Shown here one piece after another: positions 1 to 64,000 of a stretch of DNA of 64,000 nucleotides. The notes under the pieces are model-generated. The model had not been told where the DNA came from. It made no database searches and worked only from the letters and a program-made list of their open reading frames with translations. Numbering within the stretch: the first letter of the stretch is position 1; each line of letters begins with the position of its first letter. A program made the translations under genes and the position numbers. Source of the DNA: a virus. The stretch spans positions 1 through 64,000 of the IMG/VR virus record IMGVR_UViG_3300031957_002603, one strand, 5' to 3'.

Positions 1-129
1 CACGGTGAAATGGGCATCATCCTTCGTAAAAGGTACAAAGAACCCTCACAGTATCAGGTGATGATGCTAGCAGACCACGATTACAAGATGTGGTATCTAA
101 GCAAGCGACTAAGGAAGATCAAGCAATGA
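1..129 (+). CDS. 3' end of small hypothetical protein (possible SH3/KOW-like fold), truncated by window edge
   Basis: Frame +1 open from base 1 to TGA at 127-129: HGEMGIILRKRYKEPSQYQVMMLADHDYKMWYLSKRLRKIKQ. Confidence 0.55.
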   Translation, partial: HGEMGIILRKRYKEPSQYQVMMLADHDYKMWYLSKRLRKIKQ

Positions 130-160
130 TCGAGGTTTCAAAAAAAGTTTGTTTTTTTTC

Positions 161-189
161 TTGACAAATAGATAGTAATAGGATACATT
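161..189 (+). promoter_or_regulatory. sigma70-type early promoter, cassette copy 1
   Basis: TTGACA 161-166, 17 bp spacer, TACATT 184-189, A-tract/T-tract upstream. Confidence 0.85.
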
Positions 190-235
190 ATCTACATCAA
201 CGGCAATCACGCCACTCTCACTATGAGGTTTACAC

Positions 236-1465
236 ATGTCAACATTTGATCTTGACCGCTACACTTTCAAACTACTGCAAGGCGAACCCTTCTTTGCAGC
301 ACTATCCCGTCGTATTCAGAAACGACCTACTACCGCCATACCCACTGCCGGTGTCCGCCTCAACCCGAGCACAGCACAGTTCGAAATGGCTTACAATCCC
401 CAGTTCTTCGAGGATCTCACAGAGAAGCAACGCCTTGGTGTCCTTAAACACGAGTTTTATCACATCATCTTCGAGCATGTCACTGGTCGTCTCCCTCCCG
501 AAGGGATGTCCAAGATGTGGAATGTCGCTACGGACTTGGCTATCAACTCCCATCTGATGGGCGAACTACCCGAAGGTGGTTGCTTTCCAACCATCGAACC
601 GTTCCAAGAGTATCCCCTCGGTCTCTCGGCTGAACGCTATTTCAGCATGCTTCAGAACGATGAACAGTTTCAGCCTCAAGATGGCGACGGAGACGGTGAT
701 GGTGAGGGCCAAGGCCAAGGTGGCGAAGGCCAAGCCGGAAATGGCAATGGCTCCTCCGGTGGTGGTGGGGGCCTACCCGATACTCTCGATGACCATGACG
801 GCTGGGGCGAAGCCTCCGAGGAGGTTCGAGACATGGCCAAAGAACGCCTCAAGCAAGCCGTCGAGAAGGCTGCTCAGGAGGCCGCTTCAGGCCGTGGCTG
901 GGGTACGGTATCGGCTGAGATGCGAAAGAAGATTATGGACATGATTAAGCCAAAGGTAAACTGGCGGTCAGTCCTACGCTATTTCATCAAGACCTCTCAA
1001 AGAGCCGACAAACGCTCAACCGTCAAGCGATACAACAAAAAGTATCGTGCTCAACGGTATGCCGGAAAGAAGATCACCCGTCACGCCAAGATTGCCGTGG
1101 CTATCGACCAGTCCGGCTCTGTCGGTGACGAGATGCTCGCTGCCTTCTTTGCAGAACTCAACGGACTGGCCAAGTATGCCGAGTTCACCGTGGTTCCCTT
1201 CGATACTCAAGTCGACGATAGCAAGGTCTATGTATGGAAAAAGGGTCAACGCCATGTCACAGAACGAGTGCTGACCGGTGGAACTTGCTTCGACGCTCCG
1301 ACCCGATGGTGCAACGAACGCCAGTTTGACGGGCTTATCATCCTCACTGACATGGAAGCACCTAAGCCGATCCCGTCACGGTCGCAACGGATGTGGCTCA
1401 CCACACCGGATTGTAAGGAACGGTCGTACTTTCAAACAAACGAGCGGGTTATTGCCATCGAGTAA
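236..1465 (+). CDS. Metallopeptidase-like (DUF2201-type) N-domain fused to VWA domain
   Basis: HEFYH zincin motif, WNVATDLAIN, Gly-rich linker, MIDAS DQSGS, GGT and TD motifs; RBS GAGG. Confidence 0.85.
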   Translation: MSTFDLDRYTFKLLQGEPFFAALSRRIQKRPTTAIPTAGVRLNPSTAQFEMAYNPQFFEDLTEKQRLGVLKHEFYHIIFEHVTGRLPPEGMSKMWNVATDLAINSHLMGELPEGGCFPTIEPFQEYPLGLSAERYFSMLQNDEQFQPQDGDGDGDGEGQGQGGEGQAGNGNGSSGGGGGLPDTLDDHDGWGEASEEVRDMAKERLKQAVEKAAQEAASGRGWGTVSAEMRKKIMDMIKPKVNWRSVLRYFIKTSQRADKRSTVKRYNKKYRAQRYAGKKITRHAKIAVAIDQSGSVGDEMLAAFFAELNGLAKYAEFTVVPFDTQVDDSKVYVWKKGQRHVTERVLTGGTCFDAPTRWCNERQFDGLIILTDMEAPKPIPSRSQRMWLTTPDCKERSYFQTNERVIAIE

Positions 1466-1517
1466 GATGGCAACTTTCCCGTGTGGGCCGAGGATAAAAA
1501 AAAGTTTATTTTTTTTC

Positions 1518-1546
1518 TTGACAAATCATTGGGAACGGGATACATT
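1518..1546 (+). promoter_or_regulatory. sigma70-type early promoter, copy 2
   Basis: TTGACA 1518-1523, N17, TACATT 1541-1546. Confidence 0.85.
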
Positions 1547-1650
1547 ATCTACATCAACGAAACAACCACACACAACGGAGACGCTTTGAAGATACAACGA
1601 CCACCTTATTAAGGCTCAATCGAAACTTTAAACTTTATTTCACTTTTTAC

Positions 1651-1679
1651 TTGACAACTTATTCAAAACTAGTTACATT
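1651..1679 (+). promoter_or_regulatory. sigma70-type early promoter, copy 3
   Basis: TTGACA 1651-1656, N17, TACATT 1674-1679. Confidence 0.85.
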
Positions 1680-1717
1680 ATAAACACAACACAACAATCC
1701 ACTTTGGAGCAAACACT

Positions 1718-2812
1718 ATGTCTATTGACTTTAAAACCTTCCTTTCAGTTGTAACCCACATCACAGATGCTCGCTACCCAGTCCTTATCAGAGGCCGTCA
1801 CGGTATCGGTAAATCCACAGTCGTCTATCAGTACGCCAAAGAACAGGGACTACCTGTTGTCGAGCGTCGTGCCTCACAGATGACCGAAGGCGACTTGCTT
1901 GGTCTGCCTGACCTCGACGATACCACTATCAAAGGTCAGAAGATTACCAAGTTCTGCGCTCCTGACTGGCTCGCTCAGGCTTGTAATGAAGCCGTGGTTC
2001 TATTCCTCGACGAGGTAGATCGTGCGACAATGGAGGTTCGCCAAGGTATCTTCGAACTTTGCGACAGCCGTAAGATTGCGGGTCACACTTTGCATCCTGA
2101 CACCCTTATCTTTGCAGCCGTCAATGGCGGTCAGCACGGTGCTCAGTACCAAGTGGGTGAAATGGACCCCGCAGAACTCGACCGTTACACTGTCTTTGAT
2201 GTCGAACCTACCGTTGAGGACTGGCTTGCTTGGGCTGGTGACCGTGTGGTGAAGCCTATCTTTGATTTCATCAACTCAAACCATCAGCACCTCGAACACA
2301 ACGATGATTTCGAGCCAAACAAGGTTTATCCTTCTCGTCGCTCTTGGGAACGATTGTCTCAAACACTCGATGCTGCCGGTGTCAAGTACGAACAGTCACC
2401 TGTCATCTATCACTTGGCTCAAGGCTTCGTCGGTATGGAGGCCGCTATCGCCTTCAACGATTACCTCAGAGAGTACAAGAATGAACTCACAGTCGAGCAA
2501 CTCTTGAACGATGGCCGTGTAGACGATACCAACGGCTGGGTTATCAATGAGCACACCGCAATGGTCGAGAAGATCAAGCAATCAAAGGTGCTCAATGCTG
2601 AACTGGACAGCAACCAGTTGCAGAACCTCGCTAACTACTTTGTCCGCATCCCTTCAGAGGTTGGAATGCTGCTATGGTCGGCAATGGGTGAGGGTGAACA
2701 AGCCCAAACCAACATCGTACACTTTCACGATGTAAAGGCTACTGATGCCGATGGTAACACTGTTTCCGTTCAACAGCACATCGTGTCTGTTCTAACCGCT
2801 GGCTCTAACTAG
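1718..2812 (+). CDS. MoxR-like AAA+ ATPase
   Basis: Walker A GRHGIGKS, Walker B LFLDEVDRA, DPAELDR, PSRRSW; adjacent to VWA gene. Confidence 0.88.
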   Translation: MSIDFKTFLSVVTHITDARYPVLIRGRHGIGKSTVVYQYAKEQGLPVVERRASQMTEGDLLGLPDLDDTTIKGQKITKFCAPDWLAQACNEAVVLFLDEVDRATMEVRQGIFELCDSRKIAGHTLHPDTLIFAAVNGGQHGAQYQVGEMDPAELDRYTVFDVEPTVEDWLAWAGDRVVKPIFDFINSNHQHLEHNDDFEPNKVYPSRRSWERLSQTLDAAGVKYEQSPVIYHLAQGFVGMEAAIAFNDYLREYKNELTVEQLLNDGRVDDTNGWVINEHTAMVEKIKQSKVLNAELDSNQLQNLANYFVRIPSEVGMLLWSAMGEGEQAQTNIVHFHDVKATDADGNTVSVQQHIVSVLTAGSN

Positions 2813-2943
2813 TCAGCAATCACCGGTGAGTAGGGGATCTACCCTACCACCCCCCTAGGGGGTGTCCATGAGGATACTATTAAACATCGCTATGGTGGGC
2901 GTTATGTACGCTTGCTTCATTACACATACGCTAAGGAGGCGTC

Positions 2944-3135
2944 GTGAACACAATCAAAATCGAACTCAAACTAGACAATCAAGGGCTGGCCGACCTTCTC
3001 CAGTCCATGCTGATCAAGGGCTTGCAGCCGCAAGCACAGATGGTAGCATTGGCCGCACTCGAACAGCAGCAATCAGAGGCTGTTCAAGGCACGGTCGATA
3101 AGAAGGCAACCATTGGTTTCAAAACAGGAGAATAG
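2944..3135 (+). CDS. Small hypothetical protein ending in ...TIGFKTGE
   Basis: GTG start preceded by strong RBS AAGGAGG. Confidence 0.65.
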   Translation: MNTIKIELKLDNQGLADLLQSMLIKGLQPQAQMVALAALEQQQSEAVQGTVDKKATIGFKTGE

Positions 3136-3138
3136 AAT

Positions 3139-3501
3139 ATGCGAAAACCCAATAACAATCAATACAATCGGCAGTATCTCACTGACCGCCAGTTTAAGAA
3201 GGCCCTTCAAACCTATGACACAAGGGGCCGCTGGATCACAAACGACCAGTGGAAGGTGGTTCTTCGTGAGGTATGGAAGCGAGGTGGCCAAACCTATGGC
3301 ACGGTCATTGAGAGAGCCGATAACGGCTACCATGTCGATCTGCTCGGAGAGAGAGCGTTTATGTACGCATCGGAGGCTCACCCCGATACCGATGAACACT
3401 TTGGCGAAACCCTTGTGTTTGAAATAAAGCACATGGAAACTACACAAATCCGAGGCAAGGTCAGGACAAACATCATTGTAACGAATAGGATTTATCGATA
3501 A
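3139..3501 (+). CDS. Single S1 (OB-fold) domain protein resembling ribosomal protein S1 domain 2
   Basis: GTVIERADNGYHVDLLGERAFM...GETLVFEI...NIIVTNR aligns by eye with the S1 repeat pattern G-V---GGF-V-L-G-RAFLP...G--LEFKV...NVVVSRR; RBS AGGAG. Confidence 0.65.
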   Translation: MRKPNNNQYNRQYLTDRQFKKALQTYDTRGRWITNDQWKVVLREVWKRGGQTYGTVIERADNGYHVDLLGERAFMYASEAHPDTDEHFGETLVFEIKHMETTQIRGKVRTNIIVTNRIYR

Positions 3502-3518
3502 TCCAGTTTGAACCTATG

Positions 3519-3619
3519 GTTTGCCTTGTTTTAAGCAACTAAGGGTCGAGAACTTACCATAATTAAGACAGCCGCAGAGTAGCGGCATCTTGATTTGTTC
3601 TCGGCCCACAGGGGCAAAC
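3519..3619 (+). ncRNA. Candidate rod-shaped structured RNA (~100 nt)
   Basis: Four nested stems: 3519-3529/3608-3619, 3543-3553/3597-3607, 3561-3568/3588-3595, 3571-3575/3582-3586; G-U pairs on + strand; intergenic. Confidence 0.6.
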
Positions 3620-3640
3620 AAAAAAAGTTTGTTTTTTTTC

Positions 3641-3669
3641 TTGACAAATGTATGGGAACGGGATACATT
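3641..3669 (+). promoter_or_regulatory. sigma70-type early promoter, copy 4
   Basis: TTGACA 3641-3646, N17, TACATT 3664-3669. Confidence 0.85.
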
Positions 3670-3716
3670 ACTAACATCAAGGGGCAATGTCGCTCTCTTG
3701 GTTACTCGGAGGCCAA

Positions 3717-3926
3717 ATGGCTCGCTCAACACTCTGCATCGGAACCCCTGTAACACTCACTCGTCACGGGGCTTCGCTTGAAAGCAACGCACCTTATCTC
3801 GGTATGATCGGCACTCTAGTCGGCTACACAATGTGGATACCCAAAGAGGGATACATGATCCGCTGGCCTGACGGAACCGAAATGGCCGTGTCTCACGCTC
3901 GCAACGAAGTCATGATTGCGCAATAA
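3717..3926 (+). CDS. Small hypothetical protein (SH3-like beta pattern)
   Basis: ATG 3717 after GGAGG, downstream of promoter; IGTPV...GMIGTLVG...YMIRWPDG. Confidence 0.7.
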   Translation: MARSTLCIGTPVTLTRHGASLESNAPYLGMIGTLVGYTMWIPKEGYMIRWPDGTEMAVSHARNEVMIAQ

Positions 3927-3935
3927 GGAGAGCAC

Positions 3936-4097
3936 ATGATTACAGTCACAATCAGCAATCTTCTCGCTTATTACGGCCTTGGCCTTATCGCATGGATGTT
4001 CATATGCGAGGTTATGCCTTTCAAATGGCATGTCCGAGCCTTCTGCCTTGCGCTTGTCTATTGCGGCCTTCCCTTCTTACTCTGCACTTTCGCATAA
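3936..4097 (+). CDS. 53 aa membrane peptide (not in ORF track)
   Basis: RBS TAAGGAG; MITVTISNLLAYYGLGLIAWMFICEVMPFKWHVRAFCLALVYCGLPFLLCTFA has two hydrophobic segments. Confidence 0.65.
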   Translation: MITVTISNLLAYYGLGLIAWMFICEVMPFKWHVRAFCLALVYCGLPFLLCTFA

Positions 4098-4111
4098 TCG
4101 AGGTTTTACTT

Positions 4112-4282
4112 ATGTTTATTCAACTTGGCTTTGCAGCCCTTATCACCGTCCTTTCATGGGCAATCATCCTAGGAACCCTGAACATAGCGGGCGTATTCAT
4201 TGCCGCTCTGCTTGGAGCCTCTCCAAACGAGATCGAAAAGTTCGAACAAGCCTGTATTGATCGAGACAATAAAAAAAGTTAA
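4112..4282 (+). CDS. 56 aa membrane peptide
   Basis: RBS GAGG; MFIQLGFAALITVLSWAIILGTLNIAGVFIAALLG hydrophobic, charged tail. Confidence 0.65.
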   Translation: MFIQLGFAALITVLSWAIILGTLNIAGVFIAALLGASPNEIEKFEQACIDRDNKKS

Positions 4283-4291
4283 ACTTTTTTC

Positions 4292-4320
4292 TTGACAAAT
4301 CAAACCAACCGTGATACATT
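4292..4320 (+). promoter_or_regulatory. sigma70-type early promoter, copy 5
   Basis: TTGACA 4292-4297, N17, TACATT 4315-4320; near-palindrome AAAAAAGTTAAACTTTTTT upstream. Confidence 0.85.
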
Positions 4321-4366
4321 ACTAACATCAAGAGGCAATGACGCTTCTTGAATACTTGGAGGCCAC

Positions 4367-4666
4367 ATGGCTCAATCAAACAACTCAACCGCAATCCCTT
4401 TCGTATTCACTCTAGGCAAAGGCATATTATTCGACACGCTCAACCCGAACGGTGCTGACCCGCTATTCGCTGGTGTGCTCGAACAGCAACCGGATGAAAC
4501 CTTGCCCTATGGAACCAGTCGTCAACGGTTCAACCTTATTGCAGATAAGACCTTCAATGTCTCTGGCTTGCCGCCTAAAGCGATCTACTCATGTGTTGAG
4601 CGCATCGAGATTGCGCTTCAGCAACATCTTCAATCAGAACGAAAGCCACAAATAACCTTGGTCTAA
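4367..4666 (+). CDS. Hypothetical early protein
   Basis: ATG after GGAGG, own promoter. Confidence 0.75.
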   Translation: MAQSNNSTAIPFVFTLGKGILFDTLNPNGADPLFAGVLEQQPDETLPYGTSRQRFNLIADKTFNVSGLPPKAIYSCVERIEIALQQHLQSERKPQITLV

Positions 4667-4697
4667 CCAAGGTTATAAACTTTCTTCAACTTTCTGC

Positions 4698-4726
4698 TTG
4701 ACAAATCTTATCAACCGTGATACATT
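4698..4726 (+). promoter_or_regulatory. sigma70-type early promoter, copy 6
   Basis: TTGACA 4698-4703, N17, TACATT 4721-4726. Confidence 0.85.
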
Positions 4727-4748
4727 ATATACATCACAGGGAGACACA

Positions 4749-4910
4749 ATGAAAACAGTGACCATTACGAAACTTGTCCTTACAGGCTGCCTCAAAGGCA
4801 TGACCGTTCAAGACAGTTATCCAACCATCCGCAAAGATAGCCGCATTGTCGGCAATGTTTATCAAGGCTACACACACAAATACAAAGTACTATCAATCGA
4901 GTATAAATAG
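4749..4910 (+). CDS. Small hypothetical early protein (53 aa)
   Basis: ATG 4749 after AGGGAG, downstream of promoter. Confidence 0.7.
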   Translation: MKTVTITKLVLTGCLKGMTVQDSYPTIRKDSRIVGNVYQGYTHKYKVLSIEYK

Positions 4911-4918
4911 GAGACAGC

Positions 4919-5005
4919 ATGTTTATTGAAATGCTAGCATTCGCCTTGCTTACAGGCACAACCGCAACCCTTACCGCATTGGCCGCTCTGTCGGCCTTCC
5001 AATAG
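4919..5005 (+). CDS. 28 aa hydrophobic peptide (not in ORF track)
   Basis: RBS TAGGAG; MFIEMLAFALLTGTTATLTALAALSAFQ; fills the gap between neighbours. Confidence 0.55.
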   Translation: MFIEMLAFALLTGTTATLTALAALSAFQ

Positions 5006-5013
5006 GAGCCCAA

Positions 5014-5217
5014 ATGACCCGTGTATTCCAACTATTCACAGACCTGAAAGAAGCAAAGCAGTTCTGCTATAACCACGATATGAAGGACATCGAGCGTCTT
5101 GTGCTCGTCAAGTGTGGCGTCCACAAGGGCGATGTGTATTATGTCATGGACGGCATGTCCGAGATTGACCGGTACATAAACAACTGGAAGATGGAAACCC
5201 TCTATGTTTACGAGTAA
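5014..5217 (+). CDS. Small hypothetical protein
   Basis: RBS TAGGAG, ORF 67 aa. Confidence 0.7.
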   Translation: MTRVFQLFTDLKEAKQFCYNHDMKDIERLVLVKCGVHKGDVYYVMDGMSEIDRYINNWKMETLYVYE

Positions 5218-5251
5218 CCATCGAGGTCACAAAAAAACTTAAACTTTTTTC

Positions 5252-5280
5252 TTGACAAACTTAATCAACCATGATACATT
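5252..5280 (+). promoter_or_regulatory. sigma70-type early promoter, copy 7
   Basis: TTGACA 5252-5257, N17, TACATT 5275-5280. Confidence 0.85.
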
Positions 5281-5324
5281 ATAAACATCAAACAAACACA
5301 CTACACACAATCGAGGTAAACAAT

Positions 5325-5513
5325 ATGTTTCATCCATCAGAACTCAAAGCAATGAAAGCAGCAAAAGCAACCCGAACCAAGTTCACAATCGTAACAAAGG
5401 CAAAGATCGTCCTTCTTAACAATGCATATGGCGTCTCTTATCCTGACGGTCGCATTGACCGCTGTGTTAACCTTGCAACCGCTCAGTATCTTGTCCGCTC
5501 CTTCAACCGATAA
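5325..5513 (+). CDS. Small basic hypothetical protein
   Basis: ATG 5325 after GAGGT, downstream of promoter. Confidence 0.7.
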   Translation: MFHPSELKAMKAAKATRTKFTIVTKAKIVLLNNAYGVSYPDGRIDRCVNLATAQYLVRSFNR

Positions 5514-5565
5514 GCGACAAACCTCCGAGACCACAAATAAATAAAAACTGAACAAGGGAAATCAA

Positions 5566-5844
5566 ATGAGAAACGAACAAGTTATTAAAGCATTCACAAT
5601 GGAAAGAGAAGCAAAGGCAAGTAACCTATACACAGATGGAAAGCGCATCTATTCGTATGGCGTAACCATTGGCTTCAATATGGCTGGTAGAACATTCGTT
5701 ATTGACTACACTGCAACAGGTGGTCACTTTATCTCTGCTACAACCTCTCAGCATGTCTGTAAGATAAAGAGAGAAGCCGGTGTTAAGGTCATCTCAGCAG
5801 AGGAATACCAAGAGGGCTTTCACCATCTGGTACGGGATCTCTAA
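5566..5844 (+). CDS. Hypothetical phage protein
   Basis: ORF 92 aa with YSYG...SATTSQH pattern; RBS AAGGG. Confidence 0.7.
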   Translation: MRNEQVIKAFTMEREAKASNLYTDGKRIYSYGVTIGFNMAGRTFVIDYTATGGHFISATTSQHVCKIKREAGVKVISAEEYQEGFHHLVRDL

Positions 5845-6181
5845 GCCCCTATCCTCTACACTACTACCCCCCTAGTACCCTACCCCCGCTTGCGCTCACA
5901 GCACACAATATGCGTTATATGCGCATTATCCAAGGTGTGTGTAACACATGCCCCTTAAAGGTGAGTATGCTATGATAATCGCAAGGTTTTAGGGTTCTAT
6001 GGGGTCTGCGCTAGTGTCTGCTTGTCTTACTGTAATAGGCACATTCTGAGCCTGTCTAGCGCATGTATAGAGCACACATACATAACTAGCATAGTAACAC
6101 ACGAAACGCCCGATTGTAACGAAACTTTTCGAAACATTCCCGTACACACGAGCACATACGAAACACACGAGGTACACACAC

Positions 6182-6304
6182 ATGACATATAACGAGCGCA
6201 TGATCGCACACATGGAACGCAAGTTACGCATATTGCTCGCATGCGAGGAAGCACAAAACAAAGCAATGAAACATCGAAACAGGATAAACAACTATGATGT
6301 ATAG
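6182..6304 (+). CDS. 40 aa helical peptide (not in ORF track)
   Basis: RBS GAGGT; MTYNERMIAHMERKLRILLACEEAQNKAMKHRNRINNYDV. Confidence 0.4.
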   Translation: MTYNERMIAHMERKLRILLACEEAQNKAMKHRNRINNYDV

Positions 6305-6447
6305 CAGCCGGCTATCTCTCTTAGGGAGGGGGTCTAATAAAACCCCCATAAACACGGGATCTTTAGAAACGCTACGAACGCCACGAGGCCCCCCAAAAGC
6401 GGTCAAATTATGACCGGATTATGAAAGATTTCACGATAATTGGCTTA

Positions 6448-6612
6448 CAACCTACCTTATTTGGAAAAGTAAGCACAAAATGTGGGAAAACTGGACATAA
6501 ATAAGGGGTAGCCCTAGGGAGAGATAAACATTATTCAGCGAAAATGAACCTTCAACCTACCATATCGTAAAAGTTAAGCAAGTTAGGCAGCGAGACTTTA
6601 CATAAATAAGGG
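6448..6612. repeat. Degenerate direct repeat, two ~60 bp units 105 bp apart
   Basis: CAACCTACC at 6448 and 6553; AAAAGT(T)AAGCA; ACATAAATAAGGG at 6495 and 6600. Confidence 0.65.
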
Positions 6613-6727
6613 ACAAGGAAAAAAAGTTAAAAAAACTTTGCCTTCAATAACACAGGTACAACCTTGGCTTTTGGGCATAGGCTCAGGAGATCCAGTCAAA
6701 GAGGGCATAAAAAACTTGTCGATTTAT

Positions 6728-6756
6728 TTGACAACGGGATGGTAACGGGATACATT
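6728..6756 (+). promoter_or_regulatory. sigma70-type early promoter, copy 8
   Basis: TTGACA 6728-6733, N17, TACATT 6751-6756. Confidence 0.8.
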
Positions 6757-6900
6757 AATAGTATGAAAAGCGATGATGCATTTCACTTTCCCATGGAGGC
6801 TGTCTTTGACGCTCTTTGTTATCTTACTTTCAAACTGGGCTTTCGGGCTCTTCTTGCTATCCTTCATCTTCTTCCCATCCAAATAATCGAGGTTCAACCT

Positions 6901-7209
6901 ATGTCTTTCAAACTCAACATCAACATTCTTGCCGATACCGATAACACCAGCACAGGCCGTGAGACCTTCAACCCGCTTCTGCGTATCACTCCCAACCACA
7001 CAAACCGCCCTCTGCTAGAGGGATATATCGCCGCTATCCGAAAGGGCGAGTATTCATGGGCACGCTTGCGCATCCTCCAAAAGTCCCTTCCTCGCACTGC
7101 TGCTTCAGCCCGTGCCAAAGGGGATGTTTGGACAGCACACTGGGCAGATGCCGCACTGGCCTGTATCGAAGTGCATGGTCACAAGGTGCAACGCAAGTCG
7201 GACAAATAA
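6901..7209 (+). CDS. Hypothetical early protein (102 aa)
   Basis: ATG 6901 after GAGGT, in frame with track ORF 6664-7209. Confidence 0.7.
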   Translation: MSFKLNINILADTDNTSTGRETFNPLLRITPNHTNRPLLEGYIAAIRKGEYSWARLRILQKSLPRTAASARAKGDVWTAHWADAALACIEVHGHKVQRKSDK

Positions 7210-7244
7210 TGTCCGAGAATAAATAAAATAATTCAACATTTTAC

Positions 7245-7273
7245 TTGACAACCGTATCAGAATATGATACATT
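7245..7273 (+). promoter_or_regulatory. sigma70-type early promoter, copy 9
   Basis: TTGACA 7245-7250, N17, TACATT 7268-7273. Confidence 0.85.
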
Positions 7274-7329
7274 ATATATATCAACGGAGCACAACGCTCC
7301 ACCCTTTAACCCTCATTGGAGTATCCAAT

Positions 7330-7938
7330 ATGCCTAACACTACTACCTCACGCCAACTCGCTCGCATCCGTGCACAATATGACGCTCAACAAGCAGCCCT
7401 TAACGCTCGTCGTTATGAAGGTTTGAAGCACCTTATCGAGAGCCCTATCGCTCATTTCTCAGGCGTCCGTCAAGATGTCCTCGTTCAGTTGCGTGCTAAC
7501 CGTGATGCGTTCACCGCTCAAGATGCTGGCCTCAACATGCCCGTGACCACCGTGTCTAACTCACAGTTCTTCTTCCCTCGCAATGCCCCACAGGTTGGCT
7601 CTCTCGTAGAGCATGAACTGTTCGGTCTCGGCATGGTCGAAGGTAAGCCGTTCGCTGCTGCTAACGCTGGTATGGCTCTCGCTGTATTCTTCGACGAGGT
7701 CGACCGCACCGCTATCGTCTTTGCTGATGAACTTGAAATGCTCGATGGTGACTTGGTTGGCGACAGTGCCGACCATGACAGCACCGTTGCTTCAAAGGCT
7801 GCCAAGGCCCGTATCGACGAGGGTCGTGCTCAAGCCGCTGCGCCTAAGTATGATACCGATGTAACCGAGGACGAGGAAGATGCCGACGATGCAGCGTTCG
7901 CCGAGTTCCTTGCAAGCGGCGAGTTCGATGTAGACTAG
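7330..7938 (+). CDS. Protein with PcrA/UvrD C-terminal Tudor-like domain and acidic tail
   Basis: VGSLVEHELFGLGMVEG...LAVFF matches G--V-H--FG-G-V...V-F; tail EDEEDADDAAFAEFLASGEFDVD; ATG 7330 after GGAG. Confidence 0.6.
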   Translation: MPNTTTSRQLARIRAQYDAQQAALNARRYEGLKHLIESPIAHFSGVRQDVLVQLRANRDAFTAQDAGLNMPVTTVSNSQFFFPRNAPQVGSLVEHELFGLGMVEGKPFAAANAGMALAVFFDEVDRTAIVFADELEMLDGDLVGDSADHDSTVASKAAKARIDEGRAQAAAPKYDTDVTEDEEDADDAAFAEFLASGEFDVD

Positions 7939-7964
7939 GTCTACACCCCTTCCCCTTTCATTCA

Positions 7965-7993
7965 GCGGCTGCCTTCGGGTGGCCGTTTGTTTT
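7965..7993 (+). terminator. Rho-independent terminator closing the early region
   Basis: GCGGCTGCC-TTCG-GGTGGCCGT stem with cUUCGg loop followed by TTGTTTT. Confidence 0.8.
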
Positions 7994-8224
7994 ATGCGCT
8001 GTTTGATTTGGCTGTTTGCGTTTGGCTGTTTGGCTGTGGGGGGTGGTCCCCCTCCCCCGGTCCCCCTACTACTCAGGCTAATAGACCGTCGAAATAAGTA
8101 CTTAGAAAGTGCGTTTTCGGCAGGCGGGCCTAATACATTCGCTACACCCCCAGAAAATTTGGGAAATATGACCCTTGTCGTAACACAAAGAGTAACGTTA
8201 CACTATTGTTACGCTAATTATTAT

Positions 8225-8725
8225 ATGAGGCGCACACGATTACTACTTGCTTTTCTGTTGTTTTTAATGGCTTTTGCCCTAAGACCAGCGAATGCAAATA
8301 AAAATAATGAACATTTTGCATGGCGTAAGCCGCCGACGGTTGTTGTGTGCTACCAAGACTTTCCAAATCATTTGTTATATAGAGCAATTGAATTTTGGGA
8401 AATAAGAGGACAGAAAATTGAAGGTATTATTCTTGATGTTCCTAGCGGCATATGTAATGTTGCTCATATTCCGGATACAATCATAATCAGAAGAGCCCCA
8501 AGGGGCAAACTAAATATGGGTCAACTCGCAGTAACCGAAAGGCGTGCCGACACAGAATATAATATGATCAGCAGCGTAATTTGGTTTGATCATCAGCGTT
8601 TAAATGAGCCATGGATTATCGAACATGAAGTTGGCCATGGACTTGGCTTTGCTCATGTAAATAAAAAAAATCATATTATGAATCCGTGGGCACCAAGTAT
8701 GGGTCCAGAATTTTGGATACCCTAA
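8225..8725 (+). CDS. Secreted matrixin-like (M10) zinc metallopeptidase
   Basis: Signal peptide MRRTRLLLAFLLFLMAFALRPANA; HEVGHGLGFAH and IMNP Met-turn. Confidence 0.8.
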   Translation: MRRTRLLLAFLLFLMAFALRPANANKNNEHFAWRKPPTVVVCYQDFPNHLLYRAIEFWEIRGQKIEGIILDVPSGICNVAHIPDTIIIRRAPRGKLNMGQLAVTERRADTEYNMISSVIWFDHQRLNEPWIIEHEVGHGLGFAHVNKKNHIMNPWAPSMGPEFWIP

Positions 8726-8788
8726 AAAATTGCCCAGAAAAATTTTCAGATTTAACCTATTTATGGCTCAACGAAAAAGGAGTAAACT

Positions 8789-9193
8789 ATGTATAATTTT
8801 TTGTATTATAACCAAAAGACTTCCCCTAGGGTTCCTTGGTTCTTTGAGAACTCAAAGGTTCCCGTAATCTTATCGTATTTGGCGCCAATTGACATCTATG
8901 CAATTGCCTTCGGACCTTGGGTCTGGTGTCGTGGCGTGATGGATGAAGAAACGCGCAATCACGAGACGATTCATTATCATCAGCAACTTGAACTCCTGTT
9001 CATCGGGCAATGGATTTTGTATGTGTTTTACTGGCTAAAAGGACTAATTATCTATAGAGACGGCGAGATTGCCTACCGGCAATCGCCCTTTGAGCGGGAA
9101 GCATACGATAACGATCAAAATCTTGATTATTTGAAAACTCGCAAGCCCTACGCATGGAGACATTATCGTGAAGTTGACAACAACCACACTTAA
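8789..9193 (+). CDS. Small zincin-like protein (DUF4157-like)
   Basis: HETIHYHQ...PFEREAY; RBS AAGGAG. Confidence 0.7.
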   Translation: MYNFLYYNQKTSPRVPWFFENSKVPVILSYLAPIDIYAIAFGPWVWCRGVMDEETRNHETIHYHQQLELLFIGQWILYVFYWLKGLIIYRDGEIAYRQSPFEREAYDNDQNLDYLKTRKPYAWRHYREVDNNHT

Positions 9194-9635
9194 GCAAATC
9201 ATTAAAGAGGAATTGGCCAAAGTCATGGCCGAGTATAGAACTCTTCCTCAATTTCCCGAAGGCTTTCCGGAAGACTTTCAAGCAAAGATTCATAGCCTTA
9301 TAAATTCTGGTGACGAACAAAACATTGAAATGGCGCGTTCCTTGATGGATTCATTTGGTGAAGCAGATTATGTCGACAGTTATATTGACTATCAAGAGGT
9401 CGGCACGTCCGAAAAGTTTGGCAATAGAGCCAGAGATTTGAATAAGTCAGTAAGTTTTGATGATGAAATGCTAGCAAAGATTAAATATATAAGAAAGAAA
9501 AGAGATTTAGACGCCGAAGTTAAAGAAAAACTTAAAGCAATTGCTGCTCGAACCGGCGAAAATTATGAAGATTTGTATGATCGCTATCTTGACAATCAAT
9601 TTCATAACGTATCGAATAATTTTTCGGAAGAATAA
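9168..9635 (+). CDS. Putative virion-internal protein with IIKEE leader
   Basis: MKLTTTTLKQIIKEELAKVMAE. Confidence 0.7.
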   Translation: MKLTTTTLKQIIKEELAKVMAEYRTLPQFPEGFPEDFQAKIHSLINSGDEQNIEMARSLMDSFGEADYVDSYIDYQEVGTSEKFGNRARDLNKSVSFDDEMLAKIKYIRKKRDLDAEVKEKLKAIAARTGENYEDLYDRYLDNQFHNVSNNFSEE

Positions 9636-10606
9636 TGAAATTATCAACCAATCAACTTAGCCGCATTGTACAAGAAGAAATAGACAAATTTTTGGCGGAA
9701 ATGTCTAAAGAAGAGGAAAAATTTTTTGGTGATGAAATCAAGGCGCTGGTGGATAATCCCGACGAACTGTATTATGTCAAGAATGTTAAACCTCGCAACC
9801 CTTATGTTGATCTCGAAGAGAAACAGTTCCTAAACCGTCGATGGATTGAAGAGAATGTCGGAAAGTATCTGGGAGGTGGCTCGTTCCGTGATGCTTATCA
9901 AATTAAGTCGCATCCCGACAAGATTCTAAAAATCTCAAATCGTTATCTTCAGCATGACCCGCTGGATGGGCAAGAGTATACAACCATTGCTGAAGAAACT
10001 AACATGCTCGAGATTGAAATGTTCAACAAGTATCCGGGTTACTTTCCCAAGGTTTATATCTCTGACAAAGAAAAGCAGGGAATTCCTCGATGGCTTGTTA
10101 TTGAAAAGGTCGAGGTTATTGAATATCAATCTGAATTTATTCGGCAACTTGTTCGCTCATTTAAATCAATTCCAAAATCTTATAATCTTATGAATAACCT
10201 TATCGCCGAGTATTTGCCAAGTACCTCGGCAGACTTTCCTCCTGCTTCTGGGACTGGTCGTGAAATTGATGCTGAGCAATGGGCATATACTTCATGGATT
10301 GCTGTTGGGTATAATGAGCCTGAGAGATTGAAAGACATTCTAAAAGACCTTCCAGTATGGGATGAGAAATATGGCGACGTCCTCAAACGAGATGTTGATC
10401 AGGTTATTGATGAGGAAATTCTTTTGGATGAAGCAGTCAAGCAAGTTTGGAAAGTTTTGACCTCCGACCAATATCTTGTTAAGTTTTGGGACATGGTGAA
10501 TACTCTCAACATTGAATATAACGAACTTCGTGAGGGAAATGTTGGAACAGATATCGAAACTCGCACCAAGTTCCTAATTATTGATATATCGATATTTGAT
10601 GATTAA
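9635..10606 (+). CDS. Protein-kinase-like fold protein with IVQEE leader
   Basis: G-loop LGGGSFRDAY, KILKI, alphaC-like Glu, ELREGN catalytic-loop-like, IIDIS. Confidence 0.65.
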   Translation: MKLSTNQLSRIVQEEIDKFLAEMSKEEEKFFGDEIKALVDNPDELYYVKNVKPRNPYVDLEEKQFLNRRWIEENVGKYLGGGSFRDAYQIKSHPDKILKISNRYLQHDPLDGQEYTTIAEETNMLEIEMFNKYPGYFPKVYISDKEKQGIPRWLVIEKVEVIEYQSEFIRQLVRSFKSIPKSYNLMNNLIAEYLPSTSADFPPASGTGREIDAEQWAYTSWIAVGYNEPERLKDILKDLPVWDEKYGDVLKRDVDQVIDEEILLDEAVKQVWKVLTSDQYLVKFWDMVNTLNIEYNELREGNVGTDIETRTKFLIIDISIFDD

Positions 10607-10608
10607 CC

Positions 10609-12204
10609 ATGATTAAAGTAAAAATAAAAAAATCTCTTGCGGAAGGCGGAAATGTATTCGCTGGTAAAACTGCTTCTATTCCTCTTGAGTTTATCCAACC
10701 AACGCTTGACAGATATTATGAAGAACTTGATCGTTTGTTCCCACAACACTCGGACAAGTTTAGGAACTTTCAGCCGCTTGGGTCCGTTGGCAAGAAAGCA
10801 AAATCTGGTGACATTGATCTTGCCGTCAATGTTCGTGAAATGTTCCCAGACGGCGAAGTGAACCCAGAGGACCTTGAATCTTGGGGACTTTCTCCAGACA
10901 AGTGGAATGAAAAACTTGAAAAATTAATTAAAAGAGCAAGAACCTCGACCAAAGGAGAACTTGGGTGGAAGGCTTTCTTGCAATTGCTCGCAGAATATAT
11001 AAATGAGAACTCTGACCTTATTGAGGCAGATCTTAAAAAGATTAAGCCCGGTGCAATGTTTTCTTTGTTCCCTCAATTCAACCCCGAAGGTGAACAGCAA
11101 GATGTCGGTGTCCAGATTGACTGGATGGTTGGCAATGTTGATTGGCTTACCTTTTCTTATTTCTCTGATGCTCCATCAGAAGATGAGCCACTTCTCAAAG
11201 GACTTCATCGTACACAATTGATTCATGCTCTTATATTAGCAATGGACCATTCATTCTCTCATACAGCGGGCGTGAAGAATAAAAAGACAGGCGAAACAGT
11301 TGCTTTCTCAAAAGATGAAATTCTTGACCTTTTGTCTCGCCTATATCGTAACACCATAACAATTGATGATACGCAAAACTTCAACACGCTATATGACTGG
11401 ATGAGTAACATCGATGAGGCGGACCGTAACAAAGCGTTACGCGCTTACCTTAAGATTCTCGACACAACCCGAGGCAATAAAGACCTCGATGGTGAACGCT
11501 GTGGATATATACCCAGAGCGCTTGAGGAAATGTACCTCTCTTTGTTGAAAAATGGACAAATGAGCGGAAGATTTTTATGCAAAGAGGCTAACCCTACCCT
11601 ATGGGCTGCTAAGAATGGTTCTCTCCAAGAATCGCCAAATAACAATGAAAAAATTACCGTTGTGATACCCGGTGGTTTTAAACCTCCACATCGAGGTCAT
11701 GTTGAGATGATTAACCACTTTGCGAATCTCCCCAATGTTGATGAGGTTATTGTCTTCACTGGCTCAAAAGAAAGAGAATCAACCGATGGTTCTATCGTTG
11801 TAACTGCTGAGAAAGCAAGAAAATTATTTAATTTGTTTGACCTCGCTTCGAATGTTAGATTTGGCGTTGTTGCTCAGAGACCAAAGAAAGACGGAAGCAC
11901 ATATGAGAATCCATTCATGGATGCTGTTGGTGTTCTGTTTGATGAAAAGTATGCTGGAAAGAATGTTGCGATTGGTCACCCAACAAAAGATCCAACATAT
12001 GGCGATCGATTTGCTAAAATTGCATCCTATTCGAAGAAGCCGATGGCGGCGAATCTTGTCAAGGTAACACCGGCGGATACAACAGATGGCTTGTCTGCTA
12101 CAGATCTTCGCAATGCTGTACAAAGTGGCGATACAGACGAACTAAAAAGGTTCATCCCAGATGCAATTGCGAAAGATTATTTAAATATTTTATTAAAAAA
12201 ATAA
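10609..12204 (+). CDS. Pol-beta-superfamily nucleotidyltransferase fused to HIGH-class (cytidylyl/NMN adenylyl) transferase
   Basis: GSVGKKAKSGDIDL + VQID; PGGFKPPHRGH and LSATDLR. Confidence 0.8.
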   Translation: MIKVKIKKSLAEGGNVFAGKTASIPLEFIQPTLDRYYEELDRLFPQHSDKFRNFQPLGSVGKKAKSGDIDLAVNVREMFPDGEVNPEDLESWGLSPDKWNEKLEKLIKRARTSTKGELGWKAFLQLLAEYINENSDLIEADLKKIKPGAMFSLFPQFNPEGEQQDVGVQIDWMVGNVDWLTFSYFSDAPSEDEPLLKGLHRTQLIHALILAMDHSFSHTAGVKNKKTGETVAFSKDEILDLLSRLYRNTITIDDTQNFNTLYDWMSNIDEADRNKALRAYLKILDTTRGNKDLDGERCGYIPRALEEMYLSLLKNGQMSGRFLCKEANPTLWAAKNGSLQESPNNNEKITVVIPGGFKPPHRGHVEMINHFANLPNVDEVIVFTGSKERESTDGSIVVTAEKARKLFNLFDLASNVRFGVVAQRPKKDGSTYENPFMDAVGVLFDEKYAGKNVAIGHPTKDPTYGDRFAKIASYSKKPMAANLVKVTPADTTDGLSATDLRNAVQSGDTDELKRFIPDAIAKDYLNILLKK

Positions 12205-12213
12205 CTTTTTTTC

Positions 12214-12242
12214 TTGACAAACGGCATAAAACATGTTATATT
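12214..12242 (+). promoter_or_regulatory. sigma70-type promoter with extended -10
   Basis: TTGACA 12214-12219, N17, TGT-TATATT ending 12242. Confidence 0.85.
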
Positions 12243-12248
12243 ATATAT

Positions 12249-12346
12249 ATAATATGATTTGGTGTTGCGATCTCCTTAATCGCTGTGTTTGTTTGTGTTG
12301 ACCTCCTTGCCCTCCTGCGATCTAGTTATTGCAGGAGGGTTTTTTT
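12249..12346 (+). ncRNA. Candidate small RNA with anti-Shine-Dalgarno motifs
   Basis: Lies between a consensus promoter and a terminator; hairpin GCGAT-CTCCTTA-ATCGC; second motif GACCTCCTTG. Confidence 0.6.
12310..12346 (+). terminator. Rho-independent terminator whose 3' arm carries the RBS of the next gene
   Basis: CCCTCCTGCGAT/ATTGCAGGAGGG stem followed by a T-run. Confidence 0.8.
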
Positions 12347-13318
12347 ATGTTATTCTTTATCCTGTTCTTTTTATCTTGTCTTAGCGACAATTATATCGTT
12401 CACGAAGTTGAGAAAATTAAATACGAAACGATCACGGAAACTGAAGTTGTTTATGTCGAGGACACGGCTCCTCCACCGCAAGATACATCGTTAGATTTAT
12501 TGCCAATCTGGGTTGATTCGTTCACACAACCGAACTCGATGAATGGAATTGACATTCTTTGGGTCATTGATCGTTCTGGTTCAATGCATGATGAGGCACC
12601 TCAGATCCTAACTGGGATTGAAACAATGATAGCAGCACTCCCAGCCTCCGACTGGCGGCTTGTAATGATTAATATTAGTTCAAATGTATCTGCAATTAGT
12701 CAAGTATTTCCACTTATACCGGGTGACGGGCTCACAGAGGCTTGGAATATGTATAATGGTTTGGGTAATTCTTTTAAAGAAGAAGGTTTTAATGCTGTTT
12801 TTTCATATATGGCTGATAATTCCTATTCACAAACTTGGATGAGAGAAGATGCATCTTTATTAATTGTTTTTGTCTCCGATGAAGACGAGCAAAGTACTAA
12901 TAGATACCCAACGACAACAACATTTATCAACTGGATCAGCATGCAGAGGTCAGATTACCATATAACCTCGATTGTTCACTATGAAGTTCCGCTGTCACAA
13001 TGCAATAATAATACAACTGCGGTTGGTGATCGCTATCTCGAGGCGGTTGATTTGACCGGTGGAACTAAAATAGACATTTGTACAGACGATTGGACGGCAG
13101 GAATCAGTGAAGCACTTAATCAAGTTGAGCCATATGAGTACTATGATCTATCAAAGCGAGTTAAATACCCTCAATACTTACAAGTTTTCTACGATGGGAG
13201 ACCTGCACACCCCGACGAATGGCGCTACGATGCAGCAAATAATCGTGTTTACTTTGGACCTTTGCCAGATGGTGGTGTTTTGGTTGAGATTGCCTACTAT
13301 TATCAACCAACTCACTAA
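12347..13318 (+). CDS. VWA-domain lipoprotein
   Basis: MLFFILFFLSC lipobox-like; DILWVIDRSGSM MIDAS; VSDEDEQS. Confidence 0.8.
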   Translation: MLFFILFFLSCLSDNYIVHEVEKIKYETITETEVVYVEDTAPPPQDTSLDLLPIWVDSFTQPNSMNGIDILWVIDRSGSMHDEAPQILTGIETMIAALPASDWRLVMINISSNVSAISQVFPLIPGDGLTEAWNMYNGLGNSFKEEGFNAVFSYMADNSYSQTWMREDASLLIVFVSDEDEQSTNRYPTTTTFINWISMQRSDYHITSIVHYEVPLSQCNNNTTAVGDRYLEAVDLTGGTKIDICTDDWTAGISEALNQVEPYEYYDLSKRVKYPQYLQVFYDGRPAHPDEWRYDAANNRVYFGPLPDGGVLVEIAYYYQPTH

Positions 13319-13335
13319 TTATTGGGGAGAAAATC

Positions 13336-13641
13336 ATGGCAAAAAAAATAAAAGTTCGCATTCTCAAACAAATTGACGAAAAAAAGAAAGATTGTTTTAA
13401 AAATAAGACTTTTGATAGCAAAGTAAAATGTATTATAAAACAAAAAAACCTTTCAAAAGAAAAATCTAGTGCTTATGTTGCCTCTGTTTTAAGAGATAAA
13501 GGCGAGTTAGATGAAGAGTGGTCTAAGTCTGAAAGAAATAAAAGAAAATCAAAATGTGATAACCCAAAAGGGTTCACAATGAAGCAATTTTGCAAAAACC
13601 AGCGTACTAAGTCCAAAAAAAATGAAAAGAAAAATGAATAA
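13336..13641 (+). CDS. Small basic two-module protein (putative virion-internal)
   Basis: KIKVRILKQIDE leader; LDEEWS...CDNPKGFTMKQFC module. Confidence 0.65.
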   Translation: MAKKIKVRILKQIDEKKKDCFKNKTFDSKVKCIIKQKNLSKEKSSAYVASVLRDKGELDEEWSKSERNKRKSKCDNPKGFTMKQFCKNQRTKSKKNEKKNE

Positions 13642-13672
13642 TATTGTCTAAAATCGTTACAAAGGAACTAAA

Positions 13673-15403
13673 ATGATTAAAATTCGCATACTCAATGAAA
13701 ATATTGTTACAGAACAGCAAGAAAAAATCACTCTTGATGAAGCAATAGACTTTTATGACAATAATATCAACACATTTGTCGCCATGGCTAATGGTGAACA
13801 GCAAAAAGACCCACAATTGTGGAAGAAATTCGAAAGAATAGCATCAGATTGTTATAATACTCTACAAAAAGGCTATGATGAGATCAAGAAATGGTCAAAT
13901 AATCAAGATCCTCGAGCCATTTCCTATGTAGAAAGGTTAGGTTCATTTTTTAAGAAATTTACATCGTTCTTGAAAGGCGAAGAAGTCAAAAATTCTGAAC
14001 TTGTAAGCGTACCAATTATGCAAAAAAGTTCTTTTATTATTCCAAAAAACGGTGATGGTCTATCAGACGAAGAATTGAAAAAAGTTTTTTATGTACTTGA
14101 GAGTTATACAAAGTGGTATGAGAATCTCAAAGGCAAATTAGGCTCTTGGTCTCAAAGAAATCTCCCAACCATGAGAAAAATGATGGGATTACGAGAAGGG
14201 TTCATTACAGAACAAGAGAAAATCACGCTCAGTCAGATCGTTGGAGAGAATTCAGTCATATCTTTTGACTTTGACAACACATTAGTGAAGTCATATCCTG
14301 ATTTTGACGACGATGGTGAACTAATTTACATCAATGGGGGCTCAAATGCAACCATGATTAACCTTATGAAGCATTTAATTGATGATCCAAGCAAAAAAGT
14401 TTACCTTGTGACCTCAAGAAATGAAGAAATGGAGCAAAAAACACCTGAACAATCAATAAAAGCACAACTTGATAGGCTCGGAGTGCAGCCAGATGGTATA
14501 TATTTCACTAATTCTCAGCCAAAAGTCACAAAATTGAAGGAATTAGGGGTCGAAATACACTTTGATGACGACAGAATGGAGCACGGAGATATTCAAGGCA
14601 GTGGAATTCAATCATTTTACCCTGATGATTTCCTCGAAGACACCAATCAGGTGTCAAAAGTAGTCGCTGTGACGCTTGATAACAAGGTATTGGTATTAAA
14701 AAGAGCAGATACAGGCGAAATTGACATACCGGGTGGTCATGGAAAGAGCGGAGAGACACCTGAATTTACTGCAATTAGAGAAACTTTAGAAGAAACTGGT
14801 CTTGATTTGTTCGGAATTAAAGAAATTATGTCTAAAGAAGTTAATTTTAAAGGTAGAAATGAACAAATTACTTATTTTTATGCTAAATTGAACAACACTT
14901 CAGAGATGCTAATGGACGATGTCGACCTAGATACCCATGAGAACACAGAATTTTACTTCGTTCAGCCTCAAAATATTGATGAATACATGTCAAATGCGAC
15001 AAATAATTTAAAAAATGTCTCAAATGAGATTAAATCATTGACAATTGATGAACATACAGAACCTTTTCAACGAAAAATGGCCGCAAAACACCGAAAATAC
15101 ATGAACCAAATGTTTAAAAGTGGCGGTTTTAAGAAAAAAATGGGTCCATATAACCAAAATCCGCCAATGGGACGCTCAAAATCGGCTCCACCGGGTTTTG
15201 GAGCAATTGGTGAGGCAAAAAAACAAGAAAAAACGTCTATTAAAGTCAAAATTAACCAAAATCTAGACGAAAAACGCAAAAAGAAGCGAAAAAAGCGCAA
15301 AAAACGCAAAAAAACAGCAAAATATGGCGGTTATTACCCCTATTTTGACCTTTATGACGGCTCCGGAGGCGATGCAGGTGGAGATGGAGGCGGCGGTGAG
15401 TGA
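13673..15403 (+). CDS. Multidomain protein: HAD-like phosphatase + Nudix hydrolase + basic tail
   Basis: SFDFDNTL, VTSR, HFDDD; Nudix box PGGHGKSGETPEFTAIRETLEETGL. Confidence 0.85.
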   Translation: MIKIRILNENIVTEQQEKITLDEAIDFYDNNINTFVAMANGEQQKDPQLWKKFERIASDCYNTLQKGYDEIKKWSNNQDPRAISYVERLGSFFKKFTSFLKGEEVKNSELVSVPIMQKSSFIIPKNGDGLSDEELKKVFYVLESYTKWYENLKGKLGSWSQRNLPTMRKMMGLREGFITEQEKITLSQIVGENSVISFDFDNTLVKSYPDFDDDGELIYINGGSNATMINLMKHLIDDPSKKVYLVTSRNEEMEQKTPEQSIKAQLDRLGVQPDGIYFTNSQPKVTKLKELGVEIHFDDDRMEHGDIQGSGIQSFYPDDFLEDTNQVSKVVAVTLDNKVLVLKRADTGEIDIPGGHGKSGETPEFTAIRETLEETGLDLFGIKEIMSKEVNFKGRNEQITYFYAKLNNTSEMLMDDVDLDTHENTEFYFVQPQNIDEYMSNATNNLKNVSNEIKSLTIDEHTEPFQRKMAAKHRKYMNQMFKSGGFKKKMGPYNQNPPMGRSKSAPPGFGAIGEAKKQEKTSIKVKINQNLDEKRKKKRKKRKKRKKTAKYGGYYPYFDLYDGSGGDAGGDGGGGE

Positions 15404-15409
15404 TAAATC

Positions 15410-15553
15410 ATGCCGTTTTTAATCAAAAATAGCCTCTATTTAGTCGTTTTTGGACTCCTTTGGCTACTTATCTATGTAACCCTAGGCTTTGAAACGACCT
15501 TAATTTTATTGCTTATTATGGCTAATTTTACCCTTATTTGGAGAAAACAATGA
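15410..15553 (+). CDS. 47 aa membrane peptide (not in ORF track)
   Basis: MPFLIKNSLYLVVFGLLWLLIYVTLGFETTLILLLIMANFTLIWRKQ; ATGA overlap with next gene. Confidence 0.55.
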   Translation: MPFLIKNSLYLVVFGLLWLLIYVTLGFETTLILLLIMANFTLIWRKQ

Positions 15554-15933
15554 AAATCAGCAAAAAAAGAATCCTCGAGATCATTAAAGAAGAACTTCAA
15601 GAAGGTCATATGATGGATTATGGCCCTGAACATGATAAATATTTTGATTATACTGATGATGAAGGCGGAATGGCTAAGAGACAATTGTACAAAACAGCAA
15701 AATATGCTATGATGCTACATGATTCACTTCAAGATGAGGATCAACTTGAAGGTTGGGTGCAATCAAAGATCACAAAAGCAGCAGATTATATGGGAACTGT
15801 TGCTCATTACCTAGAATATGAGATGGGGATGGAAATGTATGATCCAGAAACGGAATCAGAAGAAGAAATGGATTCAGAAGAAGAAATAGAAGTTGTCACT
15901 GGTGACATGATTCCAATGGATGAAGAATACTGA
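15550..15933 (+). CDS. Putative virion-internal protein with IIKEE leader
   Basis: MKISKKRILEIIKEELQE; EGGMAKRQL...WVQSKITKAADY module. Confidence 0.75.
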   Translation: MKISKKRILEIIKEELQEGHMMDYGPEHDKYFDYTDDEGGMAKRQLYKTAKYAMMLHDSLQDEDQLEGWVQSKITKAADYMGTVAHYLEYEMGMEMYDPETESEEEMDSEEEIEVVTGDMIPMDEEY

Positions 15934-15960
15934 CCAGAAAGAGGATACTAGCAGGTTGCT

Positions 15961-16317
15961 ATGATTATTGATCACATTGCCATAAGGGCTGATGACATCC
16001 ATAAAGTTTCTAAATGGTACCAAGAAACAATTGGTGCCGAAGTTACTCATACAGATAAACATTATATTAGATTAACAACAGCAAATACAACATTTGCTAT
16101 CATTGATAAAAATAAATACCCAAAAAATCATATTGGGATTCTTGTTGATTCTCTCGATGATTTACCAGACGATGGAACACGAGTAGAACATCGAGATGGA
16201 ACTGTTGGTGTATATTGTGAGGATCCGGAAGGCAACTTTATCGAATTTATTTATTACACAGAAGAACTCAGACCTAAGTTTGTGACATATGGCTACACAA
16301 AAACAGATAGCGAATAA
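15961..16317 (+). CDS. VOC/glyoxalase family protein
   Basis: IDHIAI...HIGI...YCEDPEGNFIEF. Confidence 0.85.
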   Translation: MIIDHIAIRADDIHKVSKWYQETIGAEVTHTDKHYIRLTTANTTFAIIDKNKYPKNHIGILVDSLDDLPDDGTRVEHRDGTVGVYCEDPEGNFIEFIYYTEELRPKFVTYGYTKTDSE

Positions 16318-16489
16318 AAAAGTAATTTTTTGGAAAGACAAATGGAATTATTATGTCTATTTCCATCAAAATAATAAAACATCAAAATCCGGCCCTTGGT
16401 CAGAAGATATTGCCCTTGCATTGAGAAACGACTTACTAGTTAGTAGTATATGTGCTTGGGTAAAAAAGATAGATGAAAACGAACAATAG
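16289..16489 (+). CDS. Small hypothetical protein
   Basis: ORF overlapping both neighbours in operon fashion. Confidence 0.5.
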   Translation: MATQKQIANKKVIFWKDKWNYYVYFHQNNKTSKSGPWSEDIALALRNDLLVSSICAWVKKIDENEQ

Positions 16490-16727
16490 GCCTTTTGGCG
16501 AATCATTCAAAGATTATTTCAAAATTGGAGATTTGGTCACTTGGAGGCTGTATAGTAGTGATGTCGTCACTGGTGAAATTGTCCCAAGACAACTGACCGG
16601 TGTTATAACTGAAATATATGTAAGTCAAATGTCTGGTCGAAAAGTGTGGTATGCTAAAGTTTTTGAGGCGACATCTGGTTCTTTTTATAATATGAGCCTA
16701 ATGACTTTAACTCTATTAAAAGACTAA
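16473..16727 (+). CDS. Small SH3/KOW-like hypothetical protein
   Basis: FKIGDLVTW...GVITEI. Confidence 0.65.
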   Translation: MKTNNRPFGESFKDYFKIGDLVTWRLYSSDVVTGEIVPRQLTGVITEIYVSQMSGRKVWYAKVFEATSGSFYNMSLMTLTLLKD

Positions 16728-16734
16728 TTATAGC

Positions 16735-17541
16735 ATGCCTTGTAAGATTATTAATAACTCTGGTCTCGAAATATCAGGCTTTGAAGATATGATTCAATCC
16801 CTTGTTTCATTCTCACAAGATCGTTTTGGTTTTGAAAAGCCGCCATCTTTATTTCTCAATTCAGATTCCGATAATGCTACAAACCTTTTGGGCAAAACTG
16901 CTTATTATGATCCTGAAAATCAAGAGGTTCATGTTTATACAACTGATCGTCATCCAAAAGATATTATGCGATCAATTTCTCATGAACTTGTTCACCATAA
17001 TCAGAACTGCCAAGGGAATCTTGGAGGAGAACATTATTCAGGCGAAGGTTATGCTCAAAAAGACCCTCACATGAGAAAAATGGAACAAGAAGCATATTTA
17101 CAAGGGAATATGTGTTTTCGTGACTGGGAAGACGGTTACAAACAAAAACAACAAGTTTACAATGAATGGAGAACTAAAACAATGTCTTTAAATGAATGGA
17201 AAAACAAAGAACTATTTGATCTTTTGTCTCAAAAATGGGGATTTTCTAAAAATGTAATTACCGAAGCCAAAGGTGAAAAAGGTGATGCTGATCCTCTTGA
17301 TGGAGAAAGAGCAAAATTTGACAAAGACCATGACGGTGTACCCGATGGTGCTGATAAGGATAAAGATGATCCTGAAATTCAAGAAGATCTTAACGAAGGC
17401 GAAGAACAACTTGACGAAGAAGAGATCGAAGAGATTGCTGCCAAAAGATTTGGTAATGAAGACCGCGACGTTGGTCGCAATAGAATGCACGCTGATAGAA
17501 TGCACGAAGTTGTAAAAAGATTTAAAAAACTTATAAAATAA
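16735..17541 (+). CDS. Zincin-like peptidase domain plus acidic Ca-binding-like segment
   Basis: HELVHHNQ...MEQEAY; DKDHDGVPDGADKDKDDP. Confidence 0.7.
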   Translation: MPCKIINNSGLEISGFEDMIQSLVSFSQDRFGFEKPPSLFLNSDSDNATNLLGKTAYYDPENQEVHVYTTDRHPKDIMRSISHELVHHNQNCQGNLGGEHYSGEGYAQKDPHMRKMEQEAYLQGNMCFRDWEDGYKQKQQVYNEWRTKTMSLNEWKNKELFDLLSQKWGFSKNVITEAKGEKGDADPLDGERAKFDKDHDGVPDGADKDKDDPEIQEDLNEGEEQLDEEEIEEIAAKRFGNEDRDVGRNRMHADRMHEVVKRFKKLIK

Positions 17542-18467
17542 TGAGTAAAATTATTGAAATTAAAACATTAAAACAATTGTTCGAACTTTCTACAATGGCA
17601 GGAGGTTCGGTCGGAGGCTACTCAACACCCGAGGACGACAAGATGAAAAGAGAAGATATCGTAACAGAACAAAAGTTACGCAGTTACATTCGTAACAAAA
17701 TTAATGAGTCCTATAAAAGACAAAGGACCCAACAACTTAACGAAGAAGCAAAACTTCGACAAATTATTAGATCCATTCTTAAAGAGTCTGATATCTCTGA
17801 TATTCATCCTCATCGTTCAACTGGTATTAATGTTCTTGAAGATCTCCTCAAGAAAATGATTCCAACTCTTCGCACTGATTATAAGCGTTTGACTACATCA
17901 AAAGAACAGCGTGACTCTTTTCGTGCTCACATCGTTAATGCAATTAAAAAATCTTTATTGCCCTCGCTTGTTAACGACAAGTATGTTCAAGGTGATAATG
18001 TTGATCCCGGCATGCTTATGGCGGAGCCCGGTGGTGATGCTGAGGTTGATATCCCACCAGATCCAGAACTAGACGCTGAGGTTGATGATGAACTTGATGC
18101 AGAATTAGAGGATGAACTTCTTGAAGTAGACATCGATATTGATATCGAATCAGACCCAGACCCTGACAAGAAAGTTGATGCAGGTCTTGGTGACGAAGAG
18201 CCTAACGAAGAAGAAGAGTTTGGTTCAGGTATCGAAAATCAAGGTTTTGATGAGACCGGTAGAAACATGGCCTTTACCTGTTTCAAAAAAGTTCAGCAAT
18301 ATATTTTAGATTCATATGACCTCCTGCGTGATCCAAAGGATAAAAAAGTGTTTGTTGATTACTTGATAACAAATACCAAGTTGTATCTGGATAAGTTTGA
18401 AGACGAACTTCAGAATACAGTCGAAGAACCAACTACTCCAGAATACGAAAATACTAAGGGTGTATAA
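17541..18467 (+). CDS. Acidic putative virion-internal/scaffold-like protein
   Basis: EQKLRSYIR...INES, EAKLRQIIRSILKES motifs; long D/E-rich segment. Confidence 0.7.
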   Translation: MSKIIEIKTLKQLFELSTMAGGSVGGYSTPEDDKMKREDIVTEQKLRSYIRNKINESYKRQRTQQLNEEAKLRQIIRSILKESDISDIHPHRSTGINVLEDLLKKMIPTLRTDYKRLTTSKEQRDSFRAHIVNAIKKSLLPSLVNDKYVQGDNVDPGMLMAEPGGDAEVDIPPDPELDAEVDDELDAELEDELLEVDIDIDIESDPDPDKKVDAGLGDEEPNEEEEFGSGIENQGFDETGRNMAFTCFKKVQQYILDSYDLLRDPKDKKVFVDYLITNTKLYLDKFEDELQNTVEEPTTPEYENTKGV

Positions 18468-18468
18468 T

Positions 18469-18497
18469 AATATAACATATTATGAATACATTGTCAA
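18469..18497 (-). promoter_or_regulatory. sigma70-type promoter on the minus strand
   Basis: Reverse complement reads TTGACA-N17-TATATT with TG extension. Confidence 0.6.
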
Positions 18498-18569
18498 GTA
18501 AATAATATTAATATTAATAAGATTATATTATTATAATATATTATATATAAGATTAATAAGATATATAAA

Positions 18570-18950
18570 ATGATATGGAAAAAGAAATTAAGAGAATATA
18601 AAGGAACAAATTATTATTACTCTTTAAGAAATAAATTAAGAGAAGATAGAAAAGTTGATGATCACTTTGAAATGCTCTTAAATAGATTAACGATGGAAGA
18701 ACTCATCGGTCTGAAATTAGAATTAGCCTCATCTCATCTTAATGATAGAATGTATGGTTTTCCTATTCTCTCAGCAATGAGATCTATTTGTGAAGAAGCC
18801 TGTATTCGCTATGCAGCATCAGCATGTAAAACTACAGTTGAAGCAGCATTGTTTTTAGGTATCGATAGAGCGAGATACTTAAACAAAATTAAAAAATTCA
18901 ATATTAGAAAAGATTTAGTAGAGGCAAGAGATGCTAACAGCAATGGGTGA
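18570..18950 (+). CDS. Protein with C-terminal Fis-like helix-turn-helix
   Basis: EAALFLGIDRARYLNKIKKFNI. Confidence 0.6.
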   Translation: MIWKKKLREYKGTNYYYSLRNKLREDRKVDDHFEMLLNRLTMEELIGLKLELASSHLNDRMYGFPILSAMRSICEEACIRYAASACKTTVEAALFLGIDRARYLNKIKKFNIRKDLVEARDANSNG

Positions 18951-19521
18951 TGTTATGCGAGAGGCATACAAACGAAATTGGATTACAACTAGAGATGGAA
19001 ATATTTCTTTAAAAAGAAAAAACTCAAATCTTCTTTATATTACTCCCTCCGGCGTAAGAAAGACAATTATACACCCAGAACATATTATCAAAATTCCAAT
19101 TAAAGAAAATAATTTAGATCTTGAAGAAGGAATTAGTCCTTCAGGCGAACTTCATATGCATTGGAATATTCAAAAAAATACCAAAAGAACAAGGGCTGTA
19201 GTACATCTTCATCCTACTTATTGTGTAGCCGCAATGCACGCTGGATTATGTCTTCAAGAAATTGTAAAACCTTTTCCAGAACTATATCGTTATACGAAAG
19301 TAGGTAAAAATGTGTCTTCTCATCCTCCACTAACACTAGAACTTGCGAACGAAACTGCCCTTCGTCTCGCAGTCCAAAGAGACGGGTCCTGTGAGTTTGA
19401 TATCGTTGGCCAGAAAGGTCATGGTGTCTGCTCCGTGGGCCCCGATCCATGGACCGCTTTTGAACATATTGAACGCCTCGAACACATTTGCAAGATCGTT
19501 CTTTTGTCTGGAAATTACTAA
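18931..19521 (+). CDS. Class II aldolase/adducin family protein
   Basis: DGNIS, ITPSG, PSGELHMH, VVHLHP, KGHG. Confidence 0.88.
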   Translation: MLTAMGDVMREAYKRNWITTRDGNISLKRKNSNLLYITPSGVRKTIIHPEHIIKIPIKENNLDLEEGISPSGELHMHWNIQKNTKRTRAVVHLHPTYCVAAMHAGLCLQEIVKPFPELYRYTKVGKNVSSHPPLTLELANETALRLAVQRDGSCEFDIVGQKGHGVCSVGPDPWTAFEHIERLEHICKIVLLSGNY

Positions 19522-19541
19522 TTAAGCATAGGTACGAGACC

Positions 19542-21683
19542 ATGCTTATATCAGAAATTAAACGAAGAACATTTTGCAAATTGCTTGGAGTCTTAGGACT
19601 CTCCGGGATGGGATGTAATATTGATTATAGCCTTGGCCATCTCAAAGGTGAAAATGAGGCTGGTGAGCCCTTACCAAAATGCATTCAAAATCCGCAGTTT
19701 GAGCCTGCTTTTGATGATCCAATCTGGCGAGAAGGCAATGTCAAACTTGATGATTTTATTCAGAGTATCCCTGATAATGATTTTGTTTTTTCAAAATATG
19801 AAAATGATGAATTGGTCATTTTAATTCAAAATGTTCCAATTGATGCTGACATTTTTAATGCTAGACATGTTGCATCATCTGGTAATAATGTTTTTTCTGA
19901 AGAGCAAATAGCAAATTATTATGATTTAGATTCAGATGATCCAAAAGTTTTAATTTCTGTTGAGATGAAATTACCGCTCCAAATAAAAGACGGCGAATAT
20001 TATGTTAAATCTTTTGTAGATACTGGTGGTAATTTTTATACAATACCACAGAGAAATTCATCAGAATGCTCAGGGGATTATATTGCATGGCTTGAACCTA
20101 AGTTATATGAATCGGTGAGCAATATGATTGACGAAGTTATTGAAGAAAAAAAGAAAAAAAAGAAGAAAAAATCATCTGGTAAAAAAGATGCTTGTTATCA
20201 TAAAGTGAGATCACGCTATGATGTGTGGCCTTCTGCTTATGCTTCTGGCGCTCTCGTAAAATGCCGCAAGGTTGGTGCTAAGAACTGGGGTAATAAATCC
20301 AAGAACGAAGAATTCATACCCGGTGGTGAATCTTCAAAATATGGTGACGTAACAGTCGAAGAAATGATCTCAAAGATAGCCCAAGAGCACGGTGTCCCTG
20401 TTGAGAAGATTCAAGACGAATTCAAGATGGGTGTTGAAGAAGAAATGGAACACGCTGAAGAAGAAATGATTGCTCAAGAAATTACCTTAGATCATCTGGT
20501 TGAAGATCCTGAGTATTATTCTAAACTCGATAAATTACAATTAGAAGAAATTTATATTGTTGAAGAAAAATCTGAACTTACACCTGAAAATCTTGAAAAA
20601 ATCTTGAGAGATGAAGGCGGGGCTTCTGGTATGGACCCTTTCAAAAAAGCAATCGATGCCTCTGAAGAAGAGATCAAAAAGGCTCTCGATAAGATGTCAA
20701 ATGTCGGTATGCACGAAGATGGCGACTATATACTAGAGGATGATAAAGAAATTATTATCAAAGAAGAGGGAGTCATCGATGAAGAACAAGAAGAGACAAC
20801 GCTTGATGAGAAACGCAAAAAGCGAAAGAAAGCCGGAACAGAATCTTCCAAAGAGTCCAATCTTAGAGACTGGTTCAAACGCAAGGGTGCAAAAGGCTCT
20901 AAAGGAGGCTGGGTTGATTGCAACGCTCCCGACGGAAAAGGAGGATACAAGTCCTGCGGTCGAGGAAGCGGAGAAAAAAGAAAAAGATACCCAGCCTGTC
21001 GCCCCACACCTTCGGCTTGTAAAGAGCGTGGAAGAGGCAAATCATGGGGAAAGAAGGGATCAAAACGAAGAAAGTCAAGAAGAAATGAAAACCTTCTCAG
21101 AACGCTGGTTAGAGAAGAAGCAGAAAAGACAATCTTCGGTAAGACAATCTCAGAAGGACTTAGGTTTCACATTACTAATGACATGCCTATTAGGGATAAT
21201 GTTTATCGCCACGGTACTAGCAGATATTTTTCTCTCGTAAACGAAGCACGTGATCTCTGGAAAGAAGGCAAACTGAATCTTGATGAAGAAGATATCGAGA
21301 TCATGGAATCTGATCTCGGACAATTCGGGTCATTTGCAGGGCAACAAGTTCCTCTTGATTTTCCAATGATGATTGACGAGTCTCTTGACGAAGCCAAAAA
21401 GAAAAAGAAGAAAGATCCTCCAATCGGAAAGCCAACTAAGAACACTGGCGGAGGAAAGAAATATAAAGTTTTTGTCCGCAACCCAAAAACGGGCAAGATC
21501 AAGAAAATCACCTATGGTGACTCCAAAGGTGGTCTCAAGGGCAACTGGAACAATGCCGAAGCACGCAAGTCATTTGCTGCTCGTCACAATTGCAAAGACA
21601 AGAAAGACAGAACCAAAGCAGGATACTGGGCTTGTCGAGCACACAAAGATTTTGGAACGAACGTTCCGGGGAGATTTTGGTAA
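19542..21683 (+). CDS. Multi-module protein (putative polyprotein) with Tat/lipoprotein-like N-terminus and several basic Cys-containing modules
   Basis: KRRTFCKLLGVLGLSGMGC; modules WPSAYASG, EEEMEH...DHLVEDPEYY, LRDWF...GGWV, RKSFAARHNC...YWAC; start placed at ATG 19542. Confidence 0.75.
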   Translation: MLISEIKRRTFCKLLGVLGLSGMGCNIDYSLGHLKGENEAGEPLPKCIQNPQFEPAFDDPIWREGNVKLDDFIQSIPDNDFVFSKYENDELVILIQNVPIDADIFNARHVASSGNNVFSEEQIANYYDLDSDDPKVLISVEMKLPLQIKDGEYYVKSFVDTGGNFYTIPQRNSSECSGDYIAWLEPKLYESVSNMIDEVIEEKKKKKKKKSSGKKDACYHKVRSRYDVWPSAYASGALVKCRKVGAKNWGNKSKNEEFIPGGESSKYGDVTVEEMISKIAQEHGVPVEKIQDEFKMGVEEEMEHAEEEMIAQEITLDHLVEDPEYYSKLDKLQLEEIYIVEEKSELTPENLEKILRDEGGASGMDPFKKAIDASEEEIKKALDKMSNVGMHEDGDYILEDDKEIIIKEEGVIDEEQEETTLDEKRKKRKKAGTESSKESNLRDWFKRKGAKGSKGGWVDCNAPDGKGGYKSCGRGSGEKRKRYPACRPTPSACKERGRGKSWGKKGSKRRKSRRNENLLRTLVREEAEKTIFGKTISEGLRFHITNDMPIRDNVYRHGTSRYFSLVNEARDLWKEGKLNLDEEDIEIMESDLGQFGSFAGQQVPLDFPMMIDESLDEAKKKKKKDPPIGKPTKNTGGGKKYKVFVRNPKTGKIKKITYGDSKGGLKGNWNNAEARKSFAARHNCKDKKDRTKAGYWACRAHKDFGTNVPGRFW

Positions 21684-21937
21684 TGGCTGCTATTACGAAA
21701 GATGATCTATGGAAAGCATTTTCCTTGATAATGTCCGCATTGGTTTTGCCTCTTGCTGGTTGGGTTTGGAACACCAATGTGAAAGTTGCTGAACTCCAGA
21801 ACGATCTCGGTGATGCTGAGAAAGAAATCGCTGAGTTGAAAGACGAAGGCTTTGAAGGTCGAATAATCGGCATGGAAAAAGACATGGAATGGATGAAGGG
21901 AACCCTTGGTCGCATTGAACAGGTCGTGACAAAATGA
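21683..21937 (+). CDS. Membrane-anchored coiled-coil protein
   Basis: ATG overlapping the upstream TAA; one TM helix then heptad pattern. Confidence 0.65.
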   Translation: MAAITKDDLWKAFSLIMSALVLPLAGWVWNTNVKVAELQNDLGDAEKEIAELKDEGFEGRIIGMEKDMEWMKGTLGRIEQVVTK

Positions 21938-22248
21938 TTTTGTTTTTTCTTGCCTGTGTCGCTCAAGCCGATGAAATGATTGCTGATGAACCACCATCAG
22001 AAATCATTGAACTTAACGACACAGAGATGCCTGAACATCCAGAAGATCCTGCTAAAGAACAGATTATGATTGATATGTTGTCAATCGAACTTTTCTTGAC
22101 TGATAAGAAGAATTTCGAATTATATTGCAAAGGAATCAAATGGGAACAACCATCGATCAAGATTTATAAAAAAGAATTGGTCTCGCAACTTCCTGCGAAT
22201 TGTGTGGCCAAAGTTCCCGCTCTTGACCCAACTGAGGAAGAAAAATGA
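21934..22248 (+). CDS. Hypothetical exported/lipoprotein-like protein
   Basis: MILFFLAC N-terminus; ATGA overlap with next gene. Confidence 0.6.
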   Translation: MILFFLACVAQADEMIADEPPSEIIELNDTEMPEHPEDPAKEQIMIDMLSIELFLTDKKNFELYCKGIKWEQPSIKIYKKELVSQLPANCVAKVPALDPTEEEK

Positions 22249-22547
22249 ATCTCACAAAAGAACAATTGCGTAAAATTATCAACGAAGAAATCAATAATTT
22301 TATTGCAGAGCAAGTGATCGAACCAAATGAAAAATACAACGAAGCAATCAGAGATATTCTTTCTGATATTGAAGATAGCAAGACTTTTCGTCTTAAGAAG
22401 GGTCGCTTCAGCAATTATTTCAAAACCATCAAATATCCGAATCACCCAGCCCGTGATCTTGCAGATGGTTACGAAGTTCAGGAATACAGTCGCCCCGACT
22501 ATGACGAGTACGTAATTAAAAAAGAAGATGAGCGATTTTCCATTTAA
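22245..22547 (+). CDS. Putative virion-internal protein with IINEE leader
   Basis: MNLTKEQLRKIINEEINNFIAE. Confidence 0.7.
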   Translation: MNLTKEQLRKIINEEINNFIAEQVIEPNEKYNEAIRDILSDIEDSKTFRLKKGRFSNYFKTIKYPNHPARDLADGYEVQEYSRPDYDEYVIKKEDERFSI

Positions 22548-22803
22548 AGAGAAACAGATAGCCGAGAATGTTTTTCTTCGTTATTTTCATCATAATGTTT
22601 TGTCCGAGGAACTTATCTGGCATCAAGACAGAGAGGACCGAGTATTGGAAGTCATACAATCAGACAATTGGTACTTCCAGAAGGATGATCAAGTCCCTTT
22701 TAAACTAGAAAAGGGTATGAAATTTTCAATAAAAAAGATGGAATACCACCGCCTGCTTCGAGGTAAGGGCGATTTAATAATAAAAGTTACCAAATATACT
22801 TGA
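22528..22803 (+). CDS. Cupin-like small phage protein
   Basis: WHQDREDR...YHRLLRG. Confidence 0.65.
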   Translation: MSDFPFKEKQIAENVFLRYFHHNVLSEELIWHQDREDRVLEVIQSDNWYFQKDDQVPFKLEKGMKFSIKKMEYHRLLRGKGDLIIKVTKYT

Positions 22804-22828
22804 CAAATATGACTCACCGTGATACAAT
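22800..22828 (+). promoter_or_regulatory. sigma70-type promoter
   Basis: TTGACA 22800-22805, N17, TACAAT 22823-22828. Confidence 0.85.
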
Positions 22829-22850
22829 ATAAACATCACAAGGAGTCACA

Positions 22851-23795
22851 ATGAACTACAATCTAGGATACGCCTGCATCAACATGGCACTTTCTTACCC
22901 AGAAAAAGGCAAGGAACGAATTACCACAAATCGGAGCATGATTAAGCGAACTTTTCAACAGAAAGGTCTTCCCTATGCTTCTGCCCTCACACTTCAAAAC
23001 GCAAAAGATCTTTTGCAAATATTGCAATGGAATGAGCAGCACGGCATCAAATTTTACCGCATGTCCTCCGACCTCATACCTTGGGCTTCGGAGTATGACC
23101 TGAAGGATCTGCCCGACTTTGATGCAATTGAAGAAGCACTATATGAAGCAGGTCTCTATGCTGCCGAGCATAATATGCGAATCACAACACATCCCGGTCA
23201 CTTCAACAAGTTGACCTCGCCAAAAGAAGAGGTCATCCAACGCACCATGCGAGATCTTGAGATTCATGGTGAAATCTTTGATTTGATGTGTCTTCCGAGA
23301 ACACACTTCGCAAAGATAAATATTCATGTTGGTGCTACTTATAACGATCGTCGAATGGCCCTCGATAATTTCTGCAAGAATTTTGAGCGTTTGCCAGAAT
23401 CTGTCCGTTCTCGTTTGACTGTTGAGAACGATGACAAAGCATCACTTTATTCAACAAAGGAGTTGTATGATGAAGTCTATACTCGTATTGGTGTCCCTAT
23501 TGTCTTTGATTATCACCATCATAAGTTCTGCACAGGAGACCAAACTGAACGTGAAGCCGTTCACTTGGCTGCATCAACTTGGGGAACCGTTCGCCCTGTT
23601 GTTCATTATTCTGAATCTCGCGCTGATGAGCACAATGATGATTCTATAAAACCACAAGCACATTCAGACTCCTATGTAAACCCAATTGATTTCCATGGGC
23701 TCGACCTCGATGTAATGCTTGAGGCCAAGCACAAAGAAATTGCTTTATTCAAAATGCGAGAATTGTTGAAAAATAATTTGACAATGGCTGCATAA
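22851..23795 (+). CDS. uvsE: UV DNA damage endonuclease
   Basis: LGYACIN, FYRMSS, HPGHF, INIHVG, VENDD, FDYHHH, AHSD, MLEAKHKE. Confidence 0.93.
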   Translation: MNYNLGYACINMALSYPEKGKERITTNRSMIKRTFQQKGLPYASALTLQNAKDLLQILQWNEQHGIKFYRMSSDLIPWASEYDLKDLPDFDAIEEALYEAGLYAAEHNMRITTHPGHFNKLTSPKEEVIQRTMRDLEIHGEIFDLMCLPRTHFAKINIHVGATYNDRRMALDNFCKNFERLPESVRSRLTVENDDKASLYSTKELYDEVYTRIGVPIVFDYHHHKFCTGDQTEREAVHLAASTWGTVRPVVHYSESRADEHNDDSIKPQAHSDSYVNPIDFHGLDLDVMLEAKHKEIALFKMRELLKNNLTMAA

Positions 23796-23806
23796 CATGT
23801 TATAAT
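23778..23806 (+). promoter_or_regulatory. sigma70-type promoter (perfect consensus)
   Basis: TTGACA 23778-23783, N17, TATAAT 23801-23806. Confidence 0.85.
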
Positions 23807-23847
23807 ATATACACTAAGGATTAATACAAACAAATATAGGAGACCTT

Positions 23848-24108
23848 ATGAATCAAAAAAAATTAAATCAAATCGCTGAACGTTGGAAAGGCAAGAGCGG
23901 TGGTCCGGAAGCGGAAACTACAATTGCAGACTCAAAAATGGATAAGAATTGTGTCCATGTTTGGTCTTGTACTTCAGATGTTGCAAAGATCATCGATCGT
24001 TGTGGCACCGCTATCAAGAAAATCAAAGAAGACGAAGAAGGTGTCTCCTTTGAGATCGATCGCTCTGCCTTTCGTGGAGCACCTTATGCGTTCAAGGTAT
24101 TGAAATGA
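23848..24108 (+). CDS. Hypothetical protein
   Basis: RBS AGGAG, ORF 86 aa. Confidence 0.7.
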   Translation: MNQKKLNQIAERWKGKSGGPEAETTIADSKMDKNCVHVWSCTSDVAKIIDRCGTAIKKIKEDEEGVSFEIDRSAFRGAPYAFKVLK

Positions 24109-24899
24109 AAAATATTGTCCTGTATGATATGGACGGAACTTTAACTCCTCCTCGTGAATCACTGGAGGAGTCTTTAGTTCCTGTTCTGGAGAATCTGTCT
24201 GAGGTAGCCGAGATTGGAATTGTAACCGGTTCTGATTTTGGTTATCTGAAGCAACAAGTTGGGTTATTGTTTAATAATTCTAAAATAAGAAAGAAGTTAC
24301 ACCTTCTACCTTGTAATGGAACTAAGCATTATTATCCTCCAAAAAACAATGATGATTATCAACTTGTATCGTCGAATGACATGGTCAAAGAACTTGGCCG
24401 TAGAAACTTCCAACAGTTGATGTTAATTTTAATTGAACAACAAGCCAACTTTGCTACAGACAGATTCCCACTTACAGGGCATTTTATAAATTATCGTGGC
24501 TCAATGATTAACTGGTGTCCTATTGGTCGCAATGCATCCACCGAGGATCGCCAGTTTTTTGTTGAGTATGATAAATCTTTCGAGCCTAGTTTACGAGAAA
24601 GATTCTTGGATAGACTAAGACATTATATTAATTTAAAAAGAATTTTAAATGTTGAAGTAAAACTTGGTGGTGACACTTCATTTGATATATTTCCAACCGG
24701 ATGGGATAAAACATATGCCCTCCAACATTTTCCATTTTATAATCATTGGTTCGTTGGTGACCGATGTGGTCCTAATGGTAATGATAAAGAAATTTACGAT
24801 TTTTTAAAACATCAAAATAGAGCATATAAAACTACCTCACCACAGCAAACAGCAGAGATCACAAAGAGAATTATAAATGACATTCAAAAGCCTAACTAA
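24105..24899 (+). CDS. HAD-family (eukaryote-type) phosphomannomutase
   Basis: DMDGTLTPPR, VTGSD, RGSMINWCPIGRNA, GGDTSFDIFPTGWDKTYAL, GD...GNDKEI. Confidence 0.88.
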   Translation: MKNIVLYDMDGTLTPPRESLEESLVPVLENLSEVAEIGIVTGSDFGYLKQQVGLLFNNSKIRKKLHLLPCNGTKHYYPPKNNDDYQLVSSNDMVKELGRRNFQQLMLILIEQQANFATDRFPLTGHFINYRGSMINWCPIGRNASTEDRQFFVEYDKSFEPSLRERFLDRLRHYINLKRILNVEVKLGGDTSFDIFPTGWDKTYALQHFPFYNHWFVGDRCGPNGNDKEIYDFLKHQNRAYKTTSPQQTAEITKRIINDIQKPN

Positions 24900-25428
24900 A
24901 GATGAATTGACTGAATATTTAACAAATGGTATTCCTTTGCCCAAGTCTGCAATGACAGATGAGAATACAATTGATTTTTATTTTGAAGAATTGTTACAAT
25001 TTATTAACATAGCAGAGAACAATTACTGGGCCAAATCAAGCGATTACTTGGAATTAACAATAACAGTTGATGATGATGATTTTCTTATTTTAAGATTTGT
25101 TCATGACTGTATCATGATTTATTTGGTTAATTCAAGGCCTGATATTATTGACACAATGACACCAGAAGAAGCCAGCGATGTTGTTGGTATGGTATATGGT
25201 ATCACGGTTTACAATGAGAAATGGGTCCAAGTAAATGAGTTAGTTGAAGAGTTCACAGAGGAACTTGTCAATAAACTTGAATATAATGCGACAAAATCCA
25301 AAGTAAAAATGGATCCAAAATTATTAGCAAAATTAAATAAATCGCCTTTGCAACATCCTGATAAGACTTTAAAAATGAGCGATTATAAAAAATATTTTAA
25401 GAAAGGAAAAAAGAGCGATTATAAATAA
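24877..25428 (+). CDS. Hypothetical protein
   Basis: ORF 183 aa in operon. Confidence 0.65.
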   Translation: MTFKSLTKDELTEYLTNGIPLPKSAMTDENTIDFYFEELLQFINIAENNYWAKSSDYLELTITVDDDDFLILRFVHDCIMIYLVNSRPDIIDTMTPEEASDVVGMVYGITVYNEKWVQVNELVEEFTEELVNKLEYNATKSKVKMDPKLLAKLNKSPLQHPDKTLKMSDYKKYFKKGKKSDYK

Positions 25429-25505
25429 ACACCCATGGCTCAACTGGATAGAGCATCGGCCTTCTAAGCCGAGGGTTGCAGGTTCGAGTCCTGCTGGGTG
25501 TACCA
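25429..25505 (+). tRNA. tRNA-Arg (UCU)
   Basis: Acceptor ACACCCA/TGGGTGT, D-arm GCTC/GAGC, anticodon loop CT-TCT-AA, T-loop TTCGAGT, encoded CCA. Confidence 0.95.
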
Positions 25506-25538
25506 TTTAAAATCACACTATTTATAACGTGTGAGGAT

Positions 25539-25868
25539 ATGAATATGAAAGTTTTTTATTTAAACAGGGTTGAAGATGAATCTGGTATCTCGGGCACTGG
25601 TCGAGTTGCTCAAGGGTTTATTTTTGACAATGGTAAAGTTGCAGTGACATGGCTTTCGGAACATCCATCTGTTACGGTTTACGATAACATTGGAGAAGTT
25701 CATGCGATTCATGGTCATGGTGGAAAGACTGAGGTCATCATGGAACCAGATTTTAAAAGAGCCTTTGGTGAACTTAAGTCATTTATTGATAACTTTACAT
25801 TAGAAGATATTGTTACTTCCAAGATTGGACCGGAGACTGCTGCGGGTAAACTGCTAACTAAAAACTAG
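25539..25868 (+). CDS. Hypothetical phage protein
   Basis: ATG after GAGG; RVEDESGISGTGRVAQG...HGHGG. Confidence 0.75.
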   Translation: MNMKVFYLNRVEDESGISGTGRVAQGFIFDNGKVAVTWLSEHPSVTVYDNIGEVHAIHGHGGKTEVIMEPDFKRAFGELKSFIDNFTLEDIVTSKIGPETAAGKLLTKN

Positions 25869-25875
25869 TTACAAT

Positions 25876-26388
25876 ATGAAACTGTATTCTCTTAAACTTG
25901 ATGCTGCTTGGAGACCTATTGAAGTGATTGATTCATTTAAAGCGTTTAGCATGTGTCGAAGTGGAAGAGCGAACGTTGTTGAGGATTATAATGTCAAGGC
26001 GCATGGTAGTAGCATGTTCCCTGCTGTTATAGTCCTCAAGTCGTATGTGCGCAAACATGAATTTATTTTATCTTGCACAAGAAGAAACGTATATGCAAGA
26101 GATAATTATACCTGTCAATATTGCAATAAACAGGCAATTTCTAAAGCGGAACTTACATTAGACCATGTGTACCCTAAATCACGCGGGGGACCAAAAACTT
26201 GGGATAATATAGTAACTTCTTGCCACAAATGCAACATTACAAAGGGAGCCCGAACCCCAAAAGAAGCGGGCATGATTTTACTCAAAGAACCTCGGAGACC
26301 CAAAGCAACATTTATAGATTTTTATTCTCTTAAGAATGTGCCAAAACAATGGTCTCCGTACATTTATTTATATAAGGAGCAGAAATGA
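25876..26388 (+). CDS. HNH endonuclease (McrA-like)
   Basis: RDNYTCQYC, TLDHVYPKSRGG, WDNIVTSCHKCNITKG. Confidence 0.92.
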   Translation: MKLYSLKLDAAWRPIEVIDSFKAFSMCRSGRANVVEDYNVKAHGSSMFPAVIVLKSYVRKHEFILSCTRRNVYARDNYTCQYCNKQAISKAELTLDHVYPKSRGGPKTWDNIVTSCHKCNITKGARTPKEAGMILLKEPRRPKATFIDFYSLKNVPKQWSPYIYLYKEQK

Positions 26389-26831
26389 GTGAGAAAAGAA
26401 AGGTAATCGCCATCTCGGGCGGTTTTGATCCGGTTCATATCGGTCACGTTCAAATGATCGAAGCCGCTGCTGAACTTGGCGATGTTATGGTTATCGTTAA
26501 TTCAGATGATTGGCTTCTGCGAAAGAAAGGCTATATCTTTATGCCATGGGATGAGAAGGCTTACATTATGTCTCAGTTTAAAGGTGTAACAAAAGTTGTT
26601 TCGGTTGATGATACCGATGGAACGGTTTGTGAGGCTCTACGAACTCATCGTCCTGATGCCTTTGCAAACGGCGGCGACCGAAAGACCAACAATACTCCTG
26701 AGATGGATGTCTGTGAAGAACTTGGCATCGAGATGCTCTGGAATATCGGAGGCGATAAAATTCAATCTTCATCAGATCTTGTCAACAAGGCAAAGTGGGG
26801 AAAGATGGTAATTAACGGTGTTGAAATCTAA
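26385..26831 (+). CDS. Cytidylyltransferase-like (TagD/RfaE-type)
   Basis: SGGFDPVHIGH, VNSD, ANGGDR, KIQSSS. Confidence 0.88.
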   Translation: MSEKRKVIAISGGFDPVHIGHVQMIEAAAELGDVMVIVNSDDWLLRKKGYIFMPWDEKAYIMSQFKGVTKVVSVDDTDGTVCEALRTHRPDAFANGGDRKTNNTPEMDVCEELGIEMLWNIGGDKIQSSSDLVNKAKWGKMVINGVEI

Positions 26832-26850
26832 TTAATGCGAGGATCGTTTT

Positions 26851-27417
26851 ATGTCTAAGCAAATGAAAGTTATTATGGAGAACTGGCGAAGCAACTTGCT
26901 TTTAGAGCAAGAGGCGTTGTCTATCCACGAAGAACTTCTAGAACAATTCACAAATGAAATCAAGATCATTAGAGAGTCTTCTAATGATTTAAATGAAGTT
27001 TTATCAAAAGTAGCCGATTTTGCTAAAAGAGCATACAATACTTATAGCGATATTAAGAAGAATGCAATCGAATCAGTGTTGACAAAAGCAATAGATTCGG
27101 CAATCAAGGTTTTAGATTTTTTGGAAGAAAAGTTAAATCAAGAAAGACCCGGATTGATAAATAACATTAAATCTTTTCTTGAGAAACTTAAACAAGAAAG
27201 TAATATGGCAATTGCTGTTTCTATTGTTTCTATTTTGATTGGGCTTTTAACTGGTGAGGCATTTGATGCTGTTGAGAGCGTATTGAATATTTTGGGAGCA
27301 TCCGAGGATATTTTAAACGCATACGAAGCGATTTCACAGATTAGCGACACAGTAGATGTGAAAAACGTTGTTGACAAAACAGGACAACTAACGAGAATAA
27401 CGGAAGTTTTAACATGA
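26851..27417 (+). CDS. Putative virion-internal helical protein
   Basis: MKVIMENWRSNLLLEQE leader; one hydrophobic segment. Confidence 0.7.
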   Translation: MSKQMKVIMENWRSNLLLEQEALSIHEELLEQFTNEIKIIRESSNDLNEVLSKVADFAKRAYNTYSDIKKNAIESVLTKAIDSAIKVLDFLEEKLNQERPGLINNIKSFLEKLKQESNMAIAVSIVSILIGLLTGEAFDAVESVLNILGASEDILNAYEAISQISDTVDVKNVVDKTGQLTRITEVLT

Positions 27418-30053
27418 ATATAACAAAACAAAGAATTCTTGAAATTATCAAAGAAGAAATGGAAGCCGCAAAGCAAGACGGCTCAAACACAAAGCAGAAA
27501 CTTCGCAAAGACTTTTTGACTGTTGCTAAAGAATTCATCCCCGATGCTGATATGGTCTCGACCGAGGTTGAATTGACCTCCGCTCTTATGAATAAGATTT
27601 TAAAGAAAGCAGGAGAGGCCGGAACCTCCGCAACTCAATTGAAAAGATTAAATGATATTGCTGGGAAACTTCTTGCTGAACAAAGAGTTTCTGCCGAACA
27701 AGCAAAACAAACAGTCATACCAAATATTTACCTTCTTTTTACTGATCCTGAGTATAAAACAGCCCCAGCAGACCAAAAGATTGAAACTTTGGGAGAACTA
27801 TTGGCACAAATTAATGCCCCTGAACTTGATGAGCCATCACTTGAAATTATATTGTCGGAACTTTACGATGTTGTAGAGGATTCCGTGATGTCAGATGACG
27901 AAAAAGTACAGAAAGCAGAGGAAATTGTAAAAAGATTTAAAGATTCCGGAGAACCCGAAGCCGAAGTTCCAAGTGAATCAGAGCCCGCACCTGAAGCAGG
28001 AGCCGAAGAACAACCGCAAGGTCCAATGACCAAATACATAGATACAGATTTAATGAAGACAATTCAGAGTCGAAACAAAGAGACATATGATGGTCTAGTA
28101 CTATTTTTACAAAAGTTGTTGGATGGTAATTTAATCAAAGAGTCGCTTGTTGGACTTGTTCGAGGTTTAGACCTTAAAGGTTCTCAAATCACCACTATTT
28201 TAAAAGATATTAAGAACATTGATGAAGAAAAATACAAAGCAATAATCAAGTTCTTCAGTAATGCGGAATATACAGAACAATTTGTTAAAATGATTAATCC
28301 GGATGCAACTATCCCAACTGGAGATCAAGAACAACCAAAAGAAGGCGAGGTTGAAGTTGTTGATGATGGAAGAAAATATACCTACACCGATGAAAACATC
28401 CAAGAACTTAAAAAAGCATACGAAGCATTCGAAGATGGCTTTATGACAGCACCAGATCGTGTTACACAAGAGCAATATTGGATGGGCTTAAGAGATGCTC
28501 TTAATGCAATCGGCCAATTTAGAACATTAACTAGACGACGACAGCAAGCATTTAAAGAACAATTAATCAATATCTTTGAGCAAGAGAATCAAAAGAACTT
28601 CAAAAGAATTGTTGTTGACATCGAGAGACTACGACGTGATCTTAATGACACGGATGACACACTTGTAAAATATCTTGAAGCGGCCAAAGAAGGAAAATAC
28701 GAATCACAAGCCTATCTTGCAAGGTTCTTGGCTGAACTAAAGGACGTTCAAAATTCTGTTAAGAGAACCGTAGAGGATGTTCAAAAGGTTGGCGGTTTTA
28801 AACTAAACGAACAGGAAGAAGAGACTGCTGAACCACAAGAAGAAACCTTTGAACAAAAAGTAGCAAAGGTCCGAGGTGTATACGAAAAAATTAAAAGACA
28901 ATTCTCGGAGACTTTAACACAGTTAGATAAAACAAATGCTCCTGATCTTGAGGAATTCTCCGGAAAAATCAAAGATGCGTATGATCAACTTGACAGCATT
29001 CGCTATTTGTTTTCTAGAGTTGGTGCCTTTGCAAAAACATCAGATAAAGATGTTGAAGAATTACAACAAGATTATAAAATCGCAAAAAAAGTCTTAACGA
29101 AAAGTATGTCTCGAGCACTTTCTGATTTAAGAGCAGGTGAAATTGATCCCACCCGGTTGAGCATATTTTTGAAACAATTGCTTGGCGTAGCAAATTGGAT
29201 CTCAACATATTTTGGTGTTGGGCCCGATGAGCAATACAGAGTTCAAGGTGTGACGGTCCAATCTGATGGAAAAGACAAAAAAGAAACCGCTGAAAATACG
29301 GATGGTTCTGGAGGCACAGCCTTTACACCCGAGGCTGTTGAAAAAGAGGAAACCGAAGAAGCACCTTCTGATGCTGAAGGTGATGAGCAAGACTCTGAAG
29401 CGAGTAAAAAATTATATTCTGATATTAGAAAATTTTTAGCAAATTCACAAACTAAATCTTTCGTAACAATGTCAGATGATATTATAAAGCAATTAAATAT
29501 TGAAGAAATTAATTTTGATGAAATAAAGAAAATTTTACAATCTTATAAAACAAAAATTACTGAACCTCTTGAAGAAAAACTTGATAATGAAACTCTGAAA
29601 AAAAGACTTGAAGGTTTGACCGAAATCTTTGAAATTATTAATACAAAAATTAAACAAACCGAAATAGATGAAATGCTTGAAGAAATAAAGCAAAATACAA
29701 CATTTTATAAAAATACTTTTATAACTATAAAAAAACTATATAGTGAATTAGCAAATGCTGTCAATTTTTTCAAAAGTGGTGTTCTTGATAAAGCAAAAGA
29801 ATTTTTCAATAAATCAAAAGAAACAATAAAAGATTTTGGTAGAAAAGCACTTGACGTTACAACTGGAAAAGTTGGCGACATTATAGTAGCACTAGCCGAT
29901 AAAATATTGCCCGATTTTGATATTGGCAATATTGACATCGATTTCGGCGATATTGACGGCAGAAAGAAAACCGAAAAAAATGAATCTCTATTGGAGAGAT
30001 TAATAAAACAAGAATTGAAGGTGCTAAATGGCAAAAAAATGGTTCGTAATTGA
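27414..30053 (+). CDS. Large helical putative virion-internal protein with IIKEE leader
   Basis: MNITKQRILEIIKEE; internal LAEQ, IKES, LNEQ; C-terminal ESLLERLIKQEL. Confidence 0.75.
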   Translation: MNITKQRILEIIKEEMEAAKQDGSNTKQKLRKDFLTVAKEFIPDADMVSTEVELTSALMNKILKKAGEAGTSATQLKRLNDIAGKLLAEQRVSAEQAKQTVIPNIYLLFTDPEYKTAPADQKIETLGELLAQINAPELDEPSLEIILSELYDVVEDSVMSDDEKVQKAEEIVKRFKDSGEPEAEVPSESEPAPEAGAEEQPQGPMTKYIDTDLMKTIQSRNKETYDGLVLFLQKLLDGNLIKESLVGLVRGLDLKGSQITTILKDIKNIDEEKYKAIIKFFSNAEYTEQFVKMINPDATIPTGDQEQPKEGEVEVVDDGRKYTYTDENIQELKKAYEAFEDGFMTAPDRVTQEQYWMGLRDALNAIGQFRTLTRRRQQAFKEQLINIFEQENQKNFKRIVVDIERLRRDLNDTDDTLVKYLEAAKEGKYESQAYLARFLAELKDVQNSVKRTVEDVQKVGGFKLNEQEEETAEPQEETFEQKVAKVRGVYEKIKRQFSETLTQLDKTNAPDLEEFSGKIKDAYDQLDSIRYLFSRVGAFAKTSDKDVEELQQDYKIAKKVLTKSMSRALSDLRAGEIDPTRLSIFLKQLLGVANWISTYFGVGPDEQYRVQGVTVQSDGKDKKETAENTDGSGGTAFTPEAVEKEETEEAPSDAEGDEQDSEASKKLYSDIRKFLANSQTKSFVTMSDDIIKQLNIEEINFDEIKKILQSYKTKITEPLEEKLDNETLKKRLEGLTEIFEIINTKIKQTEIDEMLEEIKQNTTFYKNTFITIKKLYSELANAVNFFKSGVLDKAKEFFNKSKETIKDFGRKALDVTTGKVGDIIVALADKILPDFDIGNIDIDFGDIDGRKKTEKNESLLERLIKQELKVLNGKKMVRN

Positions 30054-31362
30054 TACCTCTGTGTATCTATCCGATTCGGAATGCCTTACGAGATTTGGAA
30101 ACAATGACATCATTGTTCCCCTCAAGGTTCTGGAAGAAATCGATAAACATAAAAAGCGCCAAGATTCCGTTGGCTTTCATGCAAGACAGATCATAAAAAC
30201 ATTTGATGCATTACGATTGCAAGGAAACCTCAAGAAAGGCGTTCGAATCGAAAAAGGAAAAGGTCTTGTTAAGTTTGTTGGCCTTGATGAAATCAATTTA
30301 AAAGCGCTCCCAAGCGACCTTGACCCAAGAAACTCTGACCATATCATACTCGCAACCGCTCTCACAATCAGAGAACAGAACCCACGCCGCAAGGTCATCC
30401 TTGTATCTCGCGACATCAACCTCCGAGTCATTGCTCAAGGCGTTGAACTTCCAGCCGAGGAATACGAGAACGTAAAAGTTGTTGAGGCCAAAGATAAAAT
30501 ATATGCTGGCTTCGAAGAGATTGTTGTCGATGATGAGATTATTGATCGCTTTTATTCAGATAAGCCAATCTTTCTTGACGAGGAAGACGTATCAATTCTT
30601 TATCCTAATCAATTCTTAATGTTGAAATCCTCAAGTAATCCAAAGAAGACTTGCTTGGCTCGTTTCTGGAACCATGGAACGAGGCTTCAAAAAATTCAAA
30701 ACCACACAGATGATCTCCGCTGGAACATTATCCCAAGAAACAAAGAACAATCATTTGCTTATGATTTACTGTACAATGATGATATTAGTTTTGTCTCTCT
30801 CATTGGTCGCGCTGGGTCTGGAAAGACGCTTCTTGCAATTGCTGCTGGTCTCGAACAAACGGTTGGGAATGGAAAGTCGAGATACAAGAAGATTGTAATC
30901 TCTCGACCTGTGCAACCTCTTGGAAAAGACATTGGGTTCTTGCCCGGAACGCTTGAAGATAAAATGATGCCATGGCTTAAACCAATTGGCGATAACATTG
31001 AACATATTACCTCCGGTGAAGAAGGTAATCTTATGTCTTATTACATGGACCAAGGCAAACTTGAGGTCGAGGCTCTATCGTACATTCGTGGTCGGTCAAT
31101 CTCAAATGCTTACATCATTATTGATGAAGCACAGAATCTCACAGCCCACGAGGTAAAGACAATCCTTACCCGAGTTGGCGAGAACACAAAAATAATTCTT
31201 ACTGGTGATATTGAACAGATTGATAATATTTATACGAACGAGACATCAAATGGCTTAACGTATGCTGTTGAGAAATTCAAACATCATCCAATCGCAGGAC
31301 ATGTGACCTTCAAGAAGGGAGAACGGTCAAAGTTGGCTACCATCGCTTCACAAATCTTATAA
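30028..31362 (+). CDS. phoH: PIN-PhoH (PhoH2-like) protein
   Basis: PIN IDTSV...VLEEID...D..I...SRDINLR; GRAGSGKT, GFLPG, IRGRS, IIDEAQN, TGDIEQID. Confidence 0.92.
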   Translation: MAKKWFVIDTSVYLSDSECLTRFGNNDIIVPLKVLEEIDKHKKRQDSVGFHARQIIKTFDALRLQGNLKKGVRIEKGKGLVKFVGLDEINLKALPSDLDPRNSDHIILATALTIREQNPRRKVILVSRDINLRVIAQGVELPAEEYENVKVVEAKDKIYAGFEEIVVDDEIIDRFYSDKPIFLDEEDVSILYPNQFLMLKSSSNPKKTCLARFWNHGTRLQKIQNHTDDLRWNIIPRNKEQSFAYDLLYNDDISFVSLIGRAGSGKTLLAIAAGLEQTVGNGKSRYKKIVISRPVQPLGKDIGFLPGTLEDKMMPWLKPIGDNIEHITSGEEGNLMSYYMDQGKLEVEALSYIRGRSISNAYIIIDEAQNLTAHEVKTILTRVGENTKIILTGDIEQIDNIYTNETSNGLTYAVEKFKHHPIAGHVTFKKGERSKLATIASQIL

Positions 31363-31369
31363 ATAACGC

Positions 31370-31397
31370 TTGACAAAAACTTATAATGTGTTATAAT
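31370..31397 (+). promoter_or_regulatory. sigma70-type promoter
   Basis: TTGACA 31370-31375, 16 bp, TATAAT 31392-31397. Confidence 0.75.
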
Positions 31398-31420
31398 ATA
31401 TAAGTAAAAAGGAGACCGTT

Positions 31421-32089
31421 ATGAAATGGATTACGGAAAGTATGAAGCGGTCTCGCAAATTAAAGGATCACTATTCTATGCGAGGCACTCAAATATACAT
31501 AAACAAACAACCACCTGAACATGTCGACGTCGAGTACGTCTTTGATTACATTACAGCACGAGTTCCCAAGCGTTTGCTTGACTCTGTTGATGTGATCTAT
31601 GTTGGTGAGTTTCCTGAGTTCGAAGAAAGAGATATTAATGCTTTCTACGACAGTGGAGCCATCTTTGTCACCAACGAACAAGATGATGAGCAAGATATGA
31701 TTGATGATATCGTTCATGAAATCGCTCATGCTGTCGAGGAAAGATATAATGATTTTATTTATTCTGACTCCTCAATCGAACGAGAGTTCATGGCAAAGCG
31801 CCAAACATTATACAATCTTTTGGATTCATATGATCTTTATCCTCCAAAAGCATTTCTTGTAAACCCAGAATATGATCAACAAATTGATGATTATCTTTAT
31901 CGTGAAGTTGGTTATGATGTAATCAATGATCTTGTGAATGGACTATTCATATCCGCATATGCCGCCACATCATTGAGCGAGTATTATGCAAGATCGTTTG
32001 AGGAATGGGTCTTTGGTCATCGTGCTGAGGTCAAGAAGTTAAGCCCAGCGCTTTACAATGTTTTTGAAGAATTGTTCGAGGAGGAGTAA
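31421..32089 (+). CDS. Zincin-like metallopeptidase
   Basis: VHEIAHAVE...YAATSLSEYYARSF...SPALY. Confidence 0.7.
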   Translation: MKWITESMKRSRKLKDHYSMRGTQIYINKQPPEHVDVEYVFDYITARVPKRLLDSVDVIYVGEFPEFEERDINAFYDSGAIFVTNEQDDEQDMIDDIVHEIAHAVEERYNDFIYSDSSIEREFMAKRQTLYNLLDSYDLYPPKAFLVNPEYDQQIDDYLYREVGYDVINDLVNGLFISAYAATSLSEYYARSFEEWVFGHRAEVKKLSPALYNVFEELFEEE

Positions 32090-32865
32090 TGAAACATGTA
32101 TCTTATTCAGAAATTAAAATTTGGAACGAGTGTCCATACAAGCACAAACTTATTTACATCGATGGCATCGCTGGCTTCGAGGGTAATGAGTATACATGCT
32201 TCGGAACTGCTCTTCATTCTGTATGTGAGTTTGGAGTAGCCGGAGTTCTCGACAAAGAAGACTTTGGAGAGCATTTCAATGTTATCTTCGAAAATGAACT
32301 TGAAGCCCTTCCTGCAAAGGTTGAGCGACGAGAGAAACTAATTGAAGCCATGCGTGGCCAAGCAGAGCCCATATATACCAAAGTTTTGGGCGAACTGAAG
32401 CGCATGTTCCCTGAGTATGAGGTCCATCAAGCAGAGGAAAAACTCTTTGAACCTATCACAGAATTTACAGCAGATACATGCGAATTCAAAGGGTTTATTG
32501 ACCTCGTTATCAAGACCCCAGACGGCAAGTATCATATCATTGACTGGAAGACTTGCTCTTGGGGCTGGGATCAACAAAAGAAGTCTGATCGTATGACGAC
32601 TTATCAATTGACTCTTTATAAGAAGTTCTGGTGCCAGAAACACAATGTCGATCCTTCAATGGTTGAGACTTACTTTGGTCTTCTCAAGCGTACCGCAAAG
32701 GACAAGAACGTTGAGATCTTCCGTGTGACCTCTGGTCCTCGCAAAACCCAAAATGCAACCGACTTTCTCATCAAAGCAGTAACGGCAATTCACCGAGGAA
32801 TCAAAATTAAAAATCGCATGTCTTGTCGTTATTGCGAATTCAACAAAACAGAAAATTGTCATTAA
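32089..32865 (+). CDS. PD-(D/E)XK nuclease, RecB/Cas4-like with Fe-S cysteines
   Basis: SYS...CP, GTALH, GFIDL, IIDWKT, QL..Y, CRYCEF...C. Confidence 0.88.
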   Translation: MKHVSYSEIKIWNECPYKHKLIYIDGIAGFEGNEYTCFGTALHSVCEFGVAGVLDKEDFGEHFNVIFENELEALPAKVERREKLIEAMRGQAEPIYTKVLGELKRMFPEYEVHQAEEKLFEPITEFTADTCEFKGFIDLVIKTPDGKYHIIDWKTCSWGWDQQKKSDRMTTYQLTLYKKFWCQKHNVDPSMVETYFGLLKRTAKDKNVEIFRVTSGPRKTQNATDFLIKAVTAIHRGIKIKNRMSCRYCEFNKTENCH

Positions 32866-32888
32866 TTTAAAAAAAATAAAAAAAATAC

Positions 32889-32917
32889 TTGACAAGTATA
32901 CTTAACCGTGTTATAAT
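32889..32917 (+). promoter_or_regulatory. sigma70-type promoter heading the glycosylation cluster
   Basis: TTGACA 32889-32894, N17, TATAAT 32912-32917. Confidence 0.85.
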
Positions 32918-32936
32918 ATAAGTAAAAAGGATAAGT

Positions 32937-34202
32937 ATGTCTAAAAAAATTAAAGTTTTGACTATTTCCGATCACCCTTTATCTCCATCGGGGGTCGGTA
33001 CGCAAACCAAATATGTTTGTAAGGCTCTTCTTGAGAGCGGCAAATTCGAAATAATTTCTCTTGGTGGTGCAATTAAGCACCAAGATTATAGGACAATGAA
33101 AGTTGACCCTTATGGCGACGAATGGCGGATCATTCCTGTTGACGGTTATGGAACACAGGAAATGATCCGTTCTATTTTGAGAACAGAAAAACCTGATATT
33201 CTTTGGTTTATGACCGATCCCCGCTTTTATGCGTGGCTATGGGATATGGAAAATGAAATTAGACCACTTATTCCAATGGTGTATTATCATGTTTGGGACA
33301 ATTTCCCTGCTCCTCACTTTAATAGAAAGTTTTATCTGTCAAATGATAGAATTTGTGCAATTTCTAAATTGACAAGAGATATTGTTGCTGAGGTCGCACC
33401 TGAAGTTCAACTAGATTATGTCCCTCATGCTGTTGATTCAGATATATTCCGACCCCTTACAGATGAACAGATAATGAATATCAAAAAAGATTCATTAGAT
33501 AAAGCAGATTTAAATAAAGTTATTTTCTTTTGGAATAACAGAAATGCAAGAAGAAAACAATCAGGTTCACTAATTTTCTGGTTTAAAAAGTTTCTTGATA
33601 AAGTGGGGCACGATAAAGCACAACTAATCATGCATACAAATCCAAAAGATCCTCACGGACAAGATTTGGTTCATATTGTAGGACATCTTGGCCTTGATAC
33701 ACAAAATCAAGTTTTATTTTCTACTAACAAAGTAGATCAGGTTAACCTCGCAGCATTGTATAATATGGTTGATTGCACGATCAACATTTCCGATGCTGAA
33801 GGTTTTGGTCTTGCGACCCTTGAATCGATGTCGTGCGGAACTCCAGTCATAGCGAATATGACCGGAGGCTTACAAGAACAAGTTGTATTGGGCAGTGATG
33901 CAACAGGGATTCCTTTGATCCCGGAGTCAAAGGCGGTGATTGGGTCGCAAGACGTTCCCTATATTTATGAGGATCGATTAAGTGAAGCACAGGTTGTTTC
34001 CGCTCTTGAAAAGATGTATCATATGGGTGCTGAAGAAAGAACCAGATTGGGACAAAATGGTCGGAAACATGTTATGAAAAATTATAACTTTGAGACATTC
34101 AATAAACAATGGGTTGATATCATGACCGAGGTTTATGAACAACATGGGTCTTGGGATGAAAGAACCAATTATCAAGGTATTCGCTTCTTGGAGGTAGCGT
34201 GA
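32937..34202 (+). CDS. GT-B (family 4-like) glycosyltransferase
   Basis: RNARRK, AEGFGLATLESMSCGTPVI. Confidence 0.88.
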   Translation: MSKKIKVLTISDHPLSPSGVGTQTKYVCKALLESGKFEIISLGGAIKHQDYRTMKVDPYGDEWRIIPVDGYGTQEMIRSILRTEKPDILWFMTDPRFYAWLWDMENEIRPLIPMVYYHVWDNFPAPHFNRKFYLSNDRICAISKLTRDIVAEVAPEVQLDYVPHAVDSDIFRPLTDEQIMNIKKDSLDKADLNKVIFFWNNRNARRKQSGSLIFWFKKFLDKVGHDKAQLIMHTNPKDPHGQDLVHIVGHLGLDTQNQVLFSTNKVDQVNLAALYNMVDCTINISDAEGFGLATLESMSCGTPVIANMTGGLQEQVVLGSDATGIPLIPESKAVIGSQDVPYIYEDRLSEAQVVSALEKMYHMGAEERTRLGQNGRKHVMKNYNFETFNKQWVDIMTEVYEQHGSWDERTNYQGIRFLEVA

Positions 34203-35446
34203 AAAAGAAAATCTTTGTAAGAGCCCCTATGCTCTCTCAATCAGGATACGGCGAACAATCAAGATTCGCCCTTCGTGCTCTCAAGAGCCGAGAAGATTTA
34301 TTTGATATATATTTACAACCTATTCCATGGGGAAAAACTGGCTGGATTTGGGAAACATCTGATTTTAGAGATTGGATGGATGAAAAGATTGCTAAAACGC
34401 AAGCCCTTATTCAAGCGAAGCAATTCCAGCCAGACATGTCATTGCAAATTACAATTCCAAATGAATTCAAAAAAATTTGTAACGTTAATATTGGATATAC
34501 TGCTGGAATTGAAACAGATAGAGTTGATCCTGCGTGGCTGCAAAAAGGCAATGAAGAAGTAAACAAGATTCTTGTTGTATCACAACATGCAAAAGATACT
34601 TATGTAAATACTTCTGCTCAAGCGAAAAATAACCAAACCGGAGAGGTTATTGATTATAAATTACAGACTCCTGTTGAGGTTGTATGGGAAAGCACTCCGA
34701 GAGCAGAAGCAGAGGCTATCGAGGGCTTTGATCTTCCTTATGATTTCAATTTCTTAATGGTCTCACAGATCTCTCCTCGCAAGAACTTTGCTAATGCCCT
34801 CAAGTGGTGGGTAGAAGAATTTATTGATCAAGAGGTCGGACTTCTTATTAAGTCAAACATTAAGTGTAATTCTGAAATGGATTTTGAAGTATTTCACAAA
34901 AGTGTTAAAAATATACTCTCCACATATCCAGAGCGTAAATGTAAAGTTCACCTTCTTCATGGAGATCTTACAGCAGGACAAATGACTGGCTTATATACTC
35001 ATCCAAAAATTAAAGCAATTGTTAACATTGCACATGGCGAAGGATTTGGTCTACCACTCTTTGAAGCAGCAAGAGAAGGTCTGCCTGTTGTTAGTATTGG
35101 CTGGTCTGGACAACTAGATTTTCTTACCCATGAAGATGAAGATTATTATCAAAAAGTTGATTTTAATTTGCAACAAGTTCAACCAGAAGTTGTTTGGAAT
35201 GGAGTTATTAGACAAGATTCGCAATGGGCCTATGCTGATCAAGGGTCATACAAGATGACTCTTCGCAAGACCCACAAGACTTGGCATAAAGCAAAAGAAA
35301 CAGCGGAGAAACTGAAAAGAATTAATGAAGAACGTTTTGCTGATTCTAATCTTTATAAACTATTTGTTGATTCAGTTCTAGGTTTTGATAGTGGGCTTAT
35401 TCCTATTGCAGAAGAACAAGAACCTGAAGTAATGGAGTTTGATTAG
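34199..35446 (+). CDS. GT-B (family 4-like) glycosyltransferase
   Basis: SGYG, PRKN, GEGFGLPLFEA. Confidence 0.88.
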   Translation: MKKKIFVRAPMLSQSGYGEQSRFALRALKSREDLFDIYLQPIPWGKTGWIWETSDFRDWMDEKIAKTQALIQAKQFQPDMSLQITIPNEFKKICNVNIGYTAGIETDRVDPAWLQKGNEEVNKILVVSQHAKDTYVNTSAQAKNNQTGEVIDYKLQTPVEVVWESTPRAEAEAIEGFDLPYDFNFLMVSQISPRKNFANALKWWVEEFIDQEVGLLIKSNIKCNSEMDFEVFHKSVKNILSTYPERKCKVHLLHGDLTAGQMTGLYTHPKIKAIVNIAHGEGFGLPLFEAAREGLPVVSIGWSGQLDFLTHEDEDYYQKVDFNLQQVQPEVVWNGVIRQDSQWAYADQGSYKMTLRKTHKTWHKAKETAEKLKRINEERFADSNLYKLFVDSVLGFDSGLIPIAEEQEPEVMEFD

Positions 35447-37062
35447 TGGATAAAATATTATTTGTTTCTGATTTCTTTTCGAATGAAGTTAATGGAGGAG
35501 CGGAGATCTATGACTCTGTCTTAATAGAAGAACTAAAGAAAAGAAATATTAAAGTTGCAAAGTTTAAAAGTCAAGAATTTAATGAGAAGCACATCAACCT
35601 GTACGGTAAGATGGGCTTCATTTTTCTTATATCAAACTTTGTTGGGCTTCAATCAAGAGTCAAGAAGTTCTTGCAATTACCACAGTACAGATATTATATC
35701 CTTGAACACGATCACAAGTATCTTAAGAATAGAAATCCTGCTCTGTTTACGAACTTTACTGCACCGCAGCCCGAGATTGCAAATAAAGAATTTTATGCAT
35801 CTGCAAACGCTGTCTTTTGTCAGTCAGTGAAACACGCCGAGGTCTTGAAAACAAATCTAAAAATAGATAACGTTATCAACCTCGGTTGTTCTTTATGGTC
35901 TCGAGAACAACTTGATTTAATCAAATCTAAAATCACAGAGAAAAATAACAAAGCATTCATATCTGGTGATCCTAATCCTATTAAAGGACTTAATGAGGCG
36001 GTCTCATACTGCAAGAAGAAAGGGGTCGACTACGATGTAATTAATAAATGTGATTATGATACATTTATAACAACTCTCGCACAATACGAAAAGTTTGTAT
36101 TCTTTCCAAAAACATTGGAAAGTTTTTGTCGTGTTATTCTCGAAGCAAGAATGCTTGGTTGCAAATTGTTGACCAACAATCTGAACGGTTGTACATACGA
36201 ACCTTGGTTCAAAGAATATAAGGGCGAAAACCTTATAGAATTTGTTGATAATCAAAGAGATTTGGTTGTCTCGAAGATTATTGATACTATGAGCCATGTC
36301 GAAGAAGTAGAACAAAAAGAAGGCGATATTACGGTAATTTTGAACTGTTATAGACGCCCTTATAATCTTGAGATGCAAATCGAGGCTTTACGAAATCAAT
36401 CTGTAAAACCTGCGCAAATATGGCTGTGGATTAATCATCACGAGGATAATAAAGATTTTGATCCATCTGGTCTTGATGTTGATAGAGTATTTAAGAACGA
36501 CTTTAACTGGAAGTTCTACGGCAGATTTGCTGCTGCGCTTCTGGCTGACACTGAATATGTTGCAATCTATGATGATGATACCATACCCGGATCAAAGTGG
36601 CACGAAAATTGCCTGAATACAATGAAGACTCATGAAGGCATTCTTGGCTCTGCTGGTATCCTTCTAAACGGATCTAGATATGTTCAACATGATCGTTGCG
36701 GATGGCCCACTCAAAACAGAGAAACAACTGAGGTTGACCTTGTTGGTCATGCTTGGTTTTTCAGAAGAGAGTGGTTAAGATACTTGTGGCAAGAGAAACC
36801 AACAACTTGGGACAACGGAGAGGACATACAATTTGCTTTCATGGCAAAGATTCATGGTGGCATACCAACATATTGTCCTCCGCATCCACCTGAAGATAGA
36901 GAACTGCATGGATCTATTCTGGGCAATGAACTTGGAATTGACTCAAAGGCTACTTCAACAAATAGTGCTGTGTCTCATCATCAGTTTTTTAGCGAGCGCG
37001 ATCTATGCGTTCAGACTGGTCTCCAAAAAGGCTGGAATACTGTTCGAGGAGTTAAACTGTGA
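35446..37062 (+). CDS. Fused GT-B + GT-A glycosyltransferase
   Basis: GGAE, ESFCRVILEA; ITVILNCYRR, IYDDD, GEDIQF. Confidence 0.8.
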   Translation: MDKILFVSDFFSNEVNGGAEIYDSVLIEELKKRNIKVAKFKSQEFNEKHINLYGKMGFIFLISNFVGLQSRVKKFLQLPQYRYYILEHDHKYLKNRNPALFTNFTAPQPEIANKEFYASANAVFCQSVKHAEVLKTNLKIDNVINLGCSLWSREQLDLIKSKITEKNNKAFISGDPNPIKGLNEAVSYCKKKGVDYDVINKCDYDTFITTLAQYEKFVFFPKTLESFCRVILEARMLGCKLLTNNLNGCTYEPWFKEYKGENLIEFVDNQRDLVVSKIIDTMSHVEEVEQKEGDITVILNCYRRPYNLEMQIEALRNQSVKPAQIWLWINHHEDNKDFDPSGLDVDRVFKNDFNWKFYGRFAAALLADTEYVAIYDDDTIPGSKWHENCLNTMKTHEGILGSAGILLNGSRYVQHDRCGWPTQNRETTEVDLVGHAWFFRREWLRYLWQEKPTTWDNGEDIQFAFMAKIHGGIPTYCPPHPPEDRELHGSILGNELGIDSKATSTNSAVSHHQFFSERDLCVQTGLQKGWNTVRGVKL

Positions 37063-38051
37063 TTCTAATATGTTTTGGTACAAGGCCTGAGTGGATTAAA
37101 ATTAAGCCTGTTGTTGACGCTATTAGGGGTGAGATCCCATATAAACTGCTCTTTACGGGACAACATCTAGATATTCTAGATAAAGTAAATGAGCCTGTAA
37201 CAACATTGCAAATTTTTGACGGCCCAAACCGCTTAGATTCTATTATTCAAAGTATGATGAATAGAGAAAATGTTTTTGATGGCATTACATCTGTATTGGT
37301 ACAGGGCGACACAACATCTGTTTTTGCTATGGCCCTCGCAGCGTTTCACAGAGGAATCAAGATTATCCATCTTGAAGCCGGCTTGAGAACATACAACAAG
37401 AATCATCCTTACCCGGAAGAATTCAATCGACGATCTGTTTCTTGTATGGCTGATATTCATTTTTGCCCAACACAGAAAGCCGTCGATGCTCTACACGCCG
37501 AGAACATAAAAGAAAATGTTTTTCTTGTCGGAAATACTGTTTTAGACAATCTATCGGGAATTGATACACAGTATGGTGATGAAGTTATCATTACATTGCA
37601 TAGAAGAGAGAATCATCACATTATGGATGAATGGTTTAAGGTATTAAATCTTCTTGCCAAGAATTATCCCGAATATAAATTTACAATCCCTCTACATCCT
37701 AATCCAGCAGTTCAAAAACATAGACATCTATTGACTCACGTAAATGTTGTGGATCCAATTCCATATGATGATTTTATTTTGAGACTGGCAAATGCAAAGT
37801 TGGTTATTACAGACTCCGGTGGTATTCAGGAAGAAACTTCATTTTTTGGTAAGAAGTGCATTGTTTGTCGAGAACACACCGAAAGGTCAGAAGGCCTCAA
37901 TACATTTTCATTCTTAACATCGCCTGATAAGATTGAAGTTCTGTTTCATGAAATACAAAAATATCCCATTCCTTACGGTGATTGTCCTTATGGCGATGGC
38001 ATGGCATCATACAAGATTCTTGATATTCTAAAAGGTTTTTATAATGTTTAA
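37059..38051 (+). CDS. wecB: UDP-N-acetylglucosamine 2-epimerase (non-hydrolysing)
   Basis: FGTRPE, TGQH, QGDT, HLEAGLR, PEEFNR, TLHRREN, DSGGIQEE, PYGDG. Confidence 0.93.
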   Translation: MILICFGTRPEWIKIKPVVDAIRGEIPYKLLFTGQHLDILDKVNEPVTTLQIFDGPNRLDSIIQSMMNRENVFDGITSVLVQGDTTSVFAMALAAFHRGIKIIHLEAGLRTYNKNHPYPEEFNRRSVSCMADIHFCPTQKAVDALHAENIKENVFLVGNTVLDNLSGIDTQYGDEVIITLHRRENHHIMDEWFKVLNLLAKNYPEYKFTIPLHPNPAVQKHRHLLTHVNVVDPIPYDDFILRLANAKLVITDSGGIQEETSFFGKKCIVCREHTERSEGLNTFSFLTSPDKIEVLFHEIQKYPIPYGDCPYGDGMASYKILDILKGFYNV

Positions 38052-38841
38052 AGATTTTCACAAAGATTTTAATGAACTGTTGAGGATGCTAAAAGAGGGC
38101 GAAAACTTTGCTTTTACGCGATTCTCTGACGGAGAGTTATTTATTTTGCAAAATAAAACATTAGTTTTAGCAGACAATCATTATATTACTGGAGATATCA
38201 AAGGTAGAAATATCTATACTAAAGAAGAGCATAAGCATTTTTACCCCGAGCAGCATGCATTTTATAGGGAAAAATTAATTGAAACATACCTTCACAATCA
38301 AGACAATTATTTTAAAGGCATTTGTACATCGACAGACGGTCATGTTGGAAAAGAAAATTTTGATTGGATGATTGATTTTCATGGCGGGGATCATAATAAT
38401 CTTACATTTGCAAACTTGCTTATCAATGCAAATTATAAACACTTTATAGAAAAGATTGTACCTCTTTTGCAAGACCGCCGAGTGTTATATATTGTCAACG
38501 AAAACGCAATCGTTGAAAACTTGCCGTTTACTGTTGAAAAGTCGTTCATAATCGGATCAAATTGTATGATAAATGACTATAATACATCTGAGGTCGTTAA
38601 AGAATATATTGCTAAAAACTCTATTAATAATGCAATTGTTTTGTGCTCTGCTGCATCGCTTTCGAATTATGTAATTTATGAGGCCTTCAAGGACAATAAT
38701 AATAATACTTTTCTTGATATTGGATCTTGCCTAAATCCTTTGCTTGGCTTGGAAGGTTGGAAACATACAAGAGGTTATTTAACATCATATTGGATGAACT
38801 CTAGAAATCCTTTCGGGAATCAGGTGGATATATGGTCTTAA
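38044..38841 (+). CDS. GT-D fold-like glycosyltransferase
   Basis: FTRFSDGE, LDIGS. Confidence 0.6.
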   Translation: MFKDFHKDFNELLRMLKEGENFAFTRFSDGELFILQNKTLVLADNHYITGDIKGRNIYTKEEHKHFYPEQHAFYREKLIETYLHNQDNYFKGICTSTDGHVGKENFDWMIDFHGGDHNNLTFANLLINANYKHFIEKIVPLLQDRRVLYIVNENAIVENLPFTVEKSFIIGSNCMINDYNTSEVVKEYIAKNSINNAIVLCSAASLSNYVIYEAFKDNNNNTFLDIGSCLNPLLGLEGWKHTRGYLTSYWMNSRNPFGNQVDIWS

Positions 38842-39215
38842 TTAAAAACAGCAAACAATACTGGGAGTTCATAAGAGAACTTAGAAACATGGATGGTGTC
38901 CGGGAAGGATTCGTTCAACAAGAATATATTGAAAAAGAATTTCACCAAGCATATATGCAAGCGTGGGGTGATTGTTTTTTTATCTGTCTATACAAAGACG
39001 AGCCTGCTGGCTATGTTGGAATTATAAATAAAGATATTCGAGTTGCCACTCACCCTAACTTTCAAGGCAAAGGGATTGCTACTTTCATGATTAATACGAT
39101 TATGGATTATTATCCAGATTCTGAAGCCAAAGTTAAAATTGAAAATGAAGCGTCTCTTAAATTATTTGAGAAGTGTGGCTTTAAGAAAAAATATTATATT
39201 TTGGAGAAGGAATAG
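38832..39215 (+). CDS. GNAT acetyltransferase
   Basis: FQGKGIAT, NEASLKLFEKCGF. Confidence 0.88.
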   Translation: MVLIKNSKQYWEFIRELRNMDGVREGFVQQEYIEKEFHQAYMQAWGDCFFICLYKDEPAGYVGIINKDIRVATHPNFQGKGIATFMINTIMDYYPDSEAKVKIENEASLKLFEKCGFKKKYYILEKE

Positions 39216-40567
39216 TGACTTCTGCTAAAGACTTGAAAGATGTTGATGTTGTATTTTTTAGCGCTTTTGATCACAATGAGGGCAAAGATTCGCACGGTTT
39301 ATTTCAAATGTTTAAATTTTTTAGAAACAAGTTGGAGATAAAATCAATCTTTTTAAACACAAATAATAGTAAGTTTACTAACAATATAGATGTTTTTAAC
39401 ATATCAAAATCAGGTGGTAATCTAAAACTATCCCACCAAATTAGCCCTTCCTTTATTGATGACAATAATGCTGGTACGTGGAGAAATTTTTTTAAAAATA
39501 ATATAGATTTATTTTACAAAATGGCTTCTGATAGTGTAATAAAAGAATTGCCAAAACACAAATTTTTAGTTATAACTGATGTAAACGACATTGATCTTAA
39601 TATTCTAGAAAAAGTTGCAAATCATTTTGAATCTAAAATACTTATTATTTCTGCTGTTAATAATACATGGACTGGTTTGTGCTCTTATCCAAAAGAATAT
39701 AATTGTGAACTTTACAAAAAAGAGGCCGGATGTGATTCTAGTTGTCCGATGTTGCCTGAAAATACCAGAATAGATAAAGATGCACCAAGTTTAAGGTTTA
39801 ATAAAATAAAACGCTTTGTTAAAAACAATATAAATTCTTTGTATCTCAATGTTGGGAATTCTTTTTCTCTTCTAGAATCCAACGAGAGTTATTTATTTAA
39901 AAACGTTAAAAAAATAATGATACCTTTAAAGAATCTCGAAACTGTTGAAGAGTTTGATTCTTTATGGGATATTAAGCAAAGTAATAGAGATTACGTTTGT
40001 AGAGTGTTGAATCATAATCCACAAAAAATTATTATGTGGTCTGCATATTATCTTAATATGAAACGAAAAGGGTTTAATTATTTATTAAAATCATTAGAAA
40101 TAATAAAAAAACAATATAATTTCGATTTAGGAAATATATGCTTAATTATCTGTGCCAAACACAATAATTATCAATTTAAGTCTGAACTTGATGCATTAGG
40201 AATTAAGCATCATTATACTGGCTTACTTGATGAGGAAGAATACAACAAGTTTTTATCATCAGCCGATCTATATTGCTCTACTACGATTAGTGACGCAGGT
40301 CCTCGAACTACTTATGAGAGTGCTGCCTTGGGAACACCAATAATATCATTTGATAATTGCAATGCATCTGACTTTGTAAGCGATATTAACGGTGCCCTAA
40401 TACCAACATATGATACTGCTATATTTGCAGAAAAATTGAATTTATTATTAACTCTAGACAATCTAGAACACAAAAATATGTGCCTCAAGATGCACGAAAC
40501 ATATAAAAGTATTATGGATTCTGATAAATTAGCAAAAAAATGGAATTTGTTTTTTAAAGGTTGTTAG
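39215..40567 (+). CDS. GT-B glycosyltransferase
   Basis: WTGLCSY...C, RKGF, DAGPRTTYESAALGTPII. Confidence 0.75.
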   Translation: MTSAKDLKDVDVVFFSAFDHNEGKDSHGLFQMFKFFRNKLEIKSIFLNTNNSKFTNNIDVFNISKSGGNLKLSHQISPSFIDDNNAGTWRNFFKNNIDLFYKMASDSVIKELPKHKFLVITDVNDIDLNILEKVANHFESKILIISAVNNTWTGLCSYPKEYNCELYKKEAGCDSSCPMLPENTRIDKDAPSLRFNKIKRFVKNNINSLYLNVGNSFSLLESNESYLFKNVKKIMIPLKNLETVEEFDSLWDIKQSNRDYVCRVLNHNPQKIIMWSAYYLNMKRKGFNYLLKSLEIIKKQYNFDLGNICLIICAKHNNYQFKSELDALGIKHHYTGLLDEEEYNKFLSSADLYCSTTISDAGPRTTYESAALGTPIISFDNCNASDFVSDINGALIPTYDTAIFAEKLNLLLTLDNLEHKNMCLKMHETYKSIMDSDKLAKKWNLFFKGC

Positions 40568-40572
40568 TTATA

Positions 40573-41316
40573 ATGAATTTTAATAAATTTTACAATGATG
40601 GATTTCAAATTATACCAAATGTTCTTCAATTGGACGAGTGCCATTTATTGAAAAAAAAGATACTTGAAATATATGAAAAACAAGTTAATTCTTTTGGCAT
40701 TGAAAATTTGACTTTAATTGGAGAAAACAACACAATAAGATCTCCTTTTTTATATGATTGGTGCTTTAAAGATATATTTTACAATAATTTTGTTATGAAT
40801 ATAGTTTCTTCTATATTGGGAAAACATGCCATTTTAAGTTTACAGAACGCAATTTATATTCCAAAAAATCAGGATCATCATCAATCTTTTTATCACCGTG
40901 ACATCATACATCAAGAATTTGTATCCTCAAGGCCTCTGGCAATCAATTTATATTATTGTTTAGACGACTACAATGAATTTAATGGCGGAACCAGTTTTAT
41001 TCTTGGAAGCCACAAAAAACAAAAATTAGATTTAACAGATCAACACATTGTGCCCAATGTAAAAGCAGGTTCACTTATTATTTTCGATTCTATGGTTTAT
41101 CATAAAGCAGGAATTAATACAACTGGTTTTTCTAGATGTGGTATCAATAATATGTACACTTTACCATTTATCAAACAGCAAATCAATTACCCTAACTATT
41201 TAAACAACAAGCCAAAAGATGCAAAACTGAGTAGACTTTTAGGGTTTGAAAGTAAAGAGTTTTTAAGTGTAGATGATTTTAGAAATTATCGTTTAAATAG
41301 GTTGTTAAATGAATAA
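40573..41316 (+). CDS. Phytanoyl-CoA dioxygenase (PhyH)-family 2OG-Fe(II) oxygenase
   Basis: HRD, NGGT..ILGSH, AGS...HKAG.N. Confidence 0.85.
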   Translation: MNFNKFYNDGFQIIPNVLQLDECHLLKKKILEIYEKQVNSFGIENLTLIGENNTIRSPFLYDWCFKDIFYNNFVMNIVSSILGKHAILSLQNAIYIPKNQDHHQSFYHRDIIHQEFVSSRPLAINLYYCLDDYNEFNGGTSFILGSHKKQKLDLTDQHIVPNVKAGSLIIFDSMVYHKAGINTTGFSRCGINNMYTLPFIKQQINYPNYLNNKPKDAKLSRLLGFESKEFLSVDDFRNYRLNRLLNE

Positions 41317-42004
41317 TAAAATAATAATTACTCAATCTAACTATGTCCCATGGAAAGGGTATTTCACCACCATGAAAAAGGCAACTCATATAATATTATA
41401 TGATAACGCTCAATATACTAGAAGAGATTGGAGAAACAGAAATAAAATTATTACTCAAAAGGGCCCAACATGGCTTACAATTCCTATTGATGTTAAGGGA
41501 AAGTTTGACCAAAAAGTCAATGAAGCAAAAGTAAAGAATAACCAATGGCCGATTGATCACTGGAATAAAATCAGAGAAAATTATAAAAAAGCGCCGTGCT
41601 TTAAACAATATTCAAAATATTTTGAGGACATTTATTTAAAACAACTTCCAAAATATGAGTACCTATCTGATATAAATCGTATTATGTTGAAAGAATGTAT
41701 TAATCTTTTAGATATAAAAATAGAAGTTCTAGATTCGCGTGACTTCGATATTCGTGGTGGTAAAACCGGTAAATTAATAAATATCTGTAAAGATTTAGAA
41801 GCAGATGAATATTTTACAGGCCCTGCCGCAAAAGGATATATGGAGGAAAGTTTATTTGATGAAAATAATATCAAATTAACTTATTATGATTTAGAAAATT
41901 TTCCCGAGTACAAGCAAATGTGGAAAGGCTTCAGTCATCACGTCAGTATTTTAGATATGTTTTTTAATCTAGGTGACGAAACAAATAAATATTTTAATTG
42001 GTGA
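41309..42004 (+). CDS. wbqC: WbqC-like protein
   Basis: QSNYVPWKGYF, QYTRRDWRNRN, YKKAP, SILDMFFN.G. Confidence 0.9.
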   Translation: MNNKIIITQSNYVPWKGYFTTMKKATHIILYDNAQYTRRDWRNRNKIITQKGPTWLTIPIDVKGKFDQKVNEAKVKNNQWPIDHWNKIRENYKKAPCFKQYSKYFEDIYLKQLPKYEYLSDINRIMLKECINLLDIKIEVLDSRDFDIRGGKTGKLINICKDLEADEYFTGPAAKGYMEESLFDENNIKLTYYDLENFPEYKQMWKGFSHHVSILDMFFNLGDETNKYFNW

Positions 42005-42007
42005 TTT

Positions 42008-42634
42008 GTGTCTAACAAATTTATAAATTTTATTAAAGAAAAGAATTTTGATGGAACAAAAGAACTTTATCATAAATATATATCAAACTATTATGCTGAT
42101 GAGTTTTGTGATAAAAGAGAAGAAGAATTAAATTTTGTCGAAATAGGTGTAAGAGATGGGTGTGATTTAGCCATGTTCGCAGATTGGTTTTATAAATCTG
42201 AAGTTTTTGGAATTGATATAGCAGATATTCTAATAAACGGCAGAAATCATGGCCCAGAACTTGGTTGGGGCAGATATGATTTATCGATTGGAGAACTGGA
42301 TAATTGTCACTTTATAAAAGGAAATGGATACGATGATAACATTATAGACTTTTTTAAGGATGAATCAATTGATTACTTGATTGATGATGCATCTCATATT
42401 TTAGAAGATCAGTTAATGTGCATTGAAAAATATTTGTCTAAAATTAAAAAAGGTGGAAAGATTATAATTGAAGATGTTGGTTGCTATGAACAAACAAACA
42501 ATCCTCCTCCCAATAAGTGTATTAAATCAATCGTTAATAAAGCAGAACAATTAGGTTGTGTGGCCAGAGTTTTTAATTTTTCAGAAATAACAAAAATAAA
42601 ATATTCTATAATAATTGAAATAACAAAGAGGTAA
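42008..42634 (+). CDS. Class I SAM-dependent methyltransferase
   Basis: VEIGV, FGIDI, IDDASH, GGKIIIED. Confidence 0.8.
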   Translation: MSNKFINFIKEKNFDGTKELYHKYISNYYADEFCDKREEELNFVEIGVRDGCDLAMFADWFYKSEVFGIDIADILINGRNHGPELGWGRYDLSIGELDNCHFIKGNGYDDNIIDFFKDESIDYLIDDASHILEDQLMCIEKYLSKIKKGGKIIIEDVGCYEQTNNPPPNKCIKSIVNKAEQLGCVARVFNFSEITKIKYSIIIEITKR

Positions 42635-42638
42635 ATAT

Positions 42639-43304
42639 ATGAAAAATAAAAAATTAATTATTTTTGGCGAAGGTCTTTACACTGAAATAGCATATCAATA
42701 TTTTTCTGACGACTCCGAATACGACGTTGTTTGTTTTACAAAAGATGATAATTATATTAATTCAGACACTTATCTTGGTTTACCAATGGTTCCTTTTTCG
42801 AAAATAGAGGAATTATATAGTCCACATGAATATGACATGCATATTGCAGTTAGTTATACTGATTTAAATCATTTAAGAGAAAGGATTTTTCATGAAGCAA
42901 AAGGCAAAGGATATAAACTTCCGTCATATATTAGTTCCCATTGCAATATTTTGACAAAATACCCTATTGGTGAAAATTGCTTCATTTTTGAAGATAATAC
43001 AATTCAGCCTTTTGTAACCATAGAAGATAATGTTATTTTATGGAGTGGTAATCATATTGGGCATCATAGCACAATAAAATCTCATAACTTCATTAGTTCA
43101 CATGTAGTTGTATCAGGCCAATGCACCATTGAATCCAATTGTTTTATTGGTGTCAATAGTACAATAGGGCACATGGTCAACGTTGGGAAGGAAACATTGA
43201 TAGGCGCTGGTGCTGTAATAACCAAAAATACGGATCCCGGTTCTGTGTATGTTCCTGCAAAAAGTAGAAAACTAGATAGATTAAGCAATACATTTAAATT
43301 GTAA
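42639..43304 (+). CDS. Sugar O/N-acetyltransferase (NeuD/PglD-like hexapeptide repeat)
   Basis: IGENCFI, IGHH, IGAGAVITK. Confidence 0.88.
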   Translation: MKNKKLIIFGEGLYTEIAYQYFSDDSEYDVVCFTKDDNYINSDTYLGLPMVPFSKIEELYSPHEYDMHIAVSYTDLNHLRERIFHEAKGKGYKLPSYISSHCNILTKYPIGENCFIFEDNTIQPFVTIEDNVILWSGNHIGHHSTIKSHNFISSHVVVSGQCTIESNCFIGVNSTIGHMVNVGKETLIGAGAVITKNTDPGSVYVPAKSRKLDRLSNTFKL

Positions 43305-43305
43305 T

Positions 43306-44193
43306 ATGAAAGAACAAAAATGGCAAAAATTGGGCCTCATTTATTCTGTAAATAATGATAATCAAAATCTTCTTTCGCACGCATCAAACCCTTTGGCAAT
43401 GCATTTAAAAGAAGACATATACAGAATATTCTACTCCGGTCGAGACATAAAAAATAGATCTTCTATTTCTTATGTTGATTATGATATTGTAAGACAAACT
43501 ATTATTAATGATCACAAAAAGCCTATTTTGACTCCAAAAGAAAACACATTCTATTCGCATGGAATAACAATTGGAAACTTTTGGCTTGAAGGAAATCAAA
43601 CATACATTGGCTTTATGGGATGGCAACAGGAAAAAGATAAACACTGGAGAGGAGATATAGGAAAGGTTAATATAGATACAAAAGACGTAACTTTACTACT
43701 TGGAGTAAACGAAGAAGATAAAATAAGTTTGTCATATCCTCATGTAATTTATAAGAACGAAAAGTATCATATGTGGTATGGTTCTACTATTGATTGGTCT
43801 TCTTCTAATGGTGAGATGATACATGTAATCAAAAAAGCAACCTCAAGTGATATGAAAAATTGGACTTTTCATGGGATTGATATTCCTTATGAAATTGGTA
43901 AGGCCCAAGCGTTTTCAAAACCATCTGTTTGTTGTGATGAATCTGGCTACAGAATGTGGTATTCTTATAGAAGCGGTGATGGAACACCATATAGAATCGG
44001 TTATGCTCACAGTGAAGATGGATCAAAATGGAATTGTAAACAAAGTAATTTAACAGTCTCTGATAGTGGTTGGGATTCTGAAATGGTTTGTTATCCATAT
44101 ATTTTTAAGCACAAAGATACCCTATACATGCTCTATAATGGAAACAGATACGGTATTGCTGGTTTTGGTCTCGCAAAAATAAATTTAAAATAA
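43306..44193 (+). CDS. Five-bladed beta-propeller glycoside hydrolase-like protein
   Basis: Repeated YP.V...MWY units, IGYAHSEDG..W, WDSEMVCYP, YNGNRYG. Confidence 0.7.
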   Translation: MKEQKWQKLGLIYSVNNDNQNLLSHASNPLAMHLKEDIYRIFYSGRDIKNRSSISYVDYDIVRQTIINDHKKPILTPKENTFYSHGITIGNFWLEGNQTYIGFMGWQQEKDKHWRGDIGKVNIDTKDVTLLLGVNEEDKISLSYPHVIYKNEKYHMWYGSTIDWSSSNGEMIHVIKKATSSDMKNWTFHGIDIPYEIGKAQAFSKPSVCCDESGYRMWYSYRSGDGTPYRIGYAHSEDGSKWNCKQSNLTVSDSGWDSEMVCYPYIFKHKDTLYMLYNGNRYGIAGFGLAKINLK

Positions 44194-44196
44194 AAC

Positions 44197-44225
44197 TTGA
44201 CAAACATATAAAAATGTGTTATATT
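44197..44225 (+). promoter_or_regulatory. sigma70-type promoter internal to glycosylation cluster
   Basis: TTGACA 44197-44202, N17, TATATT 44220-44225. Confidence 0.8.
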
Positions 44226-44242
44226 ATAAAGAAAAGGTAAAT

Positions 44243-45052
44243 ATGAATTATAATCTTATACATGCTAGGTTTCTTATGCCCAATGTTACTGAAGAAGAAC
44301 AAGGGTTTCATTTTAGTAAAACCTATAGTCTTGAAAAGCCTTATGAATACGATCCTAAACATGTTATTAATGAAATCACTAAAATTAAAGAATGTGATTA
44401 TCTTGAATTAGGCGTAGATCAGGGCCACACATTTGATCATATTAAAAATGTAAAATTAAAACATGGAATTGATCCATTCGGTGCATCAGAAAACATAACT
44501 CACAGAATGACATCACAAATGTTTTTTTCAATGAATGAGTATTTTTTTAATAATACATACGATTTAATATTCATTGATGCAATACATCTTTTTCCTGTTG
44601 TGCAGCAAGAAATACATGATAGTTTAAAAATCTTAAATGATAATGGGTTATTGGTGTTACACGATACTTGCCCCAATAAAGAAAGTTCGCAAAAAATATT
44701 ATATAGCGATTTTGAAAAAATTTTAAATGATGTTATTTGTTCTGAAGAAAAAGAACGTTTAAAATGGCATGAGAATACTAAGAAAAATCAACCGGTTGGC
44801 TATAACGGAGATGTATGGAAGAATGTAGCATGGTACAGAAGCAACACAGATTACACAGTTTTCTCTATACCAGATGCATGTATAAGCATTATCTCAAAGA
44901 AAAAAATGAAAAGTTTTGAACATAAATCAAAAATTAAAGATTTAACATTTGAAAAAATGACATGGGGCTTATATTATAATTGTTTTCATCAAATAATGAA
45001 TCCATTTACTTTTGATTATTTTGTAGAAAATATCAGCAAGGAGTTATTATGA
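44243..45052 (+). CDS. Class I SAM-dependent methyltransferase
   Basis: YLELGV, GIDP, DLIFIDAIH, VLHD, NGDVWK. Confidence 0.8.
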   Translation: MNYNLIHARFLMPNVTEEEQGFHFSKTYSLEKPYEYDPKHVINEITKIKECDYLELGVDQGHTFDHIKNVKLKHGIDPFGASENITHRMTSQMFFSMNEYFFNNTYDLIFIDAIHLFPVVQQEIHDSLKILNDNGLLVLHDTCPNKESSQKILYSDFEKILNDVICSEEKERLKWHENTKKNQPVGYNGDVWKNVAWYRSNTDYTVFSIPDACISIISKKKMKSFEHKSKIKDLTFEKMTWGLYYNCFHQIMNPFTFDYFVENISKELL

Positions 45053-45663
45053 GGCACAATCCATATAAAATTGTTAAAATGTTTGAAGAGACAGTCGCTG
45101 ATTATTGTGGCGCACCTTATGCTGTATCTGTGGACAATTGCACTGACGCGCTTTTATTGTGCTGTCAATACCACAATGTTGCCGATGTTACTATCCCAGC
45201 GAGGACTTACCTATCTGTACCTCAATCAATTATGCATGCCGGCGGCACTGTTAAGTTTCGAGATTACAGATGGCAGGGAGTTTATCAACTTGAACCATAC
45301 CCAATCTGGGACGCAGCCAAGCGCTTGACTTCAAATATGTACATTCCCGGCTCAATGATGTGTCTTTCATTTCATATTAAAAAGCATCTCAAGATTGGTA
45401 AAGGCGGTATGATTCTGACTGATAACTTAGAAGCAGTAAAGTGGTTTCGCAAGATGCGATACGAAGGCCGTGGTGAAGTAATGTACCATGAAGACAGTAT
45501 TGAACTTAATGGATGGAATGCTTATATGTCGCCAGAACAAGCAGCAAGAGGCTTGATGTTAATGCAGAATTATCCTGATGACATGCCCGATCTACCAGAA
45601 CAACCGTTTTATCGAGACCTTAGAGAATTTCCTTTGTTTAAAGATATTGAGGTAGTAGATTGA
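45049..45663 (+). CDS. Compact DegT/DnrJ/EryC1/StrS PLP aminotransferase-like protein
   Basis: FEE..A.Y.GAPYAV, DAA, LSFHIKKHL.IG.GGMILTD; only 204 aa. Confidence 0.75.
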   Translation: MRHNPYKIVKMFEETVADYCGAPYAVSVDNCTDALLLCCQYHNVADVTIPARTYLSVPQSIMHAGGTVKFRDYRWQGVYQLEPYPIWDAAKRLTSNMYIPGSMMCLSFHIKKHLKIGKGGMILTDNLEAVKWFRKMRYEGRGEVMYHEDSIELNGWNAYMSPEQAARGLMLMQNYPDDMPDLPEQPFYRDLREFPLFKDIEVVD

Positions 45664-46532
45664 TTACATTTAGTCAACTTGGTAAATACGGTAGACTTGG
45701 CAATCAACTTTTTCAATACGCTATGATCAAGTCTGTTGCTATTGAAACAGGGTATGAATTAAAAATACCAAACCCTGAGCAGATTACATTTCAGAACCAA
45801 AAGTGTTATTTAAATAAATTCAATTTAAGTTGCGATTATTTGACCGAAGAAGACATTAAGAATATACGATATAAGTTCGTAGAACCAAATCACACATCAT
45901 TTTGGCCTGAAGTATTTAGCGCAAAAGATAATACAGATTTTCATGGATTTTTTCAAAATTATAATTATTTTGCAAAACATGTTGATGCAATAAGGAACGA
46001 GTTTAAATTAAAAGAATCTATCGTTGAAGAAGCAAAGAATTATATTGAAAGCATCAAAGATGATTCTGAAATAGTTTCTATTCATGTACGTAGAGGAGAT
46101 AACTCAGATGGAACAAATCCTGAGTATGTTAATTTTTACGGACAAGGTGATGTTTTGACCGAAGATAGTGATTATGGTAAATACCTTTATCCTGCATTGG
46201 AACTATTTTCAAATAAAAATGTGAAGTTTTTAGTCTTTTCTGGAGGTAGTCGCAAAGGTGATGCACACAATCAGTCTGATATCGAGTGGTGCAAATCAAA
46301 TTTCAAACAAGATAATATCATTTTTTGTGAAGGAAATACCGATATTGTTGATTTTGAAATCATGAGACAATGTGATCATAACATTACCTGCCACATGACT
46401 TCTTTTGGTTGGTGGGCTGCTCTTTTGAACGATAATCCGGATAAGATTGTTGTAGCCCCAAAGAGTTATACTGTACCACCCGATGGTAGAGAAAGATGGG
46501 GATTCTATCCCAAAACTTGGAGACTTATATGA
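45660..46532 (+). CDS. GT11 alpha-1,2-fucosyl/colitosyltransferase
   Basis: GRLGNQLFQYA, GFFQ, SIHVRRGD, SFGWWAA. Confidence 0.9.
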   Translation: MITFSQLGKYGRLGNQLFQYAMIKSVAIETGYELKIPNPEQITFQNQKCYLNKFNLSCDYLTEEDIKNIRYKFVEPNHTSFWPEVFSAKDNTDFHGFFQNYNYFAKHVDAIRNEFKLKESIVEEAKNYIESIKDDSEIVSIHVRRGDNSDGTNPEYVNFYGQGDVLTEDSDYGKYLYPALELFSNKNVKFLVFSGGSRKGDAHNQSDIEWCKSNFKQDNIIFCEGNTDIVDFEIMRQCDHNITCHMTSFGWWAALLNDNPDKIVVAPKSYTVPPDGRERWGFYPKTWRLI

Positions 46533-47308
46533 ATTTAATAAAAGATGAGATTGTCTCTTGGATCAAGAATTATGCAGACAACAGTGGTCTTAATTGTTTG
46601 GTTGTGGGTGTATCAGGAGGAATTGATTCAGCAGTTGTATCAACTTTGTGCTCTTTGACAGGCCTTAAAACTGTAGTGATAAATATGCCAATCAATTCAA
46701 AAGACGAAAATACTAATTTGTCGAATTTGCAATGTAATTGGCTGACAAATAATTTTTCTAATGTAGAAAAGAGATACATTGAACTTAGTGATGTATACAA
46801 TTTGTTCAAGAACCAGATGACTGATCAGCAATTTGATAGCAAACTTGCTGATGCTAATTGTAAATCTAGGTTGCGAATGGTCACTTTGTACTACATAGCA
46901 GGGTCTAATAATGCTTTGGTAGTTGGGACTGGAAATAAAGTAGAGGATTTTGGTGTCGGGTTTTATACTAAATACGGCGACGGTGGTGTGGACATAAGCC
47001 CTATTGCTGATCTTACAAAAACCCAAGTTCGTAATTTGGCGGTTCATCTGGGAATCCCGAATGAGATTATTGAGGCTCCACCAACTGATGGTTTGTGGGA
47101 AGATTCTAGAACTGATGAAGAACAGATTGGCGCTTCGTATGAAGAATTAGAATGGGCCATGGAGTATTTAGCATCTGAAAAAGATGTCGATCTTTCAGCA
47201 CGAGAACAAGAAGTATTAGATATATATAATAAATTTCACAATAGTAATAAGCACAAAATGGAACCAATACCAGTTTTTAAATTATCTAGCATTGGAGAAC
47301 AGCAATGA
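46529..47308 (+). CDS. nadE: NH3-dependent NAD+ synthetase
   Basis: GVSGGIDSAV, N.KSRLRM, GTGNKVE, GFYTKYGDG, PTDGLW...TDE. Confidence 0.93.
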   Translation: MNLIKDEIVSWIKNYADNSGLNCLVVGVSGGIDSAVVSTLCSLTGLKTVVINMPINSKDENTNLSNLQCNWLTNNFSNVEKRYIELSDVYNLFKNQMTDQQFDSKLADANCKSRLRMVTLYYIAGSNNALVVGTGNKVEDFGVGFYTKYGDGGVDISPIADLTKTQVRNLAVHLGIPNEIIEAPPTDGLWEDSRTDEEQIGASYEELEWAMEYLASEKDVDLSAREQEVLDIYNKFHNSNKHKMEPIPVFKLSSIGEQQ

Positions 47309-48405
47309 ATAATATTTCTGTAATTGGAATTGGCAAACTTGGTCTGTGTTTTGCGTTAACACTTGAGCGCGCCGGTTATAATGTCGTAGGACTTGATATT
47401 AATCAAAATTATGTTGATTCAATAAATAATAAGACACTTAAAAGTCCAGAGCAAAATGTAGAAAATTACTTAGCCAAATCTGTCAATTTTAAGGCAACTA
47501 CTGACTTAAAAGAAACTGTTGATCATTCTGATCTTATTTTTGTCGTTGTTGCGACCCCATCATTACAAAATGGAAGATATGATCATACACAAGTTGAGTC
47601 TGTAATAGAAAACATTAAGAAACTTGGTGTACAAAACAACAAGCATTTTGTTGTTTGCTGTACTACTATGCCAACGTATTGTGATACTGTACAGGAAGCG
47701 CTTAAAGATTACGGTTACATTGTAACATACAATCCTGAGTTTATCGCACAGGGAACAATTTTAAGAGACCAGTTAAGCCCAGATATGGTTCTAATTGGCG
47801 AAGGCAATAAAGAAGCAGGAGATCTGCTAGAAGAGGCGTATATTAGAATGACTAATAGTAATCCTAGGATTTGCAGAATGTCTCGGACAGAAGCGGAAAT
47901 ATGTAAAATTTCTTTGAATTGTTTTCTAACTACAAAGATTTCTTTTGCTAATATGATTGGCGATATTGCTGCTGCTAATGATTTGCCTGCACACAATATA
48001 CTTCATGCCATTGGATCTGATTCGCGGGTAGGGCTAAAATATATTAATTATGGTTTTGGATATGGTGGCCCATGCTTTCCAAGAGATAATAGGGCCCTTG
48101 CAATTTTTGCAAATGATGTTGGTAGACCTGCACCTATTAGTGTTGCAACTGACAATATGAATAAAATACATTTGGATTTTCAAGTAGAACAATTTGTTAA
48201 AAATAATTCTATTGATGAAGATGTCATAATTGAAACTGTTACTTATAAGCCCGGCACTGTAATACTTGAAGAATCACAACAATTAGCCTTCGCTGTTGCC
48301 ATAGCAAAAAAAGGCTTCAATGTTGTAATTCGTGAGACAAAACCAGTAATAGATCAATTGCGCTTTGATTATGATGATCTCTTTATGTATGAGGTTAGAG
48401 ACTAA
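47305..48405 (+). CDS. UDP-glucose/GDP-mannose dehydrogenase family protein
   Basis: IGIGKLG, VATPS, YNPEF, K...N, GYGGPCFPRD, YKP. Confidence 0.88.
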   Translation: MNNISVIGIGKLGLCFALTLERAGYNVVGLDINQNYVDSINNKTLKSPEQNVENYLAKSVNFKATTDLKETVDHSDLIFVVVATPSLQNGRYDHTQVESVIENIKKLGVQNNKHFVVCCTTMPTYCDTVQEALKDYGYIVTYNPEFIAQGTILRDQLSPDMVLIGEGNKEAGDLLEEAYIRMTNSNPRICRMSRTEAEICKISLNCFLTTKISFANMIGDIAAANDLPAHNILHAIGSDSRVGLKYINYGFGYGGPCFPRDNRALAIFANDVGRPAPISVATDNMNKIHLDFQVEQFVKNNSIDEDVIIETVTYKPGTVILEESQQLAFAVAIAKKGFNVVIRETKPVIDQLRFDYDDLFMYEVRD

Positions 48406-49319
48406 TGACTGTACTAGTGACTGGTGGATCTGGAATGGTAGGCAGACATTTACAAGATATCGCCCCGGATTATATTTATTTATCAAGCGCTGATTGTGAT
48501 TTAACATCTTACAAAGAAGTTGATCTATTGATGAAAAAATATCAACCAACAGCAGTTATTCATTTGGCTGCTAAAGTTGGCGGTATTTTGCAAAACATGA
48601 AGTTTCCTGCTGATTTTTATGATCTTAATATAGCAATGAACACAAATGTTTTAAAGGCTGCGAGAGATAATAAAATAAATAAATTTCTTTCAATTTTGTC
48701 AACCTGTATGTATCCAAATGTTGTAGAAACTTACCCTTTAACCGAAGAAGATGTTCATAAAGGTCCACCTGCTCAAGCAAATTTTAGTTATGCATATACT
48801 AAGAGATGTATGGCAGTACAAATTGAGGCTTATAATCAGCAGTTAGGCTGTGATTACAATTATCTAATTCCATGTAACCTATATGGAGAGTATGATAATT
48901 TTGATGATTCTAATAAAATGCATTTTGTCACTGCCTTGATAAATAAAATCATTACAGCAGAAAATAATAATGAAAAAAGTATTACGCTATTCGGCTCAGG
49001 TACACCATTAAGGCAATTTATGTATTCTGGGGACCTAGCCAAAGTAATAAAATTGGTCATGGATAATGATATTAAAGAGTCATTTAATGTTGCACCAACA
49101 AATCAAAATTATTCCATTGATCAAATGGCACGTATGACACTTGATGCGTTAAACAAAAAAGATTGGACCATTGAGTATGATAGCACAAAACCTGATGGGC
49201 AGTTCAGGAAAGATGTAAGTAACTTAAAAATGCTTAATAATATCGCTGATTTTAAATTCACTGAATTTTCAGATGGCGTAGTGAAGGTTTATAACAAAAT
49301 TAAAGAGAGAGGTGTTTAA
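48405..49319 (+). CDS. fcl: GDP-L-fucose synthase / ColC-like reductase
   Basis: TGGSGMVG, HLAAKVGGI, STCMYP, YAYTKR, PCNLYG, GSGTPLRQF, KPDG. Confidence 0.88.
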   Translation: MTVLVTGGSGMVGRHLQDIAPDYIYLSSADCDLTSYKEVDLLMKKYQPTAVIHLAAKVGGILQNMKFPADFYDLNIAMNTNVLKAARDNKINKFLSILSTCMYPNVVETYPLTEEDVHKGPPAQANFSYAYTKRCMAVQIEAYNQQLGCDYNYLIPCNLYGEYDNFDDSNKMHFVTALINKIITAENNNEKSITLFGSGTPLRQFMYSGDLAKVIKLVMDNDIKESFNVAPTNQNYSIDQMARMTLDALNKKDWTIEYDSTKPDGQFRKDVSNLKMLNNIADFKFTEFSDGVVKVYNKIKERGV

Positions 49320-50482
49320 TGTTTTGGCCACTTATGAAAGACTGTATTACAGAAAAAGATAAAAAAAGAATGGTTGATTTTATCATGAATACCAATCGTT
49401 TTACAAATGGCCCTCAAGTGAAGGAATTTGAAAGACAATGGAGTGATTGGTTAGGTTGCAAATATTCTTTGTTTGTTTCTTCTGGATCGACAGCGAATCT
49501 ACTTTTAGTTTCAGCAATTAAAGAGAAATATGGTTTAAAAGATGGTGATAAAGTTTTAGTCCCAGCAATGACTTGGGTTACCAATATTTCTCCAATTATT
49601 CAACTAGGAATGCAGCCTATTTTTTGCGATGTTGATAAAAGTAATTTTGGATTTGATCTTAAACACTTAAAGTATTTAAAAGAAAAACATCCGGATATTA
49701 AGATGGCTTTTATTACTCATTTGTTTGGTATCGCAGCCGATATGGATGAATATAGAAAAATATTTCCTGACATTATTTACATAGAAGATGTTTGTGAATC
49801 ACATGGTGCCAAATATAAAGGTAAAACAACTGGAACACTATCAGAGGGTTCTACATTTAGTTTTTATTTTGGTCATCATATGACAACTGTAGAGGGTGGA
49901 TTCGTTTGTACTGACGATCTTGAACTATACAATATATTGAAAATGAAAAGAAGCCATGGAATGGCAAGAGAATCATTGCCTGAAAAATACGAAGAGTATA
50001 AAAAAACATACCCAGATATTCATCCACAATTCTTGTTCATTACTGATGGGTTTAATTTTAGAAGCATGGAACTTAATGCTGTTTTAGGTCAATCTCAATT
50101 AGAAGGGCTCGATGATGCAATTAACAGAAGACAAGAAGTTTATGATCGCTTTCTTAAAATGATTGGTAAATATGATTCATTTCATATTCCGAGTTCAGAT
50201 GGTAATAGTAGTTTTTGTCTTCCGTTCATTTGTAAGACAAAAGAACAAAAAGATTTGTTGGAATCATTTCTAAATGTAAGAGATGTTGAAACTAGACCGC
50301 TATGTAGTGGTAATCTATTAAAGCAACCATTTTTGAAAAATTATTCAATTGAAATTGAATGGCTTCCAAATGTGGATTTTCTTCACAATAATGGATTTTT
50401 TATTGGCAACAATCACCTGATTACTGATGAAGAACTTGATGTTTTAGAAGGATTTATAGATGAGTTTTCAAAAATACTATAA
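49319..50482 (+). CDS. ColD-like PLP-dependent GDP-4-keto-6-deoxymannose 3-dehydratase (DegT fold)
   Basis: SSGSTAN, EDVCESHGA, SFYFGHHMTTVEGG (His where aminotransferases have Lys), RSHG, ETRP. Confidence 0.75.
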   Translation: MFWPLMKDCITEKDKKRMVDFIMNTNRFTNGPQVKEFERQWSDWLGCKYSLFVSSGSTANLLLVSAIKEKYGLKDGDKVLVPAMTWVTNISPIIQLGMQPIFCDVDKSNFGFDLKHLKYLKEKHPDIKMAFITHLFGIAADMDEYRKIFPDIIYIEDVCESHGAKYKGKTTGTLSEGSTFSFYFGHHMTTVEGGFVCTDDLELYNILKMKRSHGMARESLPEKYEEYKKTYPDIHPQFLFITDGFNFRSMELNAVLGQSQLEGLDDAINRRQEVYDRFLKMIGKYDSFHIPSSDGNSSFCLPFICKTKEQKDLLESFLNVRDVETRPLCSGNLLKQPFLKNYSIEIEWLPNVDFLHNNGFFIGNNHLITDEELDVLEGFIDEFSKIL

Positions 50483-50747
50483 GCACTACTTAACATTACA
50501 TCAAAATCTTTGGTGTCGTAGGTTGCATGTCCTAGGACAAATAGCGACAATAATATATATAATTGCTGCTGTAAAAATTAATTTATGGTTATTATTGGGC
50601 TTTCCTTTTGTTGTGTACCCGTTTGCTTGGTCAGGGCACTACTTTTTTGAAAAAAATGAACCAGCAGCATTTAGTGACCCAATAAAAGCAAAGTTAAGCG
50701 ATTGGGTTATGTTTTATCAATGGATTAAAGGAGATATAGAAAGATGA
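50460..50747 (+). CDS. DUF962/Mpo1-like membrane protein
   Basis: YLTLH....RRLH..G, FAWSGHYFFEKNEPA. Confidence 0.8.
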   Translation: MSFQKYYKHYLTLHQNLWCRRLHVLGQIATIIYIIAAVKINLWLLLGFPFVVYPFAWSGHYFFEKNEPAAFSDPIKAKLSDWVMFYQWIKGDIER

Positions 50748-51679
50748 AAATTTTAGTTACAGGTGGCGCAGGCTTTATCGGTACCACATTAATTCCAAAA
50801 TTATTAGAAGAAGGGCATGAAGTTACTGTTTTTGATATTCTGCTTCATGGCGGCAATCCTATTATTCCTTTCTTTAAGAATAAAAATTTTAGTTTTATTA
50901 AGGGCGATATTCGAGATCAAGAAGCCCTAGAACAAGCAGTTAAAGGAAAGGATGTTATTATTCACCTAGCGGCCATTGTTGGCTTTCCGGCGTGCAGACT
51001 TAACCCTCAAGCAGCGAAAGATATCAATGTTCAGGGAACAATTAACCTTATTAATGCATGTACGGATGATCAGATAATCCTTTATGGATCAACAGGAAGT
51101 AATTATGGAACTGTCAAAGACATATGCACTGAAGAAAGTCCGCTTAATCCACTTAGCCTTTATGGTGAAACAAAAACAGAGGCAGAAAGAATTTTGCTAG
51201 AAAGAGGCAATGTGGTTGCTTATCGATTTGCTACTGCATTTGGCACTTCTCCAAGAATGAGAATGGATTTGCTAGTCAACGATTTTTCTAATAAATGTGT
51301 AAAAGATGGTTATATTGTTGTGTATGAAAAGCATTTTATGAGAACTTTTATACATGTATCTGACATTGCAGATTCATTTGTATTTGCAATCAATAATATT
51401 GATAAGATGGTTAACAATGTGTATAATGTTGGTCACGAATCAATGAATCATAGTAAACAAGAAGTTTGCCAAATGATTGTTGATAAAACGGGTGCATTCG
51501 TTCATTTTGAGGAAATTGGAGAGGATGCCGATAAAAGAAACTATATTGTTAGTTACGACAAAATTGGTAAACTCGGTTTTAAAACTAAGATTACCCTAGA
51601 AGAGGGTGTTAATGAGATTGTTGAAGTTCTTAAAATTATGGATTTTCAAAAAGATTATACAAATGCAAAATATATTTAG
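50744..51679 (+). CDS. NAD-dependent epimerase/dehydratase
   Basis: TGGAGFIG, HLAAIVG, YGETK, RFATAFG.SPRMR.DL. Confidence 0.9.
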   Translation: MKILVTGGAGFIGTTLIPKLLEEGHEVTVFDILLHGGNPIIPFFKNKNFSFIKGDIRDQEALEQAVKGKDVIIHLAAIVGFPACRLNPQAAKDINVQGTINLINACTDDQIILYGSTGSNYGTVKDICTEESPLNPLSLYGETKTEAERILLERGNVVAYRFATAFGTSPRMRMDLLVNDFSNKCVKDGYIVVYEKHFMRTFIHVSDIADSFVFAINNIDKMVNNVYNVGHESMNHSKQEVCQMIVDKTGAFVHFEEIGEDADKRNYIVSYDKIGKLGFKTKITLEEGVNEIVEVLKIMDFQKDYTNAKYI

Positions 51680-51688
51680 GATGAATAA

Positions 51689-52639
51689 ATGAAATTAGTT
51701 GTTATTACAGGATGCCTTGGCCTCATTGGCTCATATGTAACCCGCAAATGTCTTCAAAAAGGTTGGAGAGTCTACGGAATCGATAAATGCACATATGCAG
51801 CCAACATGGATTCTTATTATGAATTTTGTGAATATGAAAACTTTGATTTTCTCGAGGAAGATATTGCAAATGTTTCTTATTTGCCTGATTGTGATTATAT
51901 AATCAACATCGCTGCTGAATCTCACGTCGGCAACAGTATTATCGAATCAGAAGATTTTATTCATTCAAATGTCGTAGGTGTTAAAAATCTATTAGACCTA
52001 ATACGCAAGAAGCCAAAGAATGTTGACAATCAGCCTATTTTCTTCCACTTCAGCACAGATGAAGTTTATGGCGATATCGTAGAAGGCGAACACATTGAGA
52101 CCGATATTTTAAAACCTTCTAACCCTTATTCTGCGTCAAAAGCCGCCGCTGATATGTTTATTCTTGCTTGGGCTAGAACTTATGACATGAAATACATTAT
52201 TCTGCGACCAACTAACAATTATGGCAAAGGCCAATACCCAGAAAAATTGATTCCTATTTCTGTCAAGATGCTTCAGCGTGGAAAGAAAATTAGACTTCAT
52301 GATGAAGGGGAACCTGTAAGAAACTGGCTTCACTCTGATGACACAGCAGAGGCTGTTATCTCGATCATTCAGTCGGGTACTTATAATGAAATTTACAATG
52401 TTGCCGGTGGTTTTGAACAGAAAAATAAAGAAACAGTCAGAAAGATTATTGAGAACTTTTTCGAAGATGGACGTAATTATCTGGACTATGTTGATCTGGG
52501 TTACAAAAGAGTCGGTCAAGATGTCAGATATGCTCTTAATGATGATAAACTTAGAGCACTTGGCTGGGAGCCAAAAAAGAATTTTGATGAGGAAATTGCA
52601 AAACTTGTAAAACATTACAAGAATAATTTCAGATGGTAG
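51689..52639 (+). CDS. rfbB: dTDP-glucose 4,6-dehydratase-like protein
   Basis: AAESHV, STDEVYG, PSNPYSASKA, NNYG..QYPEKLIP, D.RYA. Confidence 0.88.
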   Translation: MKLVVITGCLGLIGSYVTRKCLQKGWRVYGIDKCTYAANMDSYYEFCEYENFDFLEEDIANVSYLPDCDYIINIAAESHVGNSIIESEDFIHSNVVGVKNLLDLIRKKPKNVDNQPIFFHFSTDEVYGDIVEGEHIETDILKPSNPYSASKAAADMFILAWARTYDMKYIILRPTNNYGKGQYPEKLIPISVKMLQRGKKIRLHDEGEPVRNWLHSDDTAEAVISIIQSGTYNEIYNVAGGFEQKNKETVRKIIENFFEDGRNYLDYVDLGYKRVGQDVRYALNDDKLRALGWEPKKNFDEEIAKLVKHYKNNFRW

Positions 52640-52640
52640 A

Positions 52641-52877
52641 ATGACAGAATTTGAATTTACGGTTGAGAAAAACAAAGAATTAAGAAACTGGTTGGTAGAA
52701 TTAGAGAAAAAATGCAAAGAGTTAATAAAGAAAATTGACAACGAAGGATTAGGCATTCATCATAATGTAAATTCAGACATTTTTGAAATGAGCACAAGAA
52801 TCTATAAAATATCAGCAGTTTTGGGAATGATCAAAACATTCAATTTAGAATTAGACAAATTAGATGATAATGAGTAA
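52641..52877 (+). CDS. Small hypothetical protein
   Basis: ORF 78 aa abutting neighbours. Confidence 0.6.
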   Translation: MTEFEFTVEKNKELRNWLVELEKKCKELIKKIDNEGLGIHHNVNSDIFEMSTRIYKISAVLGMIKTFNLELDKLDDNE

Positions 52878-53053
52878 TGTACAAAAAAGGACAACTAGTT
52901 CAAATCACGTTCTTATACAGAGAATCGATTGGAGTTTATTTAGGATTTATAACGGTGAATGGAATTGTTCTTAACAGAGTCTACAATTTAAAAAGAAAGA
53001 TGGTCACGTTCTATACATGTGACGAAATTAAACCAATAGGAAGTGAAGAATGA
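52877..53053 (+). CDS. 58 aa SH3-like hypothetical protein (not in ORF track)
   Basis: MYKKGQLVQI...IGVYLG; TAATG and ATGA overlaps with both neighbours. Confidence 0.6.
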   Translation: MYKKGQLVQITFLYRESIGVYLGFITVNGIVLNRVYNLKRKMVTFYTCDEIKPIGSEE

Positions 53054-53247
53054 ATTACACTCTATCAAGCCAAGCCATCGGCGCTCTAATGATGGCACTG
53101 CAAAAGTCTCTCCTCGAGCAATCGGATATCGTTCCGGTTCTTCAAGGTTTTGAGATCCAAGTTGATGACACAAATCAACTCGTCGTAATGAATCCTCCGG
53201 TTGTTAAGATGCCGGAAGGCGAAACTATCGAGACATCTGTCCAATAA
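53050..53247 (+). CDS. Small hypothetical protein
   Basis: ORF 65 aa, translationally coupled. Confidence 0.7.
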   Translation: MNYTLSSQAIGALMMALQKSLLEQSDIVPVLQGFEIQVDDTNQLVVMNPPVVKMPEGETIETSVQ

Positions 53248-53498
53248 TGCCTCGTTATTATTATCATTGCGATGCCTGCGGAGGCGAATTTGAGGTCCGT
53301 CATGGAATGTCTGAGATACAAGATGAGTGTCTCGAATGCTCTAGTGCTGGGCCTCTTGTTCGTATTCCGCAATTGATTCAAAAACCAGAACAACGAAAAG
53401 ATTCTTCAAATGCAAGATCAAGAGTCGTTGATGCAATTGAAGAGAATAGGCAACTATTAAAGAAAATGAAGAAGGTAAGAATAGATGACCCTAGTTAA
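53247..53498 (+). CDS. FmdB-like zinc-ribbon protein
   Basis: MPRYYYHCDACG..FE...CLEC. Confidence 0.8.
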   Translation: MPRYYYHCDACGGEFEVRHGMSEIQDECLECSSAGPLVRIPQLIQKPEQRKDSSNARSRVVDAIEENRQLLKKMKKVRIDDPS

Positions 53499-53880
53499 TT
53501 GGCTTATTATTGCTTTATTTTTATCGATTATAGGCAACTTTTTGGCTTTGTGGTACATAAGTAGACTACTCGCTAAGGTATTGTTTGTATCTCAAAATCT
53601 TACCGATTTAGTGGATCTTTTGACCACATATCGCAATCACTTGCAACGCTTGTTTAATCTCGAGATGTATTACGGAGATGAGACAATGCAGTTTTTAATC
53701 AAACATACAAAATCATTGCTAGATGTACTGGAGGACTATAGCGATATTTATTTAATGACCGAACCCATTGAGGTCGGTGAAGAGGATGAAGAGTCTTATG
53801 ACGACGAAGAAGAGACGGGGCCGCAGGCGGTCAACGAAGAGAATGTATTTTACGGAGGTACACGAGGCGGCAATAGTTGA
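53485..53880 (+). CDS. Membrane-anchored hypothetical protein with acidic tail
   Basis: N-terminal TM helix; EMYYGDETM. Confidence 0.7.
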   Translation: MTLVNWLIIALFLSIIGNFLALWYISRLLAKVLFVSQNLTDLVDLLTTYRNHLQRLFNLEMYYGDETMQFLIKHTKSLLDVLEDYSDIYLMTEPIEVGEEDEESYDDEEETGPQAVNEENVFYGGTRGGNS

Positions 53881-54502
53881 ATATTGCTCTAGCAATTGTA
53901 ACGAAAGAAAATCAGAACTCTACGTTAGTTTTATTCAACCAACATTTAACGAGATGGTAGATAAGATTGTTTATTCATATCATTTTACCTCGCTTGCTAA
54001 CATCGATGATTTAAGAGCAGAATGCAAAGCGTGGCTTGTTACCATCTTAGATAAGTTTGATCCAAACAAAGGATCCAAAGCATTTTCGTACTTTAGTGTG
54101 GTAACCAAGAATTGGTTTATTCACAAAGTAAAGAAGCAAACCAAAAGATGTCAGCGAGAGATCGAGTATGACCTTGTGGCAAAAGAAGTCTACGAGCAAG
54201 AAGTTCAGCCAGAGTCGAACTATCTTTCAAAGCGAGAGAAAGAAGATTTTTGGAGAAAACTGTGGGAAGAGATTGAAGCATGGGGTACGGATGACATGCG
54301 AGATAATGAGAAGAAAGTCTACGAGGCTATAAAGATTGTTTTGTCTTCCGCAGATGAAATTGACATTTTAAATAAAAAAGCAGTGTACCTCTATTTAAGA
54401 GAACTCACGGGCTTGAATACAAAGCAGATCGTAACTCAGTTGAACAAGATGCGAGAAAAGTACAGAGACTTCAGAGTCGACTGGGATAACGGTAAAATTT
54501 AA
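53798..54502 (+). CDS. Phage RNA polymerase sigma factor (T4 gp55-like, late transcription)
   Basis: YFT, DDL..E, KFDPNKGSKAFSYFSVVTKNWFI (sigma region 2-like); start uncertain. Confidence 0.75.
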   Translation: MTTKKRRGRRRSTKRMYFTEVHEAAIVEYCSSNCNERKSELYVSFIQPTFNEMVDKIVYSYHFTSLANIDDLRAECKAWLVTILDKFDPNKGSKAFSYFSVVTKNWFIHKVKKQTKRCQREIEYDLVAKEVYEQEVQPESNYLSKREKEDFWRKLWEEIEAWGTDDMRDNEKKVYEAIKIVLSSADEIDILNKKAVYLYLRELTGLNTKQIVTQLNKMREKYRDFRVDWDNGKI

Positions 54503-54520
54503 AATAAAACTAATTAGGTT

Positions 54521-54814
54521 ATGAGTAAAAAACTTGAAAAATGCATCGATGATGCCCTAAAAAACATTGAAGAAGATCGAAAAGTAACAAAAGAACTTCT
54601 TAATGATGCAATCAAATATGTTGCTGTTGATGAGGCAAGACATAGAGAAGTTGGCATTATTATGTCAAAATATGTTGAGACCCTTCAACGCTCCAACGAA
54701 CAATTGGTTAAAATAGCGGGCCTTATGTCTAAGAATGAAAAGGCTCAGGCTGGACTGACCGATGATGATAAAAAAGATTTATTTGATTTGATCTCCGGCA
54801 AAGACGATGAGTAA
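54521..54814 (+). CDS. Coiled-coil hypothetical protein
   Basis: ORF 97 aa; CTAATTA 4 nt upstream. Confidence 0.7.
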   Translation: MSKKLEKCIDDALKNIEEDRKVTKELLNDAIKYVAVDEARHREVGIIMSKYVETLQRSNEQLVKIAGLMSKNEKAQAGLTDDDKKDLFDLISGKDDE

Positions 54815-55928
54815 TTATTTTGTAAAGTTTTTTGATGCAATTCAGGATAGAATCGCAAGGCATGAACTTGAAGAAGAGATTAAGTTAGAGAAGTTATTCG
54901 GAAGAAATAAACTTGCTGGGAAAACAACATTCGAAGGTATTGTAATGAATGACCCAGCCGGAACATCCGGTGAGACGACTAATGGATCTACCGTTAATCG
55001 TTTTGTTGCAGTTAAGGTTTACATCAAAGATCTTGACGATCACATGTTTGACTTTGATCTTTTAAACAAAGTAACCGACGAGCAACAAAAAATAAACTTG
55101 CTGAATAATTTGATTGGTGGGTGCTACACTGCATATCCCGATTCTGCTTTATATTCTTCCGAACCGGACCCCAAGTTCCAAGCAGGATGCACGGTCGAAC
55201 TAAAGTTTGCAGATCAGGGCCCGCAAACAGCAGACCATGGTAGAATGCGAGGCTTAAGATATACAAAGGTCACCAGATTATCTGACAGTAGGTATTCTAA
55301 TTTTGCAAAATACTTTACAGGACAGGTCTCAAATTTGTTTGAAAACCAATCGATATCTCAAAATGGTGATTTTGAAGATAGAAGCACGAGTGCAATTACA
55401 GATTTGTCAGCACCAGCACAGACAATAATTAATGAATTTATATCAGAATTTAAAAAAAGACAATCAATCGATCTCGTTACAACCAGTACTTTAAGAACAT
55501 ACGGAGCGCAGGTTAGAATTGAACATACAAACGTGCAGAAAAACGGCGGCCAAGATTGGTATAGAAAAACTTATGGAACCAACAAAACAAGAACTGAAAT
55601 GCTAAATAATTATGTAACATACCCAAACGATATTCCGGGTAATATTGAGAGGAATGTACCTAAATTAAAATCTTCCGGTCTTGGAAGCGCCCACCTTAAA
55701 GGATTAGGTATTGATTTTAAAACCAGCAAATTAACTTATGATCAGGGAGTGGCGTTAGAAAATTTAGCCTTGGAATTTAAGAACGCTGGAAAATTCTCTA
55801 ACTTTGAGTGGGAACTGTTGAGCACAAAATATAGCAGCAACAGAGAAGCGAGAAAAACAAAAGGAACCACGTTTTCTGGTGAACATTTCCATATTTCAAT
55901 CAACGCTAAAGCAATAGGACAATACTAA
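54807..55928 (+). CDS. Putative tail/baseplate-associated protein with C-terminal M15-like peptidoglycan peptidase
   Basis: TSTLRT...Q, SAHLKGLGID, EHFHI zinc-ligand pattern. Confidence 0.6.
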   Translation: MSNYFVKFFDAIQDRIARHELEEEIKLEKLFGRNKLAGKTTFEGIVMNDPAGTSGETTNGSTVNRFVAVKVYIKDLDDHMFDFDLLNKVTDEQQKINLLNNLIGGCYTAYPDSALYSSEPDPKFQAGCTVELKFADQGPQTADHGRMRGLRYTKVTRLSDSRYSNFAKYFTGQVSNLFENQSISQNGDFEDRSTSAITDLSAPAQTIINEFISEFKKRQSIDLVTTSTLRTYGAQVRIEHTNVQKNGGQDWYRKTYGTNKTRTEMLNNYVTYPNDIPGNIERNVPKLKSSGLGSAHLKGLGIDFKTSKLTYDQGVALENLALEFKNAGKFSNFEWELLSTKYSSNREARKTKGTTFSGEHFHISINAKAIGQY

Positions 55929-56884
55929 TGTCAGGAGATCTTAAATCACAAAAGAAACCAATTGATGTTCAATGCCTTTCCTTTACGGATCAAGGCATTA
56001 AAGAAATAATCAGTTCGGGAGAGTTTACTGGACCATTCCACACACCGCTTGCCGAATGTGTTCCAATCTATGAGTCGGCCCCATGTGAAACAGTGATCGC
56101 CGGAGATAACAATGCTTTTGTTATTCTCGGTCGGGACAGACCATATTCGCTAGGTTCTGGTAAAGGTGCATTCGGCGGTAAGTGCGGAAGAATTCATATG
56201 ATTGCAGGTCTTGCCGCTGCGTATGAGAACGCATCTGACGGTCTCGAGACAGGACCGAATTTAATCACAGATGCAGCAACGCTCTACATTACGCAAAGAG
56301 GAAACATTGATGCATACTTTGGATTGCCACCGGGCAAGAATAGAAGCGCTGATGATCGTTCCGCAATCGCTTTGAAAGCAGATCACACAAGAATTATTGC
56401 AAGAGAATCGGTTAAAATTTATGCTGGACCAACGAAAACAAGTTCAATCAAAAAAGAAACCAACTCTGCCACAGGCGAACTTGATATGAGAGGCCGCATT
56501 GATCTCATTGCAGGAGACGAAAACAATCTTCAACCAGCGGTGCTTGGAAATCATCTAGCAGAATATCTCTCTGAGTTAACCACACTCATACAACAAATCT
56601 GCACCGCAGTTGAAGATCTCAATAAAAGAACAAACAGAATTAACAATGCTCTTGCAATTCATAGACATGATCCCCAACCTTTACGTGGAATTACATCTGG
56701 GCCGAAATTTCTTTTAGACACTGCTTTAAAAGTTGATTTGTTAAAAGGCAAAAAGGCAAAATGGAATCACACTTGGACCAATTTAAATCTTACGTTGGCC
56801 GAATTTAATGCATTTGATTTCAATGATTTACTACCAGTTAAGGGCGCTAGAAATTTCCTTTCGGATAATATATACATAACATGA
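55928..56884 (+). CDS. Putative baseplate/spike-like structural protein
   Basis: GDNNAFVILGRDRP, KADHTRIIARESVKI, QPAVLG; position among late genes. Confidence 0.45.
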   Translation: MSGDLKSQKKPIDVQCLSFTDQGIKEIISSGEFTGPFHTPLAECVPIYESAPCETVIAGDNNAFVILGRDRPYSLGSGKGAFGGKCGRIHMIAGLAAAYENASDGLETGPNLITDAATLYITQRGNIDAYFGLPPGKNRSADDRSAIALKADHTRIIARESVKIYAGPTKTSSIKKETNSATGELDMRGRIDLIAGDENNLQPAVLGNHLAEYLSELTTLIQQICTAVEDLNKRTNRINNALAIHRHDPQPLRGITSGPKFLLDTALKVDLLKGKKAKWNHTWTNLNLTLAEFNAFDFNDLLPVKGARNFLSDNIYIT

Positions 56885-59800
56885 CAACACTTAATGAATC
56901 AAAGTTTTTAAACAAACAAAAAGACGTTTGTGAGGATACCGTTGCGGAGAGACCACCTCCGAAGATATGCCCTACTTGCATACCGAATCCCGATGCTATT
57001 GTTCCTACTTGGTATGAAGCCGAGGAACCATTTCTTGACGAACAACGGTGCGAGTATGTTGTTAGAGTCAATGTAAATGACAACGGCGATAGTTACGATG
57101 TATCTCAAATGAGAGAATCGGGCAAATCTCTTCGTGAGGTTTTGAATTCTTATAAGATTGCAGGAATCTATCAATTATTGCGATTTTTTGAAAAAGAAAT
57201 ATCAAACCAAGTAATCTTCGCCTTTGCCGATGATCCTCAAAAACTTAAGAGATTATTAAGAAGAAATAGAGCAAATACAGAACAATTAATCGAGAAGGTG
57301 ACTCAAAGTGTCACTGACGGTGTTTTTGATATTTATTCATTAAGCGAAGGACTTATTGAAGCATATGGGCTAAACGCTGAAGGCTTCAACCCCGAAGCCC
57401 TTGAACTTTATGCTCGTGCCGATGACTATTGGGTTTCTTTGTATCAAACGCCAAAAGGCGGAGAACCAATCTGGGTCAAAGTTGTAATTCCAGCGTTTAT
57501 CTTTGACAGAGTCGCAGAAGGCCTTGCTGGAGACGAAGAAGAATCTGACACATCTGGTGAGAGAGAAGTTATTATTGACGGTACCAAGTTTAAAGGCAAG
57601 ATACGAAGATTAAAGCACGTTCTTGGAGTTTATAGTAAGTATCAAGCATATTGGTGGCAATCCGAGAAAGGAAAATTGGCTTTTCAAAATGATCCAATCA
57701 AGGGGTCTTATAAGAACTCATTCTATTGTAAGATCTATATTGATAAAATTAATGATATTGCTGACGAAATTGAGTCACTAATTGAGTCGCAAACTGATTT
57801 CAAATTGAGAAATCGTAGAACCAACCGCGCTGTTGACAAAATTAAAATAACATTTAAGCAGAGAGGCAATAACCCTTATTATATAAAGAAACTTGAGGTC
57901 ATGGGCTTTAGTTGCCCCGAGTATGAAAGGATAAATTTAAATTCTCTCAAAGCAAACAAGAGAAAATACAAAGCACCGTTTAATAATGAAACTGCGTTGG
58001 GATATATAGCCAATCTAAATCCTATCGACAGTGATCTTAATGCAAGAGAGACGCCTCCTTGGCTTGACTTCTTGGTTAAATACACATATCCAAAACTAAC
58101 TCTTGACTATGGAAATGCTTCACCAGAAACAAGCGTGACCGATGGCACCACTTCTATACTTGGCTGTATTGTTGATAATAACGGCGGGACAGAAGGGCTT
58201 CGTGATTTTTTCTTCGATCAGGTTATTTCAACCTTTGAAGCAATTGAATATAAATGGAACCAGAATGCATGTAAGGTTTTAGCCGGCGCTGCAAATGCTG
58301 CAAGGGCTGCTGGTGATGCAGCGAGATCTGGCTTGTCAGACGAACAAGCAGAGTTCCAACAAGATCAGATCCTTGGAGAACTTCAAGAAGACTTAGACAA
58401 AACAAGTAGTGGCGGCGCTTTCATGTTTGCCGAGGCTGCTATTGAAAGAGGAATTGATGATCTTGAAGAAGAGTTATATAAATTTGAAAAAGAAATAGAG
58501 TTACAAGAAAAAATTGATTTCTGGGTAACTCAAAGAGATAAGGCTGGTGAAGAACTTAATGAAATTGTTGGTTTTTGGACTTTTTTCTTTGAACAAAATA
58601 ATTGGAGACCAACAGATTTTATCATTGGATTAGCAGAACAACAAGCAGCAGAACAGGCCGCAATAGATGCAGATATTGCCGAACAAGAGGCCCAAGCCGC
58701 CGCCGTTGAAGCCGAGCGACTACAAGACCAATACGAAGTTGACGCTTTTGCAGCAGATGTTTTTGGTGGACCGATCCCAACAAAACCAGATTCCGAAATT
58801 GTAGATTTATCTTTTGAGGCCATGAACCTCCCAGAAGACCTAGGAAGTTCATCATTATTGGACGAAGGCACCGGTGCCTTAAGTGAATTAAATATACCAG
58901 AAAGCGTAACTAATGCTGTTGAGAATTTTTTAAGCGGTGACCTAGAACAAAAAATACAATATGCTTTAACTATTGTTTCGCAAGGGAATTCCATTGCAGC
59001 CACCGCTTTCCCTGATACCGGTAAGGCTGATTCGCTACAGAGAAATAAGACATTCTCAATTGAAAATATAGATAAACTCAATAAAGAACTTCAAGAACTT
59101 CAAGAAAGTACGGCTAGGTCTCGAGCACGTGAAGAAAGAAAAGCCGAGAACGAACAAAGAAGAAATAATAAAGACGAAGCAAGATTCAAAAGAAAAGAAA
59201 CAAAACAGGTCAACAAAGAAGCGGATGGCATCCTATCCGGAAGAAAAGCACGAAAGCAAAATCGAGAACAAAGACGAAAAGACAATAAATTTTATAGAGC
59301 AGATGCTAGAGCGGCTAGAACAGAACGACGTCAATCTCGAGGCGCTGAAAGAGGAGAGAACCCCTTCATTGCATACGGTCGAGAAGCAGCACTTAAGGGT
59401 TTCGATTTTGAGAATTCACTTATCTCTTTGTTCTTAAATGAAGAAGAATTTTCAAACTATGGCTTGTCTGGTTTTAATTTATCAAGAATTGGCGGAAAAA
59501 GAAAGAAAGGCGAAGGCGCAAAACAGCGATTAAAGAACTTTTTCGACAACTTTGGTATTTGTGGTTTCAATAAATTGCTCGAAAAAGCAATCAAATGTTT
59601 ATTGTCCGGAATGGATTTAAGGACCGCTCTTAATCAAATCGTTCGTGCCGCAATATCAAATATGTCTCCAGCCGCAATGGAAAAACTCCTTGTTGGTCTT
59701 GATCCAAGAAAGCAAGCCGAGATTCGAGAATATGTCGCTCAACAATTTCAAGACATGCCGGCGCCATGGGAAAGAGATTACCAACCCGGTCGTGTAACAA

Positions 59801-62800
59801 CCGATCAACAAATGGATGCAAAGCAATTGTCGTCTGTGTCTGATAATATTTCTTCAAATGCTGGTAATATTGAAAAATATAAAACACAAGTATCGGCACT
59901 TGATGATTTTGTTTCTGCTTTAAGAGAGTTCCTTGGCGAAATAGAACAACAAGCAAGTTCAACTCAATTGCCAACCGGAATTACATTAAGAGTAGGAGAT
60001 GCTGGTAATAATGTGAAAATATTACAACAACTCCTAATAGCAGAATTCGGACCACCAATACCGAATGAACCCGGTTTAGATCCTCGTTTTTCTGTTGATG
60101 GAAGTTTTGGACCAGTCACCGAATTAGCCGTTGAATATTATCAGACGACAAAAGGTTTAACCGTAGATGGAATAGTTGGGCCTCAAACTATTAATTCATT
60201 AAATGGTCCGAGAAAGCCGGCAACACTTAGTCCCGAGAATATAGATCAAATCTCAATTCAGTTTTCTGCTAATGATGATATCAAACAGTTTTTGGTTTCT
60301 TCGCTGACAGGCAAGACACCAGAGCAAGCACCAACGGTTGCAAATCAAATTAAAGATGATTTGAATAAAAAAATAGAAGAACTTGAGACGAAAGGCAAAG
60401 AACTTCAAGGATCATTGACATCAGAGCAACTTCAGCAATGGCAGAACATGACAGACGAAGAGCGACAGCAGATGATTAATGATGCTCGCATCGAAGCAGG
60501 TATTGTTGTTGATGTCTCTAATCCGGAGCAAGTTCGCCAAGGTTCTATTGGGAAAGCACTTGGAAATGTCCAAGGAGCGATATTTGATGCATATGTTGAG
60601 GCGTTTATGTCTCTAGTTGGAATCGAGGATCTATTCGCTGCCTTGGATAAGATTCCCGGTGCCAAATTGATTGGAAGAATTATTGCATCTTTTGATTGTC
60701 CAAATGTTCATTTTATTTATCCTCCGGTTAGATCATTCTTAAGCACTCTAACTTTTAAACAATGTTTGGACGGAGGTCGCCTTGCATTCCCCAAACTTCC
60801 GAGATTGCCAAATATTAGAAGCCTAGCAGGAATTATATTTAGAAAATTGGTAGATATATTAGTAGATGCTGTCGCAGATTTAATAACTAGAGTGATTACA
60901 GCATTATTATTGAAAGTGTTACTAACAATTGAAAATGCTTTATGTAAAGCACTTGAGGCCGTTGGTAGGTTCGCTGCGGAAGCCGTCAAAGGTCCAGACG
61001 CCAACTTTGGTGGCATGATGCGTGATTTATTTTGTGATGACGGTACAAGTGATTCTGATGTCGACGATTTAACATCAAGTTTATTAACCGATGCCGGAAT
61101 CACAAACACCGATTTGCAGAACTTGGCAAAGAATGCAACGGCAAGTGATCTAAAGAACAAACATAAAGAGATAACAGAAACGATTGCAAGAATTTCTTCT
61201 AGAAGAGAATTGGAACAACTTTTGGTTGCTAATGACGGAGAGCAAGATATAAATACATTAAAAAGAATATCTTCAACAATCTCGCTTAAATTCCCAGAGT
61301 TTGCAATATTTTTTGATGATCCGAGCAAAGTCGCTGCTATATTTAGCAACATTGGTAATAGATTGAGCCCTGAACAACGTGCTAACGTTAGAGATGGACT
61401 GACAAGGCCCGGAGTCAATGTACCAGTTGATGCCTCTGTTTGTTTGACATCAGATCAAATGGACGAATGGAATGACAAAAGAAAAACAATTTTAACCAAT
61501 GCAGGAATGAACCCAGTCGAAGCAGAGGATTATGTAGCGAAACTTAACGATCGTGCCGCTGGTGACTTGCTTGATTTAGCGGATGCACTTGCTAAAGGAC
61601 CAGAACAAGTGCTTGGCGATGCTATTGATAATGCTTTTGGTCCCGGATTTGGTGGCCAAAATCCAAACGATAAAGGTCGTTTGAACGATCCATTTTGCCC
61701 TCCAACCAACGCCTCTTCAATTGTGGCTTTAGATACTGAAGAGTCATTACAAGAAGCAGCAGAACTCGCTGAGGGCACATTTAGATCTTTATCTTTTGCA
61801 TTTTCCAATGATATGATTGGAAAAAGAGACTCATTCTTGGACAATATTCTTGCTGATACATGTAACCTTCCTCTGAAGAGACACGAACAGAGAGCAAACA
61901 ATTTTGTTTTCCAAATCGACTGGGCTAACTCGCAAGAAGATTGGGATGCTAAAAAAGAAAGATTCTCAACAACCAAACTTGGTGAAATATACTTTGAAGC
62001 CCTTTCAAGCGAAGAGCCCATAGGCGTATTTCCAGAGACAGTAGGTATTCTAACAAAAGAAAAGTTGGATGCAAATGATTTTGCAATTAATTTCAAAACA
62101 ACAGAGAAAGTTCGTCCTCAAACAAAAACAAAAACAATAGAGAAAGTAGGCTCATTAAAAAACGTTAATGTTAAGATACGCAGAACATATAGAAAAGAAC
62201 CAGACCTTGTTCTTGATTTCTTCAATGACAAAAATGAGGGCTGTCGATTTGAATATGAACTAATGTTTACAAATTATGAAGATGGAGAAATCAAAATCAA
62301 AAAAGAGTTAGGTTATCGAACATTCATATATTACTATGGAAATGAGTATGAAAAATCATTTTTTGGCAAGGAAGATGAAGATAAAGAGATACCATATGAC
62401 AGATTAGAATATAAAGTTGTTAATACAGTTGGCATCTCGGGTACTGGCTCCGCTTTGGTTGAACAACATGGCTCAATTTCAGAAAAAAACTTACAAGAAC
62501 TTAAAGTCCCATATCAAGGAGTTCTATTCTCAAATTATATTAGTTCTATCCTTTCTGCGTCCGGACACTCCGCTCTCCCGGTTAAACAAATAGCGAAGGA
62601 CTCATATAAAAATTATATGGAGTACCTCTATAAAGGTGTCCTTAAAGGCTTGAATCAAAAGTTAGATGGAACCCAACCGGAAGGCTATGACTTCGGGTAT
62701 GTGGCAAATGACCTGACACCAGATGATGTGTTGTATGTAAACCCTGAAGCAACATCTGACGAAAGCACATGGGAATATACATATGACGAAGAAGAAATGG

Positions 62801-64000
62801 TCCTAGGTAAGTCAGCCACGAATAATGAAAGAGTCCACTTCTTGGATCCTGCAATCTATGGCGGCAGTTATAACAACCCACCATTTTATATTGAGCCGCA
62901 GAAATTCAAAGGCTGGCTTGGAATTGCATCAGCGCTTGTTCCGGAGTTTGATGGGTGCAAACCTAGACGCACTGACTTTATTGGTTTGAAAGAATTAGCC
63001 GATAATGTTACAAAACTCGAACAAGCAATTCCGCCTGATTCAAGATTAAGCGAGGACCCTGATTGTATCAATCACACACCATTTGATAAAATATCAGATC
63101 CTTCAACACTTGCTTATTTGGATACTACAATTGCAGCAACAATTCGAATATATGCAGCGGAAGCAATGGTAAAATCAATGCCTGTACTGTCTCACATGAG
63201 ATATTCTGAAGATAATTATGACACTGGCTTTGCTTCTGTAATTGTTGAAAAGATGGAGCAAGGATTATCTGAAACAGATGCACTTATTCCCATATTCGGA
63301 GGAAGAGTTCAATTTTATAATTATTGGCTTCTTTTCCTAGAGTGTGCAGTTATGGCATTGGTCCGTAAGGTCAATATGGGCGAAATTGAATCCAATTCAG
63401 AAATTGATGAAGCAAGATCAATTATTGATAAAGCACAACGCCGCCACCTGTATCCAAACAGGGATGTTCTCAGAGTGATCAAGGGCTATGGCTCTTCTAT
63501 TGAAAGAATTAAGACCATCAATCCTGCTAAAATTGACGAAGATTATAAGAATCAACCAAGAGTACGACAAATTCTGAAAGGATGCTATATTGCAGGATAT
63601 CCGGGACTTGCTCAGAAAGGTAGATTGATCGATCAGACAATTGATTTTGATCCGCTTTTTCTCTCGTTAAACGGTGCCCGCTTTGCATCACACATAAACA
63701 CGATTTATGATGTGAGAAGGGAATGTAAAATTCTTTTAAAGTATCTCGTTAGCCACGAGATAAGTCAAATGATGTCAAATTTAAATGAAAGATTTGACGG
63801 AAGTCAATATATCTACGATTTTTATCGATATACCTTGGCGTTACCAGACGTTTACGCTAAAACTGGACTGAAATCAGGCCTCACAGAGACTGAAGCACCA
63901 ATTACAGATGGCGAAATATCATATGGATCAGTCCCAGATGTTGGTGATGTTAGTTCTGTTGACCTCACAGCAGCCGGTGGCTTCGGTTTTTACATTGAAA
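56881..64000 (+). CDS. Giant (>2370 aa) putative structural protein with an internal peptidoglycan-binding domain; runs off the window
   Basis: ATG 56881 overlapping upstream TGA; no stop seen in frame +1 on spot-checking; LRVGDAGNNVKILQQLL...DGSFGPVTELAVEYYQTTKGLTVDGIVGPQT at ~59983-60204. Confidence 0.8.
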   Translation, partial: MTTLNESKFLNKQKDVCEDTVAERPPPKICPTCIPNPDAIVPTWYEAEEPFLDEQRCEYVVRVNVNDNGDSYDVSQMRESGKSLREVLNSYKIAGIYQLLRFFEKEISNQVIFAFADDPQKLKRLLRRNRANTEQLIEKVTQSVTDGVFDIYSLSEGLIEAYGLNAEGFNPEALELYARADDYWVSLYQTPKGGEPIWVKVVIPAFIFDRVAEGLAGDEEESDTSGEREVIIDGTKFKGKIRRLKHVLGVYSKYQAYWWQSEKGKLAFQNDPIKGSYKNSFYCKIYIDKINDIADEIESLIESQTDFKLRNRRTNRAVDKIKITFKQRGNNPYYIKKLEVMGFSCPEYERINLNSLKANKRKYKAPFNNETALGYIANLNPIDSDLNARETPPWLDFLVKYTYPKLTLDYGNASPETSVTDGTTSILGCIVDNNGGTEGLRDFFFDQVISTFEAIEYKWNQNACKVLAGAANAARAAGDAARSGLSDEQAEFQQDQILGELQEDLDKTSSGGAFMFAEAAIERGIDDLEEELYKFEKEIELQEKIDFWVTQRDKAGEELNEIVGFWTFFFEQNNWRPTDFIIGLAEQQAAEQAAIDADIAEQEAQAAAVEAERLQDQYEVDAFAADVFGGPIPTKPDSEIVDLSFEAMNLPEDLGSSSLLDEGTGALSELNIPESVTNAVENFLSGDLEQKIQYALTIVSQGNSIAATAFPDTGKADSLQRNKTFSIENIDKLNKELQELQESTARSRAREERKAENEQRRNNKDEARFKRKETKQVNKEADGILSGRKARKQNREQRRKDNKFYRADARAARTERRQSRGAERGENPFIAYGREAALKGFDFENSLISLFLNEEEFSNYGLSGFNLSRIGGKRKKGEGAKQRLKNFFDNFGICGFNKLLEKAIKCLLSGMDLRTALNQIVRAAISNMSPAAMEKLLVGLDPRKQAEIREYVAQQFQDMPAPWERDYQPGRVTTDQQMDAKQLSSVSDNISSNAGNIEKYKTQVSALDDFVSALREFLGEIEQQASSTQLPTGITLRVGDAGNNVKILQQLLIAEFGPPIPNEPGLDPRFSVDGSFGPVTELAVEYYQTTKGLTVDGIVGPQTINSLNGPRKPATLSPENIDQISIQFSANDDIKQFLVSSLTGKTPEQAPTVANQIKDDLNKKIEELETKGKELQGSLTSEQLQQWQNMTDEERQQMINDARIEAGIVVDVSNPEQVRQGSIGKALGNVQGAIFDAYVEAFMSLVGIEDLFAALDKIPGAKLIGRIIASFDCPNVHFIYPPVRSFLSTLTFKQCLDGGRLAFPKLPRLPNIRSLAGIIFRKLVDILVDAVADLITRVITALLLKVLLTIENALCKALEAVGRFAAEAVKGPDANFGGMMRDLFCDDGTSDSDVDDLTSSLLTDAGITNTDLQNLAKNATASDLKNKHKEITETIARISSRRELEQLLVANDGEQDINTLKRISSTISLKFPEFAIFFDDPSKVAAIFSNIGNRLSPEQRANVRDGLTRPGVNVPVDASVCLTSDQMDEWNDKRKTILTNAGMNPVEAEDYVAKLNDRAAGDLLDLADALAKGPEQVLGDAIDNAFGPGFGGQNPNDKGRLNDPFCPPTNASSIVALDTEESLQEAAELAEGTFRSLSFAFSNDMIGKRDSFLDNILADTCNLPLKRHEQRANNFVFQIDWANSQEDWDAKKERFSTTKLGEIYFEALSSEEPIGVFPETVGILTKEKLDANDFAINFKTTEKVRPQTKTKTIEKVGSLKNVNVKIRRTYRKEPDLVLDFFNDKNEGCRFEYELMFTNYEDGEIKIKKELGYRTFIYYYGNEYEKSFFGKEDEDKEIPYDRLEYKVVNTVGISGTGSALVEQHGSISEKNLQELKVPYQGVLFSNYISSILSASGHSALPVKQIAKDSYKNYMEYLYKGVLKGLNQKLDGTQPEGYDFGYVANDLTPDDVLYVNPEATSDESTWEYTYDEEEMVLGKSATNNERVHFLDPAIYGGSYNNPPFYIEPQKFKGWLGIASALVPEFDGCKPRRTDFIGLKELADNVTKLEQAIPPDSRLSEDPDCINHTPFDKISDPSTLAYLDTTIAATIRIYAAEAMVKSMPVLSHMRYSEDNYDTGFASVIVEKMEQGLSETDALIPIFGGRVQFYNYWLLFLECAVMALVRKVNMGEIESNSEIDEARSIIDKAQRRHLYPNRDVLRVIKGYGSSIERIKTINPAKIDEDYKNQPRVRQILKGCYIAGYPGLAQKGRLIDQTIDFDPLFLSLNGARFASHINTIYDVRRECKILLKYLVSHEISQMMSNLNERFDGSQYIYDFYRYTLALPDVYAKTGLKSGLTETEAPITDGEISYGSVPDVGDVSSVDLTAAGGFGFYIE

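What the first reader, a model, noticed from the sequence alone, without database searches (positions are those of the whole stretch)
12214..12346. Candidate phage small RNA displaying anti-Shine-Dalgarno sequences
Seen: a consensus sigma70 promoter and an intrinsic terminator enclose ~98 nt. It has the hairpin GCGAU-CUCCUUA-AUCGC (12267-12283), whose loop equals the typical 16S rRNA 3' end, a second copy GACCUCCUUG (12300-12309), and a GU-rich linker. The linker UGUGUUUGUUUG is a perfect 12-nt complement of the early leader CAAACAAACACA (5289-5300), and UUGUGUUG complements CAACACAA (1687-1694). Inference: a trans-acting RNA that occludes ribosome-binding sites of early phage and/or host mRNAs.
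Basis: partly seen in the sequence, partly recalled or inferred. Interest (0 to 1): 0.82.

Follow-up and report, generated by a model that had tools for sequence, protein, structure and literature searches.

The report
Conserved phage small-RNA unit sharing a terminator

Summary
A near-consensus sigma70-type promoter and a strong intrinsic terminator enclose about 98 nt containing three CUCCU motifs and a GU-rich linker.

New evidence:
- 15 of 17 related metagenome loci and one viral contig carry the unit.
- Across 12 distinct sequences the -35 and -10 hexamers never vary, while 9 of 17 spacer positions do.
- Positions 12258-12317 never vary, while 88 of 110 third-codon positions of the adjacent gene do.
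- The terminator stem shows compensatory changes.

The terminator's 3' arm is the Shine-Dalgarno sequence of the downstream VWA lipoprotein gene. Its loop holds the phage's candidate late-promoter motif. This matches the phage T4 lysozyme gene (gene e) design, and the hairpin recurs in relatives with only 41-46% VWA identity.

The proposed targets are not supported. The 12-nt complement is at chance level genome-wide and absent from the held part of a relative with an identical RNA. Pairing to phage ribosome-binding sites is no better than for shuffled controls.

No expression data could be obtained. Another first-stage note on this genome (e1-6162109) had already flagged the hairpin. Verdict: a likely functional small RNA of unknown target, fused to a known kind of late-gene switch.

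The parts
10609..12204 (+). Upstream 531-aa gene. It has a weak cytidylyltransferase-like match, and its transcripts have no terminator before 12309-12340.
   Evidence: Only 9 nt separate its stop codon from the -35 hexamer. In 6 of the 15 relatives that carry the unit, a different upstream ORF or only a 6-codon frame sits here.
12205..12213 (+). T-tract just upstream of the -35 hexamer. It is shared with the other promoters of the family, and the conserved block begins here.
   Evidence: 3 of 9 positions vary.
12214..12242 (+). Sigma70-type promoter: TTGACA, 17-nt spacer, TG-extended TATATT.
   Evidence: 11 of 12 consensus positions. It belongs to a phage-wide promoter family. The -35 and -10 hexamers vary at 0 of 12 positions; the spacer varies at 9 of 17, among 12 distinct sequences.
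12249..12346 (+). Predicted non-coding RNA of about 96-98 nt. The 5' end is inferred from promoter geometry and the 3' end from the U-tract.
   Evidence: Positions 12258-12317 are invariant in all 12 distinct sequences. Single copy in the genome. No Rfam family matches.
12267..12283 (+). Hairpin 1: 5-bp stem with loop CUCCUUA, the first anti-Shine-Dalgarno-like motif.
   Evidence: The loop is predicted unpaired. The stem never varies, so there is no covariation evidence.
12284..12300 (+). GU-rich linker.
   Evidence: Partly single-stranded in the ensemble. Invariant.
12301..12308 (+). Second anti-Shine-Dalgarno-like motif, ACCUCCUU, predicted single-stranded.
12309..12340 (+). Intrinsic terminator hairpin (13 bp) that also masks the ribosome-binding site. 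The 5' arm holds the third CCUCCU.
   Evidence: All 125 alignment cells are paired, 2 pairs changed on both sides and 2 on one side. A look-alike shorter hairpin occurs in distant relatives.
12322..12328 (+). CTAGTTA in the hairpin loop, a variant of the candidate late-promoter motif CTA[AT]TTA. It reads CTATTTA in the L017 group.
   Evidence: A gp55-like late sigma factor is encoded at 53786-54502.
12333..12339 (+). AGGAGGG, the Shine-Dalgarno sequence of the VWA gene, forming the 3' arm of the terminator.
   Evidence: The probability that GGAGG is unpaired is 0.0 in long transcripts and 0.21-0.28 if the transcript starts at 12333 or 12334.
12347..13318 (+). Gene for a putative lipoprotein with a von Willebrand factor A (VWA) domain. 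Its N-terminus is MLFFILFFLSC.
   Evidence: VWA E = 1.8e-4, below Pfam's cut-off. The family has 205 relatives in viral contigs.

Best explanation
This is a composite regulatory module with two layers.

Layer 1, well supported. The hairpin at 12309-12340 ends all rightward transcription arriving from upstream. In any read-through transcript it locks the ribosome-binding site AGGAGGG of the VWA lipoprotein gene against CCCUCCU. The phage's late-promoter-like motif sits in the hairpin loop. Late transcripts would therefore start at about 12333-12334, lack the 5' arm, and be translatable. This is how phage T4 restricts its lysozyme gene (gene e) and I-TevI to late times.

Layer 2, inferred. In this clade a strong host-type promoter was placed about 60 nt in front of that hairpin, and the hairpin was lengthened into a full terminator. 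The pair now produces a discrete non-coding RNA of about 97 nt.

Every base of the RNA body is under purifying selection, so the RNA itself is the likely product. I think it most likely acts in trans as a base-pairing regulator. It would use its exposed CU-rich motifs (loop CUCCUUA and ACCUCCUU) and the GU-rich linker, which together are antisense to the 'CA-rich enhancer plus Shine-Dalgarno' layout of translation-initiation regions. Its targets, phage or host, are unknown.

Sub-probabilities:
- Layer 1: about 0.8.
- A discrete functional RNA: about 0.55.
- Occlusion of ribosome-binding sites as its mechanism: about 0.3.
For: Promoter:
- It matches 11 of 12 consensus positions and has a TG extension.
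- It belongs to a family of about 20 similar + strand promoters. All the others lead within about 15-60 nt to a ribosome-binding site and start codon.
- The -35 and -10 hexamers are invariant while 9 of 17 spacer positions vary. This is the pattern expected of a working promoter.

Terminator:
- 13-bp stem plus U7, -22.4 kcal/mol.
- 125 of 125 cells paired, with C-G to U-A and G.U to U-A or A-U exchanges.

RNA body:
- Between the window and relative G001, the longest identical run in 12.8 kb of aligned sequence is 92 nt, at 12227-12318. The neighbourhood averages 66% identity.
- 15 of 17 metagenome loci carry the unit at 92-96.5% identity. Of the other two, L019 has no upstream DNA and L026 is a distant relative.
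- 0 of 60 positions vary at 12258-12317. In the next gene 16 of 110 second-codon and 88 of 110 third-codon positions vary.
- The unit stays attached to the VWA gene when the upstream gene differs.
- No conserved ORF.

Cis layer:
- GGAGG is 0% unpaired in long transcripts.
- CTA[AT]TTA occurs 40 times on the + strand, and 17 of these lie in the 3.3% of the genome that is 8-40 nt upstream of predicted starts (P = 2e-15). With the G variant, the motif occurs 45 times on the + strand and 10 on the - strand.
- Four genes have the motif, 4 nt, then ATG. This places the transcription start 5-6 nt after the motif.
- The L017 group has the canonical ACTATTTA in the loop.
- A late sigma factor is encoded.
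- Hairpins that mask the ribosome-binding site occur in 8 of 64 distinct distant loci against 14 of 1280 shuffles. L047 and L059 have hairpins that look like a shorter version of this one.
- The T4 precedent is described in PMC3014915, passages of section 29.

The distant loci lack both the sigma70 promoter and the motif cluster, and their hairpins have shorter stems and U-tracts. The promoter and the stronger terminator therefore appear together in this clade.
Against: - No transcript evidence. The two RNA runs held only contigs and gave no cover over 12250-12640.
- Hairpin 1 never varies, so its structure is untested. The body alone does not fold better than shuffles.
- Target predictions fail controls. 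The 12-nt complement is at chance level and absent from the held part of G001.
- Mean cofold energy change (ddG) to 129 phage TIRs is -7.7, against -8.5 +/- 1.3 kcal/mol for 51 shuffles. The best target is the TIR at 23848, at -24.9 kcal/mol with P = 0.08.
- Complete invariance over 60 nt is more than a typical seed-driven small RNA needs. It may point to a protein-binding or DNA-level role instead.
- Only 7 distinct RNA variants exist, all from one shallow clade. A recent spread of the cassette by recombination cannot be fully excluded.
- The window's own loop motif is the rarer G variant, with T rather than A before it.
Confidence: 0.45

Rival explanations
1. The conserved RNA is a cis-acting leader, not a free small RNA. 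On this reading the body (small hairpin, CU-rich and GU-rich tracts) loads host or phage factors onto RNA polymerase, as lambda nut or HK022 put sites and rrn leaders do. Alternatively it is otherwise regulated. Either way, polymerase starting at 12214 would pass the terminator at a chosen time and express the genes from 12347 to about 15403. The short RNA would be only the default product, like lambda 6S RNA from pR'.
For: - The promoter is the only member of its family followed by a terminator before any gene.
- The next strong + strand terminator is at about 15416.
- A -10-like TATAAT sits at 12248-12253, at the start of the transcript. Lambdoid late promoters use such elements for pausing (recalled, not from any call).
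- The CUCCUUAAU loop loosely resembles the boxA motif, and GU-rich tracts resemble boxC (recalled from memory, a lead only).
- Full-length invariance fits a platform that binds several proteins.
Against: - No antiterminator protein was identified, and none was searched for.
- There is no sequence able to form an alternative to the terminator that is also conserved. The only candidate, AUCGC with GCGAU at the stem top, is lost in the L017 group.
- There is no SD-like anti-anti-SD in the leader.
- Read-through RNA would still mask the VWA ribosome-binding site.
- The VWA gene and the next gene each have their own late-type motif, at 12322 and 13315.
- The hairpin was strengthened, not weakened, in the clade that gained the promoter.
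Confidence: 0.2
2. The conservation is at DNA level, or reflects cassette spread, and the RNA has no function of its own. On this reading the promoter-plus-stem-loop block is a mobile regulatory cassette of the promoter-early stem-loop (PeSL) type. It would be kept uniform by recombination between co-infecting phages. Alternatively it is a protein-binding or R-loop replication element.
For: - The conserved block starts exactly at the promoter's T-tract, where the upstream gene is swapped in 6 of the 15 loci that carry the unit.
- Insertions and deletions between the window and G001 in the early region are bounded by copies of the promoter.
- Contigs in run X17 join this promoter to other leaders.
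- PeSLs are conserved promoter-plus-terminator composites that mediate such shuffling in T4-type phages (PMC2839356 and PMC4122927, abstracts and passages).
Against: - The transcribed body and terminator are single-copy. In described PeSLs the stem-loop lies upstream of, within, or just after the promoter, before the transcription start (PMC2839356, passage of section 14). Here it lies 60 nt inside the transcript.
- The block's edges coincide with functional edges in every lineage. The terminator loop and the first codons of the VWA gene carry lineage-specific changes while the body does not. That fits selection better than a recent sweep.
- Compensatory stem changes show RNA-level selection on the hairpin.
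- The cumulative GC-skew minimum lies at 6-8 kb, not here.
Confidence: 0.15
3. The RNA is a decoy or mimic of the 3' tail of 16S rRNA rather than an antisense regulator of particular mRNAs. It would titrate Shine-Dalgarno sequences in bulk, or titrate a factor that binds or cuts the anti-Shine-Dalgarno tail.
For: - Two exposed copies (GAUCUCCUUA and GACCUCCUU) contain the CCUCC/CUCCU core of the anti-Shine-Dalgarno region. The core motif is taken from the abstracts of PMC6288834 and PMC6107199 as listed.
- The cluster is statistically unusual.
- Several late genes appear leaderless or start right at their Shine-Dalgarno sequence, so they might escape a bulk block.
Against: - Purely inferential, and the host is unknown.
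- The first copy lacks the full CCUCC.
- Most phage genes, late ones included, have Shine-Dalgarno-like sequences in my crude gene call (118 of 141, and the start choice was biased towards them).
- It does not explain the invariant GU linker.
Confidence: 0.1

Closest known systems
Hairpins that mask the ribosome-binding site of phage T4 gene e (lysozyme) and I-TevI, with late promoters placed so that late transcripts lack the 5' arm
   Same: - The Shine-Dalgarno sequence of the gene is paired in transcripts coming from upstream.
- A late-promoter motif lies inside the structure.
- A gp55-like late sigma factor is encoded.
- The phage is a distant T4-type myovirus (PMC3014915, passages of section 29).
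   Different: - The late motif is CTA[AT]TTA, not TATAAATA.
- The hairpin is also a full intrinsic terminator.
- It is used as the 3' end of an upstream promoter-driven short RNA.
- The gene is a VWA lipoprotein, not a lysis or homing gene.
- Late 5' ends have not been mapped.
Small RNAs with their own promoter that share the terminator of the preceding mRNA, and GU-rich seeds such as that of GcvB, which silence CA-rich translation enhancers
   Same: - Own promoter directly after the stop codon of the upstream gene, with one shared terminator and a U7 tail.
- A GU-rich single-stranded stretch opposite CA-rich leaders.
- GcvB pairs just upstream of the Shine-Dalgarno motif, and translation-enhancing ACA motifs are involved (PMC3879156, title and start of abstract from the listing).
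- The 3'-UTR small-RNA class and DapZ are recalled from memory.
   Different: - No sequence or structure homology. The Rfam scan of this stretch at E up to 10 listed 10 weak matches, all far below their gathering scores, and GcvB was not among them.
- Hfq dependence and targets are unknown.
- No target enrichment over shuffles.
C-rich small RNAs of Firmicutes (RsaE/RoxS) that pair with Shine-Dalgarno sequences
   Same: Exposed C/U-rich motifs in a loop and a linker, complementary to G-rich ribosome-binding sites. The RNA is about 100 nt with a terminal hairpin. The comparison rests on the search listing and abstract starts, plus recall.
   Different: - RsaE was not among the Rfam matches at E up to 10.
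- The motif here is CUCCUU, not the UCCC type (recalled).
- It is encoded by a phage.
PeSL promoter-early stem-loop cassettes of T4-type phages
   Same: A near-consensus sigma70 promoter with an AT-rich upstream tract and a nearby terminator stem-loop. It sits at the boundary of gene swaps between related phages (PMC2839356, PMC4122927).
   Different: - PeSLs are multi-copy, and their stem-loop lies before the transcription start (PMC2839356, passage of section 14).
- Here a single-copy, invariant 60-nt transcribed body separates promoter and stem-loop.
Known phage-encoded small RNAs (mostly from temperate phages and prophages)
   Same: A promoter-to-terminator non-coding unit in a phage genome with a presumed post-transcriptional role. 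The review PMC12197685 (passages) describes c4 RNA blocking the ant ribosome-binding site from loop sequences.
   Different: - No homology to any of them was found (Rfam).
- The host phage is an uncultured, apparently lytic marine myovirus.
- Supplementary Table S1 of that review, which lists 38 small RNAs without function, could not be seen.

Membership tests
Independent small-RNA gene (own promoter, intrinsic terminator, non-coding) | Functional promoter directly upstream | tested here: met
   11 of 12 consensus positions with a TG extension. The hexamers are invariant and the spacer is variable across 12 distinct sequences. Activity was not measured.
Independent small-RNA gene (own promoter, intrinsic terminator, non-coding) | Rho-independent terminator that defines the 3' end | tested here: met
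   13-bp stem plus U7. Compensatory changes with no broken pair in 125 cells.
Independent small-RNA gene (own promoter, intrinsic terminator, non-coding) | No conserved reading frame | tested here: met
   The only ATG-led ORF (15 codons from 12254) loses its ATG in L022, L023 and L024.
Independent small-RNA gene (own promoter, intrinsic terminator, non-coding) | A discrete transcript of the predicted size | not testable with these tools
   Only assembled contigs of two RNA runs were available, and none covered 12250-12640.
Trans-acting base-pairing regulator | Target complementarity beyond chance and conserved with the small RNA | tested here: not met
   - A 12-nt match arises in 59% of shuffles.
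- The site is absent from the held part of G001.
- Cofold energies to 129 TIRs are no better than for 51 shuffles; the best hit has P = 0.08.
- Host targets could not be tested because the host is unknown.
T4 gene e-type late switch (masked ribosome-binding site plus internal late promoter) | The Shine-Dalgarno sequence is paired in upstream-initiated transcripts | tested here: met
   Probability that GGAGG is unpaired is 0.0 for 5' ends at 12100, 12249 or 12300. The stem is conserved with covariation.
T4 gene e-type late switch (masked ribosome-binding site plus internal late promoter) | A late promoter placed so that late RNA lacks the 5' arm | tested here: inconclusive
   The motif is in the loop: CTAGTTA here and canonical CTATTTA in the L017 group. 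The motif is strongly enriched upstream of genes, and a late sigma factor is present. No promoter or 5' end has been mapped experimentally.
PeSL cassette | A repeated composite with the stem-loop at or before the promoter | tested here: not met
   The body and hairpin are single-copy. The stem-loop starts 60 nt after the predicted transcription start. The definition is from PMC2839356, passage of section 14.
Any Rfam family (including GcvB and RsaE) | Covariance-model score at or above the gathering threshold | tested here: not met
   The only gathering-level hit in the window is a tRNA. The best local matches score 9-24 bits against thresholds of 39-100 and are driven by the terminator.
Leader-peptide attenuator | A conserved leader ORF and a conserved alternative antiterminator helix | tested here: not met
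   The ATG is lost in 3 of 7 RNA variants. The only alternative pairing is lost in the L017 group.
nut/boxA- or put-type processive antitermination site | BoxA/boxB-like elements, a cognate factor, and read-through of downstream terminators | not tested
   The resemblance is recalled from memory only. No model or factor search was run.

The most novel reading that the evidence does not exclude
The RNA is a phage-made mimic of the anti-Shine-Dalgarno tail of 16S rRNA. Made in bulk from a consensus promoter, it would coat Shine-Dalgarno sequences, and via the GU tract the CA-rich enhancers, of host and early or middle phage mRNAs. Alternatively it would soak up a factor that acts on the 16S tail. 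Either way, translation would shift towards the phage's late mRNAs, several of which appear leaderless or begin right at their ribosome-binding site. That would be an RNA counterpart of the T4 RegA and RegB proteins.
Probability: 0.1. Interest if true: 0.9.

Novelty: new variant of a known kind. Interest (0 to 1): 0.55.

Why it matters
Small RNAs of lytic and uncultured marine phages are almost unexplored. Here sequence comparison alone picks out a candidate whose 60-nt body is more constrained than the second codon positions of the gene beside it.

One hairpin appears to serve three roles:
- terminator for upstream transcription and for the small RNA;
- translational mask of the next gene;
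- housing for a late-promoter motif.

This shows how tightly phage regulatory signals can be layered. It also extends the T4 gene e design to a very distant, widespread group of environmental myoviruses.

If the RNA does act on ribosome-binding sites, it would be an RNA-based route to the early-to-late translation switch that T4 achieves with proteins.

Tried and rejected
- Leader peptide. The Cys-rich 15-codon ORF from 12254 is rejected because its ATG is not conserved.
- Riboswitch or thermometer. No Rfam match, no conserved alternative helix, and a -22 kcal/mol stem.
- Paralogues. blastn-short against the genome found none. Covariance model R1 run over 430 kb of held sequence found only the window copy; the other matches have E = 0.34 or worse.
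- Host or bacterial homologues. One pattern scan of the species genome collection gave 3 hits. All look like chance reverse complements of ribosome-binding-site regions. This narrow pattern cannot exclude diverged homologues.
- CRISPR-repeat mimic. No array-like hits in that same scan, which is only weak evidence.
- Expression. The 20 runs holding the stretch are nearly all DNA. The two RNA runs (small word shares) were laid as contigs and gave no cover of the RNA, so nothing can be said in either direction.
- RNA.duplexfold energies gave long, unrealistic duplexes. I do not rely on them except for the longest-match count.
- Conservation of the best predicted target (TIR at 23848) could not be checked, because the relatives' records are not held.
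- Host identity was not resolved:
  - The nearest cultured capsid relatives are Flavobacterium phages at 48% identity.
  - However, the phage's TTGACA promoters and frequent Shine-Dalgarno sequences argue, from recalled knowledge of Bacteroidota, against such a host.
- The cultured-phage collection has no DNA match to 11000-14000 and no VWA relative.
- The first viral-contig scan with the single VWA protein found no relative.
- Supplementary tables of the papers were not available.
Full report
**What is in the sequence.** The window is the first 64 kb of a 131,465-bp virus record.
- The upstream 531-aa gene stops at 12204. Nine bases later comes TTGACA (12214), then a 17-nt spacer, then a TG-extended TATATT ending at 12242.
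- The predicted transcript starts near 12249. It contains a 5-bp hairpin with loop CUCCUUA (12267-12283), a GU-rich linker, and ACCUCCUU (12301).
- It ends in a 13-bp hairpin (12309-12340) followed by seven U and, directly after, ATG at 12347.

**Genome context.**
- The promoter belongs to a family of about 20 promoters on the + strand that share CTTGACAA and a TG-extended -10. In every other member a ribosome-binding site and start codon follow within about 15-60 nt.
- In my own scan the terminator is one of only two + strand hairpins below -20 kcal/mol that are followed by a T-run.
- The phage is a distant T4-type myovirus. It has a tail sheath, a T4-type major head protein and a gp55-like late sigma factor. 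Its nearest cultured capsid relatives are Flavobacterium phages at 48% identity.
- It occurs in seawater metagenomes: 18 runs hold at least half of the sampled words, and the 20 holding runs come from 9 studies, three of them possible sources of the record itself.

- The 3' arm of the terminator is AGGAGGG, spaced correctly for the ATG of the next gene. That gene encodes a putative lipoprotein with a weak VWA-domain match.
- In any transcript starting upstream, GGAGG is fully paired, with an unpaired probability of 0.0. If the RNA starts at 12333-12334 the probability rises to 0.21-0.28.
- The loop reads CTAGTTA. Following another first-stage note (e1-6162105), I tested the motif CTA[AT]TTA.
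  - With the G variant it occurs 45 times on the + strand and 10 on the - strand.
  - 17 of the 40 + strand copies of CTA[AT]TTA lie in the 3.3% of the genome that is 8-40 nt upstream of predicted starts (P = 2e-15). An A usually precedes the motif.
  - The motif follows the two clearest terminators of the late region.
  - At four genes it stands exactly 4 nt before the ATG. This places the transcription start 5-6 nt after it.
- For the VWA gene that start would be the first bases of AGGAGGG.
- This matches the design described for T4 gene e and I-TevI. [quoted passage not shown]
- Another first-stage note (e1-6162109) reached the same reading of the hairpin.

**Comparative evidence.**
- One viral contig (G001) is syntenic with window 120-12756.
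  - In a global alignment the longest identical run is 92 nt, at 12227-12318.
  - The 142-nt intergenic block is 96.5% identical, against a mean of 66% for 4901-12200.
- A metagenome scan with the N-terminus of the VWA protein gave 17 loci.
  - 15 carry the block at 92-96.5% identity.
  - L019 has no upstream DNA. L026 is a 43%-identity relative.
- Among 12 distinct sequences:
  - The -35 and -10 hexamers never vary, while 9 of 17 spacer positions do.
  - Positions 12258-12317 never vary.
  - The first 330 nt of the VWA gene vary at 142 positions: 16 of 110 second-codon and 88 of 110 third-codon positions.
- The terminator stem carries C-G to U-A, G.U to U-A and G.U to A-U exchanges plus two wobble changes. 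All 125 cells are paired. Only 1 of 500 shuffles reaches the observed covariation score, and no slid register comes close.
- Hairpin 1 never varies, so nothing can be said about its structure.
- The loop is always CTAGTTA or CTATTTA. The latter, preceded by A, is the canonical late motif.
- The ATG at 12254 is lost in three loci, so there is no leader peptide.
- In six loci the upstream gene is different or absent, yet the block is intact and begins at the promoter's T-tract.

**Deeper relatives.**
- The VWA lipoprotein family is large in viral contigs. 205 relatives were found and 80 fetched, at 40-49% identity. No relative exists among 50,697 cultured-phage records.
- Many fetched loci show TAGTTA-like motifs just before the start codon.
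- 8 of 64 distinct loci have a hairpin of at least 5 bp whose 3' arm is the Shine-Dalgarno sequence, against 14 of 1280 shuffled controls.
- L059 and L047 have GCCCTCCTA-GTTACTA-TAGGGGGGT-type hairpins that look like a shorter version of the window's. L026 has CCCTCCTTTT...AAAAGGAGGG before its start codon.
- None of the 66 distinct distant loci has a near-consensus sigma70 promoter together with a cluster of CU motifs. A covariance model of the RNA finds nothing convincing in 430 kb of held sequence.
- So the masking hairpin appears to be old. The promoter, the 60-nt body and the lengthened stem with U7 are seen only in this clade.

**Does it act on ribosome-binding sites?**
- The CU cluster is unusual. 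There are three CTCCT in 98 nt against 0.047 expected, and only one other such cluster in the genome. One copy, however, is explained by the cis hairpin.
- The loop and the second copy are predicted unpaired, and the GU linker partly so.
- The phage's sigma70-driven leaders are often CA-rich before the Shine-Dalgarno sequence. The order 'CU motif then GU tract' is antisense to that layout.
- The statistics do not support specific targets:
  - A 12-nt complement arises in 59% of shuffles genome-wide. It reaches P = 0.021 only when restricted, after the fact, to 18 leaders.
  - The site at 5289 is missing from the syntenic part of G001, whose RNA body is identical.
  - Cofold energy gains over 129 phage TIRs average -7.7 kcal/mol, against -8.5 +/- 1.3 for 51 shuffled bodies.
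  - The best hit is the TIR at 23848, behind the perfect-consensus promoter at 23778, at -24.9 kcal/mol and P = 0.08.
- GU-rich composition alone pairs promiscuously with such regions. Host targets could not be examined.

**Weighing the readings.**
- Several facts point to a discrete RNA as the product: a consensus promoter whose hexamers are conserved, an efficient-looking and covarying terminator 60 nt downstream, a non-coding body more constrained than second codon positions, separate late-type motifs for the two following genes, and the joint appearance of promoter and stronger terminator in one clade. I put this at about 0.55.
- Its mechanism is open. Base-pairing through the CU and GU tracts is the most economical idea (about 0.3 overall). 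It has precedents in GcvB-type GU seeds acting near ACA-type enhancers (PMC3879156, title and abstract start). It also has precedents in C-rich small RNAs that pair with Shine-Dalgarno sequences (listing, otherwise recalled).
- Rivals:
  - A cis-acting antitermination or attenuation leader (0.2).
  - A DNA-level or recombination-cassette explanation related to PeSLs (0.15). The architecture differs from the published definition.
  - A bulk 16S-tail mimic (0.1).
- Expression could not be tested.

**Novelty and score.** Phage small RNAs and T4-type masked ribosome-binding sites are both known kinds. New here are their fusion into one hairpin, the extreme conservation of the RNA body, and the setting in an uncultured marine far-T4 lineage. 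I rate it a new variant of a known kind, with interest 0.55.

Noticed in passing
window 18469-18497, minus strand: A near-consensus promoter of the same family (TTGACA, 17-nt spacer, TATATT with TG) points backwards into the 3' end of the + strand gene at 17541-18467, in a genome whose genes almost all run on the + strand. This is a possible antisense RNA. A 33-nt match to 18467-18499 exists in relative G001.
   Followed up: partly
whole genome, e.g. window 8757, 13315, 26828; genome 115238, 126045: CTA[AT]TTA, usually preceded by A, is strongly enriched 8-40 nt upstream of starts (17 of 40 copies, P = 2e-15). At 8214, 16724, 25865 and 54510 the motif (CTAGTTA at 25865) stands 4 nt before the ATG, which suggests leaderless late mRNAs read by the gp55-like sigma factor at 53786-54502.
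   Followed up: partly
window 5245-5335 against G001: Between the promoter at 5252 and its gene, the relative carries two extra promoter-plus-small-gene cassettes. Insertions and deletions in the early region are bounded by copies of the early promoter, which looks like PeSL-type modular shuffling.
   Followed up: partly
window 12347-13318 and loci L035-L114: The VWA lipoprotein family is common in environmental viral contigs, including contigs of 185-205 kb (205 relatives). It has no relative in 50,697 cultured-phage records.
   Followed up: partly
L043:787-867: A second GCCCUCCUA...UAGGAGGGU hairpin followed by U6 lies upstream of a different gene in a distant relative. Hairpins that mask the ribosome-binding site may be a recurrent device in this phage group.
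   Followed up: no
genome 123070-123180 (outside the window): The only other cluster of CTCCT in the genome (4 copies within 98 nt) lies here.
   Followed up: no
window 23778-23850: A perfect-consensus promoter (TTGACA, 17-nt spacer, TATAAT) precedes a short gene starting at 23848. That gene's leader (ACAAACAAAUAUAGGAGA) is the best predicted partner of the RNA (-24.9 kcal/mol, P = 0.08 against shuffles).
   Followed up: partly
window 12207-12246, run X17: Metagenome contigs match this promoter and then continue into other leaders. One of them is a CA-rich leader almost identical to the one at 5289. The promoter is therefore shared among cassettes in related phages.
   Followed up: no
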